64,000 nt of DNA from Tannerellaceae bacterium (GCA_051660585.1 JBOFPV010000038.1:1151-65150), one strand, 5' to 3'. Positions 1 through 64,000 are shown, counted from the stretch's first letter. Program-made: numbers and translations. The notes: generated by a model from the sequence alone, not told the origin.

Positions 1-1545
1 ATAATCAGAACGGCCTCCTCCACCGGAACAAAGCATCATTGGTAAATCTGGATATTTCGCTTTTACACGTTCAAGAATATTATAAAGTCCACGCACATGG
101 TCCACGTAAAGATTCGATTGTTTATCTTTTAAATATACTGAATAAACATTTGTAATCGGACTATTACAATCCCACTTAAAATAAGCGATTTGAGGATATT
201 TTGTCATTAAATCATCAACAATTCCAAAAACATAATCTTGAACTTTCGGATTTGCAAGATCTAACACCATTTGATTTCTAAAATAGTATTCATCTCTATT
301 AGGTAAATGAATCACCCAGTCTTTGTGCTTTTCGTATAACTCACTTTTTGGATTCACCATTTCCGGCTCAATCCACAATCCGAACTTAATACCTTTTTCT
401 GTTGCAGCTTGGGTCAATCGACCTATACCATTAGGTAATTTAGTAACTGTTTCCTCCCAATCTCCTAATCCTTGATGATCACTACTTCGTGGGTATTTAT
501 TACCAAACCAGCCATCATCAAGTAAAAACATATCAACACCTAATTTATTGGCATCATCAAAGAGGTCTATAAGTTTATCTTCATTAAAATCAAAATAAGT
601 TGCTTCCCAGTTATTTAATAATGTCAACCGACCTTTATCCCCATCTTTTACTTGATGATTCAAGGCCCATCTATGTAAGTTTTGACTAGCAGCACCTGCT
701 CCATTATTACTATATGTAAAAATAAACTCTGGCGTAACAAAAACCTCATTGCTTGGTAGCAGATATTCTGATGCATATGGATTGATTCCTGAAATAATAC
801 GAAGGTTATTCAAATTGTCAACCTCAAAAGTAAAACGATAATTGCCCGTCCAAGCCAATGTCCCTAAAAAGACCTCTCCTTGATCCTCCGACATTTTCTC
901 ATCCAAAGCAACAATGAAAAACGGAGAACAAAACATATTCGCTCTTGATCCTAATTTAGAGTCAACCTGCTTCTTCCCAAAATTCAACTCAGTCTCACTC
1001 ATATTTACCTCATGTGCCCAATCTCCAGTAAATTCAGTCAAGAAGTATTTATCTCGTTTTAAATGAAACATAGACGAAGCATAATTATAAATTGTTACAG
1101 GCTTCTTTTCTGAATGCTTTATTTCTGTATGAGCCTTTATCACATTCTCCTTTTCGAAAGCATCAAAAATCAATTTCACCTCAAAAGGGTATTTATCATC
1201 TGCAAGAAGAATAGTCGTACGTACCACTCTGTTTGGCTTCTGTTCTACCTTGTGACTTATATACTTAAGCATTAACGATGGGTTTCCATCATTATGCAAA
1301 ACTCGAATAGCCGGTTCGAAATAATCTTCCAATCCATGAGTTATATATGCCTCTCCATCAAAACCCAAATACTCGAAATCCTGAGCATTCTTTAGCTTTG
1401 GGCCTAAATAAGATTGATAAACTCGACCGTTCTGACCGACCTTATATACCAAGTCTGTTTCTGACGTTGATATATGTACTATCTGGGCTTTTAATCCAGA
1501 TGAAATAATAAATAATAGAATCAAAAGAAAACTCGCCTTCTTCAT
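1..1545 (-). CDS. Alpha-galactosidase, GH36 (3' end runs off the window)
   Basis: Not in the ORF track. My translation from ATG 1545 gives signal peptide MKKASFLLILLFIISSGLKAQ, then GH36 motifs LLNNWEATYFDF, MFLLDDGWFG, GLGDW, KFGLWIEPEMVN and YFKWDCN. Confidence 0.93.
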   Translation of the reverse strand, partial: MKKASFLLILLFIISSGLKAQIVHISTSETDLVYKVGQNGRVYQSYLGPKLKNAQDFEYLGFDGEAYITHGLEDYFEPAIRVLHNDGNPSLMLKYISHKVEQKPNRVVRTTILLADDKYPFEVKLIFDAFEKENVIKAHTEIKHSEKKPVTIYNYASSMFHLKRDKYFLTEFTGDWAHEVNMSETELNFGKKQVDSKLGSRANMFCSPFFIVALDEKMSEDQGEVFLGTLAWTGNYRFTFEVDNLNNLRIISGINPYASEYLLPSNEVFVTPEFIFTYSNNGAGAASQNLHRWALNHQVKDGDKGRLTLLNNWEATYFDFNEDKLIDLFDDANKLGVDMFLLDDGWFGNKYPRSSDHQGLGDWEETVTKLPNGIGRLTQAATEKGIKFGLWIEPEMVNPKSELYEKHKDWVIHLPNRDEYYFRNQMVLDLANPKVQDYVFGIVDDLMTKYPQIAYFKWDCNSPITNVYSVYLKDKQSNLYVDHVRGLYNILERVKAKYPDLPMMLCSGGGGRSDY

Positions 1546-1852
1546 GATATTTAATATATGGTTATTAACAAAACAAATATACACTATTTTACAAAGAAAA
1601 TAAATCAATATTATTCAATAACAAAGCTACAATCGGAATATCAAATTAAACAATTCATACAATATCAAAATCTTAAATCGCAAAACCCCGTTAAACATTA
1701 AATGGATAAGATTAGAAACAGAATAAAGCAAATAAATATTTTTTACTCAAAAAAAACAGCCACAGCTTAAATAAATATAATATTAAGTGTTATTTTTGAC
1801 AGATCATGTATACATTTACAAACGAGAATAACAATAAAAATACCACCAAAGC

Positions 1853-3421
1853 ATGAAAGACACCAGAGGAAAGCATTCACAAAAAAAGAAGTTTTTTAGA
1901 CGAAAATCCTTTTTTGTTATCCTTGGAATCATAATTGGTGCTGTTATTACGATCAGCTCTTTTTATGTTTCGCATTACTTCTCAACAAACGAATCATGTG
2001 AGATGTGCCATGTACATCCTCATGCACATGACAGTTGGAAATTATCAAGCCATGTCAACAATCGTAGTGGCATGAAAGTAAATTGTATTGACTGCCATCT
2101 TCCACCGGGAGGAACTATAGAACATTATCAAGCTAAAGTTTCTACAGGTATGAAAGACGTGTGGGGTAAACTTACAAAGGACAGTGCAGATTTTGACTGG
2201 GAAAGCAAATCTCAACTGGAATATGCTGTAAAAATGATCCCAAACAAGTCATGCAAAAATTGCCATTCAAACTTATTTCCAGAAGGCCTATCTAATGATG
2301 GTGTCACAGCCCATTTATATTATGACGAAAATGAGCAAAAGCTAGACTTACAATGTATCAGTTGTCACCTTAATGTAGGGCATTACAATCCTAATTTCAA
2401 GCATGAAAAAATGAAAGGCCTCCCCAATACAAATATTTCTACAGGTGAACTTTATACAGAAGCTACAACTCTAAAAGAGTTTCAAAACTTCAAGGAACAA
2501 ATACCTGGCACTTCAGTCGCTTTCAACATGAAAGCCATTCCCGGTGGTACTTTTCAAATGGGAAGTCCAGAAAATGAAGCTTTTCGCAATGAAGATGAAA
2601 GTCCAATCAGAAACGTCACACTGAGTCCTTTCTATATGGCAGAATTAGAAGTTACCTGGGATATGTATTGGGCTTTTTACTCAGAAACAATGTCTGAAGG
2701 ACGCATTAGTCCAGAAACTGTTTATGCGAATAATAGTAATCCGGAAGTAGATGCAATCTCAGGACCAACTCCTCCTTTTGGATTCCCTGATCAAGGTTGG
2801 GGGGCAGGCGAACGCCCAGCAATTACAATGACTCATTATGCCGCACAAACTTTCTGTCAATGGCTTTCTAAAAAAACAGGCAAGCAATATCGTCTTCCAA
2901 CTGAAGCAGAATGGGAATATGCAGCTCGCGGAGGGACTTCATCTCCATACTTTTTCGCAGGAACAGCAAGCGACTTTTCTGACAAAGGTTTTTTTCGCAA
3001 AATATTTAAAGCAAAAACTGACTCGATTGATAAATATGTTATTTACACAAAGAATAGCAACAACCGAACTCAATTGCCTGAAACTGTAGCAGCAAATCCG
3101 TTTGGGTTAAAAAACATGCTCGGCAATGTTATGGAATATTGTTCTGATAAGTACACTCCATCTGCATATGCAGAATCTCCGTCTGACGTAACAAATCCGA
3201 AGGGTCCTTCCCAAGGAGATGAATATGTTGTACGAGGAGGATTGTACAATACAGATCCAGAAAATGTAAGATGCGCTGCACGCGGGAAAACAGACCACAC
3301 TAAATGGTTAAAAACGGATCCACAACAACCTAAAAGTATATGGTGGTACTCTGACATTAAAGGTATTGGTTTTCGCGTCGTATGTGATGCCGATAACTAT
3401 AATACTCTTGCAAATAATTAA
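1853..3421 (+). CDS. NapC/NirT-type tetraheme cytochrome c fused to an FGE-sulfatase (SUMF1-like) domain
   Basis: N-terminal TM helix; four CxxCH motifs (CEMCH, CIDCH, CKNCH, CISCH); C-terminal FGE-family motifs IPGGTFQMGS, YRLPTEAEWEYAARGG, NPFGLKNMLGNVMEYC and GFRVV. Confidence 0.9.
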   Translation: MKDTRGKHSQKKKFFRRKSFFVILGIIIGAVITISSFYVSHYFSTNESCEMCHVHPHAHDSWKLSSHVNNRSGMKVNCIDCHLPPGGTIEHYQAKVSTGMKDVWGKLTKDSADFDWESKSQLEYAVKMIPNKSCKNCHSNLFPEGLSNDGVTAHLYYDENEQKLDLQCISCHLNVGHYNPNFKHEKMKGLPNTNISTGELYTEATTLKEFQNFKEQIPGTSVAFNMKAIPGGTFQMGSPENEAFRNEDESPIRNVTLSPFYMAELEVTWDMYWAFYSETMSEGRISPETVYANNSNPEVDAISGPTPPFGFPDQGWGAGERPAITMTHYAAQTFCQWLSKKTGKQYRLPTEAEWEYAARGGTSSPYFFAGTASDFSDKGFFRKIFKAKTDSIDKYVIYTKNSNNRTQLPETVAANPFGLKNMLGNVMEYCSDKYTPSAYAESPSDVTNPKGPSQGDEYVVRGGLYNTDPENVRCAARGKTDHTKWLKTDPQQPKSIWWYSDIKGIGFRVVCDADNYNTLANN

Positions 3422-3455
3422 TTCTTTTTTATAAACTTCTAAACCTAATAGTATC

Positions 3456-4838
3456 ATGGAAACTAAAAACGGTCTTAGCAGAAGAAGCTTCCTTAAAAGT
3501 GGAGCAATGGCAAGTGCCTTAGGTGCAATAGGAACAAGCACAGGTGCTGCTACTATTTTATCATCTTGTAGTAGTCAGGAAGAAAACAAGCCTGCCTATA
3601 CCCCTCTTCGTCCTCAGTCTGAGATATACATTCCTTACTTAACAGACAAAGCTATAGACGGAAAGCCACTAAAAGCAGGTATAATTGGTTGTGGAGGTCG
3701 AGGCTCGGGTGCTGCTTTTAACTTCTTAGACGCAGCTGACAATGTTACAATTACGGCGCTTGCAGATGTATTTCAAGAGCGTGTAGACGGACTTCGCAAC
3801 ACTCTAAAAGAAAAAAGAAACATTGATATTCCAGCCGAAAACTGTTTTGTTGGCTTCGATGCATATCAGAAAGTTATTGATTCGGGTGTAGATGTTGTTT
3901 TGATTTGTACTCCTCCTGTATTTAGACCTGAACAATTTAAATACGCTGTCGAAAAAAACAAACACTCATTTCTTGAGAAACCAGTAGCAGCAGACGCAGC
4001 AGGTTACAGACAAGTTGTTGCATCATCCAAACAAGCCGTTGCTAAAGGACTTTGCGTTATAACAGGTACGCAACGCCACCATCAACGCTGCTATGTTGCC
4101 TCGTACCAGAAAGTGCAAGAGGGATTGATTGGTGAGATTACCGGCGGTGTTGTATATTGGAATCAAAGTATGCTTTGGTATCGAAACCGCGAAAAGAATT
4201 GGACGGATGTAGAGTGGATGATCAAAGATTGGGTTAACTGGACTTGGTTATCGGGTGACCACATCGTTGAACAGCACGTTCACAACATTGACGTTTACAA
4301 TTGGTTCACAGGTCAAAAACCTTCAAGTGCAGTCGCTTTTGGTTCTCGTCAACGCCGCATTACCGGAAATCAATACGATAACTTCAGCACCGACTTTGTA
4401 TATCCGGGAGGAGTACATATGCACAGTATGTGTAGACAGATAGACGGTTGCGTTAATAATGTTAGCGAGTTTATTCAAGGCACACTTGGAACTTGGGATA
4501 GCAAAACATTTGAAATCAAAGATCTTCAAGGCAATGTTGTCTGGAAATACGACTTCGAACAACAAGATAAGGAGTTTAAACAAAATGACCCTTATGTATT
4601 GGAACATGTAGACTGGATTACTCATATTCGCAAAAACGAACCATTCTCAGAAGCAGAAGATACAGCAATTTCTACTCTTTGTGCGGTAATGGGACGCGTA
4701 TCAGCATACACAGGTAGCGAAGTTACTTGGGATGCAATGAGCGCAGCAGACCAAAACTTACTACCTACCGATTTAAGTTTAGCGACAAAAATGCCAGAAA
4801 GCACATATGTAATACCTGTACCAGGCTCTGCAAAATAA
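3456..4838 (+). CDS. Tat-exported Gfo/Idh/MocA family oxidoreductase, probable lipoprotein
   Basis: Twin-arginine SRRSFLK and a lipobox-like ILSSC; Rossmann GIIGCGGRG; EKP motif; EQHVHNID. Confidence 0.9.
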   Translation: METKNGLSRRSFLKSGAMASALGAIGTSTGAATILSSCSSQEENKPAYTPLRPQSEIYIPYLTDKAIDGKPLKAGIIGCGGRGSGAAFNFLDAADNVTITALADVFQERVDGLRNTLKEKRNIDIPAENCFVGFDAYQKVIDSGVDVVLICTPPVFRPEQFKYAVEKNKHSFLEKPVAADAAGYRQVVASSKQAVAKGLCVITGTQRHHQRCYVASYQKVQEGLIGEITGGVVYWNQSMLWYRNREKNWTDVEWMIKDWVNWTWLSGDHIVEQHVHNIDVYNWFTGQKPSSAVAFGSRQRRITGNQYDNFSTDFVYPGGVHMHSMCRQIDGCVNNVSEFIQGTLGTWDSKTFEIKDLQGNVVWKYDFEQQDKEFKQNDPYVLEHVDWITHIRKNEPFSEAEDTAISTLCAVMGRVSAYTGSEVTWDAMSAADQNLLPTDLSLATKMPESTYVIPVPGSAK

Positions 4839-4853
4839 ATAATCAATCATGTT

Positions 4854-4901
4854 AAAAAACGATCAGATCAATTAGTTATCGACTAATTCTGATCGTTTTT
4901 T
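4854..4901 (+). terminator. Intrinsic terminator-like hairpin between the GFO and TIM-barrel genes
   Basis: AAAAAACGATCAGA..AATTAGT / ACTAATT.CTGATCGTTTTTT inverted repeat with a T tract. Confidence 0.7.
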
Positions 4902-4953
4902 TATTAGTTTTGTGACACATGCATTGATTAACCTAAATTCAAAATACATTATC

Positions 4954-5886
4954 ATGGAAATAAACAGACGCAACTTTTTAAAAGCAACTTTGGCATCAAC
5001 AGCCTTAGCTGCTGGAACTTTTGCGCATGCGGCAGATGTGAACACAATCTTTTCACCGCAAAATAAACAAAAGAAAAGTACAAACAACAACGGAGTTCTG
5101 AAGATATCTTTTCAAGAAGGAATTGCGCCAGGAGAATCACTCAATGAGAAACTAGATTATATGGAAAATCTAGGAGTAGTTGGACTTGAGCCATGGGGCG
5201 GAGGACTGCCAGGCAGAGTAACAGAAATACAAAAAGCACTTCAAAACAGAAACATAAAAGTGAGTGCAATTTGTGCCGGATTCAAAGGCTTTCTTCTATC
5301 AGAAGATCCAGCTGTAAGAAAAGAGTGTAAAGACACCATGAAAGAGATTCTTGCTGCAGCCGGAGAGTTAGGTTCTGTAGGAGTTATTCTTGTTCCGGGA
5401 TTCAACGGACAAAAACCTGCACTCCCTCATAGCATGGATACACGGAAATTCTTGTGTGATGAACTTGCCGAGCTTGGAGAGTATGCTGTACAAAACAACA
5501 CCACAGTAATTCTTGAGCCACTCAACAGGCAAGAAGCATTTTATTTACGTCAAGTAGGAGATGCGGCATCTATTTGTAGAGATATCAATAGCAAAGGAGT
5601 TACATGCATGGGCGACTTCTGGCATATGACATTTGAAGAACCTTGCGATATGGGAGCTTTTATCTCTGGAGGTGATAAGCTTTCACACGTACATGTGGCA
5701 AGCAGAAAGCGTAGAAGTATGCCTGGAGAAGATGGCGAAGCTGACAATTACATTAACGGATTTAAAGGTTTAAAACTAATCGGTTATGACAATTATGTAA
5801 GCTTTGAATGCGGAAGTCAAGGAGATAAAAAGACTACCGTACCAGCAGCAGTAGCTTTGCTTAAAGAACAATGGAATAAAGCATAA
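4954..5886 (+). CDS. Tat-exported sugar phosphate isomerase/epimerase (xylose-isomerase-like TIM barrel, AP_endonuc_2)
   Basis: ATG 4954 gives MEINRRNFLK (Tat motif); metal-site motifs ILEPLNRQE, GDFWHM, SHVHVA and VSFEC. Confidence 0.88.
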   Translation: MEINRRNFLKATLASTALAAGTFAHAADVNTIFSPQNKQKKSTNNNGVLKISFQEGIAPGESLNEKLDYMENLGVVGLEPWGGGLPGRVTEIQKALQNRNIKVSAICAGFKGFLLSEDPAVRKECKDTMKEILAAAGELGSVGVILVPGFNGQKPALPHSMDTRKFLCDELAELGEYAVQNNTTVILEPLNRQEAFYLRQVGDAASICRDINSKGVTCMGDFWHMTFEEPCDMGAFISGGDKLSHVHVASRKRRSMPGEDGEADNYINGFKGLKLIGYDNYVSFECGSQGDKKTTVPAAVALLKEQWNKA

Positions 5887-5894
5887 AATAAACT

Positions 5895-6608
5895 ATGTCA
5901 TTAATTAAGTCGAATATGATTCTTAGCGAGGTGGTTGAACAAAACCCCTCGCTTATTCCGGTTATCAACCGATTCAATATCCATTTAGGATTAGGAGATA
6001 CCCGCATTCAAGAAATTTGTGCCAAAGAAGGGATTGATTCTGAGTTCTTCTTGGCTGTGATCAATACGTTTCTTAACGACGAATATTTTCCAGAAAAGAA
6101 ACTATTAGCATTCAACGCCTCTCAAATTGTTGACTACTTAGATAAGACAAATCAGTACTATCTTAAGTTTCAGCTACCCAATATCGAACGCCATCTGAAC
6201 TCCTTTATCCACTCAAGCGGCAACCCATCTCTACTACCAATTCAAAAGTTTGTCTTGAAGTTTCGAGAAAAATTGACCAAAAGAATTGAAAAAGATGAAA
6301 CGGAGTTATTTCCTTATTGCCTCGAGGCAAACAACGAAATCATTGCTCAAGCAGCCGAACGTATCCTCAACGAAACACAAAAAGAATGCAAAACTGAACA
6401 TGAGGATACAATCGAGGCACTCCTCAACGACCTCAACAGCATCATGATCAAACATATCAACGGCAACTTTGATGAAAACCTTTGCTATGCAGTAATTTTT
6501 GGTATATATAGCCTTGCGAAAGACATCAAGCAACATAATCGAATTAGATACCGCATACTATACCCAATGGTTAGAGCGATCAAAGTATATCAGCATAAAC
6601 AACATTAA
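5895..6608 (+). CDS. Hemerythrin-like / ScdA-RIC-like protein with degenerate iron ligands
   Basis: N-terminal VINRFNIHLGLGD..I.EIC (ScdA_N/DUF542-like) followed by helical repeats ending ELFPY and ILYP; lies directly upstream of a LuxR gene, as is typical in Bacteroidales. Confidence 0.7.
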   Translation: MSLIKSNMILSEVVEQNPSLIPVINRFNIHLGLGDTRIQEICAKEGIDSEFFLAVINTFLNDEYFPEKKLLAFNASQIVDYLDKTNQYYLKFQLPNIERHLNSFIHSSGNPSLLPIQKFVLKFREKLTKRIEKDETELFPYCLEANNEIIAQAAERILNETQKECKTEHEDTIEALLNDLNSIMIKHINGNFDENLCYAVIFGIYSLAKDIKQHNRIRYRILYPMVRAIKVYQHKQH

Positions 6609-6611
6609 CAA

Positions 6612-7184
6612 ATGTCTCAATCGCTTAGTATAGCAATTATCCATACTAATACACTTGTAACATCGGGGCTTTCTTGGATATTCAACACCTATTTCAAACC
6701 CGTACAAGTAAAGATTTATCTCTCTGCCGAAGAATACACGCGATGTTCGGGTGGACAAGGAGATTATATCTTTACAGATACCGAAACGTATGCACTTCAC
6801 CCCGATTTATTCATCCCCCGCAAACAAAAAACCTGGATATTTATAGATAAGCAGAATCTAACGACGCAAACAAGTGGACCGTTCTTTTTGCATATGCAAG
6901 CTCCCATCGAATCTATTATTGAGCAACTGGAAACAATAAATTCACAAAACGTATCCAATAGTAACGATAATGGCAAAGAACTTTCTTCGCGCGAAATTGA
7001 AGTTCTGCAATTCATTGTAAGAGGCGCTATCAATAAAGAAATTGCAGATAAACTCTCCATAAGTCTTAACACAGTCTTGACACACAGAAAAAACATTACA
7101 AGCAAACTAGGCATCAAAACCGTTTCAGGACTCACCTTTTATGCAATGATGAATGGTTATATCTCTTCAGACGCCATAGAATAA
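6612..7184 (+). CDS. LuxR/GerE-family transcriptional regulator
   Basis: C-terminal HTH LSSREIEVLQFIVRGAINKEIADKLSISLNTVLTHRKNITSKLG; degenerate receiver-like N-terminus. Confidence 0.92.
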   Translation: MSQSLSIAIIHTNTLVTSGLSWIFNTYFKPVQVKIYLSAEEYTRCSGGQGDYIFTDTETYALHPDLFIPRKQKTWIFIDKQNLTTQTSGPFFLHMQAPIESIIEQLETINSQNVSNSNDNGKELSSREIEVLQFIVRGAINKEIADKLSISLNTVLTHRKNITSKLGIKTVSGLTFYAMMNGYISSDAIE

Positions 7185-7224
7185 CAGCAATAAGTCGATC
7201 CGCAAAACTCATAACTTAAACAAC

Positions 7225-7839
7225 ATGATTAAAGCAGAAAACATTACGATATCATACAATGACCTCACCCCTATACAAGATTTCTCATTTGAAATACCTG
7301 CAAATACCAAATGCGTACTAACAGGGCCTTCGGGCAGAGGCAAATCTTCTCTTCTCAACAGCATTGCCGGATTTGTAAATCCCACAAAAGGCAAACTGTA
7401 TGTTCATAACATAGAAATAAATGAACAAAACATTGCCCAAGTACGTAAAACAATTAGCTATCTACCTCAGGAGCTAAACATTGATTTGCCAACCTGCAAG
7501 CAATTACTTTACTATCCTTTTACATTTAAAGTAAACAAAGCCATTAAGCCTAGTGAGAAAGATGTAGCACAAATCCTTGAGCAATTACTTCTACCTTCAG
7601 ATATCTTAGAAAAACAACTTTCTGAAATATCCGGCGGACAAAAACAAAGATTGGCTCTAGCCTCAATCTTATTACTCAAGCGTCCTATCCTTTTACTCGA
7701 TGAGCCCACGTCTGCACTTGATGATGCATCAACAACAGCTGTTATTGACACCATCCTTGCACTAAACCAAGTCACTGTTATTTCTGCATCGCACGATTCT
7801 CGATGGATTGAAAAAATGAACCTCTCTATTTCTCTTTAA
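7225..7839 (+). CDS. ABC transporter ATPase (FetA/YbbL-like)
   Basis: Walker A GPSGRGKS, signature ISGGQKQR, Walker B LLLDEPTSALD, H-loop SHD; adjacent to a FetB-like permease. Confidence 0.88.
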   Translation: MIKAENITISYNDLTPIQDFSFEIPANTKCVLTGPSGRGKSSLLNSIAGFVNPTKGKLYVHNIEINEQNIAQVRKTISYLPQELNIDLPTCKQLLYYPFTFKVNKAIKPSEKDVAQILEQLLLPSDILEKQLSEISGGQKQRLALASILLLKRPILLLDEPTSALDDASTTAVIDTILALNQVTVISASHDSRWIEKMNLSISL

Positions 7840-7867
7840 AAAACTTCTAAAAAACAAACAACTCACA

Positions 7868-8656
7868 ATGGGAGCACAAGATATTAGCTGGTTACATCTG
7901 GCAATGGGATACATCCTATTAATTATTCCAATCACGATCTCTTCTTATTACAAAATGGGATTAGCAAAAGACACCATCGTCTCTGTTTTGCGAATGACCA
8001 TTCAACTCCTTTTAGTTGGTGTATATCTTGAATTTATATTCCAGTTAGACAATCCGCTTATCAACCTTGCTTGGGTTGCAATCATGCTAAGCGTTACCAC
8101 GTATACCATTTTGCAACGCTCCAACCTAAAGCAGCTTCGTTTTTTCACACCGGTATGGAGTGCGATCTTCATCAGTATTTTAGTAGTCGATTTCTTTCTA
8201 CTCTATCAAGTCCTTGATCTGAAATCGCTAACAGATGCACGCTATCTGATCCCGATTACCGGAATGCTTATCGGAAACACACTAGCCGACATCGTAACGT
8301 CGATGAATGTATTTTACACCAACATCGACAAACAAAAAAACACCTACCGATATGCCTTAGCAAACGGAGCAACACAAGGCGAAGCTCTAAATATATTTAT
8401 GCGTGATGCAATGAAAGTATCCATGAACCGAGGACTTGCCAGTACGGCCGTAATGGGACTTGTTTCTTTACCGGGCATGATGACAGGACAGATTCTTGGT
8501 GGTAGTTCGCCTTCCATCGCGATTAAATACCAAATTCTTATCGTGATTACTATTTTCGTATCCTCCTCAGCAAGCGTATTCCTTACACTTTTGTTTACCA
8601 AACGAAAAGCCATCGACCCGTTTGGCAATCTTCGTAAAGAGATTTTCAAAAAATAA
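7868..8656 (+). CDS. fetB: ABC permease, UPF0014/FetB (YbbM) family
   Basis: RMTIQLLLVG, YLIPITGMLIGN and GLVSLPGMMTGQILGG..P..AIKYQI signatures. Confidence 0.85.
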   Translation: MGAQDISWLHLAMGYILLIIPITISSYYKMGLAKDTIVSVLRMTIQLLLVGVYLEFIFQLDNPLINLAWVAIMLSVTTYTILQRSNLKQLRFFTPVWSAIFISILVVDFFLLYQVLDLKSLTDARYLIPITGMLIGNTLADIVTSMNVFYTNIDKQKNTYRYALANGATQGEALNIFMRDAMKVSMNRGLASTAVMGLVSLPGMMTGQILGGSSPSIAIKYQILIVITIFVSSSASVFLTLLFTKRKAIDPFGNLRKEIFKK

Positions 8657-8703
8657 AATTCAACACAGCTTTATAAATAAGCAAAGAATCTCATTTCCAT
8701 TAA

Positions 8704-8723
8704 AATCACTACATGTAGTGATT
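8704..8723. promoter_or_regulatory. Perfect 20-bp palindrome, putative operator of the TonB receptor gene
   Basis: AATCACTACA|TGTAGTGATT, ending 53 bp upstream of ATG 8777; it has no loop and no U tract. Confidence 0.7.
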
Positions 8724-8776
8724 GCGGCGCTTTGAAGAAACTTGTTACTTTGCTAAAAAATTAACAAGATTGTTTT

Positions 8777-11047
8777 ATGAAGCGCCTTTTTATTTTTTCA
8801 ATATCGCTACTTGGAGGTTTGATGACGCAACAAAGCTATGCGTCTGATAAACTTACAACCGATACCCTGCGAACCTATAATCTAAATGAAGTCGTTATCA
8901 CCTCTTCTACCAAAGAAACAAACAAACTTCAATCACTACCATCAGCTATATCAGTGATTTCTCCGCTTGCAATACAAAGCAGACAAATCGAAGCGATCAA
9001 AAACCTAAGCGGTTTTGTACCCAATCTTTTTATTCCTGATTATGGTGCAAAATTAACTTCTGCGGTATACATTCGTGGTATTGGCGCGCGCAGTAGCGGA
9101 CAATCAATAGGACTTTACATCGACAATGTCCCATATCAAAACAAAAGCACTTTCGATTTCAACCTAAACGATATACAGCGTATCGAAGTGTTGCGTGGAC
9201 CACAAGGCACACTTTACGGACGTAATGCAATGGGTGGTATTATCAATGTATATACCCTTTCTCCGTTTCAATACCAAGGAACTAAACTTTCTGTATCGGG
9301 AGGAGGCTACGGAGAATTTGCGGCAAAAGCATCTCACTACAATAAGTTAAGCAAAAACGTAGGCATCTCCGTAAGCGGATACTACAATCGCAACGACGGT
9401 TACTTCCGTAATGTATATACCGGAAAAAGAGCCGACTGGGAAGAAGCCGCAGGCGGAAGAATAAAGCTCGATTGGATGATCAAACCGTCTTTGAAAGCTT
9501 CTTTTCAAAGCAGCTTCGACTATACCAATCAAGGAGCATTTGCTTATGGTCTGCTTGATAAAGGAACACAAGAGGTAGAAAGTGTAAACTACAACGATCC
9601 GGGATCGTATTACCGTCGCGTTGTCAACAACAGTATTAACCTAGAATACAGAACCGATAATTTTATCTTGAGTTCTACAACCGGGCAACAATACTTCATG
9701 GACCGTATGCAAATGGACCAAGACTTTACAGACAAGTCGATCTTCACCCTTACACAAAAGCAACGACAAAACTCGGTAAGTGAAGAACTAGCTATCCGTT
9801 CCAACAACAAGAATAACTACAAATGGTCGTTCGGAACGTTTGGATTCTATAACTACTTACATACCGACGGACCTGTTACTTTCAAACAAGACGGCGTGCA
9901 AGGAATTCTTCAAAAGGTATTTGACGACCTTAAAGAAGAAAACCCAAAAGCTCCATATATAAAGATTACTGACAATGAAATCTATATCCCGGGTACATTT
10001 AAGACTCCATCGTATGGGGTCGCATTGTTTCACCAATCTACATTCGAAGATCTATTTACCGAAGGTTTATCGTTCACGGCCGGACTCCGTTTCGACTATG
10101 AAAAAGCAGAGCTTCGTTACGATACCAACATTGAGATGAATACGCTTATCGATATGGGACGTCCCGGAGTGCCACCAATGCCAATGGCTCTTCAAGACAC
10201 CTTGCAAGGAAAAACATCGATGGACTTCACTCAACTGTTGCCAAAGTTTGCATTGAAATATGAATTTAGTCCGAAGCAATTTATATATGCATCGGTAACC
10301 AAAGGATACAAAGTAGGTGGATATAACGTACAAATGTTTGCCGACTTAATTCAAGAAAGTCTAAAAAACAAATTCAATCCCGGAGGTACAAGCACCTCTA
10401 TTCAGGATGCCGTTTCGTATGCTCCGGAAAAAAGTTGGAACTATGAATTAGGCGGACGCTGCGATATTATCCCGGATCATCTCAATGCAGATCTTACATT
10501 CTTCTACATGGACATCGATGATATCCAGTTGACAAAGTTTGTAAACAGCGGTAACGGTCGCATTATTGCAAATGCAGGAGCCGCATCAAGTTATGGAGCA
10601 GAAGTTTCATTACGTAGTCGTATTACCGATGCACTTTCGGCAGATTTGAATTATGGCTATACACATGCCACGTTTAAGAACTACGATGACGGCAAAAACA
10701 ACTACGAAGGCAAATTCATACCCTACACACCAAGACACACATTCTCGGTAGGAATCAATTATGCGCGCACACTACGTTGTCCATTTATTGACCAAGTTAG
10801 TTTTGCTACGCAATACACGGCTGCCGGAAAAATTTACTGGACAGAGCGAAACGACTTTTACCAAAAATTCTATGGTACGCTCAATGCTAAAATAGGTTTC
10901 AGAAAAGGAGCCGTAAAACTTGACGTGTGGGCCAAGAACATGCTCAACACCGATTATCAAGCATTTTACTTCGAATCATTCGGTAATTCGTTTGTACAAA
11001 AAGGCAAACCATTCAGAATGGGAGCCGATCTAAGCGTCAGCTTTTAA
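8777..11047 (+). CDS. TonB-dependent outer-membrane receptor (non-SusC type)
   Basis: Signal peptide, LNEVVIT, plug motifs YIRGIG and RIEVLRGPQGTLYGRNAMGGIINV, C-terminal Phe. Confidence 0.93.
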   Translation: MKRLFIFSISLLGGLMTQQSYASDKLTTDTLRTYNLNEVVITSSTKETNKLQSLPSAISVISPLAIQSRQIEAIKNLSGFVPNLFIPDYGAKLTSAVYIRGIGARSSGQSIGLYIDNVPYQNKSTFDFNLNDIQRIEVLRGPQGTLYGRNAMGGIINVYTLSPFQYQGTKLSVSGGGYGEFAAKASHYNKLSKNVGISVSGYYNRNDGYFRNVYTGKRADWEEAAGGRIKLDWMIKPSLKASFQSSFDYTNQGAFAYGLLDKGTQEVESVNYNDPGSYYRRVVNNSINLEYRTDNFILSSTTGQQYFMDRMQMDQDFTDKSIFTLTQKQRQNSVSEELAIRSNNKNNYKWSFGTFGFYNYLHTDGPVTFKQDGVQGILQKVFDDLKEENPKAPYIKITDNEIYIPGTFKTPSYGVALFHQSTFEDLFTEGLSFTAGLRFDYEKAELRYDTNIEMNTLIDMGRPGVPPMPMALQDTLQGKTSMDFTQLLPKFALKYEFSPKQFIYASVTKGYKVGGYNVQMFADLIQESLKNKFNPGGTSTSIQDAVSYAPEKSWNYELGGRCDIIPDHLNADLTFFYMDIDDIQLTKFVNSGNGRIIANAGAASSYGAEVSLRSRITDALSADLNYGYTHATFKNYDDGKNNYEGKFIPYTPRHTFSVGINYARTLRCPFIDQVSFATQYTAAGKIYWTERNDFYQKFYGTLNAKIGFRKGAVKLDVWAKNMLNTDYQAFYFESFGNSFVQKGKPFRMGADLSVSF

Positions 11048-11131
11048 GCAAATAATTTTGCGACTACATAACAAACCATAACCTTATCTTCCTATTAGAA
11101 ATTCAAACTCATTAAACTACACATCTTGTTC

Positions 11132-11169
11132 AAAGCCGCCTATTCTCAAACGATGAATAGGCGGCTTTT
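11132..11169 (+). terminator. Intrinsic terminator after the TonB receptor
   Basis: AAAGCCGCCTATTC-N9-GAATAGGCGGCTTTT. Confidence 0.8.
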
Positions 11170-11269
11170 ACATGAAGACACAAATAAAATACACAATCAA
11201 ATAGGACGGAATCCATTTTTGTTGCTATTTTGCAGAATCAGACTAATACATAAAATAAAGTTTATACCT

Positions 11270-11665
11270 ATGAATACACTCGTAACAATTGCTGAATTTA
11301 ATCAGCCCAACCGTGCACAATTTCTCAAAAGCCTGCTCGAAGCAGAGGGAATACAATGCTTTCTGAAAGATGAACTAACGTCGCAGATATATGGAACAGG
11401 CATCATGTTCGGAGGAGTCAAGCTACAAGTATTAGATACGGATGTAGAAACTGCCACTCGTATTCTAATTGCCGGCGGTTTTGAAGAAGACTCTGTTCAA
11501 CTCGAAAATCAAAAAGAAGATCTCGAGTCTTCAAAAACAATTTTCAGCAAAGTTCCCTACATTGGTCGCCTCAGTTATCCGGCACAAATGTGGACAGTAC
11601 TGGTATTAACTATTGTTCTAGGGCTACTTTTAGGTCTTGTCGGTTATTTCACAAATTCAATATAA
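11270..11665 (+). CDS. DUF2007-like (PII-like fold) protein with a C-terminal TM helix
   Basis: Likely start ATG 11270 (MNTLVTIAEF); A..LKSLLEAEGIQCFLKDE and GGVKLQV..D...A motifs. The upstream ORF extension runs through a terminator. Confidence 0.75.
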   Translation: MNTLVTIAEFNQPNRAQFLKSLLEAEGIQCFLKDELTSQIYGTGIMFGGVKLQVLDTDVETATRILIAGGFEEDSVQLENQKEDLESSKTIFSKVPYIGRLSYPAQMWTVLVLTIVLGLLLGLVGYFTNSI

Positions 11666-11688
11666 TGCACATCTAACAAATTGAAAAC

Positions 11689-11868
11689 ATGGCACGCAAA
11701 AAATTGTCCAATAGTCAAATCATTTGCATTGTACTCCTTTGGGGATTACTCTGTTTTATACTCATCTCTTCCGGTGCTAAACTAGACGGGCAAGCTATAT
11801 TTGCCATGATTGCATCGGGTATAATAGTTTTTGTTCCTATCTATAAACAAATCCGCAAAAGAGAATAA
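11689..11868 (+). CDS. Small 59-aa two-TM membrane protein (below the ORF-track cutoff)
   Basis: MARKKLSNSQIICIVLLWGLLCFILISSGAKLDGQAIFAMIASGIIVFVPIYKQIRKRE*; two hydrophobic helices with basic ends; starts 23 nt after the DUF2007 stop. Confidence 0.7.
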   Translation: MARKKLSNSQIICIVLLWGLLCFILISSGAKLDGQAIFAMIASGIIVFVPIYKQIRKRE

Positions 11869-11966
11869 TAATTTACATTTCACACACTAACCACACATAC
11901 AAAACAAATTGCTCGCAAATAGATCACTTTTACTTTCATATTTGTTTCATATGTCGATTTTATATT

Positions 11967-11974
11967 TATCTTTG
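11967..11974 (+). promoter_or_regulatory. Bacteroidota sigma-ABfr -7 element of gdhA
   Basis: TATCTTTG matches TAnnTTTG; TTTG upstream at 11941-11944. Confidence 0.6.
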
Positions 11975-12033
11975 CAACCACACACAAAGTATAAAAGTAA
12001 TTTTGACAACCATAATAAAGCAATTGAGACACC

Positions 12034-13368
12034 ATGAAAGCAACAGAAGTATTGGATCAATTAAAAAGACGTTTTCCTAACGAACCTGAATACCATCAGG
12101 CTGTACAAGAAGTATTAGAATCTATCGAGGGTATTTATAACGAACACCCGGAGTTTGACAAAGTAAACTTGATCGATAGACTTTGTATACCGGATCGTAT
12201 TTTCACGTTTCGTGTAACATGGATGGACGACAAAGGAAATGTACACGCCAATATGGGCTACCGTGTTCAACACAACAACGCGATTGGACCATACAAAGGA
12301 GGTATCCGTTTCCACTCATCTGTAAACCCATCTATTCTTAAATTCCTAGCATTTGAGCAAACTTTCAAAAACTCACTTACTACACTACCTATGGGTGGAG
12401 GTAAAGGTGGTTCCGATTTCAACCCAAAAGGCAAATCAAACACAGAAATCATGCGTTTCTGCCAAGCATTTGTATTGGAGTTGTGGAGACACATTGGTCC
12501 TGAAACCGACGTACCGGCAGGTGACATTGGTGTAGGTGGCCGCGAAGTAAGCTACATGTATGGAATGTATAAGAAACTAGCTCGCGAAAACACAGGAACA
12601 TTCACCGGTAAAAGCTTGGAAACAGGCGGTTCTTTGATCCGTCCCGAAGCAACAGGATACGGCAACGTATATTTCCTACTTGAAATGTTGAAAACAAAAA
12701 ATATCGACATCAAGGGTAAAGTTGTTGCTATCTCAGGCTCTGGAAACGTAGCACAATACACAGCTGAAAAACTGATTGAACTAGGTGCAAAAGTTGTTAC
12801 CATGTCCGACTCGAATGGTTACATCTACGATCCGGAAGGCATTGATCACGAAAAGTTAAACTACATCATGGAATTGAAAAACCTTTACAGAGGTCGTATC
12901 CGTGAGTATGCAGACGAATACGGCTGCAAATACGTAGAAGGCGGTCGTCCATGGAGTGAAAAGTGTGATATTGCATTGCCAAGTGCAACACAAAATGAAC
13001 TAAATGGAGACGACGCACGTGCTTTGATCGCAAACGGATGTATCGCTGTTTCGGAAGGAGCTAACATGCCTTCAACTCCGGAAGCAATTGAAGTATTCTT
13101 AGAAAATCACATCTTGTATGCTCCGGGGAAAGCTGCAAATGCAGGAGGAGTAGCTACATCTGGTTTGGAAATGACACAAAATGCAATCAAACTAGGTTGG
13201 ACAAGAGAAGAAGTTGATGAAAGACTAAAATCAATCATGAAGTCTATCCACGAGCAATGTATGAAGTATGGTACAGATGCTAATGGCTTTGTAAACTACG
13301 TGAAAGGTGCGAACATCGCAGGATTCATGAAGGTAGCCAAAGCGATGATGGATCAAGGCGTAATCTAA
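12034..13368 (+). CDS. gdhA: Glutamate dehydrogenase (Bacteroides GdhA type, NAD(P)H)
   Basis: GPYKGGIRFH, GGGKGG, VPAGDIG, GSGNVA and EGANMP; N-terminus LKRRFPNEPEYHQAV as in Bacteroides GdhA. Confidence 0.93.
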   Translation: MKATEVLDQLKRRFPNEPEYHQAVQEVLESIEGIYNEHPEFDKVNLIDRLCIPDRIFTFRVTWMDDKGNVHANMGYRVQHNNAIGPYKGGIRFHSSVNPSILKFLAFEQTFKNSLTTLPMGGGKGGSDFNPKGKSNTEIMRFCQAFVLELWRHIGPETDVPAGDIGVGGREVSYMYGMYKKLARENTGTFTGKSLETGGSLIRPEATGYGNVYFLLEMLKTKNIDIKGKVVAISGSGNVAQYTAEKLIELGAKVVTMSDSNGYIYDPEGIDHEKLNYIMELKNLYRGRIREYADEYGCKYVEGGRPWSEKCDIALPSATQNELNGDDARALIANGCIAVSEGANMPSTPEAIEVFLENHILYAPGKAANAGGVATSGLEMTQNAIKLGWTREEVDERLKSIMKSIHEQCMKYGTDANGFVNYVKGANIAGFMKVAKAMMDQGVI

Positions 13369-13411
13369 TATAGATACAGAAGGTATTAATGTAAAGTTTA
13401 ATTTTTGGATC

Positions 13412-13448
13412 AAAAGGAGGATGTAGACAATTACATCCTCCTTTTTTT
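13412..13448 (+). terminator. gdhA terminator
   Basis: AAAAGGAGGATGTA-N6-TACATCCTCCTTTTTTT. Confidence 0.85.
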
Positions 13449-13472
13449 ATTTTCGTGATATATACTAAAGAA

Positions 13473-13582
13473 AAACCATACAAGGTTCTTTTAAAAACCT
13501 AACAGACTTTTTCTAGAAACCATGCATACTTTTGGAAAGAACCTAACTAGCTTTTTTCAAGAACGATACATCCTTTTTTTGA
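13473..13582. repeat. Five degenerate 22-bp tandem repeats
   Basis: AAACCATACAAGGTTCTTTTAA / AAACCTAACAGACTTTTTCTAG / AAACCATGCATACTTTTGGAAA / GAACCTAACTAGCTTTTTTCAA / GAACGATACATCCTTTTTTTGA. Confidence 0.7.
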
Positions 13583-13752
13583 AAGAAAACAGATGCATTT
13601 ATCCCACTACCCTTATTGTATTTTCTAAGACTAAAAGGTTTTTAAAAATCGAATAAAACCTATAATCACAGAGCAAACCAATTGCTAACGTTGAATAAAT
13701 TAGCCAGAATGTATAAAATAATGCTACCTTTACCAGACTAACGATCCAAATT

Positions 13753-15189
13753 ATGGAAAAAGAAAAGCTTAGCGAATTATTCCAAAAGCACACCGGATGC
13801 ATCGCCTTAGCCATAACAGAGCTTCCTTCTTCAGGTTCGAATCGAAGATATTTCAGAATCACCGGCGAAAATAACTTGTCTTTAATAGGAGTTTGCGGTA
13901 CTCAACCTGAGGAAAATGCAGCCTTCATTTACATGGCAAAACATTTTGGTGAGCAAGGGTTGCCTGTTCCAAAAGTGCTTATACAATCTGACGATACGAA
14001 TTACTATCTCCAAGAAGACCTCGGAGATACACTCCTTTTTGACGCCTTAGAGAAAGGCCGAAAAACAGGAGTATATTCAGATACGGAAAAGTCTTTACTA
14101 CATAAGACAATGGCTATGCTTCCCGATGTACAATATCGTGCAGCAAACAATATGGACTTTAGTCATTGTTACCCGCAGCCCGCGTTCAACAAACGCTCCA
14201 TCCTATGGGATCTCAACTACTTCAAGTATTGTTTTCTCAAAGCCACCGGTATGGAGTATCAAGAAGATCGCCTGGAAGACGACTTCGAGAAACTGGCAGA
14301 CGTCTTATTGCAAGATGATTCAAATACTTTTCTTTACCGTGATTTTCAGGCTCGCAATGTAATGCTCTGCAATGGAGAACCTTATTTTATCGACTTCCAA
14401 GGCGGTCGTAAAGGTCCGGTATATTACGATGTGGCCTCGTTTTTATGGCAGGCAAAAGCAAACTATTCCGATTCGCTTCGGGAAGAATTGCTGAGTACCT
14501 ACCTTACCTCTCTAAAACGGTATACAACTGTAGATGAAGTTGATTTCAGAAAACAACTTCAGCACTATATTTTATTCCGCACACTTCAGGTACTAGGAGC
14601 ATATGGTTTCAGAGGATACTTTGAAAAGAAGCCACATTTTATCCAAAGTGTGCCGTATGCAATCGCCAACCTAAAGGCGCTATTGAAAAATAATTTCAAA
14701 GAATATCCATACTTATGTAATGTTCTTCGTGAGCTTACTGAACTAAAACAGTTTTCGGAAGATATAAAGAAACGAAGGCTTGAAGTGAAAATATTTTCAT
14801 TTGCTTATAAAAAAGGAATCCCTAACGACACCACAGGTAATGGAGGCGGATTTGTTTTTGATTGCCGAGCAATCAATAATCCGGGCAAATATGAGCGATA
14901 CAATCACTTTACGGGATTGGACGAACCGGTTGTTGAATTCCTCGAAAACGAAGGAGAAATAACCAGTTTCCTCAATAATGTTTATCCAATTGTCGATGCC
15001 TCGGTACAACGATACATAGACCGTGGATTCGCAAGCTTGATGATTTGTTTCGGATGCACAGGCGGACAACACCGCTCTGTTTATTCGGCACAAAAGATGG
15101 CAGAGCATCTACACGACAAATTTGACGTTAAAATTCAACTCATTCATAGAGAACAAAACATTGAACAAATTTTAGAATCAAGATTATGA
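13753..15189 (+). CDS. AmgK-like amino-sugar phosphotransferase (APH fold) fused to a RapZ C-terminal domain
   Basis: GSNRRYFR, EDLGD, YRDFQARNVM, IDFQG and YDVAS (AmgK-like); C-terminal FSFAYKKGIP, FVFDCR and FGCTGGQHRSV (RapZ-C). Confidence 0.85.
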   Translation: MEKEKLSELFQKHTGCIALAITELPSSGSNRRYFRITGENNLSLIGVCGTQPEENAAFIYMAKHFGEQGLPVPKVLIQSDDTNYYLQEDLGDTLLFDALEKGRKTGVYSDTEKSLLHKTMAMLPDVQYRAANNMDFSHCYPQPAFNKRSILWDLNYFKYCFLKATGMEYQEDRLEDDFEKLADVLLQDDSNTFLYRDFQARNVMLCNGEPYFIDFQGGRKGPVYYDVASFLWQAKANYSDSLREELLSTYLTSLKRYTTVDEVDFRKQLQHYILFRTLQVLGAYGFRGYFEKKPHFIQSVPYAIANLKALLKNNFKEYPYLCNVLRELTELKQFSEDIKKRRLEVKIFSFAYKKGIPNDTTGNGGGFVFDCRAINNPGKYERYNHFTGLDEPVVEFLENEGEITSFLNNVYPIVDASVQRYIDRGFASLMICFGCTGGQHRSVYSAQKMAEHLHDKFDVKIQLIHREQNIEQILESRL

Positions 15190-15917
15190 AAGCAATGATT
15201 TTTGCAGCGGGCACAGGTAGCAGGCTTAAACCGTTGACAGATACAAAGCCTAAAGCCCTCATCGAAGTGGGAGGAAAACCATTGCTCCAACATGTAATTG
15301 AAAAACTAAAAGCATCAGGTTTTACATACCTTGTTATCAACGTGCACCATCTAGCCGATCAGATCATCGACTTCTTGCAAGCAAATGGTAACTTTGGTAT
15401 CGAAATTCACATTGCAGACGAACGCGACTATCTACTCGACACCGGCGGTGGAATCAAGAATGCAAGACATTTACTCGAAGGTGAAGAGCCTTTCTTGATA
15501 CATAATGTCGATATCTTATCCAACGTAGATTTAAAGGAAGTATATGAATCACATATCAGCTCCGAAGCATTGGCTACACTGGTAGTAAGCAAGCGCAAAA
15601 CGAGCAGGTACCTTTTGTTTGACAAGCAAAACCGTCTTTCGGGATGGAAGAATAAAGAAACCGGAGAGATTAAATCCTATTTTCCAGACTTCGACCCTTC
15701 GAGATATGAAGAGTACGCATTCAGTGGAATACACGTTTTATCTCCTGAAATATTTGAATGGATGGATGAGTGGACAGGCAAGTTTCCTATCATCAACTTT
15801 TATTTATCGATTGCTGCAAAAGCAGATCTTCGGGCCTACCCGGCCGAGCATTTACAACTGCTCGATGTAGGCAAACCCGAAACACTGCAACAAGCGGAAG
15901 AATTATTTAAGGTTTAA
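15186..15917 (+). CDS. MurU-like sugar-1-phosphate nucleotidyltransferase
   Basis: MKAMIFAAGTGSRLKPLTDTKPKAL, LDTGGG and HNVDI; start overlaps the AmgK-like stop (ATGA). Confidence 0.85.
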   Translation: MKAMIFAAGTGSRLKPLTDTKPKALIEVGGKPLLQHVIEKLKASGFTYLVINVHHLADQIIDFLQANGNFGIEIHIADERDYLLDTGGGIKNARHLLEGEEPFLIHNVDILSNVDLKEVYESHISSEALATLVVSKRKTSRYLLFDKQNRLSGWKNKETGEIKSYFPDFDPSRYEEYAFSGIHVLSPEIFEWMDEWTGKFPIINFYLSIAAKADLRAYPAEHLQLLDVGKPETLQQAEELFKV

Positions 15918-18861
15918 GGACAACTCCCAAACTTTTCTTTCCATCTATTTTTACCACAATCGGCTTTTCAAAACGGACATGTCTTAGATATTCCGTTTCA
16001 TGAAGAGCCGTTTGTGCATTTAAGAAGTTTTCATCAAACCACCCGTCATTATTGAACGGATTAATAGTGAAATAACCAACGCCGAAGGAGGTGAGATTCT
16101 GAAAGAAGTGAGTCCCCTGACTCGGTTCTATTCGATAGTTTTCGAGACCCGATTCTACAATAACACGAGCCATTGAGATGTGTGGCCATTTTACAGGGAT
16201 TCCCAACCAGGTATCACTTGATCCCCAACGTCCGGGTCCTACCAATACATAACCTTTATCTTCAGCTACAAATTCTTTATTCAGCTTTTCGATATCATAA
16301 GCAATCAATTGATTCTTGCTTGCATTAAAAGCATTGCTTTTTACATATACAATATCAAAAACATCGCTCTGAATACCATTGCCCAATGCCTGACAAGAGG
16401 AGATTATCGTGTTTTCTTTTGCCACTTCACACAAGTCTTCATCAATCATCTCTTTGTTATCTACAATAGGACGAACTTGTAGAAGGTAAAAAATCGCTGT
16501 ATTATTTCCATGGTCTATGTTCATGGCAAACTCTATTTCTACCGGCCGCCCCATCTCTTCCTGACTGCACTTGAGTATAAAATTGAGTGTAGAAGCCAAC
16601 GGATATACATCGTGTTGCAATACATTCGAGAATGAAATGATCTTACGTCCGCCCGGATAATACCCTTCGCGAATCATCTGATCATACGGATCGTAGGTGG
16701 AAACAATGTAACGAAGCGACCCGTCTTTATCGGCTTCCTTTACCGACAGACGCAATAGATTGAATGAATCATCTATGGATATTTCTTTCGCTATGCTTTT
16801 GAGATCAAGCGCATAAAAGCGTACTTGCGTCTCTCGCAAAGCAAATTCAGTAGTACTTAACTGGAGTATATTGTGTGGATGTTGTGGCGAAAAACGCAAT
16901 GTTTGCCCTCCGTCAACAATGTATTTCCCTAGTCCTAATGCGATGTTTACGATACCATCCTCTGCTTTCTCATTACCAATCGGATAAAAATTGAGCGAGC
17001 GAGCCACACCGGATATTGTAGGATAAAAATGATCTCCATAAGTATTGCCTACCACTTCTTGCAATACAATGGCCATTTTTTCCTGATCAATAACATTAGA
17101 CGTAGCAGTCATGTAGGCTTTACTGTCTTTGAAAAAGACCGAAGCATACACTCCTTTGATCGCGTCACTTAATTTTCGAAGCATTTCGTATTTGTCATCT
17201 TCATGCGGAACCATATAGGTTGAATAAATTCCGGCAAATGGTTGGTAGTGCGAATCTTCGAGCAAACTCGAAGAGCGAACTGCAATCGGAGTTTTTACCA
17301 CTTCGAAAAAAGCCATCAAGTCTTCGACTAACGATACAGGTAGCTTTGCGCGCAAAAAGTAACGTAACATCTCTTCATCGGGCAATTCGGTTAGCGCAAT
17401 CGGATAGAGATTGTTCGAATCCATAAATTGATCGAAGATGTCGGTACAAATTACTACGGTTTTTGGAATTCGAACAGCAAAGTTATCATGCCAATTCAGC
17501 TCGGGGTAACGTTTGATCATGGTTCCCATAAAAGCAAGACCTCTCCCCTTTCCTCCCAACGATCCGTCTCCAATACGGGCAAAATCTGAATACTCATCAA
17601 AACGTTCTTTCTTAAAGATCGCGATTACACCGGTATTCTTCATTTTACGGTATTGTACAATTGCATCGAAAATTACCTGACGCGCCTCATTCATATCTTT
17701 AAAATCGGAAACGTCGATACCACGCAACAATTCTGCCGGAGGAAACATCGCTCTGGAATAGAAGAATCGAGAAAAGTGGTTGCGAGCAAGGTGATATACC
17801 AACGATTCGTCGGGTATGGAGTGTAGTTTTACTTGCAGATCTTTCAAATTCCGGATACGCATAATCTCACTACGGGTAACCGGATTAATAATAATAAAGT
17901 CGCCAAAACCGAAATTCTGTGTGATTTCGTTACGCAGGTCTTGCGGAAAACTTTTAGATCCTTTATCTATAAAAGAAGCATTCAACTCATAGGCATAGCT
18001 GCGGTTTATTGATTCGGACGATTCAAAGATAAAAGGAAGCACGGGATCTATCTTTCTTACAAAGTGACCAAACTTATATCCGGCCTGTTTGTCTTTAACC
18101 CCTTCACGCTTGAAGCTCATATCACAAATTACGCCAAGCATGTTTTTTTGATACATCGTATATATTTCAACTGCTTCTTCGTAATTACGTGCCAACAGCA
18201 CCTTGGGACGCCCGCGCATACGAAGCATCTGATTGTGCTCATTTAGCGCTTCTTTTGAGAATTCTTTCGATTGCTCCAAAACATAACGATAGATAAGAGG
18301 TAAAGCAGACGAATAAAAACGAACTGAATCTTCTACAAGAAGAATCACCTGTACGCCCACCGAACTGACATCGGCCTCTACGTTCATCTTATCCTCTATC
18401 AACTTGATAATCGCCAAAAGAAGTTCGGTATTTCCCAACCAGCTGAAAACATAATCAATTGCACTAAGGTCCTCTTGGGCTACTCGCTTTGATACTTCCT
18501 TCGAAAACGGAGTAAGAACAACGATGGGAATATGCGGAAAATGTTCTTTGATATGCTTGGCCGCAGCAAAGGTATCGCTGTTGTCCATGTTGGGCATACA
18601 AATGATCAATTCAAAGTTACCATAACTAAGCTCGTCCATCGCCTCTTCTTGTGTGGTAACTTGTGTAAATCGGGGAGGATAACGTAGATTGAGCGAAGTA
18701 TATTCATTAAAAATCTGCTCGTCGACCCGCCCGTCGTCTTCCAGCATAAAAGCATCGTATTTTGTGGCAATTAGTAACACATTGTAAACTCGACGCCGCA
18801 TTAAGGTAGCAAAAGATGTGTCCTTAAAAACCAAATTCTTTATATTCGGAATGGTACTCAT
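15907..18861 (-). CDS. PEP-synthase/PPDK nucleotide-binding-domain protein with N-terminal receiver-like domains
   Basis: Start ATG 18861; GGKGRGL, AVRSSSLLEDS..PFAG, VEIEFA and LLQVRP (ATP-grasp); receiver-like VILLVEDS..VICD; C-terminal SQGTHFFQ. Confidence 0.85.
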   Translation of the reverse strand: MSTIPNIKNLVFKDTSFATLMRRRVYNVLLIATKYDAFMLEDDGRVDEQIFNEYTSLNLRYPPRFTQVTTQEEAMDELSYGNFELIICMPNMDNSDTFAAAKHIKEHFPHIPIVVLTPFSKEVSKRVAQEDLSAIDYVFSWLGNTELLLAIIKLIEDKMNVEADVSSVGVQVILLVEDSVRFYSSALPLIYRYVLEQSKEFSKEALNEHNQMLRMRGRPKVLLARNYEEAVEIYTMYQKNMLGVICDMSFKREGVKDKQAGYKFGHFVRKIDPVLPFIFESSESINRSYAYELNASFIDKGSKSFPQDLRNEITQNFGFGDFIIINPVTRSEIMRIRNLKDLQVKLHSIPDESLVYHLARNHFSRFFYSRAMFPPAELLRGIDVSDFKDMNEARQVIFDAIVQYRKMKNTGVIAIFKKERFDEYSDFARIGDGSLGGKGRGLAFMGTMIKRYPELNWHDNFAVRIPKTVVICTDIFDQFMDSNNLYPIALTELPDEEMLRYFLRAKLPVSLVEDLMAFFEVVKTPIAVRSSSLLEDSHYQPFAGIYSTYMVPHEDDKYEMLRKLSDAIKGVYASVFFKDSKAYMTATSNVIDQEKMAIVLQEVVGNTYGDHFYPTISGVARSLNFYPIGNEKAEDGIVNIALGLGKYIVDGGQTLRFSPQHPHNILQLSTTEFALRETQVRFYALDLKSIAKEISIDDSFNLLRLSVKEADKDGSLRYIVSTYDPYDQMIREGYYPGGRKIISFSNVLQHDVYPLASTLNFILKCSQEEMGRPVEIEFAMNIDHGNNTAIFYLLQVRPIVDNKEMIDEDLCEVAKENTIISSCQALGNGIQSDVFDIVYVKSNAFNASKNQLIAYDIEKLNKEFVAEDKGYVLVGPGRWGSSDTWLGIPVKWPHISMARVIVESGLENYRIEPSQGTHFFQNLTSFGVGYFTINPFNNDGWFDENFLNAQTALHETEYLRHVRFEKPIVVKIDGKKSLGVVLKP

Positions 18862-19015
18862 AGACAAATGATAAAATTTTATTCTCAAAAGTATATAAAA
18901 AAGTTTGTTTATTCGTTTTAATCAATACATTTGCCCCTGTTCGTTTGTTTTATATAAAAAACAAATGGTATTTATAAATATGATAAATCACAATAACTAA
19001 GTAAAACAACTAGTG

Positions 19016-20350
19016 ATGAAAACCGAACAAATTATAGCATCGCTGGAAGCCAAACATCCCGGCGAACACGAGTATCTTCAGGCAGTAAAAGAAGTTTTAC
19101 TTTCAATAGAAGATGTATATAACCAACATCCGGAGTTTGAAAAAGCTCGAATCATAGAACGCTTAGTTGAGCCCGATAGAATTCTAACCTTTAGAGTTCC
19201 TTGGGTAGACGACAGGGGCGATATTCAGGTAAACCTTGGTTACCGCGTACAATTTAACAATGCAATTGGCCCATACAAAGGAGGTTTACGCTTTCACGCA
19301 TCCGTAAACCTTTCCATTCTTAAGTTTTTAGGATTTGAACAAACCTTCAAAAATGCACTTACTACCCTACCGATGGGCGGAGCAAAAGGAGGTTCAGATT
19401 TTAGCGTTCGTGGAAAATCGAACGGTGAAATCATGCGCTTCTGTCAAGCATTCATGCTCGAGTTGTGGCGCAACATAGGTCCCGACACAGATGTGCCGGC
19501 CGGAGATATCGGTGTGGGTGCCCGTGAAATTGGTTATCTATACGGAATGTACAAAAAGCTTGCACGCGAAAATACCGGAACATTTACCGGAAAAGGTCTC
19601 GACTATGGCGGTTCTCGCATCCGTCCCGAAGCGACCGGTTTTGGCGGATTGTACTTTGTAGACGAGATGCTCAAAGCACAAGGAATGAGTTTGCACGGAA
19701 AAACTGTTGCCATTTCCGGATTTGGAAATGTGGCTTGGGGCGCAGCAATCAAGGCTACCGAACTAGGAGCAAAAGTGGTTACCATCTCAGGACCGGACGG
19801 ATATGTATACGATCCGAATGGTATCAAAGGGGAGAAAATCGATTATATGCTAGAATTGCGTAATTCGGGCGAAGATATTGTAGCTCCGTATGCAGAGAAA
19901 TACAATGTTGAATTCTTCGAAGGCAAAAAGCCTTGGGAACAAAAAGTAGACATCGCACTACCTTGTGCAACACAAAACGAACTAGACGAAGCCGATGCTC
20001 GATTACTTTATAAAAACGGAGTCATGTGCGTGGGCGAAATTTCAAACATGGGCTGTACGGCCGAAGCTGCCGACTATATGATAGAGCACAAAATGCTTTA
20101 TGCTCCGGGCAAAGCAGTAAATGCTGGTGGTGTAGCAACTTCCGGACTAGAAATGACGCAGAATGCTATGCACCTGCAATGGGAAGCCGAAGAAGTAGAC
20201 AGCCGTTTGAAGCAAATCATGATAAACATCCATGAGCAATGTGTAAAATATGGTACCGATGAGCATGGATACGTCAACTATGTAAAAGGTGCAAACATTG
20301 CCGGGTTTATGAAAGTAGCCAAAGCAATGATTGATCAAGGCGTTATCTAA
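19016..20350 (+). CDS. gdhB: Glutamate dehydrogenase (Bacteroides GdhB type, NAD-dependent)
   Basis: SLEAKHPGEHEYLQAVKEV N-terminus and GFGNVAWG, as in B. fragilis GdhB; -7 element TACATTTG at 18926-18933. Confidence 0.9.
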   Translation: MKTEQIIASLEAKHPGEHEYLQAVKEVLLSIEDVYNQHPEFEKARIIERLVEPDRILTFRVPWVDDRGDIQVNLGYRVQFNNAIGPYKGGLRFHASVNLSILKFLGFEQTFKNALTTLPMGGAKGGSDFSVRGKSNGEIMRFCQAFMLELWRNIGPDTDVPAGDIGVGAREIGYLYGMYKKLARENTGTFTGKGLDYGGSRIRPEATGFGGLYFVDEMLKAQGMSLHGKTVAISGFGNVAWGAAIKATELGAKVVTISGPDGYVYDPNGIKGEKIDYMLELRNSGEDIVAPYAEKYNVEFFEGKKPWEQKVDIALPCATQNELDEADARLLYKNGVMCVGEISNMGCTAEAADYMIEHKMLYAPGKAVNAGGVATSGLEMTQNAMHLQWEAEEVDSRLKQIMINIHEQCVKYGTDEHGYVNYVKGANIAGFMKVAKAMIDQGVI

Positions 20351-20365
20351 TACAACCCATTTATA

Positions 20366-20418
20366 AAAAAAGCGTGGTTACCAAAAGTAGAAATACCTTT
20401 GTGTAACCACGCTTTTTT
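20366..20418. terminator. Bidirectional terminator between gdhB and ruvC
   Basis: AAAAAAGCGTGGTTAC...GTAACCACGCTTTTTT between convergent genes. Confidence 0.85.
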
Positions 20419-20429
20419 ATTGAGTAAAG

Positions 20430-20990
20430 TTATTTAACTACTTTACCCGGATTTTTATTGACATAATCTTTCCAGCTCTTCACTTTAGAGTCTGCAACCG
20501 GACGATTGGACTGAAAATAGTGACAAAGTGCCGCTGCCAATCCATCTGTTGCATCCAATTGCGGAAGCATGTTTTCTTGCGGAATCTTCAGGTAACGTTT
20601 CAACATATCTGCTACCTGCTCTTTCGAAGCACCGCCATTGCCGGTTATCGACATCTTTATTTTCAACGGTGCATATTCATAGATTGGTAAGTCTCTTGAC
20701 AAAGCCGCTGCCATTGCTACTCCCTGAGCACGACCCAATTTGAGCATACTCTGTACATTTTTACCAAAAAAGGGAGCTTCAATAGCTAACTCGTCGGGAT
20801 GATACTCGTCTACAAGTGCCACTACTCGTTCAAAAATGCGACGCAACTTGAGATAATGATCTGTATATTTACTCAAATCAAGAATCCCCATTACCTCTAA
20901 TGCCGGCTTGTTTCCTGTGACACGCAAAATACCATACCCCATTACCGTAGTTCCGGGGTCGATTCCCAATATAATTCGATCTTTAATCAT
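20430..20990 (-). CDS. ruvC: Holliday junction resolvase RuvC
   Basis: [32 protein letters not shown] and DATDGLA. Confidence 0.96.
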
Positions 20991-21297
20991 CCAACTCTAC
21001 CTCCTCGAGTAGCGTTGTAAAACCAACTACTTTCTCTTTGAATTTCAAAACTAAAGATTGCTGCAACGCTTGCCCTTCCTTAGTAATCCATTCATTCAAA
21101 GTAGCATTATCTTTTACGTGATATTGCAACGAGTAACTTTCACCCTCATCGGTATGTTGCGATAAGATGCGAGACAAACGCGCACGTGTAAGTAATCCAC
21201 TTGCTAAAGACTGAGGAATAAATTCTTTTTTTAGATAATCGATAAACTCGTGATGCGAGTCATTATCAATATGAAATGTTGTATTATAAATAATCAT
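20983..21297 (-). CDS. DUF4286 family protein
   Basis: [11 protein letters not shown]..., [14 protein letters not shown]; overlaps the ruvC start. Confidence 0.8.
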
Positions 21298-21373
21298 TGC
21301 GGTAGTAATTTTATAGCTACAAAGATAGTTGTTATTTCTATAATTAATGTTACATTTGCCTTGAACACATTTC

Positions 21374-21447
21374 GGGGCATTAGCTCATCTGGCTAGAGCG
21401 TTAGACTGGCAGTCTAAAGGTGATCGGTTCGAGTCCGATATGCTCCA
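21374..21447 (+). tRNA. tRNA-Ala(GGC)
   Basis: Cloverleaf GGGGCAT...ATGCTCCA with G3:U70; anticodon arm TTAGA-CTGGCAG-TCTAA; T-loop TTCGAGT; CCA not encoded; promoter TACATTTG at 21351-21358. Confidence 0.97.
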
Positions 21448-21837
21448 CGTTTACTATTTGCAAAAAAAACAAAACCTTCTATCGCAAACACTTCACTCGA
21501 ATCATATCTATTTATATAGAACCTTTTTAATCACGACAAACTCTTTCTACACAAAACATTCTAGTAATAAAAAGGTTATCCTATCATATATTGTGAATTT
21601 ATAAAATAACTCTACTAGGTTTAAATCATAACTATTTCGTAGATTTAAACTCTCTCAACTTCTAAAAAAGTAACAAAAACACAAGCTTTCTACGTTAATT
21701 CGAAAGGAGAGTGAAACAACTTTGCTATAAATTTATCTACTTTTGCCACAATTATAAATATGTTTGCGATGAACTAGACTTTAAGTCTCTTAGTGATTCA
21801 ACAGATTTTTAATTCTAAAATAAACTTAGAAACAGAT

Positions 21838-22938
21838 ATGAAACTAAAACATTTGAGCCTGTTACTGATTCTTCTATTCGGTGCTACTTCGTGTATCCAA
21901 GATGCTCCGCTCAATCCGGAAGCTGATATTCTTAGTATTTCGTTACCCGGAAATGTAACGCTGGGAGAACCGGTTTTCAACCAAAATTCTATTTCTATCT
22001 ATGTCACAGAAGATGCCAACATTACAGATATAGCTCCAATTATAGATATCACAGAAGGCGCAACCATATCTCCGGCATCCGGAACTTCTCAAAACTTTAC
22101 AAACAGCGTTGTATACACTGTCACGTCACAAGATAAAAAAAATAAACGAGTTTATTTTTTGCAGCTTATCAGACAAAATTCCTTTGAATACAACTTCGAT
22201 TATTGGAGTGAAAATAATGAATACAAATACAAAACACCTGTAGAAATTGTCAATGATCAAATTCAGCGTATTTGGGCTTCAAGCAATCAAGGTGTATCGG
22301 TATATCAACAATTCGCCAGCGCTGATCAATATCCGGTATTCCCTACAGAGACTGCTTACTCTGGAAAATATGCTGCAAAACTTGTTACCAAAGAAGGACC
22401 TGGAAATATTCTGAACATACAATATATTCCGATTGTATCTGGCTCTTTATTTACGGGTACGATGAATTTGCTAAATGCATTAAAGGATCCTCTCAAAGCG
22501 ACTCAGTTTGGTCAACCATACAGTGAAAAAAAGAAACCAATCCGCCTTATCGGTTATTACAATTATAAAGCAGGAACTGGCAGCTACATTGGCAAAGATG
22601 GCAATCCAATACCTGAGATGAAAGACTCTTGCGCTATATATTCTGTACTTTATAAGACAGACGACTCGGTAAAATCATTAGATGGAACAAATATCATGAC
22701 CGATCCAAACATTGTTGCAATAACAAAGAATCCAGCTCGTAGCTCAACGATAGGGAATGGTTTTGTTCAATTTGATGTTGAGTTTGAATATCGAAGAGAG
22801 CCCGACTTCAACAATGAAACTTACAAGCTGGCTATTATTCTAGCTTCTAGCTTCTATGGCGATAGATACGAGGGTTGTATAGGTAGCACACTCATCGTGG
22901 ACAACATCAGTATAATAATGGACACAAACAACGAATAA
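21838..22938 (+). CDS. PCMD (putative carbohydrate metabolism domain) lipoprotein
   Basis: Lipobox ATSC; CIQDAPLNPEADI, WASSN.G, SGSLFTG, TQFGQP and GSTLIVDN. Confidence 0.8.
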   Translation: MKLKHLSLLLILLFGATSCIQDAPLNPEADILSISLPGNVTLGEPVFNQNSISIYVTEDANITDIAPIIDITEGATISPASGTSQNFTNSVVYTVTSQDKKNKRVYFLQLIRQNSFEYNFDYWSENNEYKYKTPVEIVNDQIQRIWASSNQGVSVYQQFASADQYPVFPTETAYSGKYAAKLVTKEGPGNILNIQYIPIVSGSLFTGTMNLLNALKDPLKATQFGQPYSEKKKPIRLIGYYNYKAGTGSYIGKDGNPIPEMKDSCAIYSVLYKTDDSVKSLDGTNIMTDPNIVAITKNPARSSTIGNGFVQFDVEFEYRREPDFNNETYKLAIILASSFYGDRYEGCIGSTLIVDNISIIMDTNNE

Positions 22939-22940
22939 GT

Positions 22941-23696
22941 ATGAAACGAATACTATATACACTTTGTATAGCGATAACAGCTTTATTAGCTACACAACAG
23001 ACAAAAGCTCAAGAATCTTTTAAAAAGTGGGAGTATAAAGTTTTTGCCGGTCAAAACTTCGGAGGTACAACTCCGCTGCCTCTTCCGGCAGAAATCAGAA
23101 AGATAAATTATTATCACCCACTATTTGCTCCAACCCTTGATTTCCATATCACTCGTTGGATCAATCCTCAATGGGGACTTACAGCCGGAATCGGTATCGA
23201 TATCAAAGGTATGTCTATCAGTGCCGATGTATTGTATATGCAAACGAAACTAACAGTAGGAGAAGGAACCAATACGGGAATTTTTTCAGGAACATTCTCC
23301 GGTAAAAATAAAACGCGTGCTAAAAACGGATATATCACAGTTCCGGTACTAGCATCATTCAAACCAAATTCAAAATGGGAATTTGGGCTCGGAGTGTACA
23401 CTGCATTCTTACAAGATGCCCAATTTGAAGGAAGTGCCTACGATGGCTATATCCGATCGGGAGGTCCTACCGGAGACAAAATTCAAGTAGACGAAGCCAC
23501 TTTCGACTTCTCTGACGAAGTAAAAAAGGTCGACTTTGGTTTTCAGGCAAATGCCGACTGGAACTTTACACGTAAAATGTTTCTTGCCGGTCAACTTACT
23601 TGGGGTGTTGTACCAATCTTCCCATCCAACTTTGACGGGATATCATACAAGATGTACAATATCTACTTTATGTTAGGTTTGGGGTATCGCTTGTAA
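22941..23696 (+). CDS. Outer-membrane beta-barrel (porin/OMP_b-brl_2) partner of the PCMD protein
   Basis: Signal peptide, NFGGTTPLPLPAEIRKI, amphipathic strands, C-terminal LGLGYRL. Confidence 0.8.
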   Translation: MKRILYTLCIAITALLATQQTKAQESFKKWEYKVFAGQNFGGTTPLPLPAEIRKINYYHPLFAPTLDFHITRWINPQWGLTAGIGIDIKGMSISADVLYMQTKLTVGEGTNTGIFSGTFSGKNKTRAKNGYITVPVLASFKPNSKWEFGLGVYTAFLQDAQFEGSAYDGYIRSGGPTGDKIQVDEATFDFSDEVKKVDFGFQANADWNFTRKMFLAGQLTWGVVPIFPSNFDGISYKMYNIYFMLGLGYRL

Positions 23697-23761
23697 TTCT
23701 CTTGTTGTTTCTTTGAAAAATATTCTTCACAAAAGATATTTCATATTTTATAGGTAATGCT

Positions 23762-23797
23762 AAAAGGATAGATTCATCTAAGAATCTATCCTTTTTT
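23762..23797 (+). terminator. Intrinsic terminator
   Basis: AAAAGGATAGATTC-N6-GAATCTATCCTTTTTT. Confidence 0.8.
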
Positions 23798-23919
23798 AGT
23801 TAATACAATTTACACTATAAGAAACACACAGGAATAAAACCACTCATTTTTAAGCACATATATAGTGTCATTCTTACATCTTTTATTTAATTTAACGCCT
23901 CAATCTAATACCTATACAT

Positions 23920-25236
23920 ATGACTTCTCGTAGAAACTTTATTAAACAAGCCTCGGCGCTTGGTCTAGGACTTACAGCGAGTCCGTTCTTAATTAGAGCA
24001 AACAACACGTCTGTATCTTTGAATGACAAGATTCAGATAGGCCTGATCGGTTGTAAAGGAATGGGATTCTCGAATTTACAAGCCTTCCTTAAAAACCCGG
24101 AAGTAGAATGTATAGCTTTGGCTGATGTAGACGAATCGGTACTAAACCAGCGGGCTGCTGATACAGAGAAAATACAAGGCAGAAAAGTAAAACATCTTTA
24201 CAAAGATTGGCGCAAACTAATCGACAATAAAGATGTAGACGTTGTTATTGTGGGAACTCCGGACCATTGGCACTGCCTGCAAATGGTAGCGGCCTGTCAA
24301 GCCGGTAAAGACGTGTATTGCGAAAAGCCGTTGGGCAATAGCATCGAAGAGTGCAACATCATGGTAAACGCTGCACAAAAGTACAATCGAGTAGTGCAAG
24401 TGGGACAATGGCAACGCAGTGATCCGCACTGGCAAGATGCTGTCAATTTTATTCGCAGTGGTAAACTGGGAAAAATCAGAACTGTTCGCGTTTTCTCCTA
24501 TCAAGGTTGGTGCCCTTCTATTCCGGTACAAGCCGATACGACTCCACCCAAAGGAGTCGACTATGATATGTGGTTAGGTCCGGCTCAAGAAAGACCTTTC
24601 AATCCGAATCGCTTTCACTTTACGTTTCGTTGGTTTTGGGATTATGCCGGAGGATTAATGACTGATTGGGGAGTACACCTACTCGACTATGCATTGTATG
24701 GTATGGATGTAACCACTCCTAATTCAATCATGGCTTCGGGAGGCAAGTTTGGCTATCCCGACGATGCTTGTGAAACACCCGATTTACTTCAAACCATTTA
24801 TGAATTCGACGGATTCACCGTTCTTTGGGATCATGCAATCGGAATCAACGACGGAGCCTATGGACGTAATCATGGTTTAGGTTTTGTTGGAGAGAATGGT
24901 ACTTTAGTGATAGACCGTGGCGGATGGGAAGTAATTCCTGAGAATGTAAATGGCAAAGCTCGTATGGAGGCTGTTGCCTTGCAAAAAGCATATGGTGAAG
25001 GCGGACTGAATCTGCACGTGAAAAACCATTTGCAATGCATCAAAGATCGCAATCCAAACTGCAATGCAAACATTGAAATTGGTGCACACATTGCGAAGTT
25101 TTCGCAGCTTGGAAACATTGCTTATCGCACAGGGAATAAATTGATTTGGGATGGCACCCAATTTACGAATGATAGCGATGCAAACAAGTACTTAGTTCCT
25201 AACTACCGTGCTCCATGGAAGTTGCCTTCTATTTAA
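23920..25236 (+). CDS. Tat-exported Gfo/Idh/MocA family oxidoreductase
   Basis: SRRNFIK, GLIGCKGMG, TPDHWH, CEKP and DWGVHLLD. Confidence 0.92.
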   Translation: MTSRRNFIKQASALGLGLTASPFLIRANNTSVSLNDKIQIGLIGCKGMGFSNLQAFLKNPEVECIALADVDESVLNQRAADTEKIQGRKVKHLYKDWRKLIDNKDVDVVIVGTPDHWHCLQMVAACQAGKDVYCEKPLGNSIEECNIMVNAAQKYNRVVQVGQWQRSDPHWQDAVNFIRSGKLGKIRTVRVFSYQGWCPSIPVQADTTPPKGVDYDMWLGPAQERPFNPNRFHFTFRWFWDYAGGLMTDWGVHLLDYALYGMDVTTPNSIMASGGKFGYPDDACETPDLLQTIYEFDGFTVLWDHAIGINDGAYGRNHGLGFVGENGTLVIDRGGWEVIPENVNGKARMEAVALQKAYGEGGLNLHVKNHLQCIKDRNPNCNANIEIGAHIAKFSQLGNIAYRTGNKLIWDGTQFTNDSDANKYLVPNYRAPWKLPSI

Positions 25237-25347
25237 TCAACACATACATTTAAGATAAAAGAATCCCTTACTTTACAATTTACGTCTTCGTAAACATGTA
25301 AAATAAGGGATCTTCTGTATTTAATAATCGAATAAGAGTTCTCGCTG

Positions 25348-26868
25348 TTAAGCCTGATGCTCTGGACGCAACAAATCATTCACCGTTTTAACCGGATTGA
25401 ATGTTTCGATTGGCACCTCTACAAACACGGTATTCCAATTCGACATCGCGCCATTCCATAACCCGGGAAGTTCGAGCGCCTTTAGCTCTTGCCCGTCTTT
25501 CGACTTAATGGAAATAAAGCCTGTTGCAGGATCTACAAATTGCAACAAGTCGTATTTTTCGCCTTTATGGTTCTTTACACCGCAAACCAAGTCTACCGGA
25601 TTAAAGTGTGTACCTTGCTCAAACATTGCTTTAGCCTCTGGATTTTCCATATCGATCTGCGAACTTTCAAGGATCTGCAATGAAACAGACTCATCAGGAT
25701 TCACAGCAAAGAATGGTCCGCCTCCGGGCTCACCCACATTGCGCACCATGCCGCATACACGAATAGGACGCATCAATTTGTCTTTGATATAAAGAATCAA
25801 ATCTCCATCTTCCATATTCTTCAAGTCGTGATGACGTACGTTGAGTTCGTTTTGTAAGAAATGTACCATTTCCAACACCTTTTCGTGATCATATTGCCCT
25901 ACTTCAATTGCTGCCAAATACGCGAATATTTGCTCTTGATAAGCAACTAAAATACCTGCCAATAGTTTTTTATAAATAATTGTAGAACCTTTGAGTGCAT
26001 CCGAAACCACATTGTCTATATTTTTAATAAAGATAATGTCTGCATCTAGATCGTTAAGGTTGTGAATCAATGCACCATGTCCTCCGGGACGGAAAACAAG
26101 CTCTCCGTTTTCGCGGAATGGTTCGTTATTAGCATCTACTGCAATCGTATCGGTGTTTGACTTCTGAACACTAAAACCGACATTATAATGCACCGAATAA
26201 CTATTTTCATAGAAGTTCTTCTTTTTATCGAGTAGACTTCTGAATAAAGCCTCGTGTTCTGGAGATACCGTAAAATGAATGTTTACATTTCCTTTGCTAT
26301 TCTTGGCATACAAGGCTCCTTCAGACAAGTGTTCTTCAAATGCAGTACGCGTACGTTGTCCGTAGGTATGAAATTTGAGTAATGCTTTGGGCAATTTTCC
26401 ATAGTTGAGACCTTCAGAAAGAAGTAGCGAAGATACAATCTTTTTGTACTCTCCTTTATTAATTAGCTCAATGACCGATGTGTCATGCTTCTTCAAACAC
26501 ACCTCATTGAGGTCTTTATAAAAAGCAAATCTGTTAATATTATCAAAGAAGTAAACCTCTACCGCAGTGGTCGGTTCACTATACGAAGCAGAAAGAAAAG
26601 AAAAGAGATCTTTGAACATTCTACTTGCAGCACCCGAAGCCGGTACAAACTTTAGTACCTCTTTCTTTTGTTGCAAATAATTGTCCCATGTTTCGATAAA
26701 CTTGGCTCTATCTTGCGATTTCACCTTCAATATTCCTTTGTCGATCGTTGCCGAAGCTTCAATTTTAAGGTAAGGAAATCCTTTTTTAAAGTCGTCGAGC
26801 TGCTGTTCGATTTCAACTTGTGTTAGTCCTTTTGATTTAAGGCTCTCAAGATCTTTCGATGTAAACAT
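25348..26868 (-). CDS. DUF4301 family protein (nucleotidyltransferase-like)
   Basis: FVPASGAASRMFK, FRPGGHGAL, FIKNIDN, GEPGGGP and FNPVKTVNDLLRPEHQ. Confidence 0.85.
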   Translation of the reverse strand: MFTSKDLESLKSKGLTQVEIEQQLDDFKKGFPYLKIEASATIDKGILKVKSQDRAKFIETWDNYLQQKKEVLKFVPASGAASRMFKDLFSFLSASYSEPTTAVEVYFFDNINRFAFYKDLNEVCLKKHDTSVIELINKGEYKKIVSSLLLSEGLNYGKLPKALLKFHTYGQRTRTAFEEHLSEGALYAKNSKGNVNIHFTVSPEHEALFRSLLDKKKNFYENSYSVHYNVGFSVQKSNTDTIAVDANNEPFRENGELVFRPGGHGALIHNLNDLDADIIFIKNIDNVVSDALKGSTIIYKKLLAGILVAYQEQIFAYLAAIEVGQYDHEKVLEMVHFLQNELNVRHHDLKNMEDGDLILYIKDKLMRPIRVCGMVRNVGEPGGGPFFAVNPDESVSLQILESSQIDMENPEAKAMFEQGTHFNPVDLVCGVKNHKGEKYDLLQFVDPATGFISIKSKDGQELKALELPGLWNGAMSNWNTVFVEVPIETFNPVKTVNDLLRPEHQA

Positions 26869-26990
26869 ATTATTTCTGCGTGTTTAATTGACTTTGTGAA
26901 TATTGCAAATTTATCGAAATAAAAATATCAACAGCATAAATTGTCGGATAAAAAAGATAATTTTACAACACGATCAAACCGTTTATTCTT

Positions 26991-29207
26991 ATGGAAGCAG
27001 CTCCCTTTTTTACAACTTCGGAATTGAAAGAGTTTAAAAGCAAGTATCGCAAACTCCTTCACGACGTTTATCCGTATCTCGAACCGGAAGATTTGCCTAA
27101 AACAAAGCAGCTGATCCGACAAATGGTGGATAAAAACTGTTTCAGTCGCGACAGAAATGAAATAAACGGATTACTTCGAAATCTGGATACTGCTCTTATT
27201 GCAACCAGAGAAATCGGGTTGAGAAGAACTCCAATCTTAGCACTTTTATTGTACCGTCCGGTCATGAAAGGGGTCATATCAATCGAACAAGTCGAGAAGA
27301 TGTATGATGCCGATGTTACCCACATCATCAACTGCCTGCTTCGTACATCCGATCTTTATGCTCGCAACGTAGCCATTGATACCGAAAACTTCAGACGCCT
27401 TTTACTCTCTTTTGCAGAAGATATGCGTGTAATTTTAATTATGATTGCCGATCGTCTATGCTTGATGCGACGTGGTAAGCAGATCAAAAGCGAAGAAGAT
27501 CGTGTACAGTTGGCAATGGAAGCATCTTATTTATATGCTCCATTATCTCACCGATTGGGCTTATACAAAATAAAGTCGGAACTCGAAGACCTTACACTAA
27601 AATACACAGACAGAAGCACCTTTGACTATATCAAAAAGAAGCTTAATGAAACTAAAGCTTCTCGCGATAAATACATCCGGGAGTTTATAGCTCCGGTTGA
27701 AGAGAAGTTACGCAAAGCGGGATTAAACTTCGACATCAAAGGTCGTGTAAAATCCATTCACTCTATTTGGAATAAACTAAAGAAACAGAAGGTTGAGTTC
27801 GAATCAATCTATGATCTGTTTGCTATCCGCATTGTCTTAGATACCCCTCTTGATAAGGAACGTTCAGATTGTTGGCAAGTATACTCAATTATCACAGATA
27901 TGTTCCAACCCAATCCGAACCGACTCAAAGATTGGATCTCTATTCCAAAATCAAATGGGTACGAATCGTTGCACATCACCGTGATGGGACCTCAAAACAA
28001 ATGGGTAGAGGTACAGATCAGAACCAAGCGAATGGACGAAATTGCGGAACGTGGTTTTGCGGCTCACTGGAAATACAAAGGAATCAAGAGTGAAAGCGGT
28101 CTCGATGAGTTTATGAATAACGTTCGTGAAGCTCTTGAGAATAAAAACAGCACACCTGCAGACCTGATAAGAGATTTTAAAATGAATCTTTACAGTGATG
28201 AGATTTACGTGTTCACCCCGAAAGGAGAGCTTATCCAATTAAGAAAAGGGGCTACGATTCTCGACTTTGCTTTTGCGATACATACCAAACTGGGAAGTAA
28301 ATGTGTTTCGGCTAAAGTAAACGATCGTAATGTTCCTATCAAATATCAATTGAATAGTGGCGACCAGGTAGACATCATAACCTCTCCGTCTCAAACCCCC
28401 AAACGAGATTGGCTCAACTTTGTAACAACAAGTAAAGCGAAACTTAAGATCAAGCAAGCTCTGCGCGAACAAGCAGCCCAATCTGTTGATATGGCAAAAG
28501 AACTGCTACAGCGTCGCTTCAAAAATCGCAAGATTGATGAAGACGAAAGCATGCTAATGCGCCTTATTAAGAAGAAAGGATTTAAAACTGTTACCGACTT
28601 TTATCTAGATATTGCAGAAGAACGTCTCGACATCAATCATGTGATCGATGAATATCACGAACTAGAAAAACGAGATAAAGAGATGCAAGATCACACAACA
28701 ACACGTAGTGCTAGTGAATACGTAGCACCGACTCCGATAGAGGAAGTATCGGGTAAAGAAGACGTATTGGTAATTGACCGTAACTTGAGTGGTATTGAAT
28801 ATAAATTAGCAAAGTGTTGTACGCCAATCTATGGTGATGAGGTATTTGGCTTTGTATCTACGCAAGGTATTAAAATACACAAGATGGATTGTCCCAACGC
28901 GCGCGAGATGTTTAGCCGTTTTGGATACCGCATCGTAAAAGCCAGATGGTCGGGCAAGTCGAATACAGGTTACCCTGCAACTTTACGTGTTATTGGTAGA
29001 GACGACATCGCTATCGTTACCAACATAACATCGGTTATTTCAAAAGAGAACGGCGTTACGCTTCGCTCCCTCAACATAGACACCGTCGACGGACTGTTCC
29101 AAGGGACGTTTACCGTATTGGTAAAAGACAACGTCTCACTCAATGCACTCGTAAAGAAGATATCAACAGTAAAAGGCGTGAAGCAAATAAGCCGCCTCAA
29201 CTCATAA
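26991..29207 (+). CDS. relA: Long RelA/SpoT homolog, (p)ppGpp synthetase
   Basis: GRVKSIHSI, YDLFAIR, RLKDW..PKSNGYESLH and EVQIRT; TGS (VFTPKG), CC and ACT domains. Confidence 0.92.
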   Translation: MEAAPFFTTSELKEFKSKYRKLLHDVYPYLEPEDLPKTKQLIRQMVDKNCFSRDRNEINGLLRNLDTALIATREIGLRRTPILALLLYRPVMKGVISIEQVEKMYDADVTHIINCLLRTSDLYARNVAIDTENFRRLLLSFAEDMRVILIMIADRLCLMRRGKQIKSEEDRVQLAMEASYLYAPLSHRLGLYKIKSELEDLTLKYTDRSTFDYIKKKLNETKASRDKYIREFIAPVEEKLRKAGLNFDIKGRVKSIHSIWNKLKKQKVEFESIYDLFAIRIVLDTPLDKERSDCWQVYSIITDMFQPNPNRLKDWISIPKSNGYESLHITVMGPQNKWVEVQIRTKRMDEIAERGFAAHWKYKGIKSESGLDEFMNNVREALENKNSTPADLIRDFKMNLYSDEIYVFTPKGELIQLRKGATILDFAFAIHTKLGSKCVSAKVNDRNVPIKYQLNSGDQVDIITSPSQTPKRDWLNFVTTSKAKLKIKQALREQAAQSVDMAKELLQRRFKNRKIDEDESMLMRLIKKKGFKTVTDFYLDIAEERLDINHVIDEYHELEKRDKEMQDHTTTRSASEYVAPTPIEEVSGKEDVLVIDRNLSGIEYKLAKCCTPIYGDEVFGFVSTQGIKIHKMDCPNAREMFSRFGYRIVKARWSGKSNTGYPATLRVIGRDDIAIVTNITSVISKENGVTLRSLNIDTVDGLFQGTFTVLVKDNVSLNALVKKISTVKGVKQISRLNS

Positions 29208-29242
29208 AAAAAGCGGTCACCCATTCAGTTGAGTGACCGCTT
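29206..29242. terminator. Terminator between the convergent relA and cca genes
   Basis: AAAAAAGCGGTCAC...GTGACCGCTT. Confidence 0.75.
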
Positions 29243-29255
29243 GTCTTTTATATGC

Positions 29256-30686
29256 TTATATTACAGGTTCGATGCCAAGCTTTGTGGCAATCTCCACCAT
29301 ATAAAGTTTTGCTTCGTCATAGTCATTGGCAATGATGCCGTCAAGTATCGCATCTTTAATTGCCATTTTGATTTCGCCCACCTGATGACATGGAGGTAGA
29401 CCAAACGTTGCCATAATCTCCTCTCCACTTACCGGAGGTTGGAAGTTACGCACACGGTCTTTCTCTTCAATATCCTTCAGCTTCTGACGTACCAATTGAA
29501 AGTTTCCTAGAAAACGTTTTACTTTCGCCGGATTCTTTGACGTAATATCCGCTTCGCAAAGCATCATTAGATCGTCAATATCCTCGCCGGCATCAAAAAG
29601 TAAACGACGCACAGCAGAATCAGTTACCTCCTCTTCGGCCAAAACAATCGGACGCATATGCAACGAAACCATTTTCTGCACATATTTCATCTTCTCATTG
29701 AGCGGAAGTTTCATACGACGAAAGATTCCAGGGATCATCTTCTCTCCTACAAAATTATGGTTATGGAAAGTCCAACCCAATCGCTTATCGAAACGCTTAG
29801 TAACCGGTTTCGCAATATCGTGAAGGATCGCACTCCAACGCAACCACAAATCATTGGTACGTTTACTCAACTGGTCGAGTACGATTAGGGTATGCGCAAA
29901 ATTCTCCTTATGCCCTACACCATCTTTTGTTTCGGCCCCTTTCAAGGCTTGCATTTCCGGAAAGATAAGCTCCAACAAACCACACTTCTCAAGCAAGCTA
30001 AAGCCTACCGATGGTTTTGGAGAAAGAACTATTTTGTTCAATTCATCTACAATACGCTCTTTTGATACAATTTCGATGCGATGCTTATTGCGTTCGATTG
30101 CATCAAAAATATCGGGATCAATAAAGAAGCCCAACTGTGAGGCAAAACGAATGGCACGCATCATACGCAACGGATCATCACTAAACGTGATATCTGGATC
30201 AAGCGGAGTGCGAATGGTAAGCTCCTCCATATCCTGAATCCCGCCAAACGGATCCACCAATTCTCCAAAGCGAGCTTTGTTGAGACAAATAGCCAATGCA
30301 TTGATGGTAAAGTCGCGACGATTTTGATCATCCGCTAATGTGCCATCTTCGACAATCGGTTTGCGCGAATCGGCACGATACGATTCTTTTCGAGCTCCTA
30401 CAAATTCAAGTTCCGTATCTTTATATTTAACCTGTGCAGTCCCGAAGTTTTTGAATACGGAAAGCTTTGCCGGCTTTCCAAGTTTTTTTGTTACGGTTTC
30501 GGCCAGTGTAATACCGCTTCCTACGGCAACTATATCAATATCTTTCGATCCTCTGTTTAGAAATATATCGCGTACATATCCACCGATCACGTATGTTTCA
30601 AGCCCCAATTCATCCGCAGCTTCCTGCACTACTCTAAAGAGTTTCCCCTCAAGGTGCTTTAAAATATCATCTTGATCTATATACAT
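29256..30686 (-). CDS. cca: CCA-adding tRNA nucleotidyltransferase / poly(A) polymerase family with HD domain
   Basis: GGYVRD..L....[27 protein letters not shown] and LHDIAKP. Confidence 0.88.
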
Positions 30687-30802
30687 ATTCTATAAAAATT
30701 TAGATACACAAAGATAGGAAAAGCCAAGCTTAAATGCATGGATTATGCAATAATTCATACATTTGCATAGAAATTGAGAAACTTCGGAAAACAGAATTCA
30801 AT

Positions 30803-31702
30803 ATGAAAAATAGTGTATTATTGGTTGCTTTGCTGCTTGTATTTTCGGCTTGCAACGACAACGAAAAAAATGCGAAAGCAATGCTAACTGAAGCAGAAAC
30901 CCTTTATACCAATGGAGCGTACGCTGAAGCTAAAACAACGATAGATAGTATCAAGTCTTTGTATCCGAAAGAGTTTAATGTACTTCGAGAAGGATTGGCT
31001 CTTTCACGCAAAGTAGAGATCAAAGAGCAAGAGCGCAACATCCAGTATTGCGACAGCCTTATCCCAATCAAGCAACAAGAAGCGGTAAATTTGGCAAAGA
31101 ACTTTACATTTGAGAAGGAGTTAGGTTATGAAGATATCGGCAATTACATATACAAGCAACAAACTGTAGAACGAAACGTAGAGCGTTGCTATATCCGCTC
31201 GGGAGTAGATGAAAACGGAGAAATGTATATAGGAAGCGTCTATTACGGCAAACTACCGATCAAACACATTTCTATCAAGCTAAGCACTAAAGACGGCTTT
31301 TTCGTTGAATCACCTCAAATAGCCTACGACGGAGGAAACAATTTCCGCTTCGACGACGCAGGAATGAAAAGTGAGATTGTCACTTACAAAGGAGAAAAAG
31401 CTCTGGAGATGGCTCAGTTTATTACCGATCATCTAAAAGATCGAATCAAAGTAGAATATGAAGGCGAGAAGCCTTATGTGATCTACCTCTCTGATTTAGA
31501 TAAAAAAGCTATTGCCGCAACCATGCAGCTATCCATTGTTCTTTCTGACATCAACACATTGATAAAGGAAAAGGAAAAAGCAATGAAAAAGATTGAATAC
31601 CTCAACTTCAAGTTGGCCGGTAAAGATACAAATCAAGCAGCAGCTCGCATTGCAGACACAACAAATACAGAAGCCGAAGCAACAACTCCGGTAGTAGAAT
31701 AA
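30803..31702 (+). CDS. Conserved hypothetical lipoprotein
   Basis: ATG 30803 with lipobox FSAC; -7 element TACATTTG at 30758-30765. Confidence 0.75.
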   Translation: MKNSVLLVALLLVFSACNDNEKNAKAMLTEAETLYTNGAYAEAKTTIDSIKSLYPKEFNVLREGLALSRKVEIKEQERNIQYCDSLIPIKQQEAVNLAKNFTFEKELGYEDIGNYIYKQQTVERNVERCYIRSGVDENGEMYIGSVYYGKLPIKHISIKLSTKDGFFVESPQIAYDGGNNFRFDDAGMKSEIVTYKGEKALEMAQFITDHLKDRIKVEYEGEKPYVIYLSDLDKKAIAATMQLSIVLSDINTLIKEKEKAMKKIEYLNFKLAGKDTNQAAARIADTTNTEAEATTPVVE

Positions 31703-31705
31703 AAC

Positions 31706-31772
31706 AAGAATCCCCGGTATCGACAAGCTCAAGAGAAATGAATCTTCTCAGGCTGCGATACCGGGGATTCTT
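31706..31772. terminator. Long hairpin / bidirectional terminator
   Basis: AAGAATCCCCGGTATCG...CGATACCGGGGATTCTT between convergent genes. Confidence 0.75.
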
Positions 31773-31793
31773 TAATTTATATAATCAGACTGA

Positions 31794-32687
31794 TTAATTC
31801 TTCGCCTGATGAACTGTCAATTGAGGGAATGGGAATCCAATACCTTTATCATTGAATGTCTTATAAATATTCTGATTCATTGAAAAGTAAACATCCCAAT
31901 AATCCGGAGCTTTCACCCAACAACGCATTGTTACATTTACCGAACTATCAGCGAGCTGATGCAATGCAATAAAAGGAGCAGGCTCTTTAATAATGCGATT
32001 TTCAGCATCTACCATTTCCTGAAGCACCGACTTTACATATTCATAATTAGTTCCATATTCGATACCAATTACCCAATCTACACGACGGTATTGCTGATGT
32101 GTAAAGTTTGTAATGATACCCGATGATAAAGATCCATTTGGAATGTATACAGTCTTATTATCAAACGTTGTCATAATGGTATGAAAGATCTGAATTTCTT
32201 TCACAGTCCCTATTACACCCTGAAAATCAATTGCATCACCCACACGATAAGGTTTGAAAAGAAGAATGATAAGTCCACCGGCAAAGTTAGACAAGTTGCC
32301 ACTCAACGCCATACCAATACCCACACCGGCAGAAGCTAGCAAAGCAGCAAAAGCTGTAATATCAACACCCAACACACTGATCACTGCAAAGATCAATATA
32401 ATAGTGAGTAAGATATTTATAAAACTGTCGATAAAAGAGCGAACAGAAGCATCTAAATTACGCTTTTCCATCAACTTGCGCATCATCTTAACCACAAGAT
32501 TGATCAAAAACTTACCTGCGATAAATACAAGAATAGCAACTGCGATCTTACCTCCGAGCTTCACCGCAAATTGAGATCCTTCACGTATGATCATCTCTAA
32601 AAACTCTGATAAATCCATTTTCGACACCTTGTGTACTTCTTCTGCGATCTTTTGAGACGCATCAACTTTTGTTGAATCTGAAATCAT
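31794..32687 (-). CDS. mscS: Small-conductance mechanosensitive channel
   Basis: GMALSGNLSNFAGG, KPYRVGD, IPNG and IGFPFPQ. Confidence 0.92.
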   Translation of the reverse strand: MISDSTKVDASQKIAEEVHKVSKMDLSEFLEMIIREGSQFAVKLGGKIAVAILVFIAGKFLINLVVKMMRKLMEKRNLDASVRSFIDSFINILLTIILIFAVISVLGVDITAFAALLASAGVGIGMALSGNLSNFAGGLIILLFKPYRVGDAIDFQGVIGTVKEIQIFHTIMTTFDNKTVYIPNGSLSSGIITNFTHQQYRRVDWVIGIEYGTNYEYVKSVLQEMVDAENRIIKEPAPFIALHQLADSSVNVTMRCWVKAPDYWDVYFSMNQNIYKTFNDKGIGFPFPQLTVHQAKN

Positions 32688-32889
32688 ATAAACTTGGTCA
32701 TTAATTATTACTCAAAAGACAAAGTTAGATAATTTTGAAAATTTCACCGAAATGTTATGCCATGTTTGAATCTTTATTGCACTCTTTAACAGACTTATGC
32801 ATACTTCGTGTTCGAATAAATCCGTAAGTTTGCAACAAACTCTCACCTCTTAATCAACAAGAAACAACAGATCTAAAAAAAGGACATCA

Positions 32890-33711
32890 ATGAAGAAGAT
32901 ACTTTTTACCCTAATTACAATACTTACCTATTGCGGAGTACAGGCACAAACCTACGACCAATGGATCGACAAGTCGTTTCAGCTAATTGAGCAAGATAGT
33001 CTTAGTGCCGCAGCCGAAACGCTAAAACAAGCGATGCGAACAGAGCCTGCCAATCCACGAAACTTTCTTTTGTGGTCGAACCTCGGTACCATTCAGCGCC
33101 GCCTCAACCAAAAAGAAGATGCACTCCAGTCCTATACAGCAGCTTTGTCCATCAATCCGTACTCTACAACTGTACTTCACAATCGTGCAACTCTATATAC
33201 AGAAGTAGATAACATCGATAAAGCCATTGCCGACTATAACCTCATACTCCTTCGCGACTCACTCGATCCGGAAGCACGCTATTGTCGCGGTCTTTTATAC
33301 ATTGAGAAAAAAGACTATTTATCGGCAGAGCAAGACTTCGAACACATGCTCGCAGTCAATGAAAAAAGTGTACGCGGTCGCATGGGCTACGCTACGTTAG
33401 AGAAAATGCGCGGTAACTATGTCGATTCAGAACGCATCTATAACTACCTCCTCTCCGAGTTGCCCAAAGAGAATGCTCTTTATCTGGGCAGAGCAGAGTT
33501 ATTTTATAAGATGAAAAAGAATGGTAGAGCCATGAGCGATATCAACAAGATCTTTAACGAAGGAGAGCCTGATGCATATACCTATGTATTACGAGGAAAA
33601 ATAAAACTAGCACAATTTGAAAAGAAAGATGCAGCAAAAGACTTCGAAACAGCCCTTCAAATGGGTTATGATCCAAAGCGAATCAACGAACTGATGGAGC
33701 TTTGTAAATAA
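32890..33711 (+). CDS. Secreted tetratricopeptide-repeat protein
   Basis: Signal peptide VQAQ; repeated TPR patterns (NLG...ALQSYTAAL, NRA...AIADY, RG...AEQDF). Confidence 0.85.
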   Translation: MKKILFTLITILTYCGVQAQTYDQWIDKSFQLIEQDSLSAAAETLKQAMRTEPANPRNFLLWSNLGTIQRRLNQKEDALQSYTAALSINPYSTTVLHNRATLYTEVDNIDKAIADYNLILLRDSLDPEARYCRGLLYIEKKDYLSAEQDFEHMLAVNEKSVRGRMGYATLEKMRGNYVDSERIYNYLLSELPKENALYLGRAELFYKMKKNGRAMSDINKIFNEGEPDAYTYVLRGKIKLAQFEKKDAAKDFETALQMGYDPKRINELMELCK

Positions 33712-33722
33712 CACCAATAAAC

Positions 33723-33763
33723 AAACCCATTATTACAGCCCTAGAGCGTAATAATGGGTTTTC
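33723..33763. terminator. Terminator between the TPR gene and leuB
   Basis: AAACCCATTATTAC-N11-GTAATAATGGGTTTT. Confidence 0.75.
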
Positions 33764-33830
33764 TGTTTTTATATTAAGACCAAATAAAAGATGCTGATTA
33801 AGTACAGCGGCACAACATAGTTATCTACTA

Positions 33831-34904
33831 TTATAGTGCTTTGATGTAGTTTACCAACCAATCGCCTACAGCTGAAGTAGAATAGGCATTGCCCATGTCG
33901 GCAATATCTTCGGTTACGACACCAGCTGCCATTGAAGCATCTACTGCTTCGCGAATTACGCGTCCTTCTTCCATCATCCCGAAAGCATATTCAAACATCA
34001 ACGCTGCCGACAATACCGTAGCAAGCGGATTCGCGATGTTTTTTCCGGCTGCCTGCGGATATGATCCGTGAATTGGTTCGAACACCGACGTATGAATACC
34101 GATAGAAGCCGAAGGCAACATTCCCAATGAACCTGTAATAACAGAAGCCTCGTCGGTCAGGATATCGCCAAACATATTTTCCGTTACCAACACATCAAAA
34201 CGTTTTGGCCATTGGATCAACTGCATTGCCGCATTGTCAACAAACATATACTCTGTTTCTACGTTAGGATATTGCGGTTCGATCTCTTTTGCAACCTGGC
34301 GCCACAAGCGAGAAGTAGCCAATACGTTGGCCTTATCTACGATAGTGACTTTCTTTTTGCGCTTTTCTGCATACTGGTATGCAAGATGCACAATGCGTTC
34401 GATCTCTGCACGTGTATATACGCATGTATCATAAGCCGTGTTACCGTCTTCGCTGCGGCCTTGCGGGCGGCCAAAGTAAATACCTCCTGTAAGTTCGCGG
34501 ATACACATAAAGTCGGCACCCTCTACCAAGTCGGCACGAAGCGGCGACTTATGAATAAGTGACGCAAACGTTGTAACCGGGCGAATGTTGGCATACAATC
34601 CAAGTTTCTGACGCATCGCCAACAATCCTTGCTCGGGACGTACCTTTGCCGAAGGATCGTTATCGTATTTTGGCGAACCAATCGCACCAAACAATACAGC
34701 GTCGCTTTGCATACACAACGCATGTGTTTCATCGGGATAAGGGTTACCGGTAGCATCAATTGCGCAAGCACCTACCAATCCGGTATGGTATGTCAATTCG
34801 TATCCATACTTATCGCAAATAGCTTTCGTTACTTTTAGTGCTTGATCTACGATTTCGGGACCGATACCATCGCCCGGCAATACTGCTATATTTATCTTTT
34901 TCAT
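33831..34904 (-). CDS. leuB: 3-isopropylmalate dehydrogenase
   Basis: [34 protein letters not shown] and EPIHGSYP. Confidence 0.96.
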
Positions 34905-35353
34905 TATTCTTCTCTGTTAAACTTTATATATTTAGCTATGGCCGGCACATAGTTAGGATCTTCCCACAGCGGACTCGTTATCATCAAGTCGGCACTATAT
35001 TGATTGCAAGCAATCGGAATGTTGTGCAAACGGCACTGACGTAGTAGCATTTGAATATCTGCTTCGTGTGGTTGCGCATTGAGGTCGTCGATCAAAAAGA
35101 TAGCCAGATTGATTTGTTTGCGAACCACAAGTGCCGCAATCTCGGCATCACCACCCATCGGACCTGAGTTCATACAAGTGATATCGGTATAGATACCGCG
35201 TTCTTCAAACGCCTTACGGATCAAATGTCCCGTAGTACCGGTACATACCAATTTGTGTTTCGACAACGTGTCGGCATTATACAGTGCCCACTCTACCATG
35301 TCTACCTTGCGCTGATCGTGCGCAACCAAAGCGATTGTCAATTGCTTATTCAT
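34904..35353 (-). CDS. mgsA: Methylglyoxal synthase
   Basis: [29 protein letters not shown] and IPIACN. Confidence 0.92.
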
Positions 35354-35372
35354 AATCGTATTCTTTAAAGTA

Positions 35373-36896
35373 TTACAAACTTTCTATTTTGTGGAGCATT
35401 TTCAGCGTAGCCTTGATAGCCGCTTCCGACTGGTCGGCATCGAGCCCTTGCGTCTTGAACTCTTTGTCTTTGTATCGCCAAGAGATCACGGTTTGTACAA
35501 AAGCATCGGTATGTCCGCCCGGAGGAATACTCACCGTATAATTAACCAACAACGGGAGCTCTCGGTTGAGACGTTCGTAAATCAAACGCAACGCCTTCAT
35601 AAACGCATCATACTGTCCGTCGCCCGCAGCAGCCTGTTCATACGCCTCACCGTCTATCTCAATCTTCAGAGACGCAATAGGCTTTAGCCCCTGCGCTAAA
35701 GATAATGAGTAATTTAAGATTTTAATCTTACTGTCTTGAATATCTTGTTTCAAAACATCGGATATGATGTAAGGCAAATCTTCGGGCGTAACCATCTCTT
35801 TTTTGTCGCCAAACTCAATGATGCGCTGCGTAACCTTTCGCATGCTCGCATCGTCGAGTTCGATACCAAGCGCTTCGATGTTTTTCAGAATATTCGCTTT
35901 GCCGGAAGTCTTCCCCAAAGCATATTCACGCGTACGCCCAAAGCGTTCGGGAAGCAGATCGTTGCAATACAAATTATTCTTCTGGTCGCCGTCGGCATGT
36001 ACACCCGCGCATTGCGTAAAAACGTTCTCTCCGATTACCGGTTTGTTTTGCGGAATGTGTACTCCCGAATACGTTTCTACCACTTTGCTGGCTTTGTGCA
36101 AATAGTCTTCACAAATAGAGGTTTCCACTTTAAGGTGGTCGTGCAAGATAGCCAATACACTCGAAAGCGGTGCATTGCCCGCACGTTCGCCCAATCCGTT
36201 GAGCGTAGTGTGTATACCCTGAGCACCGGACGAAACCGCGGCAAACACATTTGCCACAGCCAAGTCGTAATCGTTGTGAGCGTGAAAGTCGAAATGCAAA
36301 TCGGGATAACGCTTCATCATTTCAGACATATACACCGCCGTATCGATCGGGTTGAGTATACCCAACGTATCGGGCAGCATAAACCGTTTTACCGGATAGT
36401 TGCGCAATTGGTCAATCATGAAGAAAAGGTAATCGGGCGATTGTTTCATCCCATTCGACCAATCTTCCAAGTAAAGATTCACATCCATACCACCTGCCAC
36501 AGCCCGCTCAATCTCCTTAATAATATCAGCAACATGCTGTTCGGGAGTTTTACGCAACTGCTCGGTCACATGCTTGTACGAACCCTTGCAAAGCAAGTTT
36601 ACCACTTCGCAACCGGCACTCTTAATCCATTGAATCGACAAACCGCCGTCAATAAAACCAAGCACTTCCAGTCTGCGTAGCATACCTGCCCCTTTGGCCC
36701 ACTGTGCAATTTGGCTTACGGCCGTAAACTCACCTTCCGACACTCGAGCCGAAGCAAGTTCTACACGGTCTACATGCAAATTACACAAAAGCATCCGCGC
36801 AATGATCAATTTCTCCTGCGGTGCAAACGCAACCCCCGAAGTTTGTTCACCATCGCGCAGCGTGGTATCCATGATCTCTATTCTTCGTTTTTCCAT
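35373..36896 (-). CDS. cimA: (R)-citramalate synthase (LeuA-family paralog)
   Basis: [27 protein letters not shown] and GVHADGD (Leptospira/Bacteroides CimA type); second DRE-TIM synthase in the leu operon. Confidence 0.85.
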   Translation of the reverse strand: MEKRRIEIMDTTLRDGEQTSGVAFAPQEKLIIARMLLCNLHVDRVELASARVSEGEFTAVSQIAQWAKGAGMLRRLEVLGFIDGGLSIQWIKSAGCEVVNLLCKGSYKHVTEQLRKTPEQHVADIIKEIERAVAGGMDVNLYLEDWSNGMKQSPDYLFFMIDQLRNYPVKRFMLPDTLGILNPIDTAVYMSEMMKRYPDLHFDFHAHNDYDLAVANVFAAVSSGAQGIHTTLNGLGERAGNAPLSSVLAILHDHLKVETSICEDYLHKASKVVETYSGVHIPQNKPVIGENVFTQCAGVHADGDQKNNLYCNDLLPERFGRTREYALGKTSGKANILKNIEALGIELDDASMRKVTQRIIEFGDKKEMVTPEDLPYIISDVLKQDIQDSKIKILNYSLSLAQGLKPIASLKIEIDGEAYEQAAAGDGQYDAFMKALRLIYERLNRELPLLVNYTVSIPPGGHTDAFVQTVISWRYKDKEFKTQGLDADQSEAAIKATLKMLHKIESL

Positions 36897-36965
36897 CTCT
36901 AACTTCCGATATTCAATACATCTGCTTACCGCTTATTTATCCGTGGCAAGCAGATCATCGATCGT

Positions 36966-37556
36966 TTATACTACTCTCGAAGCTTCAAAAGCTTCTATCT
37001 TATCTTTGTTGGCAAGCAAATAGTCGATATCATCAAGACCTTTTACCAAGCACTCTTTCTTGTAAGGATTGATCTCGAACGATTCACTATCGCCCGTTGC
37101 ATTGTTCGTTATCTTTTGATTCTCTAGGTCTACCGTTACGGTATTACCCGGATTAGCAGCGATAGAAGCAAACAAACCTTCGAGAAACTTCGGCGTCACC
37201 ACAACCGGAAGAACTCCGTTGTTGAGTGCGTTGTTTTTAAAAATATCGGCAAAGAAGCTCGATACCACCACACGAAAGCCATATCCCGCTACTGCCCAAG
37301 CTGCGTGCTCGCGGCTACTTCCGCTGCCAAAGTTCTTACCGGCAACTAAAACCTCTCCTGCATAAGTAGGATCATTTAATACGAAATCCTTTACCGGATT
37401 GCCGTCTTGATCGTAACGCCAGTCGCAAAACAAATTATCACCAAATCCTTCGCGTGTAGTCGCTTTCAAGAAGCGAGCTGGAATAATCTGGTCGGTGTCG
37501 ACATTCTCGATCGGAAGCGGCACCATGGTTGAATTGATTGTTTCAAATTTTTTCAT
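36966..37556 (-). CDS. leuD: 3-isopropylmalate dehydratase small subunit
   Basis: [14 protein letters not shown] and [11 protein letters not shown]. Confidence 0.96.
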
Positions 37557-37576
37557 CGTACAAGAAGTTTATCGGA

Positions 37577-38977
37577 TTAGTTGATCAAAAGTTCACGCGG
37601 ATCAGTTATCTTACCTGTCAAGGCAGCTGCGGCAGCAACCAGCGGTCCGGCAAGAATGGTACGCGCACCCGGTCCCTGACGACCTTCAAAGTTACGATTC
37701 GACGTTGACACAGCATACTTTCCGGCCGGCACTTTGTCTTCATTCATAGCAAGACAAGCTGAGCAACCCGGCTGACGAAGTTCGAATCCTGCGTCGGCAA
37801 AGATCTTATCCAAACCTTCTTGTCTGATCTCCTCTTCTACCTTCCACGAACCCGGAACCAACCAAGCCGTCACGTCGGGATGTTTCTGTTTTCCCTTTAC
37901 CATTGCGGCAAAAGCGCGAAAATCTTCGATGCGACCGTTGGTACAGCTACCCAAGAATACGTAATCAATCTTTTTCCCTTCAATCTTCTCTCCTGCGGCA
38001 AAGCCCATATAGTCGAGTGACTTTTGGTACGAAGCACGCCCCGAAGCCTCAACACTTTCAAGCGTCGGAATGGATTCGGTTATACCCATTCCCATGCCCG
38101 GATTGGTTCCGTAAGTAACCATCGGCATGATATCTTCCGCTTTGAAGGTAATCTCTTTGTCAAACGTAGCGCCCTCATCGGTATGAAGCGTCTTCCAATA
38201 AGCCAGCGCCTTGTCCCAAGCCTCACCTTTGGGTGCAAACTCTTTTCCTTTTACATATTCGAAAGTAGTTTCGTCCGGTGCAACCATACCTCCGCGTGCT
38301 CCCATCTCGATACTCAGATTACACAACGTAAGACGTTCTTCCATTGATAGTGCGCGTACGGCTTCGCCTGCGTATTCAACAAAATATCCTGTAGCACCGC
38401 CCGTTGTCATCTTCGAAATGATGTACAAAGCCATATCCTTGGCAGTAACACCTTTGCCCAATTTTCCGGTTACGGTAATGCGCATCGTTTTGGGTTTGCG
38501 CTGAAAGATACACTGCGTAGCCAGTGTCATTTCTACTTCACTGGTACCGATACCAAAAGCGATTGCCCCCATCGCTCCGTGCGTAGAAGTATGACTGTCG
38601 CCACAAACAATGGTCATGCCCGGAAGCGTAAGTCCCGTTTCCGGCCCGATTACATGGATAATACCGTTACGCTTGTTGTTCATTCCGTAATAGGTAAGAC
38701 CAAAGTCGGTCGCGTTCTTTTCCAACGTATCTACCTGATTGCGCGAAATAGGATCGGCAATGGGTTTATCTTGATTCAACGTAGGGATGTTGTGGTCGGG
38801 CGAACAAATGGTACGCTCGGGTCTGAACACGCTCAATCCACGCAGACGAAGGCCTTCGAAAGCCTGCGGACTGGTTACTTCGTGACAGTAGTGACGGTCT
38901 ATGTACAATTGGGTAGTGCCGTCGGGCAGTGTTGAAACCTGATGTTGAGACCAAATTTTTTCGAATAATGTTTTCAT
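37577..38977 (-). CDS. leuC: 3-isopropylmalate dehydratase large subunit
   Basis: [31 protein letters not shown] and [12 protein letters not shown]. Confidence 0.97.
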
Positions 38978-38985
38978 GTGAGGGC

Positions 38986-40485
38986 TTATTTCTTTACAAA
39001 TTTATTGATAGCGTCGATAAAGGCTTCTACAGAAGCAGCAATGATATCGGTGTTGGCCGAGAAACCGTAGTAGGTTTGTCCCCCGTGGTCTACTTGCATA
39101 TGCACCTTACCTACATCGTCGCTTCCTTTATTGATCGCTTGAATCAAAAACTCTTGAATGGTAACTTTTCTGTGAATGATATTTTTTACTGCGCTGATAG
39201 CCGCATCTACCGGACCGTTGCCCGACGCTGCCGCTTCGAACTTCTCACCTGCGATATCCAGACAAACCGAAGCAACCGACTTCACGCCTACGCCCGATGT
39301 TACTTGCAAGTAATCTAGTTTGATTCTGTTCTTCGCCATGCGCTCTTTGCCGGCAAGCACCAAAATATCGTCGTCGGTTATATCCTTCTTGCGATCGGCT
39401 AGCTTCAAAAACTCTTCGTACACTTGGTCTAAGTTTTCTTGCTCTACATCTACGCCAAGCACATGCAAGCGGTGTTTCAATGCCGCACGTCCGCTACGGG
39501 CAGTAAGTACGATGGCGTTGTCGTCGATGCCCACATCCTTCGGATCCATGATCTCGTAGCTTTCGCGGTTTTTAAGCACGCCGTCTTGGTGAATACCCGA
39601 CGAGTGCGCAAAAGCATTGCGACCTACGATTGCTTTATTCGGTTGCACCGGCATATTCATCAGGTTAGAAACCAATTTGCTGGTACCGTATATCTTTTTA
39701 GAGTTGATGTTGGTATTGATGTTAAGTCCTTTGTGGCATTTCAAAATCATAGCAACTTCTTCGAGTGCCGTATTACCCGCACGCTCGCCGATACCATTGA
39801 TCGTAACCTCTACCTGACGTGCTCCGTTCAATACGCCCGCCATAGTATTGGCCGTAGCCATACCCAAGTCGTTGTGACAGTGTGTAGACAAGATTGCGTT
39901 GTGCACTCCGTTTACATTCTCCATCAAATACTTGATCTTCGCTCCATATTCATCGGGCAGGCAATATCCGGTTGTATCGGGAATATTCACCACGGTTGCT
40001 CCGGCTTTGATTACCGCCTCAACCACACGAGCAAGATACTCGTTGTCGGTACGGCCGGCATCTTCTGCATAAAACTCTACATCTTCGACAAATCGTTTGG
40101 CATACTTCACACATGCAATGGCGCGCTCAAGGATATCTTCACGGGTAGAATTAAACTTGTGCTTGATGTGGTAATCAGACGTTCCGATGCCGGTGTGGAT
40201 ACGGCCGTGCTTGGCAAACTTCAATGCGTCTGCTGCAACTTGAATGTCTTTTTCTACCGCTCTGGTCAGCGCACAAATGGTAGGCCACGTTACAGCCTTC
40301 GAAATTTCTACAACCGAATGAAAGTCGCCCGGACTTGACACCGGAAAACCGGCTTCGATAACATCGACTCCTAATGCTTCCAATGCTCTTGCCACTTCAA
40401 TCTTTTCTACCGTGTTCAACTGGCAGCCCGGCACTTGCTCGCCGTCGCGAAGTGTGGTATCGAATACAAACAATCTGTCGCTCAT
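38986..40485 (-). CDS. leuA: 2-isopropylmalate synthase
   Basis: ATG 40485; [33 protein letters not shown] and GNGPVDA. Confidence 0.95.
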
Positions 40486-40517
40486 AAATATATGTTTTAG
40501 GTTTATAGTTTGCAAAT

Positions 40518-40554
40518 AAAAAAAGCCTTTCACACATCGAAGTGAGAAAGGCTC
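40518..40554 (-). terminator. Attenuator terminator upstream of leuA
   Basis: Minus strand GAGCCTTTCTCAC-TTCGAT-GTGTGAAAGGCT-TTTTTT, about 30 nt before the leuA ATG. Confidence 0.85.
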
Positions 40555-40576
40555 GTTACAATATTATGTTGTTACA

Positions 40577-40657
40577 TTATGCACACAACGGTCTCACTTC
40601 TGCAGGATTCTTCCAGAGAATAATAATAATCAGACCGAGTAGTAAAGATGTAAACAT
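40577..40657 (-). CDS. Leu/Ile-rich leader peptide of the leu-cimA operon (26 aa)
   Basis: MFTSLLLGLIIIILWKNPAEVRPLCA*; codons TTA CTA CTC GGT CTG ATT ATT ATT ATT CTC; overlaps the antiterminator segment. Confidence 0.82.
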   Translation of the reverse strand: MFTSLLLGLIIIILWKNPAEVRPLCA

Positions 40658-40689
40658 ATCGTTTCTTGTTTTTAATTCTTTTACAAGTG

Positions 40690-40720
40690 CAAATATAGAG
40701 CTATTATCTAAACGACAAAA
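40690..40720 (-). promoter_or_regulatory. Promoter of the leu leader (-33 TTTG / -7 TATATTTG)
   Basis: Minus strand TTTG (40720-40717), a 19-nt spacer, then TATATTTG (40697-40690), 33 nt before the leader ATG. Confidence 0.75.
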
Positions 40721-40875
40721 CTTTTTCATCACTTTTTTAAAGCAAAATCTTTCATATTATAATACAACACGACATTAATATCACATTTTATCACAACACA
40801 CATTCATTTCACAACAAATAAGAAGTAATTATTTATTGTGTAAGCGACGATTAAAAAGCGAATGCAGGCAAATAT

Positions 40876-40906
40876 AAAAAAAAGGAGCCTGCGATCAGAC
40901 TCCTTC
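40876..40906 (-). terminator. Intrinsic terminator downstream of rsmF
   Basis: Minus strand AAGGAGTCTG-ATCG-CAGGCTCCTT-TTTTTT. Confidence 0.8.
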
Positions 40907-40953
40907 TATCTAATGAATGTAAATCGTTTTCGTATCGTACAAATTTATTGTTC

Positions 40954-41034
40954 GTTTAGTTCAAATCGTTTGATGGGCATCGAACGATTCGTTCTTAGTT
41001 TAGTTCGAATCGTCAGGTGCCGACCTGACGATTC
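40954..41034. repeat. Two tandem 44-nt-period hairpin units
   Basis: GTTTAGTTC(A/G)AATCGT-N14-ACGATTC at 40954 and 40998; both N14 cores are self-complementary. Confidence 0.75.
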
Positions 41035-41093
41035 TGTTTTCGTTATGTTTGAAAATGAAACATGCGGTGATGCCACGCAACGGATGCAATGAA

Positions 41094-42506
41094 TCAAATC
41101 GAATCTAACGTGATGATCTCTTCCGGCAGGTAAGTAGTACGAATACGCCATTCTTGCGGGTAGAGATTATTGGCACGATTGCCAAGTTGTTTTACAAAGC
41201 CAATCGGAATTTGTTTGTACGTAAGGAGCAGATACCCTTTGGGCAAATCGGCATCGAGCACAAGGGCTTCTTTTTTCAAGTAAGCAATGGTTTGTTCGCG
41301 TGTTACCTCACAAGTATTGAAAGCCTCCGCATCCAAGGCTGTGGAAAGTGCCAACGACTGTGCCGGAATCAGGTCTTTTCCTTTTATTTCGCCCACAAGG
41401 ATACCGGCCGAAACAATCTTAAGTCCGGTAAACAGATAGTTGAGTACCTCTTTGTGCTCTGCCGGAAAGGCAAACACCGATGCCCCTTTTACCTCGTATT
41501 CATAGTCGCCACTGTGGGTAAGCCACGTTTTGGCAACGGCCGGAAGTGGTAACGGCTGGTTTTTGCCTCCCCCTTTTTTATCTTTCTTCTTGCTGCGGCC
41601 ACCGTGCAATACGGGTTCGTTCGCTTCGGCAGTTTCGGGCTTTTGCAACACAGCCAAGAAGAATCCTTCTCCGCGCGTCGCATTCGGCATAAAACGATAC
41701 ACGGGGTTGTCGTATTTGAGTGCCCCTTTGATTCCCCAGCTTTCTTGCGTAGGAACCGACACAGGGATTGCATCGAATTCGTTGCGTATCCACTCTATAT
41801 TTTCTTCGTTCTCGTCGAGATTGTACGTACAGGTACTGTAGATCAGATAGCCGCCCGGTTTGAGTGCCGGCCAGATGTCGCGGATAATGCGACGCTGACG
41901 CCCTGCGCACAGATCAACGTTTGCAACAGACCATTCGTCGGCAGCGTCGCTGTCTTTTCGAAACATCCCTTCGCCCGAACAAGGTACGTCGGTTACAATC
42001 ACGTCAAACAATGCGCCCATCTCTCCGATTTGTGCCGGATCGCTGTTGGTTACAATGCAAGCCGGATGTCCCCACTTGGTGATGTTTTCGGAAAGGATAT
42101 TCGAGCGGCTTTGAATCACTTCGTTCGAAACCAGCAGACTTCCTTCGGGAAGTGCCGCACGCAACAGGGTTGATTTTCCGCCCGGAGCCGCACAAAGATC
42201 AAGACACGCGAGAGGTTCATCACCGACCACGGCTTTGAGTGCTTGCTCGAGAAACATCGACGAGGCCTCTTGCACGTAGTAAGCACCGGCGTGAAACAAG
42301 GGATCGAACGTGAAAGTTGGTCGCTTTGGCAAATAGTAGCCGTTTGCGGCCCATTGCACCGGCGTATCGAGCGATTGCGCAAACGGTTTGGCCGTGTTGA
42401 GTCGCACGCTGATGGGAGCTTCGCCCGACAAGGCTTCTTCAAATGCGGGATATTCATCGCCCAACAGGGCCTTGGTACGTATGATAAAATCTTTTGGTAG
42501 AGACAT
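41094..42506 (-). CDS. rsmF: RsmB/NOL1/NOP2 family rRNA m5C methyltransferase (RsmF-like)
   Basis: YYVQEASSM, LDLCAAPGGKS, DVPCSGEGMFRK and YSTCT; RsmF-type C-terminal domain NNLYPQEWRI. Confidence 0.88.
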   Translation of the reverse strand: MSLPKDFIIRTKALLGDEYPAFEEALSGEAPISVRLNTAKPFAQSLDTPVQWAANGYYLPKRPTFTFDPLFHAGAYYVQEASSMFLEQALKAVVGDEPLACLDLCAAPGGKSTLLRAALPEGSLLVSNEVIQSRSNILSENITKWGHPACIVTNSDPAQIGEMGALFDVIVTDVPCSGEGMFRKDSDAADEWSVANVDLCAGRQRRIIRDIWPALKPGGYLIYSTCTYNLDENEENIEWIRNEFDAIPVSVPTQESWGIKGALKYDNPVYRFMPNATRGEGFFLAVLQKPETAEANEPVLHGGRSKKKDKKGGGKNQPLPLPAVAKTWLTHSGDYEYEVKGASVFAFPAEHKEVLNYLFTGLKIVSAGILVGEIKGKDLIPAQSLALSTALDAEAFNTCEVTREQTIAYLKKEALVLDADLPKGYLLLTYKQIPIGFVKQLGNRANNLYPQEWRIRTTYLPEEIITLDSI

Positions 42507-42573
42507 ATTGATTCTTCTTTTCGGCAAAAATACCTATTTTTGCTGAAAAGAACAGAGCGTAAATAATAAACCT

Positions 42574-43278
42574 ATGCAAGCTTCACTTTATCTGATCCCG
42601 GTTACACTGGGTGAAACATCGATCGAACAAGTACTTCCATCTTATAACAAGGAAATTATCCTAGGTATTAAACATTTTATTGTCGAAAACGTACGCACGG
42701 CTCGCCGCTTTCTCAAGAAGACCGACCCGGCTATCGATATTGATACGCTTACGTTTTATACACTCAATAAGCATACTTCGGCCGACGAAGTTTCGAAATA
42801 CCTTGCTCCTATCGCAAAAGGCGAAAGCATGGGGATTATTTCCGAAGCAGGTTGTCCGGCTATTGCCGACCCGGGTGCCGACGTGGTAGCCATTGCCCAA
42901 CGCAACAACATCAAGGTGGTTCCGCTCGTGGGGCCGTCGTCTATCCTAATGTCGGTAATGGGATCGGGATTTAACGGACAAAGTTTTGCGTTTCACGGAT
43001 ACCTGCCTATCGATGCCGAGCAACGTGCCAAACGTATCAAAACACTTGAGTCGCGTATCTATACCGAAAACCAAACGCAGCTGTTTATCGAGACCCCGTA
43101 TCGCAACAACAAGCTTGCCGAGGAAATTATCAAGACTTGCAAGCCGAGCACGAAGCTTTGCATTGCTGCCGATATTACGTGCCCCGATGAGTATATCAAA
43201 ACGAGATCGGTAAAGGAATGGGCAGGCAAGATTCCTGATCTTAGCAAGCGTCCTTGCATTTTCCTGATTTATAAATAA
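42574..43278 (+). CDS. Tetrapyrrole-methylase family SAM-dependent methyltransferase (RsmI-like)
   Basis: LYLIPVTLG, SEAGCPAIADPG, GPSS and FIETPYRN. Confidence 0.85.
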   Translation: MQASLYLIPVTLGETSIEQVLPSYNKEIILGIKHFIVENVRTARRFLKKTDPAIDIDTLTFYTLNKHTSADEVSKYLAPIAKGESMGIISEAGCPAIADPGADVVAIAQRNNIKVVPLVGPSSILMSVMGSGFNGQSFAFHGYLPIDAEQRAKRIKTLESRIYTENQTQLFIETPYRNNKLAEEIIKTCKPSTKLCIAADITCPDEYIKTRSVKEWAGKIPDLSKRPCIFLIYK

Positions 43279-43295
43279 TACAATCTATACATTAC

Positions 43296-44210
43296 ATGAA
43301 AAACACATTTTACAAGCTTCACGTATCCATGCGTAGGGCAATCGCATTTGTCGTATGCTGCATGTGTGCCGTGGCTGCGGTATCGGCACAAAGTAAGGTA
43401 TTCGAGAACCTGAAAATGCCGAGCAAACTGCTGGGCAAAGAGGTAAACTACAACATTTACTTGCCCGAAAGCTATGAGACCTCCAACAGAACCTATCCGG
43501 TACTCTATTTGCTGCACGGATATTCTGACGATAATACTTCGTGGACGCATTATGGCGAGGTAAAACAAATAGCCGACCAACAGATTGCTTCGGGCGAAAG
43601 TACGGAAATGATCATCGTGATGCCCGACGGAGGTGTTAGCTGGTATATGAATAGTGCCGACGGAAGTATGCCTTATGAAGATGTATTCGTAAAGGAGTTG
43701 ATCCCCTATATCGAGGCCAACTACAAAGCACGCAGCAATAAATTAGCTCGTGCCATTGCCGGACTTTCGATGGGTGGTTACGGATCTATTCACTTGTCGC
43801 TCCGTAATCCGGATCTCTTTACCGCAACTTGTCCGCTGAGTGCCGCTATCTGGAACAGCGAACACATGGCAAACATGCCCGAAGGACAATATGCCGGATA
43901 TTTTGACAAACTATACGGAGGAACAAAGCAACCGGGCAACGGCCGACTTACTCCTACCTGGAAACAATACAGTGTTTTTGATTTGGTAGAGACTATGCCT
44001 GCCGAAGACCTCAGAAAGGTCACGATCTACCTCGACTGCGGTGACGACGATTTCGTGTACGACGGCAACGTATTGTTCTGGAGCTTGCTTCGTAAAAAAG
44101 GTGTACGTGGAGAACTGCTGATTCGAAACGGAAATCACAACTGGCCTTACTGGCGATCGGCTCTACCCAATGTTCTGAATACGGTATCGGGACATTTTCA
44201 CCGACAATAA
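43296..44210 (+). CDS. Secreted esterase (alpha/beta hydrolase, CE1-like)
   Basis: Signal peptide, YPVLYLLHG, nucleophile elbow GLSMGG, DCGDDD and GNHNW; the start may be the later Met (MRRAIAF). Confidence 0.87.
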   Translation: MKNTFYKLHVSMRRAIAFVVCCMCAVAAVSAQSKVFENLKMPSKLLGKEVNYNIYLPESYETSNRTYPVLYLLHGYSDDNTSWTHYGEVKQIADQQIASGESTEMIIVMPDGGVSWYMNSADGSMPYEDVFVKELIPYIEANYKARSNKLARAIAGLSMGGYGSIHLSLRNPDLFTATCPLSAAIWNSEHMANMPEGQYAGYFDKLYGGTKQPGNGRLTPTWKQYSVFDLVETMPAEDLRKVTIYLDCGDDDFVYDGNVLFWSLLRKKGVRGELLIRNGNHNWPYWRSALPNVLNTVSGHFHRQ

Positions 44211-44225
44211 GGAACTCAATGATAT

Positions 44226-44265
44226 AAAAAAGCGACAACATCGTAAAAGATGTTGTCGCTTTTTT
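44226..44265. terminator. Bidirectional terminator
   Basis: AAAAAAGCGACAACATC-GTAAAA-GATGTTGTCGCTTTTTT. Confidence 0.88.
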
Positions 44266-44277
44266 GTATGATATGAA

Positions 44278-45417
44278 TTATCGTTCTGCGACATCTAGAT
44301 TGCGAAGACTTTCGGCTAATAAAACGGTATTCTTTAAGTATACATATTCTTGCTCAAAGTATTCGCTAAAGATACCCGCATCCATATTTTCATCTATTTG
44401 TCGTACGGTCCATAACTTCCCAAGGTCTCTTCCCAACTCGGCTGCGAGTGCTTCGCTTTTGACATTAATCAAATAAAGTGAAACAAGGTTTTTCGCTTTG
44501 CCATTGTCAAACAGATACTGTAATAAAAAACGAGGCTCTTCTCCATATTGTTTAAACTTAGAACCAATGAGCTTTTGCAGTGCTTGCTCTATCGTTTGCC
44601 TAAATACGAGTAGCTTAAAAAATGGTATATCTATTTTTTTCAACTCGGAGTGTAGACCGTGTTTACGCTCCTTAAGATAAAGCATTCCTTTGTGCATAAC
44701 CACACAACGCACCAGTGGGTGGGTGTATTTTGCTGCATGTCGAGACAAAGATTCGGAGCGAGCAATACGCCCGATCACTTTTCCTTTCACATCTACTACA
44801 GGCAACCATGTTTCGTTTCTTAGCTTATCTGAAATAAATTTCAAACGAATCATTTCGTAAATAAATATTCCTAGACAAATAATGATAAACATCTCTTTGT
44901 CAAGAATCGTTTCTGTTATTCCCATTTCTTTATTATCGACCACCAAATGATATGCAAAGGTGATCATTAAATGAATGGTAAGAAGTGGCCGTAATATGGT
45001 TGATACAAACAAAAACTCTTTGACACTGTTTCGTAAATTTACAGAGTATACTCCGTCTGTGCGCTCTACAAAACGAGATAATATGGCCGGTCGAAACGGA
45101 ATCAATGCCGTAAGAAGAATCAGCCAAATCATCTCAACAACCAAAGCCGAATAACCTGTGAGTTGTGAACTTATGGGAAAATAAATAACAATAGCATAGC
45201 ATAAAAGCACCAATCCCGTCAAATACAACATAAATTGCTGTACTGTATTTCGAAATAAAAAGCTAAATATACCTACACCTATAATATTGGTAAATATACC
45301 GCAAGCAAAAGCAAACTGCGGCGATATAAAGTTGTCTAAAAAGACAAAAACCAATAGAGGTAAAAATCCCCAGCCGGGATTTATCAAGTACCACTTCAAA
45401 AGATATTTGTCATCCAT
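44278..45417 (-). CDS. Multi-pass membrane protein with a degenerate C-terminal Nudix/IDI-like domain
   Basis: About six hydrophobic segments, then WLPVVDVKGKVIGR..HPLVRCVV..GMLYLKER; no intact Nudix box. Confidence 0.65.
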   Translation of the reverse strand: MDDKYLLKWYLINPGWGFLPLLVFVFLDNFISPQFAFACGIFTNIIGVGIFSFLFRNTVQQFMLYLTGLVLLCYAIVIYFPISSQLTGYSALVVEMIWLILLTALIPFRPAILSRFVERTDGVYSVNLRNSVKEFLFVSTILRPLLTIHLMITFAYHLVVDNKEMGITETILDKEMFIIICLGIFIYEMIRLKFISDKLRNETWLPVVDVKGKVIGRIARSESLSRHAAKYTHPLVRCVVMHKGMLYLKERKHGLHSELKKIDIPFFKLLVFRQTIEQALQKLIGSKFKQYGEEPRFLLQYLFDNGKAKNLVSLYLINVKSEALAAELGRDLGKLWTVRQIDENMDAGIFSEYFEQEYVYLKNTVLLAESLRNLDVAER

Positions 45418-45448
45418 ACGTAAAGGTCATCATATAAAAATACTACAC

Positions 45449-46309
45449 TTACAAATTAAGGGGTGCGACATGTTTCTCCGCATGATATGACGAACGAACA
45501 AGAGGACCACTTTCCACTATTTTAAAACCTTTTTCTTGTGCAATTTGTTGTAACGAACTAAACTTTTCTAACGTAATATATTCGTAAACCTCAATATTTT
45601 TTCTCGAAGGTTGTAAATATTGACCTATCGTTAGTACAGAACATCCAACAGACAATAGATCATCCATTACTTCTTCTATTTCCTCTTGTGTTTCACCAAG
45701 GCCTAACATAATGCCAGATTTAGCAACGATTCCACTATCGGCTATTTGCTTTATTACCGCCAAACTAATCTCGTAACGGGCAGCACTGCGAATGAGTGGA
45801 GAAAGTCTTTTTACAGTTTCCATGTTATGTGATATCACATCGGGCCTGGCATCGATAACTTGTTGAATTAAGTCTGCTTTTCCTTGAAAGTCTGGTATTA
45901 GAACTTCGATAGTTGTTTCCGGATTCGCTTTTCTGATTTCACATATGGTATCAACCCAATGTCTTGCACCCAAGTCGGGCAAGTCATCACGATCTACCGA
46001 TGTAATTACAGCATGTTTAAGTTGCATTGTTTTTACGGTTTCGGCCAAAGTAAGCGGTTCGTTAGGATTAAGAGGCAGAGGTTTTCCGGTTTTCGTATTA
46101 CAGAATTTACAAGATCTTGTACAAATATCGCCGGCAATCATAAAGGTTGCTGTTCCCCGGCTCCAGCATTCGCCCATATTGGGACACTTACCGCTTTTGC
46201 AGATCGTATGTAAACACTGCGACTCCATTAAGAGTGAAGTCGCAGTGAACTGTTCATTATTTCCTAGCTTTATTTTAAGCCAGTCGGGTTTTTTCAATCG
46301 TTTGCTCAT
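45449..46309 (-). CDS. lipA: Lipoyl synthase
   Basis: KPDWLK, CX4CX5C (CKSGKCPNMGEC), CX3CX2C (CTRSCKFC), GQYLQPS and RSSYHA. Confidence 0.96.
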   Translation of the reverse strand: MSKRLKKPDWLKIKLGNNEQFTATSLLMESQCLHTICKSGKCPNMGECWSRGTATFMIAGDICTRSCKFCNTKTGKPLPLNPNEPLTLAETVKTMQLKHAVITSVDRDDLPDLGARHWVDTICEIRKANPETTIEVLIPDFQGKADLIQQVIDARPDVISHNMETVKRLSPLIRSAARYEISLAVIKQIADSGIVAKSGIMLGLGETQEEIEEVMDDLLSVGCSVLTIGQYLQPSRKNIEVYEYITLEKFSSLQQIAQEKGFKIVESGPLVRSSYHAEKHVAPLNL

Positions 46310-48474
46310 TACAATTTATCTTGCAAGAAGTTATATAATCTAGTATACAGATGAAAGCGTGTGTTACCTCCATAAATACTATGATTCTTATCTGTGTAGA
46401 TTTGCATATCAAATTGCTTATTTGCCTGAACAAGTGCCTCTGCATACTCAAGTGTATTTAAGTAGTGTACATTGTCGTCGGCCGTACCGTGTACCAATAA
46501 TAAGTTCCCTTGCAATTCAGAAGCTCTCTTCAACGGCGAAGTGATATTATAGCCATCTTCGTTTTGTTTCGGAGTACGCATGAAACGCTCTGTGTATACA
46601 CTGTCGTAAAATCTCCAATCGGTTACCGGAGCTACAGCCATACCAGTCTTGAAGGTACCTTCTCCGATAGTTAAGCTCATCAATGTATTGTATCCGCCAA
46701 AGCTCCATCCCCAGATTGCCATACGATTTTCATCGATAAAAGACATTTTGCCTAAGGCTTGTGCCGCCTCAACTTGGTCGGTAGCTTCAAGTAGTCCTAG
46801 TTTCATATACGTACATTTACGGAAGCTTTCGCCACGAGCACCTGTACCACGACCATCTACACACACAACTACATATCCGTTCGACCCGAGGTAGTAATCC
46901 CAATCAAAGCCATAACGGTCTAGCACTTGCTGAGAGTTTGGCCCACTATATTGTGTCATCAAAACCGGATATTTCGTATTCGGATCAAAATTTAGCGGCT
47001 TAATCATCCACGCGTTTAGTTCTTGTCCCGAAGCTGTAGAGATCTTGATAAACTCTTTCGTTGGATATCTGTATTGAGCGAGCTTAGCTTTCAACTCTTC
47101 ATTATCTTGCAGTACACGTACAGGTTTTGCTTTTGCATCGTAAAGTGTTACTTCCAGTGGTGTATTTACATTTGAGAATTTATTTACATAATATATGAAG
47201 TTTGCACTAAACTCAGCACTATTCATACCTTCTTTAGGAGATAGCGTTGTTGTTACCCCTTTTGCATCTGTTTTCATTACCGAACGGCGGAAGGCATGCT
47301 TGTCTGCAGCTTCGTAGTATACGGTTTTCAATTTAGGATCATAGCCTATCAATCGGGTTACATCCCATTTTCCTTTCGTTGCTTGACGCAAGAGTACACC
47401 CGTTGGAGAATAAAGATACACGTGTGACCAACCGTCTTTTTCGCTTACATAAGTAAAGCAGTCGTCGTAAAACTCGATTGTGTATAGATTCTCTGAGTCA
47501 ATATATGTTTCGCTTGTTTCTTGAAGAATCATTTTTGAAACAGCAGACTTTGGATTCACATAATACATCTGGAATTTGTTTTGATCGCGATTAAGTGTCA
47601 TCACGGCCAATTGCTCCGGATTTTTTGTAAACTTGATCTGCGGGATGTATCCGTCTGCATCCAATGGAACGTTCAGTGCTTTTGTATCCTTCGACTCTAA
47701 GTTGTAAGCGTGAACCGATACGATTGAGTTGGTTTGTCCGGCATACGGATATTTGAAACAAGCTAATGTTGGGTCTACTCGCTGTTCAAACATTTGCATG
47801 CAGAAGGTAGGAACTTGTGATTCGTCTGTCTTAACGTAAGCTAGTATCTTGCTATCTTCAGACCATGACATCAATTGTGTAGTTCCGAACTCTTCTTCAT
47901 ATACCCAGTCGGTTGTACCATTGAGCAATTGGTTTACTGCTCCGTCTTTGGTGATTTGAACCTCCGTATTATAATCAAACTTCTTAATCCAAATATTATT
48001 ATCTACAACAAACGCACACATTCTTCCATCAGGAGAAAATAGAGGGGCCATTTGTTTAGTTTCATTCTCGGTCAATTTGCTTACCATATTGCGACGTACA
48101 TCGTAATCGTAGTATTGTGCTAATGTAGAACGGCGGTAAATGGATTCTGTATCTTTCCATAATAAAATGCGATGTCCGGTTGAGTTGATTTCGTAACCAT
48201 CGAATTTATCAAATGCACATTCACGTGCTTTTTTTACATTGAACAATGTATCTACCGGTTCTCCAGTTTTATAAGCGTACTTGATAATCATAGTACGAGC
48301 CGGGTTCATTGCTGTATAGTGTATACCATCGGGAAGCGAACGCATCTCTCCAACCGACTTTTGTGAAAACTCACCGTTCACAATCTGCTTCAACTGCAAC
48401 GGCTTTGTTCCGTTTTGCGAAGTAATGTTTTGCAAGGATAACAATGCAATAAACGACAAAAAGATCTTCTTCAT
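46309..48474 (-). CDS. Dipeptidyl peptidase IV (S9B)
   Basis: DWVYEEE, GWSFGG, YTERFM, HGTADDNVH and NHSI; stop overlaps the lipA start (TAATG). Confidence 0.92.
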   Translation of the reverse strand: MKKIFLSFIALLSLQNITSQNGTKPLQLKQIVNGEFSQKSVGEMRSLPDGIHYTAMNPARTMIIKYAYKTGEPVDTLFNVKKARECAFDKFDGYEINSTGHRILLWKDTESIYRRSTLAQYYDYDVRRNMVSKLTENETKQMAPLFSPDGRMCAFVVDNNIWIKKFDYNTEVQITKDGAVNQLLNGTTDWVYEEEFGTTQLMSWSEDSKILAYVKTDESQVPTFCMQMFEQRVDPTLACFKYPYAGQTNSIVSVHAYNLESKDTKALNVPLDADGYIPQIKFTKNPEQLAVMTLNRDQNKFQMYYVNPKSAVSKMILQETSETYIDSENLYTIEFYDDCFTYVSEKDGWSHVYLYSPTGVLLRQATKGKWDVTRLIGYDPKLKTVYYEAADKHAFRRSVMKTDAKGVTTTLSPKEGMNSAEFSANFIYYVNKFSNVNTPLEVTLYDAKAKPVRVLQDNEELKAKLAQYRYPTKEFIKISTASGQELNAWMIKPLNFDPNTKYPVLMTQYSGPNSQQVLDRYGFDWDYYLGSNGYVVVCVDGRGTGARGESFRKCTYMKLGLLEATDQVEAAQALGKMSFIDENRMAIWGWSFGGYNTLMSLTIGEGTFKTGMAVAPVTDWRFYDSVYTERFMRTPKQNEDGYNITSPLKRASELQGNLLLVHGTADDNVHYLNTLEYAEALVQANKQFDMQIYTDKNHSIYGGNTRFHLYTRLYNFLQDKL

Positions 48475-48550
48475 GATCAAACATTTTTAGATTGAATGCA
48501 AATTTAGTATAATTAGATCACGAAGAAATATGTTTTATTAATTTTGCAAC

Positions 48551-49483
48551 GTGAAAAAAGAAAAGAGATACAACGACTTTGGCGATTTCTTGAAAAATCA
48601 TTTCCCATTCAAGGTGCAAAAGATTTCTATTAACGCCGGTTTTACTTGCCCCAACCGCGATGGAAGCAAAGGGTTGGGAGGTTGCACATTCTGTAATAAT
48701 CAAACATTTAGCCCTGATTATTGCCACACTGAGAAAAGTGTAACACAACAATTAAATGAAGGAATTGCATTCTTCGCTCGGAAATATCCCGAGATGAAAT
48801 ATCTGGCCTATTTTCAGGCCTACACAAACACATATGGTGACTTCGAAGCATTGAAAAAGAAATATGAGGAGGCTTTGGCTCATCCCGATGTGGTAGGTTT
48901 GATTATTGGTACTCGTCCCGACTGTATGCCGAATGTCTTGCTAGACTATTTGCAAGATTTATCTCAACGTACATTCGTTATGGTAGAATATGGAGTGGAA
49001 AGTACGCTCGACTCTACATTGGAGCGCATCAACCGCGGTCATTCGTATGCCGAATCTGAAGAAACTATTAAGCGAACTGCTGCCCGTGGTATTTTGACCG
49101 GAGCGCATTTGATCCTCGGACTTCCTGGTGAAACAACAGAAGAGATTCTAGATCATGCACGTCGCATTTCAAAACTACCACTTACCACAGTAAAGCTTCA
49201 CCAACTTCAGTTGATTCGCTTTACACGGATGGCAAAAGAATTTGAAGAGAATCCGAAGGACTTCCGACTCTTTACAGTTGACGAATACATTGATCTGGCT
49301 ATTGACTTTATCGAACTGCTCAATCCGAACTTCACAGTAGAGCGCTTTGTTTCGCAATCACCTAAAAGTCTTCTTATCGCACCCGACTGGGGATTGAAGA
49401 ATTTTGAGTTTACAGCGAAACTAAATAAACGTATTGAAGAACGAGATACGTGGCAAGGTAAGTTGTTTAATGAAGAATCATAA
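48551..49483 (+). CDS. TIGR01212 (YhcC/YtqA) radical SAM protein
   Basis: GFTCPNRDG..G.GGCTFCN, YFQAYTNTY, GTRPDC and VKLHQL. Confidence 0.9.
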   Translation: MKKEKRYNDFGDFLKNHFPFKVQKISINAGFTCPNRDGSKGLGGCTFCNNQTFSPDYCHTEKSVTQQLNEGIAFFARKYPEMKYLAYFQAYTNTYGDFEALKKKYEEALAHPDVVGLIIGTRPDCMPNVLLDYLQDLSQRTFVMVEYGVESTLDSTLERINRGHSYAESEETIKRTAARGILTGAHLILGLPGETTEEILDHARRISKLPLTTVKLHQLQLIRFTRMAKEFEENPKDFRLFTVDEYIDLAIDFIELLNPNFTVERFVSQSPKSLLIAPDWGLKNFEFTAKLNKRIEERDTWQGKLFNEES

Positions 49484-49484
49484 C

Positions 49485-49535
49485 CTATACAATAAAAGCG
49501 GGCTGGTAGATTACCAGCCCGCTTTTATTGTATAG
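49485..49535. terminator. Bidirectional terminator (perfect 24-bp stem)
   Basis: CTATACAATAAAAGCGGGCTGGTA-GAT-TACCAGCCCGCTTTTATTGTATAG. Confidence 0.85.
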
Positions 49536-49550
49536 AGTTATAAAGTTGTC

Positions 49551-50060
49551 TTAGTCATTGACATCATTCTCTAGTTTTAGATTTCCATAATACGTAATTG
49601 CGCGCTTCGTTGAAGGTGTCACTGAAATGGTACTATTTCCATTATCGAAAACTTCAACTCTGAAATTATAAGAATTACGTCCATCGTTAACCTTATACGT
49701 TATCACGTATTTGTCTTTCTTATCTTTCTTTACTTTATAATCGATCATCGGTTGATCATCAAACTTAATACCTCCTTCTTCTCCAATCGGTGCACTATAT
49801 GCTACACCAAAATAGGGTAAGTAAGAAGATGCATTTCCATTTTCAACTTCGATTTCGTACGGAGAAGTTAGCTCCTTTGATTGTCCGCCTGATGGAACTG
49901 CTCGATTCACTTGAATCTCAAAGTCTCCCGATTCTATCAGGGTTTGAACTTTAGTGGCTACTTCTTTTTTCTTCTCTTCTTTACTTTGAGCAAACATTGT
50001 GGTTGCTGTACAAGTAAATAATACAAGCATTGTAGTAAGAACAAATTTCATTTTCTTCAT
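49551..50060 (-). CDS. DUF4251 family secreted protein
   Basis: Signal peptide; LPYFGVAYSAP.G..GGIKF; ITYYG. Confidence 0.78.
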   Translation of the reverse strand: MKKMKFVLTTMLVLFTCTATTMFAQSKEEKKKEVATKVQTLIESGDFEIQVNRAVPSGGQSKELTSPYEIEVENGNASSYLPYFGVAYSAPIGEEGGIKFDDQPMIDYKVKKDKKDKYVITYKVNDGRNSYNFRVEVFDNGNSTISVTPSTKRAITYYGNLKLENDVND

Positions 50061-50169
50061 AGCGTTTAATTTTTAGAAGTATCTCTCATCAAATATAAAA
50101 ACGAAATACCTTAAATTGTTTTGAATCAACACTATATAACATTCATTGTTACTCGTTATATATAGAAGT

Positions 50170-51456
50170 TTATTTTACATCGCCTAGCCGCTTGCCTTCA
50201 TAATGCTTGGGAGTTACGTACTTTGCACTTCCTATAAGTTGTGAGGTGTAAATACCCGAATGCCCTGAAAAGAGATAAGCAACTACACATGCAATGGCCA
50301 AATAAATACCACACTCAATACCGAAAAGCTCGATCCCCATAACCAAACAAGCAATAGGCGTATTGGCTGCTCCGGCAAAAACGGCAACGAAGCCCATACC
50401 TGCCAATAAGGCCATTGGTAAAGGTATAATTAAAGACAATGTATTACCTAAAGTTGCTCCAATGAAGAAAAGAGGCGTTACTTCACCTCCTTTAAAACCC
50501 ATCCCTAACGTAAAAGTTGTAAAAAGAAGTTTTGCCATAAATGCATATTCGGGCTGCGGTATCGAAAAAGAGTCTACAATAGTAGGTACTCCTAGTCCGA
50601 TATATTTTGTTGTTCCGATAAGATACACAACCAAAGCCAATACGGCTCCACCTACTACCGGGCGTAAAGGAGGATACTTTATCATAAGGACACTCAGTTT
50701 TCCTATTTGATGTGACATTTTAGAAAATAACATCGCCGTGAGTCCAAATGTAATCCCTGCTAGAATAGCCCATCCAATATATTCAAAAGTTAACGATGGC
50801 ACAAAAGGTATTTCATAATGGGTATGATCAACACCCCACCAGTTGCAACTTATATTTGCGATTAATGCAGTTAAAAAACTGGCAACAATGGCTTCATAAC
50901 GCATTCGACCTACCACCAATACTTCGAGAGCAAAAATAGCTCCGGCCAGTGGTGTTCCAAATACGGATGCAAATCCTCCACTGATTCCACATACGATAAG
51001 TATACGCCGATCATGAATATTGAGTTTAAATATTCTGGTTAACTGATCCGCAATTGCTCCGCCTATTTGCACACCTGTGCCTTCTCTTCCGGCAGATCCT
51101 CCAAAGAAGTGAGTTGCAATCGTTCCGAAGAAAACCAATGGAGCCATTCTAAAAGGAATGATTCGCTTCGGATCTTGAAACTCATCAAGCAATTGATTAT
51201 TCCCTTTTACAACACTCTGTCCATAATAATAGTACAATGCACCAATTATAAAACCGCCTATAGGTAAAAATGCAATAATCCACTCATGTGCATTGCGCCA
51301 GTTAGTAGTCCATTGCAACGTGTTTAAAAAAAAGGCCGATGCGCTACCCGATAATATCCCAACAAGCAGAGCAAAGAATAACCACTTCAATAAATAGGCA
51401 ATCAACAGAACTTGCTCGTAAGCAAATAAGCTTTGTTTGATATTACGATTCTTCAT
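50170..51456 (-). CDS. CLC-family transporter, CLC-F (fluoride/H+ antiporter) subclass
   Basis: GNN (in place of GSGIP), GREGT, YIGLG and GGEVTPLF motifs. Confidence 0.85.
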   Translation of the reverse strand: MKNRNIKQSLFAYEQVLLIAYLLKWLFFALLVGILSGSASAFFLNTLQWTTNWRNAHEWIIAFLPIGGFIIGALYYYYGQSVVKGNNQLLDEFQDPKRIIPFRMAPLVFFGTIATHFFGGSAGREGTGVQIGGAIADQLTRIFKLNIHDRRILIVCGISGGFASVFGTPLAGAIFALEVLVVGRMRYEAIVASFLTALIANISCNWWGVDHTHYEIPFVPSLTFEYIGWAILAGITFGLTAMLFSKMSHQIGKLSVLMIKYPPLRPVVGGAVLALVVYLIGTTKYIGLGVPTIVDSFSIPQPEYAFMAKLLFTTFTLGMGFKGGEVTPLFFIGATLGNTLSLIIPLPMALLAGMGFVAVFAGAANTPIACLVMGIELFGIECGIYLAIACVVAYLFSGHSGIYTSQLIGSAKYVTPKHYEGKRLGDVK

Positions 51457-51473
51457 AGAATAAATCAAAACAT

Positions 51474-51512
51474 AAAAAAGCTGCCCAAATACAGATTATA
51501 TATGGGCAGCTT
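51474..51512 (-). terminator. Intrinsic terminator immediately upstream of the CLC-F gene
   Basis: Minus strand AAGCTGCCCA...TGGGCAGCTTTTTT. Confidence 0.75.
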
Positions 51513-51553
51513 ATATTTATTTCTTTTCAACAAACTGTTGATATCGTTGTCTC

Positions 51554-52018
51554 TTATTTCAATTCGGATAAAAGTTTGTCGATAAACTCGTCAAGCTCTT
51601 TATCAAATTTTTCAAGTAAAGCATCATCTAAACGAATAGTATCGTCGTCCATAAACAGAAGCTCCTCTTGAATAATAAAATCTTCGTCTGTCAGACTTAT
51701 GGAAAATGGCTTCAAGATGGCATCTTTATCAAACACACCTTGTTCTGCCATTTGGCTAAGCACGGACTTTAACGGTGTTGCAATATTAGCAATAAAGTCG
51801 CTTTCTTCGTCAAATGAAATACCTGCCTGAGAAAGACCTAAGCGCTCAAGTAGAGTTTCGCTATCGTCGAAAATGAGCATCTCGCCGTTTTCTGTATCTA
51901 TTTGAACAAACAAATCACTAATCAAAGTTGACCCGGCATGACCCGACTCAATCTTTTTTACCGCACATTTAAATGCATGCTCCATTACATTGTGCACTTT
52001 TGTATAATCCGCACTCAT
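51554..52018 (-). CDS. Conserved acidic hypothetical protein
   Basis: 154-aa ORF with a Bacteroidales-like pattern (ISDLFVQ..GEMLIFDD, ILKPFS, LDEFIDKLL); function not recognised. Confidence 0.7.
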   Translation of the reverse strand: MSADYTKVHNVMEHAFKCAVKKIESGHAGSTLISDLFVQIDTENGEMLIFDDSETLLERLGLSQAGISFDEESDFIANIATPLKSVLSQMAEQGVFDKDAILKPFSISLTDEDFIIQEELLFMDDDTIRLDDALLEKFDKELDEFIDKLLSELK

Positions 52019-52113
52019 AATTCCAATCGTTTATTATCTCTACTAGTAAACAAACGTACGCAATCTTTTTCAATTAAATCTGTATTTATCAAACAAAAAT
52101 TCAGCTTTATTTA

Positions 52114-53175
52114 CTAATACCTCAATTGAGAATTTAATTCTTTAGACTGTTCTATTCGCGTTTCCAATGCTTTTCTATAGAGGTTGAGCTCTTTTTGTAA
52201 AGAAGCTTCTTTATTTTCACCTTTTGACCTTAATATTTGTTGAGCCTTATTTAACCAGTCGACAGCTTGTTGATAATCATCATTCAACTCACAAGCGACT
52301 GCTATATTATTTGCAGCTTTAGCTTTACTCTTTGCTGAAGACGATTTTTCATAAATTTTCTCCCATACAGATACAGCATCATCCCATTTATCTTTACGCA
52401 AACTAGCATCAGCAGCCATCCAATCTGATTGATAAGAAGAATATACTTTTCTATTATCTGCAATCCAAACAGGTACAATCTTATCTGCCATTCGGTTTCC
52501 CATCATGCTTCCGGTTGCACAAACTACTGTTGCCGCATATTCGCTATTGATAATTTCCTTGATGCCGTCTCTTCGTGTACTCACATCATCATTACGCCAT
52601 GTCAAACTATCCACATAACGCATTGATGTCATATGCGTTTTTTCTCGAAATGGAATGTATACATTGAACAAACAAAAACCTCTTACCTTTATGCTTCCAT
52701 TCTTTAGTCCAACCTTATTATCAATCAATGATATTTGAGAGTTGTAGATTTGATGATCGAGCGAAATAATAGCATCAGCTCCTGCTTGCAATGCTAACTC
52801 ATTGACTACATCGTTATCTAGCCTACCCGGCAGTTCGAATTTATCATCTCCCCGCAACGACTCGTTGAGCACTGTGACCTTCGTAAAAAAGTTATTGTTG
52901 TTTAACTCATAGCTTAATGAGTTGACAGTATAAAATGCAGCACTATCCACCGGTACATTAATCGGTTCGATCGGATGCCCATTGAAAGTATGTTTTACTC
53001 CGAAAGTAGGTTCTTGAGGCACTGTATTATTAATCACTAATATTCGCGTTACATTTTGGGGAAAAGTTATCTCTGCTGGACGTTGATATTCTATTGCTAA
53101 ATTGCGCGTAGAAGCACAGCTTACCATTAGTATGCACCCCATACTTAATATCATTATTTTCTGCAATGTATTCAT
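52114..53175 (-). CDS. DUF6340-like lipoprotein with a TPR-like C-terminus
   Basis: ATG 53175, lipobox MVSC, RPAEITFP, P.W....R..Y and KAANNIAV..E. Confidence 0.7.
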   Translation of the reverse strand: MNTLQKIMILSMGCILMVSCASTRNLAIEYQRPAEITFPQNVTRILVINNTVPQEPTFGVKHTFNGHPIEPINVPVDSAAFYTVNSLSYELNNNNFFTKVTVLNESLRGDDKFELPGRLDNDVVNELALQAGADAIISLDHQIYNSQISLIDNKVGLKNGSIKVRGFCLFNVYIPFREKTHMTSMRYVDSLTWRNDDVSTRRDGIKEIINSEYAATVVCATGSMMGNRMADKIVPVWIADNRKVYSSYQSDWMAADASLRKDKWDDAVSVWEKIYEKSSSAKSKAKAANNIAVACELNDDYQQAVDWLNKAQQILRSKGENKEASLQKELNLYRKALETRIEQSKELNSQLRY

Positions 53176-53323
53176 GGTTTCCTTTTTTAAGATAGAATCA
53201 AATATAGTTGACAATGACCAACTAACGGTTATTTATTTATTGAACAATTCAAATATATAAAAAGTAAAACGTTAGCACTCTATTTTTAATTTATTTCAAC
53301 AAGAGATTACGTCTTCAGATAAT

Positions 53324-53360
53324 AAAAAAGGCTTCGAGTATATTTTACCCGAAGCCTTTT
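53324..53360 (-). terminator. valS terminator
   Basis: Minus strand AAAAGGCTTCGGGTA-AAATA-TACTCGAAGCCTTTTTT. Confidence 0.8.
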
Positions 53361-53385
53361 ATCGTATATCTTAATCTAAAATAGA

Positions 53386-56016
53386 TTATGCATTCTTTCT
53401 CAACGCTGCGATACTTTCTTGCAATGATTTGATTTTGCTTTCTGCATCAGCTTGTTTCTTGCGTTCAATCTCGATTACTTTTGCAGGAGCTTTACCTACA
53501 AACGATTCGTTGCTTAGTTTTTTCATTACTGAGTTTAAGAATCCTTCGTTGTATTTCAACTCTTCTTCAAGTTTCGCAATTTCTGCATCCACATCGATCA
53601 TGTTACCAAGTGGCACGGCAAACTCTGTTGTTCTTACAAGGAACGAAACAGCTCCGTCCGACTTTTCTTCTACCTTATTAATAGCAGACAAGTTACACAT
53701 CTTAGTGATTACAGCATCGTAAGCGTTGTCATATTCGCCTACTACCTCAAGCACTAATTCTTCTTTGATTGCGATTTGCTTTTGCAAACGGATAGAACGA
53801 ATACCTGCAATAATTTCTTTTACAACCTCAAATTGATCCAATAATGCTTCGTCAACAGGTTTTGCATCCGGCATCATTGACACCATGATTGATTCTCCTT
53901 CTTTGCGGTCACAAATCAACTGCCACAATTCTTCCGTAATAAATGGCATAAACGGATGAAGCAATCTCAGCAATGAATCAAAGAAACCTAGAGTTGCATC
54001 ATAAGTTGCTTTATCAATCGGTTGTTGATACCCTGGTTTCACCATTTCAAGATACCAAGATGAGAACTCATCCCAGAACAACTTGTAAACAGCAAGAAGA
54101 GCTTCAGAGATACGGTATTTATCGAACGAGTCGTTTACTTCGTTGATTGTTTTGCTCAACAACGATTCAAACCATTTGATAGCTGTCGCTGCTGCTTCGG
54201 GCTGAGCGATTGTTTCGTCAACATTCCATCCTTTAACCAAACGGAAAGCATTCCAGATCTTGTTATTGAAGTTACGACCTTGCTCACAAAGTGAATCATC
54301 ATACAAAACATCGTTACCGGCAGGTGCTGCCATCATCAAGCCCATACGAACACCATCAGCTCCGTAGTTTCTGATCAATTCAAGAGGTTCAGGAGAGTTT
54401 CCCAACGATTTCGACATCTTACGTCCTTGCTTATCGCGTACGATACCAGTAAGATATACGTTTTTGAATGGCATTTCACCACGGTATTCGTAACCTGCAA
54501 TAATCATACGTGCCACCCAGAAGAACAAAATATCCGGACCTGTTACAAGGTCATTCGTTGGATAATAGTAGTTCAACTCTTCGTTGTTCTTATCCATTAC
54601 ATCTCCGAATACAGAGATAGGCCACAACCAAGAAGAGAACCAAGTATCAAGACAGTCTTCATCTTGACGAAGATCTGCCAATACCATATCGTTATTGCCT
54701 GTTTTATCTTTTGCCAATTCCAACGCTTGCTCCGGAGTTGTTGCTACCACATAGCCACCTTGAGGAAGGAAGTAAGCAGGAATACGGTGTCCCCACCACA
54801 ACTGACGTGAAATACACCAGTCTTTTACATTCTCCATCCAGTGACGGTATGTGTTTTTAAATTTAGCAGGGTGCAATTTAATTACATCCTCCATTACTGC
54901 TTCAAGAGCTGGTTTGGCAAGACCTTCCATTTTAAGGAACCACTGCATCGAAAGTTTAGGCTCAATTACCGCATCAGTACGTTCAGAGAAACCTACTTTA
55001 TTGGTATATGGTTCTACTTTCTCAAGCAAGTCTGCTGCCTCAAGATCTTTTTCGATTTGGTCACGTACCGCAAAGCGATCCATTCCCGCATACATCTGAC
55101 CATGCTCGTTCAATGTTCCATTGTCGTTGAAGATATCAATTGTTTCAAGGTTGAACTTCTCACCCAACATGTAGTCATTTACATCGTGAGCCGGAGTTAC
55201 CTTCAAGCAACCGGTACCAAATTCCATATCAACATACTCATCCATAATAATAGGAACCGGACGATTGATAATCGGAACAATCACACGCTTACCTTTCAAG
55301 AAAGCAAAACGTTCGTCATTTGGATTAACGCATACAGCCGTATCTCCTAAGATTGTTTCAGGGCGGGTTGTTGCAACAACAATATATTTATCCTCTTCTC
55401 CTTCGATTTTATAACGAAGATAGAAAAGCTTACTATTTACTTCTTTGTAGATAACTTCCTCATCAGAAAGAGCTGTTTTCGCAACCGGATCCCAGTTTAC
55501 CATACGCACACCGCGGTAAATAAGACCTTTATTGAACAAATCAACGAAAACTTCCAATACGCTTTGAGAGCGCTCTTCATCCATCGTAAAACAAGTACGA
55601 TCCCAATCACAAGAAGCTCCTAGTTTCTTTAACTGTTCAAGAATGATACCGCCATGTTTGTGCGTCCAATCCCAAGCATGTCCAAGGAACTCTTCGCGTG
55701 AAAGATCCGTCTTTTTGATACCCTCTTGTGCAAGCTTGTTTACCACCTTTGCTTCTGTTGCAATCGAAGCATGGTCAGTACCCGGTACCCAACAAGCGTT
55801 CTTGCCCAACATACGCGCACGGCGAATCAAGATATCCTGAATTGTATTATTCAACATGTGCCCCATGTGAAGAACACCTGTTACATTCGGTGGAGGAATT
55901 ACAATCGTGTAAGGTTCTCTGCCATCTGGTTTCGACTTAAAAAAACCATTATCCAACCAATATTGATACCATTTGCCTTCAACATCAGCCGGATTGTACT
56001 TGCTAGCGATTTCCAT
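53386..56016 (-). CDS. valS: Valine--tRNA ligase
   Basis: [29 protein letters not shown] and the C-terminal coiled coil. Confidence 0.98.
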
Positions 56017-56206
56017 TTTGAATTATATTATTATTTATCTGTCTGCAATTTACGTTACACCATATCTCCTTGAGAATAGGCGCCATGAAGTTCAATTTTG
56101 CAAAAATAGGAATTATTCTTGAGATGCATACTGCGTACTTTTCTAAATATATATTTATTCATGACAATTCACGCATGATTATCCATATTATACCGTAAAT
56201 GTATAT

Positions 56207-56220
56207 TGCATAATTATGCA
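56207..56220. promoter_or_regulatory. Perfect 14-bp palindrome resembling an ARG box
   Basis: TGCATAA|TTATGCA between the divergent valS (-7 at 56108-56101) and susC (-7 TATCTTTG at 56293-56300) promoters. Confidence 0.45.
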
Positions 56221-56512
56221 GCGATTATCTATTATAAACGAAACAAATATTACTATTTATAATTAAAGCATGGTTTTATACAAACAATTTGTTATCTTTG
56301 CAATGTTTTAAGAAACGCCAAATTAAGACAATAACAATTAGAAAAATAATAATTTAATAGTGTGGTCACCTATTCGTGACGATATTTCATTGCTGATAAT
56401 GGAATATCGCCTAATATTTATACAGAATAATATCATTTTGATAGATTTCCAGAAATAAATCAACCCTTGGCTCACTTTTAATTACGTCAGAACTATAAAT
56501 TAATAATAAAAC

Positions 56513-59500
56513 ATGAACTTAAAGATTCCTAAGGTGACAAAGGCTAGCATATCAAGCCTTTGCTGGATTTTGTTGTTTGTGCTAAACATTGCCAGCGCGC
56601 AAGCTAACTCTCAACAAAACAAATCGATTAAAGTAAGTGGTACAGTTATTGACAACACATCAGCTCCGCTTCTTGGAGTTAATATCGTTGTAAAAGGTAC
56701 GACTACAGGCACAATTTCTGACCTTGATGGTAATTTCACAATCGATGTTCCGTCTAAAAGCTCTGTACTTGAGTTTAAATACATCGGTTTCACTTCTAAA
56801 GAAGTTACAGTCGGATCACAAACAACAATCAACATTACATTACAAGAAGACACTCAAGCTCTAAACGAAGTTGTTGTTGTAGGTTATGGAACATCTAGAG
56901 CTAAAGATATTACTGGATCTGTATCAAGCATCTCTGCAAAAGACATCCAAAATTTGAATACAACAAACGTTGCCTCATTGATGCAAAACCTTGCATCGGG
57001 AGTATTGGTTGCTCAAAACACAGGTAAGCCAGGTGAAACCGTACGTGTACGTGTACGTGGAGCAACATCTTTAACCGGTTCTAACGAACCACTTTACGTT
57101 ATCGACGGTGTTCCTGTAGATGATCCTACAGCATTGGATGCAATCGCACCAAGTGATATTCAATCAATGGATGTATTAAAAGATGCATCAGCAGCGGCGA
57201 TCTATGGTTCTCGTGCAGCAAACGGTGTTGTTATCGTTACTACGCGTAAAGGGAAATCTGGCAAAAAACCAACTTTCAATTTAAACTATAGCTCTACAAT
57301 TGACACACAAATCAAAAACTTCAAGATTCTTTACGGAGACGAATGGCGTGATAAAGTACGTCAATTTGCTAGAGAAACATTGGTTTATGATCCATCCAAT
57401 ACAACTGCTCTTGACATTCTTCGTGAAGGAAGCGATTATTTGGGCAACGGAAACACAAACTGGTTTGACGAAGTAAAACAACCGGCATGGCGTCATAGCG
57501 TTGATGCATCTATCAGTGGTGGTACTGATCAAAACAGATATTTCGTATCGCTTTCGATGCTTGACCAAAAAGGGATGGTATTAGGCGATGATTTGAAACG
57601 TTACAATGGACGTGTCAATTTAGATGTAGATGTACTACCTGTCCTTCGTTTCGGTACGAACATGTTGGTAGGTTATACCGACACAAACAAATCCGGAACA
57701 TCGATGTTCTCAGCACAAGGATATCGCCCAGATATCGATATCTACGATCAAAACGGCGACTACTTAATGATCAACAACAGTGCAAATCCTGTTGCAAATA
57801 CACATAAAAAAGACAACACAAATGCCTACCGTTTCTTAGGAACTATCTGGGGTGAAGTAGATATTTATAAAGGTCTTAAATTCAAATCATCTCTTTCGAT
57901 CTCACAAGATTTCAACTTCAGAGAAACATTCTCTCCAAGTTTCCTTTCAAGCAATAAAAAAGCGAGTGGTTCGGAATACAACTATAAAGCATACAAAACG
58001 GTATTCGACAACGTGCTTACCTATAATGTTAAGTTCAACGATCGTCATGTAGTCGATGCTGTAGGGGGTGTTTCCTTTGAAAGCTTCGAAGGTAAAAGTA
58101 CTTCAATCAGCGGATCCAACTATGCACTGGATGATATCTACACAAACATTGGTAGTGCAAGTGAAATCTCAGCTAAAAATGTATCAAACGGATACAACAC
58201 ACGCGGTTTATTATCTTCATTCGTAAGAGCAAACTATAAATTCGACGACAAATACCTGTTCACATTTACAGGACGTTACGACGGCTCATCCATGTTCGGA
58301 GCTAAAAACCGTTACGGATTCTTCCCTTCAGGAGCCGTTGCATGGCGTATTTCGCAAGAAGACTTCATGAAAAACGTCACATTTGTCGACGACCTTAAGA
58401 TTAAAGTAAGTGCAGGTACCACAGGTACACAAAACCTTACTAGCTTCTCAAACCGCGACTTATACTCGTCGAGCAGCTACATGGATCTACCTGCTCTTAT
58501 CCACAGTCAAATCGGTAATAGAGAAATTCGTTGGGAGAAATCTACACAATATGACTTCGGTCTTGACTTCGCCATCTTAGAGCAACGTTTCCGTGGTACT
58601 ATTGGTGGATACATCAAAAATACAAACGACTTGATCTGGGCATTCCAATTCCCATCAAGTACAGCCGGAGGTTCAATGAACCGCAACGTAGGTTCCGTAC
58701 AAAACAAAGGTCTTGAATTCACATTCACAGGCGTATTGATCCAAAACCAAGATATCAACTGGTCGGCAACACTCAACCTTGCACACAACAAGAATAAAGT
58801 AACTTATCTTGTATCTGAAGGAGCTGTGGAAAACGGCATGGGTATCAACATCCACGGTAGCGGATCACAAGTTTTAGCTCAAGGCTATCCAATGGGATCT
58901 TTCTTCGGATGGGAACACAACGGCATTATCCAATCTCAAGATCGTGTAGACGAACTAAACGAATATGCCAAATCAAAAGGTCAAAGCTACTATGACGGAA
59001 ACAAACTACGTCCGGGTATGCTTGAATACCGTGACACGAACGAAGACGGAAAAATCGACAATAAAGACCGTATGATTGTTGGTTCACCAGATCCTAAAGT
59101 ATTCGGAGGTCTTTCATCAAACTTCGAATACAAACGCTTCACTGCGTTTGCATCATTCGGATTCCAAATCGGTGGTTTGAAATCATATAGCAAAACATTA
59201 CAAAACATGCCGTCGCAACTTACCGGTCTTATCGATTATGGTTTGAACGATCGTTGGTCTGACGACAACAGAGATGCAAAATATCCGGCTCTTTACTTAG
59301 AAGATGGCGTTCCACGCTCTTCTGGAATTGAGTTACACAATGCATCATACTTCCGTTTACAAGAACTACGTCTTGCGTACGACATTCCTAAATTTGTAGG
59401 AATCAATACACAAGTATTCGTATCAGGTTCTAATCTATTTACGATTACGAAATATCCGGGCACCGACCCTGCAACTGTAAACAGCGGCAACTACGGTGGT

Positions 59501-59563
59501 AACTACGAATCATCTTATCCGGGTATCCGTTCATTCTCGATCGGTTTAAAACTTAATCTATAA
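56513..59563 (+). CDS. susC: SusC/RagA family TonB-dependent transporter
   Basis: LNEVVVVGYG, PLYVIDGVP, VLKDASAAAIYGSRAANGVVIVTT and FFPSGAVAW. Confidence 0.96.
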   Translation: MNLKIPKVTKASISSLCWILLFVLNIASAQANSQQNKSIKVSGTVIDNTSAPLLGVNIVVKGTTTGTISDLDGNFTIDVPSKSSVLEFKYIGFTSKEVTVGSQTTINITLQEDTQALNEVVVVGYGTSRAKDITGSVSSISAKDIQNLNTTNVASLMQNLASGVLVAQNTGKPGETVRVRVRGATSLTGSNEPLYVIDGVPVDDPTALDAIAPSDIQSMDVLKDASAAAIYGSRAANGVVIVTTRKGKSGKKPTFNLNYSSTIDTQIKNFKILYGDEWRDKVRQFARETLVYDPSNTTALDILREGSDYLGNGNTNWFDEVKQPAWRHSVDASISGGTDQNRYFVSLSMLDQKGMVLGDDLKRYNGRVNLDVDVLPVLRFGTNMLVGYTDTNKSGTSMFSAQGYRPDIDIYDQNGDYLMINNSANPVANTHKKDNTNAYRFLGTIWGEVDIYKGLKFKSSLSISQDFNFRETFSPSFLSSNKKASGSEYNYKAYKTVFDNVLTYNVKFNDRHVVDAVGGVSFESFEGKSTSISGSNYALDDIYTNIGSASEISAKNVSNGYNTRGLLSSFVRANYKFDDKYLFTFTGRYDGSSMFGAKNRYGFFPSGAVAWRISQEDFMKNVTFVDDLKIKVSAGTTGTQNLTSFSNRDLYSSSSYMDLPALIHSQIGNREIRWEKSTQYDFGLDFAILEQRFRGTIGGYIKNTNDLIWAFQFPSSTAGGSMNRNVGSVQNKGLEFTFTGVLIQNQDINWSATLNLAHNKNKVTYLVSEGAVENGMGINIHGSGSQVLAQGYPMGSFFGWEHNGIIQSQDRVDELNEYAKSKGQSYYDGNKLRPGMLEYRDTNEDGKIDNKDRMIVGSPDPKVFGGLSSNFEYKRFTAFASFGFQIGGLKSYSKTLQNMPSQLTGLIDYGLNDRWSDDNRDAKYPALYLEDGVPRSSGIELHNASYFRLQELRLAYDIPKFVGINTQVFVSGSNLFTITKYPGTDPATVNSGNYGGNYESSYPGIRSFSIGLKLNL

Positions 59564-59585
59564 GCGCATAAACTTAGTATAAGTC

Positions 59586-61076
59586 ATGATCAAAAAATAC
59601 ATTACACTATCCCTTATAGCCTTGTTTACTGCAAGCTGCTCGCTTGTAGATGTATTAGACAAGACCCCTGCGTATGACGCAGACTTAGACGGAGCAATCA
59701 CAAATCAAAAAACCGTTGAGCTTGCACTCAACGGTATATATTCTTTCTTACCGGGTGCCGGCTTTAATGTTTTATTTCCTACAACAAGCGGAAGCTTTCA
59801 AGGCGGGACATTAAATCGTCAGGACAGTATTACGAGCGGAAACTCTATTTACATGAGCGAACGCTACTGCCCAACCTTGAGCTACAGCTCTAACTTTACC
59901 GACGACGAGTGGAACTCTGATTACATGATTGTAAAGAATGCGAACTTTTTGCTTGAGGCATGTGCCAAGATTGCAGACAAAGAGTTTACCGGAAATCGCA
60001 AAAACGAAATTCTTGGTGAAATCTATTTTCTAAGAGCATTTGCATACAGCCGTCTGATGGTTCGTTATGCAGAATATTGGGATCTCAACAGCCGTTTCGG
60101 TCTTATCCTTCGCAGCGAACTACCCGAAATTGGTAATGCTCAAAAAGGCCGTAGCACTGTTCAAGAAAGCTACGATGCAATCTTTGCAGATCTAAATAAA
60201 GCAATCGAACTTGCACCAAAACGTGCAAAATCGAGCCAAGCCTCGTTCCAAGCAGCAAAAGCATTGAAAGCAAGACTTCTGCTTTATTCACAACAATACG
60301 CCGACGCAGCTAAACTAGCTGAAGAGTTGATTCAAAACAACGAAATCCTGCTAGAAGCAACATACGACAACGTTTTTGCCAAACACAACACAACTCCAGA
60401 GATTCTATTTGCGCGTGTATTTATGTCCGACGCATCGTCAACAGATACACGTATCAAAGCATTTGGAACAAAGAATGTAGGTGGTGCCGGCGGATACTGG
60501 TGTCCTACCAAAGAGTTTGTCACACTACTAGGAAACGATCCCCGCGAAAATACAATCATCGCACCACTAGACAGTATCGTATATAGCGGTAAAAAGCAAT
60601 ACAACTGTAAGACCGTTAAGAAATACCTAACCGACAAAAACGACATGCCTGTCATGTATCTTCGTACGGCAGAGGTATACCTAATCTTGGCAGAAGCTCG
60701 TTACCGCATGGGAGCATCCATTGCACAAGCTTTCGAACCAATCGCAAAACTTCGTATGCGTGCAGGTGCTGAAGTAAAAACTCCGGCAAACATGGAAGAA
60801 CTTGAAGACGCAATCTACAACGAATGGGTAATCGAAATGAGTTTCGAAAACTGGCATGAGTTTTTTGTTGCGATTCGCTTCTCAAATCCGGAACAATTAG
60901 AGTTCAATCGTCTTATCGCTATGAACAAAGCACTGCGTGAAGCTTTGGAAAAAGAGTTTGCAGTAAGCAATGAAAAGGGACAAGATTATCTGAAACGCAT
61001 CCGCGACAGAAGAATTGACAAAATCCCTGCTGCTGAAACCAACAGCAACGCAGTAGAACAAAACCCGGGATATTAA
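59586..61076 (+). CDS. susD: SusD/RagB family lipoprotein
   Basis: Lipobox TASC, GEIYFLRAFAY, AAKALKARLLLY, RTAEVYLILAEA and C-terminal QNPGY. Confidence 0.92.
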   Translation: MIKKYITLSLIALFTASCSLVDVLDKTPAYDADLDGAITNQKTVELALNGIYSFLPGAGFNVLFPTTSGSFQGGTLNRQDSITSGNSIYMSERYCPTLSYSSNFTDDEWNSDYMIVKNANFLLEACAKIADKEFTGNRKNEILGEIYFLRAFAYSRLMVRYAEYWDLNSRFGLILRSELPEIGNAQKGRSTVQESYDAIFADLNKAIELAPKRAKSSQASFQAAKALKARLLLYSQQYADAAKLAEELIQNNEILLEATYDNVFAKHNTTPEILFARVFMSDASSTDTRIKAFGTKNVGGAGGYWCPTKEFVTLLGNDPRENTIIAPLDSIVYSGKKQYNCKTVKKYLTDKNDMPVMYLRTAEVYLILAEARYRMGASIAQAFEPIAKLRMRAGAEVKTPANMEELEDAIYNEWVIEMSFENWHEFFVAIRFSNPEQLEFNRLIAMNKALREALEKEFAVSNEKGQDYLKRIRDRRIDKIPAAETNSNAVEQNPGY

Positions 61077-61218
61077 TTACCATACATACAAAAGCAGGGT
61101 GTCTCTAACACAAACGAGCCATCCTGCTCTATTTCTTTAAACGCCAAACCTACTCGTTGTTCAAAAAAACGAGAATGGGTCTTTATAACAATCTCAACCC
61201 TTTTAACAATCGAAAGCG

Positions 61219-62391
61219 ATGAAGAAAAACATTATCCTTTTATGTCTTGCTTTTGTTGCCTGCTTCACAGCTAAAGCAGCAGAAGAGACAACAGGCATTC
61301 AATTCGAACATGGAACATGGAGCCAAGCCGTAGAGAAAGCAAAAGCAGAAAACAAACTAATCTTTGTAGACTTTTACACGCAATGGTGCGGACCGTGTAT
61401 GAACATGGCAGAAGAAGTATTCGTACTTCCTACTGTTGGTGAATTCTACAACACAAACTTTGTAAACTTAAAAATCGATGCTGAAAACGGCGAAGGTGTA
61501 GACCTAGCAAAGAAATATGGCGTAAGAAGTTACCCTACTTATGTATTTATCGACCCTGCTACACAAGAAGCAGTACACATGAGCAGCAGCCGCCAAACAG
61601 GCCCGGGCTTTATTAAAACCGGAGCAAACGCAAAAAATCCGTCTACGCGTTCTTTTTATTTGATTGAGCAATTTGAGAAAGGAAACAGAGACAAACAATT
61701 CCTTTCAGACTACATCGAATACATGAAGTCGACCTACAAAACAGACAATGTAAGCAAAGCTTTCGATATTTTGATTGCACAAGGAGCCACTCTTGAGCAG
61801 CCGGAAATCTGGACTTTATTTGTTGAAACAATCAACGGTCCAAAGAATCCATATATCAAGCAAGTATCAGACAAATACACTAAGTTTATAGAGCTATACG
61901 GCAAAAAAGCTGTAGACGAAAAACTAGCAAAAGAAACAACTTACCTTTCAATCGAAGAACTTGATCAGTTTTGCGACTATGAAGGCAAGCGATTCAATCG
62001 TGAAATGATTGAGTTGAACGGTTACACCAAAGCTAAAGAATACGACAAAGCGATTGTTAAGATTGATGCTTTAATCGCAGACACTAGCATAAACAGACAA
62101 GCACTTATAGATCGTCTTAAGTTTATTGTACGTGGTGGCGTATCTGAAAACAGCCCTGCAAACTGGTCTAAGAAATGTCTTGAGTATTTGCAGTTCATTG
62201 CCTACAACAACGAAGATCGTCGCGATTCGTATGTTCACTACGAATACGGAGCTGCACTTGAAAAATACATCAAGATGATGAACAACAAGACTGAGCTTCC
62301 TGCAACCATTCTCGACGCTCCAAAAGTAGGAAAGAACAACTACAACATGCGTTCGGACAAACTTAAGATGAAACCTGTCAAAAAGAAATAA
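61219..62391 (+). CDS. Secreted thioredoxin-domain protein with a helical C-terminus
   Basis: Signal peptide; FVDFYTQWCGPC; cis-Pro motif SYPT. Confidence 0.88.
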   Translation: MKKNIILLCLAFVACFTAKAAEETTGIQFEHGTWSQAVEKAKAENKLIFVDFYTQWCGPCMNMAEEVFVLPTVGEFYNTNFVNLKIDAENGEGVDLAKKYGVRSYPTYVFIDPATQEAVHMSSSRQTGPGFIKTGANAKNPSTRSFYLIEQFEKGNRDKQFLSDYIEYMKSTYKTDNVSKAFDILIAQGATLEQPEIWTLFVETINGPKNPYIKQVSDKYTKFIELYGKKAVDEKLAKETTYLSIEELDQFCDYEGKRFNREMIELNGYTKAKEYDKAIVKIDALIADTSINRQALIDRLKFIVRGGVSENSPANWSKKCLEYLQFIAYNNEDRRDSYVHYEYGAALEKYIKMMNNKTELPATILDAPKVGKNNYNMRSDKLKMKPVKKK

Positions 62392-62566
62392 TCTAACAAT
62401 AATTCATATTTACACAAACACTTAACATCCTACCTTGCAGAAACACACAGACAAGTTCTATGTAGATAATCTTTACAAATAGTAAAGCATTATCACATAA
62501 GAACTTGTTCATATGCAAAATGAACCTATCTTTGCAAAAAAACAATAAGAAACAGACAATAAACTC

Positions 62567-64000
62567 ATGAGAAAAGTTTTAAGCTTAGCATTATTAATGT
62601 GCTTTAGTCTCCTAGTAAACGCACAAATCCTTGAGCCAATCGTTTGGGACATCACGTTCTCAGACAAAGGAGCCAACCAAAAAGAAATCATCTTCAAAGC
62701 AGAAGTTGAAGATGGATGGCACTTGTATGACATGAACCTTCCCGAAGGAGGTCCTAACTCTACCGTATTCAGCTTCTCTACAGTAAAAGGAGCCGAACTA
62801 GTAGGAAAAGTAACAACTTCTCAAAAACCGGTTGCTAAATACGACGAAATGTTTGGCATGGAACTTCGCTGGTACGAAGGCCCTGTTACATTCGTACAAA
62901 AGATCAAAGTATTGGATGCAGACGCATTCAAGATCGAAGGCGAAGTAGAATTTATGGGTTGTAACGACGAAACTTGTCTTCCTCCCAACCGTATCGACTT
63001 CTCGTTTGATAAAAAGAACTTGAAATCAGGCGCCGACGTAGCACAAGCTGCTAAACCAAAAGAAGAACCAAAAGCTGCAGAAAAAGTAGCAACAACAGAA
63101 GCTGTTCAGCCGGCTGCACAAGCACAAGAAGCAGCAGAAACTGTTGCCGTTGCCGAAGAAGCTGTAGCACAAGATAGCAAAGCAGAAGATACAATTCTTT
63201 CATCTGCACTAACCAACAACTCTAAACTTTGGACTCCGGTAATCGAAGAACTTAAACTTGCCGGCAACAAAGGAGAAACAGGTACAGAAACAACCTCTTG
63301 GTTGTATATCTTCCTTGCCGGATTTATCGGTGGTGCACTTGCACTTCTTACACCATGTGTATGGCCAATGATTCCGATGACAGTAAGTTTCTTCTTGAAA
63401 CGTTCTAAAAACGATCGCAAGAAAGGTATTCGCGATGCAATGACTTACGGTATTTCTATCATCATCATCTATCTTGTGATGGGCTTGGTCGTAACAGGCG
63501 TATTCGGAGCTAGTGCATTGAACAACCTTTCTACAAACGCAGTATTCAACTTGATCTTCTTCGGTCTTCTTGTACTATTTGCGGTTTCATTCCTTGGCGC
63601 ATTCGAATTGGTACTTCCGGCTAGCTGGACAACCAAACTAGACAGCAAGGCCGATTCTACTACCGGTGTATTGAGCATCTTCTTCATGTCATTTACACTT
63701 GTATTGGTTTCGTTCTCTTGTACCGGTCCTATCATCGGAACACTTCTTGTAGAAGCAGCATCAACCGGCTCGGCAGCAGGCCCAGCTGTAGGTATGTTCG
63801 GTTTTGCACTTGCATTATCGATTCCTTTCAGCTTGTTCGCAATCTTCCCAACTTGGTTGCAAGGTCTTCCTAAATCGGGTGGATGGTTGAATTCAGTTAA
63901 AGTAGTTCTTGGTTTCCTTGAACTTGCTCTTGCACTTAAATTCCTTTCGGTAGCAGACCTTGCTTACGGTTGGAGAATCATGGACCGCGAAGTATTCCTT
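62567..64000 (+). CDS. dsbD: Thiol:disulfide interchange protein DsbD (runs off the window)
   Basis: Not in the ORF track. ATG 62567 MRKVLSLALL; N-domain GWHLY and GCNDETCLPP; TM domain LTPCVWPMIP and SFSCTGPIIG; own -7 element TATCTTTG at 62527-62534. Confidence 0.92.
   Translation, partial: MRKVLSLALLMCFSLLVNAQILEPIVWDITFSDKGANQKEIIFKAEVEDGWHLYDMNLPEGGPNSTVFSFSTVKGAELVGKVTTSQKPVAKYDEMFGMELRWYEGPVTFVQKIKVLDADAFKIEGEVEFMGCNDETCLPPNRIDFSFDKKNLKSGADVAQAAKPKEEPKAAEKVATTEAVQPAAQAQEAAETVAVAEEAVAQDSKAEDTILSSALTNNSKLWTPVIEELKLAGNKGETGTETTSWLYIFLAGFIGGALALLTPCVWPMIPMTVSFFLKRSKNDRKKGIRDAMTYGISIIIIYLVMGLVVTGVFGASALNNLSTNAVFNLIFFGLLVLFAVSFLGAFELVLPASWTTKLDSKADSTTGVLSIFFMSFTLVLVSFSCTGPIIGTLLVEAASTGSAAGPAVGMFGFALALSIPFSLFAIFPTWLQGLPKSGGWLNSVKVVLGFLELALALKFLSVADLAYGWRIMDREVFL

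Follow-up and report, generated by a model that had tools for sequence, protein, structure and literature searches.

A cytochrome-FGE-fold fusion, a Tat-exported Gfo/Idh/MocA lipoprotein and a TIM barrel as a candidate periplasmic sugar:menaquinone oxidoreductase of gut Bacteroidales

The window analyzed here is a stretch of 64,000 nucleotides from a Tannerellaceae bacterium (GCA_051660585.1 JBOFPV010000038.1:1151-65150), and positions are counted from its first letter. The earlier note had described three co-oriented genes divergent from a secreted GH36 alpha-galactosidase. ORF calling places all three, in this orientation, as listed below; the run of three is confirmed, and on the same strand it extends without real gaps into a RIC-like and a LuxR-type gene. 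Features are given as position, strand and description, with the source in parentheses.

1..1608, minus strand: secreted GH36 alpha-galactosidase, truncated at the window start, divergent from the operon (Pfam).
1853..3421, plus strand: fusion gene, 522 aa; N-terminal membrane anchor, NapC/NirT-type tetraheme cytochrome c, linker, FGE-fold domain (ORF, Pfam).
1910..1978, plus strand: predicted transmembrane helix, fusion aa 20-42, after a Lys/Arg-rich N-terminus (sequence; AF2 model).
1997..2368, plus strand: four CxxCH haem c attachment motifs, fusion aa 49-53, 78-82, 134-138, 168-172 (sequence).
2531..3298, plus strand: FGE-sulfatase-fold domain, fusion aa 227-482, without the FGE catalytic Cys pair (Pfam).
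2750..2770, plus strand: DAISGPT, fusion aa 300-306, ApbE-like flavinylation motif with T306 as candidate FMN acceptor (motif match, conservation).
3305..3346, plus strand: WLKTDPQQPKSIWW loop, fusion aa 485-498, signature of the FGE-like subfamily (conservation, predicted complex).
3456..4838, plus strand: GFO gene, 460 aa; Gfo/Idh/MocA-family lipoprotein, predicted Tat export (ORF, Pfam, motifs).
3477..3497, plus strand: GFO Tat motif SRRSFLK, aa 8-14 (sequence).
3558..3569, plus strand: GFO lipobox LSSC, aa 35-38 (sequence).
3687..3713, plus strand: GFO Gly-rich loop GCGGRGSGA (sequence).
3975..3983, plus strand: GFO EKP (sequence).
4954..5886, plus strand: TIM gene, xylose-isomerase-like TIM barrel, predicted Tat export, 310 aa from ATG (Pfam).
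5895..6608, plus strand: RIC/ScdA-like gene, 237 aa, 8 nt past the TIM stop (weak NCBIfam match).
6612..7184, plus strand: LuxR/GerE-type HTH gene, 190 aa, 3 nt past the RIC-like stop (Pfam GerE, 59.1 bits).

The alpha-galactosidase matches Melibiase (264 bits) and Glyco_hydro_36N (169 bits). For the TIM gene, the ATG at 4954 is the more likely start; the alternative in ORF calling is a GTG at 4912 (324 aa). The RIC-like protein, possibly a sensor or regulator for this operon, reaches 51.5 bits against NCBIfam TIGR03652, far under the cut-off of 204.7, with no match in Pfam and no sequence match in PDB; in 22 of 80 related loci its gene comes after the TIM gene, and the LuxR-type gene is kept after it in Tannerellaceae/Parabacteroides loci.

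In the fusion protein, aa 20-181 match Pfam Cytochrom_NNT (91 bits, cut-off 24.1) and aa 227-482 match FGE-sulfatase (139.5 bits, cut-off 23.3); both domains occur in all of the best 120 of 7969 matches to the protein. The four CxxCH motifs are present in 80/81 fusion ORFs (loci L001-L089), and AF2 models aa 18-41 as helical. The remainder of the protein after the helix is probably periplasmic, because of the positive-inside rule and because c-type haems must be periplasmic. GFO matches GFO_IDH_MocA (43.7 bits, cut-off 24) and its C3 domain (29.1 bits, cut-off 27); TAT_signal, at 20.7 bits, falls slightly under the cut-off of 22.7, and the RRxF motif is kept in the family, without variation at R9 or F12 among 85 sequences. 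The lipobox Cys is found in 69/69 GFOs adjoining a fusion. Its closest solved relatives are weak matches (inositol dehydrogenases, 2.5e-9; DgpA, 2e-7). The TIM barrel matches AP_endonuc_2 (99.5 bits) and TAT_signal (24.0 bits, cut-off 22.7) and carries NRRNFL at aa 4-9, numbered from the ATG at 4954; its best PDB match is 3kws, an uncharacterized 'putative sugar isomerase' (3e-141), and the second, 6wn6 (YcjR, a 3-keto-D-glucoside 4-epimerase; 4e-23), is its closest characterized relative. Sequence features and Pfam thus agree with the extracytoplasmic targeting noted before for all three products (membrane helix with four CxxCH, Tat motif with lipobox, and Tat motif, respectively).

Homologs of the fusion co-occur with the two sugar genes, one of the points on which the earlier note had let its idea stand or fall: in 72/80 loci (several Bacteroidales families) a GFO ortholog (55-99% identity) lies downstream of the fusion in the same orientation, and in 68/80 a TIM barrel, seven of the 12 TIM-less loci ending at contig ends. 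The arrangement is non-random, because RRxF is conserved in the GFO family, the lipobox Cys is kept and the gene order recurs (68-72/80 loci). Five fusion loci (L008, L012, L017, L027, L028) have housekeeping surroundings without GFO or TIM. Other neighbors are CcsBA, a cytochrome c synthase, after the triad in 24/80 loci; ApbE, a flavin transferase, adjoining 6/80 fusions; GH36, upstream only in the window and L002; and GH2 beta-galactosidase, upstream in seven Parabacteroides-type loci. The distant locus L089 reads TIM, DUF1080 (3-keto-disaccharide hydrolase), fusion, GFO, GH78. At L018, ThuA and a Tat-GFO lie directly upstream of the fusion. RNA-library contigs from relatives at 90-99% cover the GFO, TIM, RIC-like and LuxR genes, and the fusion gene at its 3' end only.

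The full-length fusion was found in only three genomes of a 401-genome phylum sample, and more than 30 genomes of this sample encode a secreted protein of 310-430 aa that matches fusion positions ~200-514 with 38-45% identity. Such a stand-alone FGE-like gene lies directly 5' of a GFO ortholog (35-41% identity) in 17/19 fetched Bacteroidota loci, with ApbE within ~7 kb in 10/19; the cluster ApbE is the sole ApbE of the genome in 3/5 genomes checked. In L091 and L092 the stand-alone protein is paired with YceI and a PSCyt cytochrome, not with GFO. Since other Bacteroidota encode the FGE-like part on its own, as a secreted protein beside GFO, the FGE-like/GFO core is judged to predate the cytochrome fusion. 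The fusion had been described before with an FGE domain to which no role was given; the fusion is confirmed, and its FGE domain now appears as a conserved partner of GFO.

Solved FGEs match this domain at 1.7e-22, and its core is predicted with pLDDT > 90 (AF2). Their alignments end at RGG (aa 461-463), beyond which the only cysteines are C474 and C511; assignment as a formylglycine-generating enzyme was rejected, the Cu-binding Cys pair being absent. In the loop at aa 485-498, W485, D489, P490, Q491, P493, S495, W497 and W498 are invariant (n = 85 sequences). DAISGPT fits the ApbE flavinylation motif D-x-x-[S/T]-G-A-[S/T] (PMC12052999) apart from Pro for Ala. In the same 85 sequences D300 is found in 82, P305 in 83 and T306, as T or S, in all; in the stand-alone, ApbE-linked proteins Arg often replaces the motif Gly (13 of the 85). 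Other proteins of the ApbE-bearing clusters were searched for a conserved [ST]GA[ST] motif and none was found. We know of no flavin-binding FGE fold; that T306 carries ApbE-attached FMN is suggested tentatively, and is somewhat doubtful.

A multimer prediction had been proposed in the earlier note; it was made with the FGE domain (200-522), GFO (40-460), NAD and FMN, in three runs and with three controls. The complex score, which is the model's own confidence and not a measurement, has a median of 0.76 (runs 0.69, 0.80 and 0.76), with 0.31 for the best control; contacts agree between runs to at least 94%, partner pLDDT is at least 93 and the interface counts 54-65 contacts. The calibration mark of the tool, reached by 116/157 solved complexes and 2/215 mismatched pairs, applies here only roughly, because own alignments and riding ligands were used. 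Family-invariant residues form both sides of the predicted interface: on the fusion 306-311 (including T306) and 487-493, on GFO 81-89, Q206, W235-W241 and P379-Y380; the contacts of lowest predicted error join fusion 487-493 to GFO 81-88 and 378-380. When the fusion is modeled alone, both interface loops have pLDDT < 50 and DAISGPT lies on low-pLDDT coil. The model favors a complex in which the FGE domain contacts the nucleotide-binding loop of GFO.

The predicted site is also compatible with an enzyme-substrate encounter, as would be expected if the FGE-like domain modified GFO or the TIM barrel (protein modification or cofactor), the haems serving as electron sink. This maturation role is very unlikely, although the fold family includes the protein-modifying oxidase FGE and PvdO, the latter being the best NCBIfam match (95.6 bits): the Cys pair is lacking, an interface of this size, to which both proteins contribute invariant residues at the NAD loop, is what one expects of a stable complex, and ApbE, where present, hints that it is the adaptor that becomes modified. 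Most improbable of all is that the cytochrome-FGE protein serves an unrelated process with the sugar genes as chance neighbors; co-conserved interface residues, a complex prediction far above controls, and fusion-GFO adjacency kept between families at 55-68% protein identity, in fused and unfused states, all argue against it, whereas the five loci without GFO and TIM and four other haem-plus-FGE proteins of unknown role in the host genome would fit it.

The fusion is the only NapC/NirT-family match found in the 99%-complete host genome, which has CcsBA, MenA and fumarate reductase cytochrome b, and ApbE on another contig than the operon. NrfA was not found in this genome, in line with the lack of a nitrate/nitrite reductase partner that had been noted for the window. 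NrfH, NapC, TorC and CymA of the NapC/NirT family are quinol dehydrogenases, normally taking electrons from quinol; the quinone-reducing direction is represented by the Nitrosomonas cM552 cytochrome and the reversible CymA. The fusion matches the corresponding NCBIfam models weakly, all equivalogs being far under their cut-offs. Electrons might accordingly run from menaquinol through haems and FGE-like domain to GFO, which would reduce a periplasmic keto compound (keto-sugar, dehydroascorbate-like or quinone-like) as terminal acceptor or for detoxification. Dehydroascorbate and erythrose are hydride acceptors of the AL/BT oxidoreductases (10.1101/2024.03.25.586180), and no other periplasmic reductase partner for the cytochrome was found in the genome; such reverse flow is nevertheless improbable, since menaquinol, with a potential of about -74 mV, is too weak a reductant for NAD(P)+ (about -320 mV) or for ordinary ketones, and the context of glycosidase, DUF1080 and TIM barrel indicates sugar catabolism.

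With moderate confidence, the triad is read as a membrane-tethered periplasmic sugar (glycoside):menaquinone oxidoreductase, with electrons passing from an NAD(P)-locked GFO via the FGE-like adaptor to the hemes. GFO would be exported folded via Tat with tightly bound NAD(P) and would oxidize a sugar at a secondary alcohol, the likeliest being the C3-OH of galactosides, glucosides or free hexoses. The FGE-fold domain would be a docking and electron-transfer adaptor, clamped on the nucleotide-binding loop and active-site rim of GFO. The step from NAD(P)H to heme needs a two-electron/one-electron converter; a covalent flavin is suggested by the repeated occurrence of ApbE genes and by the ApbE-like motif in the predicted interface, and FMN on Thr306, if present, could be reduced by hydride transfer from the locked NAD(P)H and pass its electrons on one at a time. 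The NapC/NirT domain, with its four c-type haems, would deliver the electrons to membrane menaquinone, from which they would reach fumarate reductase, while the Tat-exported metal TIM barrel may process the keto-sugar by 4-epimerization, like YcjR, or by beta-elimination. That the cytochrome re-oxidizes the exported GFO into menaquinone had been proposed before; synteny, complex and genome inventory favor it, and it is amended for the role of the FGE domain, the flavin and DUF1080, of which the window operon has none but which is present at L089 and in three matches elsewhere in the host genome. Points that speak against it are the five housekeeping loci, the GFO-less pairings at L091 and L092, the host ApbE being on a different contig, the Pro (and often Arg) deviations of the flavinylation motif, the usual quinol-oxidizing direction of NapC/NirT proteins, and related GFO/TIM systems that run redox-neutrally with no cytochrome.

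It is unlikely that GFO and TIM barrel run a redox-neutral cycle (oxidation, epimerization or elimination, reduction) like YcjQRS or BT2156-2159/AL1-4, turning galactosides into glucosides, for example, or cleaving glycosides. The cytochrome-FGE protein would then be an auxiliary reset that re-oxidizes only GFO stuck with NAD(P)H after escape of the keto product, with menaquinone flow as a side path. A membrane tetrahaem protein, often with CcsBA (24/80) and ApbE, is costly for repair; the FGE-like/GFO pairing is nearly obligate (72/80 and 17/19 loci); and ORF and Pfam search showed neither a second GFO nor DUF1080 in the window operon for closing such a cycle, to which the 4-epimerase relationship of the TIM barrel, the recurrent galactosidases and the B. 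thetaiotaomicron pathway, running with no FGE-domain match in that organism in a control search, would otherwise lend support. The preferred oxidoreductase, if real, would explain how exported dehydrogenases dispose of their electrons, via an anaerobic respiratory chain, and its three-gene neighborhood is maintained in many gut Bacteroidales. According to PMC8121099 and 10.1101/2024.03.25.586180, bound NAD(P)H of related Tat-GFOs needs re-oxidation by an unknown route, for which one of the two names cytochromes as a possibility. No paper describing the fusion-GFO-TIM system was found in the literature.

Among known systems, BT2156-BT2159/AL1-AL4, as described in these two sources, likewise have a periplasmic Tat-GFO with locked NAD that makes 3-keto-glycosides and a metal-dependent TIM barrel acting on the keto-sugar, in Bacteroidales and in glycosidase context; they are without cytochrome or FGE-like protein and thought redox-neutral, whereas the window operon has both proteins fused. 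Their DUF1080 hydrolase recurs at L089 and is absent from the window operon, and against the model of the BT_2159 family (cut-off 650) GFO from the window reaches 15.9 bits. LacABC and ThuAB, cytochrome-c-linked glucoside 3-dehydrogenases cited in PMC8121099, oxidize glycosides at C3 in the periplasm, with electrons reaching the respiratory chain through a c-type cytochrome, as proposed here. The window proposal differs in an NAD(P)-locked dehydrogenase, an FGE-fold adaptor and a membrane NapC/NirT tetrahaem protein leading to menaquinone in an anaerobe. LacABC uses FAD (GMC type), together with a small Tat subunit and a cytochrome that is either soluble or monohaem. Flavinylated NqrC, RnfG, NosR and PplA (PMC8238504, PMC11334425, PMC12052999) are extracytosolic, as is the FGE-like domain, and have in common with it a cluster-encoded ApbE and an exposed loop, adjoining other redox cofactors, whose motif ends in Thr/Ser; they differ in fold (FMN_bind and few others) and in Ala where DAISGPT has Pro, and the main text of two of these papers does not mention the FGE fold. 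FGE and its fold relatives (PvdO, PorK/GldK, EgtB C-domain) share the fold family; the FGE-like subfamily has its own DPQxPKSxWW and D-x-x-S-G-P-T loops, and its genomic partner in nearly all loci is GFO, not a sulfatase. The NapC/NirT family shares the N-terminal membrane helix and four CxxCH; the fusion differs in the added FGE-fold domain, a host genome without NrfA and the proposed direction of quinone reduction. YcjQRS (PDB 6wn6, YcjR) has the same pairing of a GFO-family 3-dehydrogenase with a xylose-isomerase-like TIM barrel. It is cytoplasmic, with exchangeable NAD and without Tat signals or cytochrome, and the window system differs from it on each of these points.

The operon is real and conserved, and it would encode a variant, apparently undescribed so far, of the periplasmic sugar dehydrogenases that are linked to quinone; its functional steps are all inferred. 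Its three co-oriented genes, placed by the earlier note in 1853-5886, were found exactly so by ORF calling. They are listed with the other window features used below.

Upstream of the operon, divergent: GH36 alpha-galactosidase.
1853-3421 (+): fusion, 522 aa; Lys/Arg-rich N-terminus, one hydrophobic helix (aa 20-42), four CxxCH motifs, C-terminal FGE-sulfatase-fold (FGE-like) domain.
3456-4838 (+): GFO, 460 aa; Gfo/Idh/MocA enzyme with SRRSFLK, lipobox LSSC, Rossmann loop GCGGRG, and EKP.
4954-5886 (+): TIM barrel, 310 aa from ATG 4954; xylose-isomerase-like, Tat signal above the Pfam cut-off.
5895-7184: RIC/ScdA-like and LuxR-type HTH genes, following the TIM barrel gene with gaps of 8 and 3 nt.
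7225-11047: FetA/FetB-like ABC pair (ABC_tran and UPF0014) and TonB-dependent receptor, after the LuxR gene.
12034-13368 and 19013-20350: two glutamate-dehydrogenase-family paralogs, same strand, 5.6 kb apart.
23920-25236: second Gfo/Idh/MocA protein, 438 aa, with a GFO_IDH_MocA_C2 domain, alone among housekeeping genes.
61219-64000: thioredoxin-like protein, then a DsbD/CcdA-type membrane protein cut by the window end.

The N-terminal part of the fusion matches PF03264 (NapC/NirT) over aa 20-181 with 91 bits (cut-off 24.1); its CxxCH motifs (aa 49, 78, 134, and 168) lie inside this match, after the membrane helix, and all four are kept in 80 of 81 fusion ORFs. The fusion scores below cut-off for the NCBIfam equivalogs NrfH, TorC, and NapC, so that by its profile matches it is a member of the NapC/NirT family but not one of the named equivalogs. 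It is the only NapC/NirT match found in the 99%-complete window genome. The absence of a nitrite reductase partner was noted earlier for the window; for NrfA (PF02335), the reductase searched for genome-wide, no match was found in this genome either, and no periplasmic reductase partner was found among the 80 fusion neighborhoods scanned.

The C-terminal part has the FGE-sulfatase fold (PF03781, aa 227-482, 139.5 bits, cut-off 23.3), with a best E value of 1.7e-22 among solved FGEs. Alignments to these end at RGG (aa 461-463). The Cu-binding catalytic cysteines of FGE, which lie a few residues apart after RGG(S), would belong to the segment that has no such pair here: only C474 and C511, 37 residues apart, follow RGG in the fusion, and no conserved Cys column was found beyond it in the 85-sequence alignment, in which residue conservation of the fusion and GFO families was counted. 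One of 55 neighbor proteins scanned was a sulfatase (locus L029 of a fusion relative); the conserved neighbor is the GFO. With the cysteine pair absent and no sulfatase linkage, a true FGE serving sulfatases was rejected. Weighing the shared fold and the missing pair, we regard a maturation role for the domain as very improbable. Two signature loops mark the FGE-like subfamily in the 85 sequences: WxxxDPQxPKSxWW, with eight invariant positions, and V-D-A-I/V-S-G-P-T-P-P-F/Y.

The GFO matches PF01408 (43.7 bits) and PF22725 (29.1 bits), and its GCGGRG (aa 78-83) and EKP (aa 174-176) are invariant in the 85 sequences. Within the twin-arginine signal SRRSFLK, R9 and F12 are invariant and R10 is at least 90% conserved (same sequences); the Pfam TAT_signal score of 20.7 bits is slightly below the cut-off of 22.7. 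Relatives among solved structures are all distant: inositol dehydrogenases, DgpA, and a glucuronide 3-dehydrogenase. A GH109-type enzyme was dropped, there being no such Pfam or PDB match. From Tat export and published precedents we infer that the GFO holds a bound, non-exchangeable NAD(P); in exported Gfo/Idh/MocA enzymes the nicotinamide cofactor is described as not exchangeable in the periplasm (PMC8121099; 10.1101/2024.03.25.586180; available text of both). Proteins of the GFO_IDH_MocA_C2 type, like the product of 23920-25236, adjoin the fusion at three loci (L019, L020, and L068). At another (L018:3333-7349), the fusion gene is immediately preceded by genes for ThuA (trehalose utilization) and for a second, distinct Tat-GFO, an arrangement that echoes the ThuAB 3-keto-disaccharide dehydrogenase.

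The TIM barrel matches PF01261 with 99.5 bits and, among PDB entries, best the uncharacterized 3kws (3e-141); its closest characterized relative, the 3-keto-D-glucoside 4-epimerase YcjR (6wn6), matches far more weakly (E 4e-23), and no NCBIfam equivalog was reached at its cut-off. An epimerase as nearest characterized relative speaks for a redox-neutral cycle of epimerization or cleavage, with the cytochrome acting as reset only; we rate this an unlikely explanation of the operon.

Among 8000 scored candidates, 7969 were relatives of the fusion, in thousands of protein clusters; the best 120 of the 7969 all have both the cytochrome and the FGE-sulfatase domain and carry in NCBI only the name 'SUMF1/EgtB/PvdO family nonheme iron enzyme'. 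In species-representative genomes, 462 relatives were found, of which the best 80 loci were studied; these are in records of Tannerellaceae, Dysgonomonadaceae, Rikenellaceae, Bacteroidaceae, and Prevotellaceae. The earlier note had made its reading depend on homologs of the fusion co-occurring with GFO and TIM barrel genes, and they do, since a GFO ortholog follows the fusion on the same strand in 72 of these 80 loci, with the TIM barrel next as well in 68. Contig ends cut 7 of the 12 loci without a TIM barrel; in the other five (L008, L012, L017, L027, and L028) the fusion lies among housekeeping genes. Against such adjacency, and with these five loci on the other side, the absence of any functional link between the cytochrome-FGE protein and the sugar genes is close to negligible as an explanation.

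Full-length fusions were found in only three genomes of a 401-genome sample of the phylum, and more than 30 of the 401 encode a protein of 310-430 aa that matches the fusion over about residues 200-514 with 38-45% identity. Nineteen loci of such stand-alone proteins, which have Sec or lipoprotein signals, were fetched for comparison together with one distant fusion locus. In 17 of the 19, the stand-alone protein is directly followed by a GFO ortholog that is 35-41% identical and retains its Tat signal. Judged from gene order, it is the FGE-like protein and the GFO that form the conserved core, and not the cytochrome. Two stand-alone loci, L091:8198-13256 and L092:8059-13463, have no GFO: behind the FGE-like lipoprotein come a YceI-like protein, next ApbE (L091) or an M20 peptidase (L092), and after that a PSCyt1/PSCyt2/PSD1 cytochrome c protein; this order suggests that the FGE-like adaptor may serve other redox partners. 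A copy 90% identical to the stand-alone protein of L101 (Pedobacter-type) occurs as P0130 in 'Sphingobacteriaceae bacterium GW460-11-11-14-LB5', a strain for which barcoded transposon fitness libraries exist (PMC8121099, available text).

FGE domain (aa 200-522) and mature GFO (aa 40-460) were modeled as a complex from custom 85-row alignments, with NAD and FMN riding along. Three runs scored 0.69, 0.80, and 0.76 (median 0.76; best control 0.31), with at least 94% of contacts in common and partner pLDDT of at least 93; the score is the model's own confidence and no measurement. In calibration, 116 of 157 solved complexes reached this mark, as did 2 of 215 mismatched pairs; these counts hold only roughly for the present prediction. 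On the fusion side, the predicted interface comprises 306-311, beginning at T306, and 487-493 (DPQ loop); on the GFO side, 81-89 (nucleotide-binding Gly-rich loop), Q206, 235-244, and 378-380. These predicted interface residues are the family-invariant ones in fusion and GFO alike. When the fusion was modeled by itself with AF2, the FGE core came out confident and precisely the interface loops (281-303 and 492-496) fell below pLDDT 50, as expected of segments that would order upon binding. To our knowledge, there is no solved complex of an FGE fold with a GFO.

ApbE is a periplasmic flavin transferase, and CcsBA is the system II cytochrome c synthase. Of the 19 stand-alone loci, 10 have ApbE no more than about 7 kb away, and ApbE adjoins 6 of the best 80 of 462 fusions; in three of five genomes checked, the cluster copy is the only ApbE of the genome. 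The window genome has a single ApbE, outside the window (contig C59). CcsBA follows the TIM barrel gene in 24 of the best 80 of 462 fusion loci. As stated in the available text of PMC12052999, ApbE recognizes D-x-x-[S/T]-G-A-[S/T], and about 50% of flavinylation remains after an Ala-to-Val change. The fusion's DAISGPT, which ends in T306, fits except that Pro stands in place of Ala. Of the 85 sequences, 76 have Thr and 9 have Ser as the acceptor residue; Arg replaces the motif Gly in 13 of 85, often in stand-alone proteins. AF2 places the motif on a low-pLDDT coil when the fusion is modeled by itself. No conserved [ST]GA[ST] was found in the other proteins of ApbE-bearing clusters or in the GFO family, and the GFO and TIM barrel were dropped as ApbE substrates, as neither has one. 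The main texts of two flavinylation surveys, as available, contain no mention of FGE or Gfo; the small supplements of PMC8238504 gave no match for the FGE-like family, which its complete lists of ApbE-associated families could still include.

A hydride carrier cannot directly feed one-electron hemes. Covalent FMN on T306 would be the most economical converter, because ApbE association and an ApbE-like motif coincide with the predicted interface; from motif and gene context we hold flavinylation of the FGE-like domain at T306 to be plausible, though short of probable. The fuller proposal is more tentative still: an FGE fold recruited as a class of ApbE substrate, placed as a flavinylated adaptor in the GFO nucleotide cleft, where it would turn hydride into single electrons, and fused in gut Bacteroidales to a tetraheme NapC/NirT module that runs as a menaquinone reductase. 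Where the adaptor is unfused, in aerobic Bacteroidota, it would on this proposal deliver to other acceptors.

The window genome has MenA and a b558-type fumarate reductase cytochrome b. Of the explanations weighed, a sugar-to-quinone oxidoreductase is the likeliest for the triad, though about as probable as not. In such an enzyme the GFO would oxidize a sugar hydroxyl with its locked NAD(P), the FGE-like domain would dock at the nucleotide cleft of the GFO, electrons would leave through the four hemes to menaquinone and on to fumarate reductase, and the TIM barrel would process the keto-sugar. The same hemes and quinone could also carry electrons the other way, from quinol to a keto acceptor; we consider such reverse flow improbable. 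If the sugar-to-quinone reading is true, periplasmic sugars and glycosides would be direct electron donors for fumarate respiration in gut Bacteroidales, yielding energy before sugar import; the FGE fold would gain a redox-adaptor function and the list of ApbE substrates would grow.

Glycosidases recur beside the operon: GH36 in the window and at the relative's locus L002; GH2 beta-galactosidase, directly upstream, in seven Parabacteroides-type loci; GH92, GH109, GH78, and GH95 in others. Downstream, the RIC-like gene occurs in 22 of the best 80 of 462 loci, all of Tannerellaceae/Parabacteroides type, and in none of these does CcsBA hold that position. Neither Pfam nor PDB sequences gave a match to the RIC-like protein, and its TIGR03652 match is weak; no receiver domain was recognizable in the LuxR-type protein. 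Together, the two may regulate the operon by sensing redox state, NO, or iron. The FetA/FetB-like pair holds its position only in the window and L002, and a similar receptor follows the LuxR gene at four loci (L050, L061, L071, and L076). The thioredoxin-like and DsbD/CcdA-type proteins at the window end are the kind of thiol-reductant pathway needed by system II cytochrome c maturation.

Logan contigs from animal-gut RNA libraries, from relatives of 90-99% identity, cover the GFO, TIM barrel, RIC-like, and LuxR genes. A 3166-nt contig of run X1 spans 2684-5825 and thus both triad junctions; that X1 is RNA is a guess, and a contig cannot be equated with a transcript. What the contigs show is the presence of close relatives of the four genes in gut RNA libraries; one single transcript does not follow. 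That most of the fusion gene has no RNA-contig cover is no sign of silence. In runs X3 and X4 (two studies), contigs begin at 3457-3462, break off at 4867, and begin again at 4932-4939, covering window positions 3457-4867 and 4932-5758; their borders are those of the GFO gene and the TIM barrel start, which hints weakly at separate or processed transcripts. Bacteroidota promoter signals differ from the sigma-70 consensus, and for this reason the scans for promoters (22 found, 28.1 expected from shuffling) and terminators (7 and 7.3) are uninformative on operon limits.

Four large secreted paralogs (1099-1326 aa) are encoded elsewhere in the window genome, at C116:17487-21467 (= L112:3488-7468, minus strand), C61:17168-20632, C73:1424-4723, and C118:18260-21589. 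Each has two CxxCH motifs and a C-terminal FGE-sulfatase domain (Pfam), so heme c with an FGE fold recurs in a second, unrelated architecture. The C116 protein, the sole one with a full Pfam scan, has NPCBM, HZS_alpha (hydrazine-synthase-like heme domain), and FGE-sulfatase; it is directly upstream of the only CcsBA of the genome, which thus lies on another contig beside a heme-plus-FGE protein other than the fusion.

In the literature searched, we found neither the fusion nor the FGE-like/GFO pair described. The nearest described system is the oxidative glycoside cleavage pathway BT2156-2159/AL1-4 of Bacteroides. It contains DUF1080, and the earlier note had seen no such hydratase in the window; Pfam agrees that there is none in the window operon. 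The window genome has three DUF1080 matches elsewhere, and at the distant fusion locus L089 the order is TIM barrel, DUF1080 (3-keto-disaccharide hydrolase), fusion, GFO, GH78, and TonB receptor. Against the BT_2159 family model NF058563, the GFO scores 15.9 bits (cut-off 650), which places the window system outside the BT2158/BT2159-type family. For the Tat-GFO of BT2156-2159/AL1-4, the available text of both studies (PMC8121099; 10.1101/2024.03.25.586180) holds that the bound cofactor must be recycled and leaves the route unidentified; one of the two names cytochromes as a possible route of re-oxidation, and PMC8121099 proposes an unidentified sugar acceptor and argues that cytochrome-c-dependent dehydrogenases are probably ruled out by the shortness of the electron chain in Bacteroides. 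With its 462 relatives in species-representative genomes, the operon is a concrete and widely distributed candidate for that re-oxidation; if the candidate holds, it would add a respiratory dehydrogenase architecture not recognized before and supply the route missing for exported GFO enzymes.
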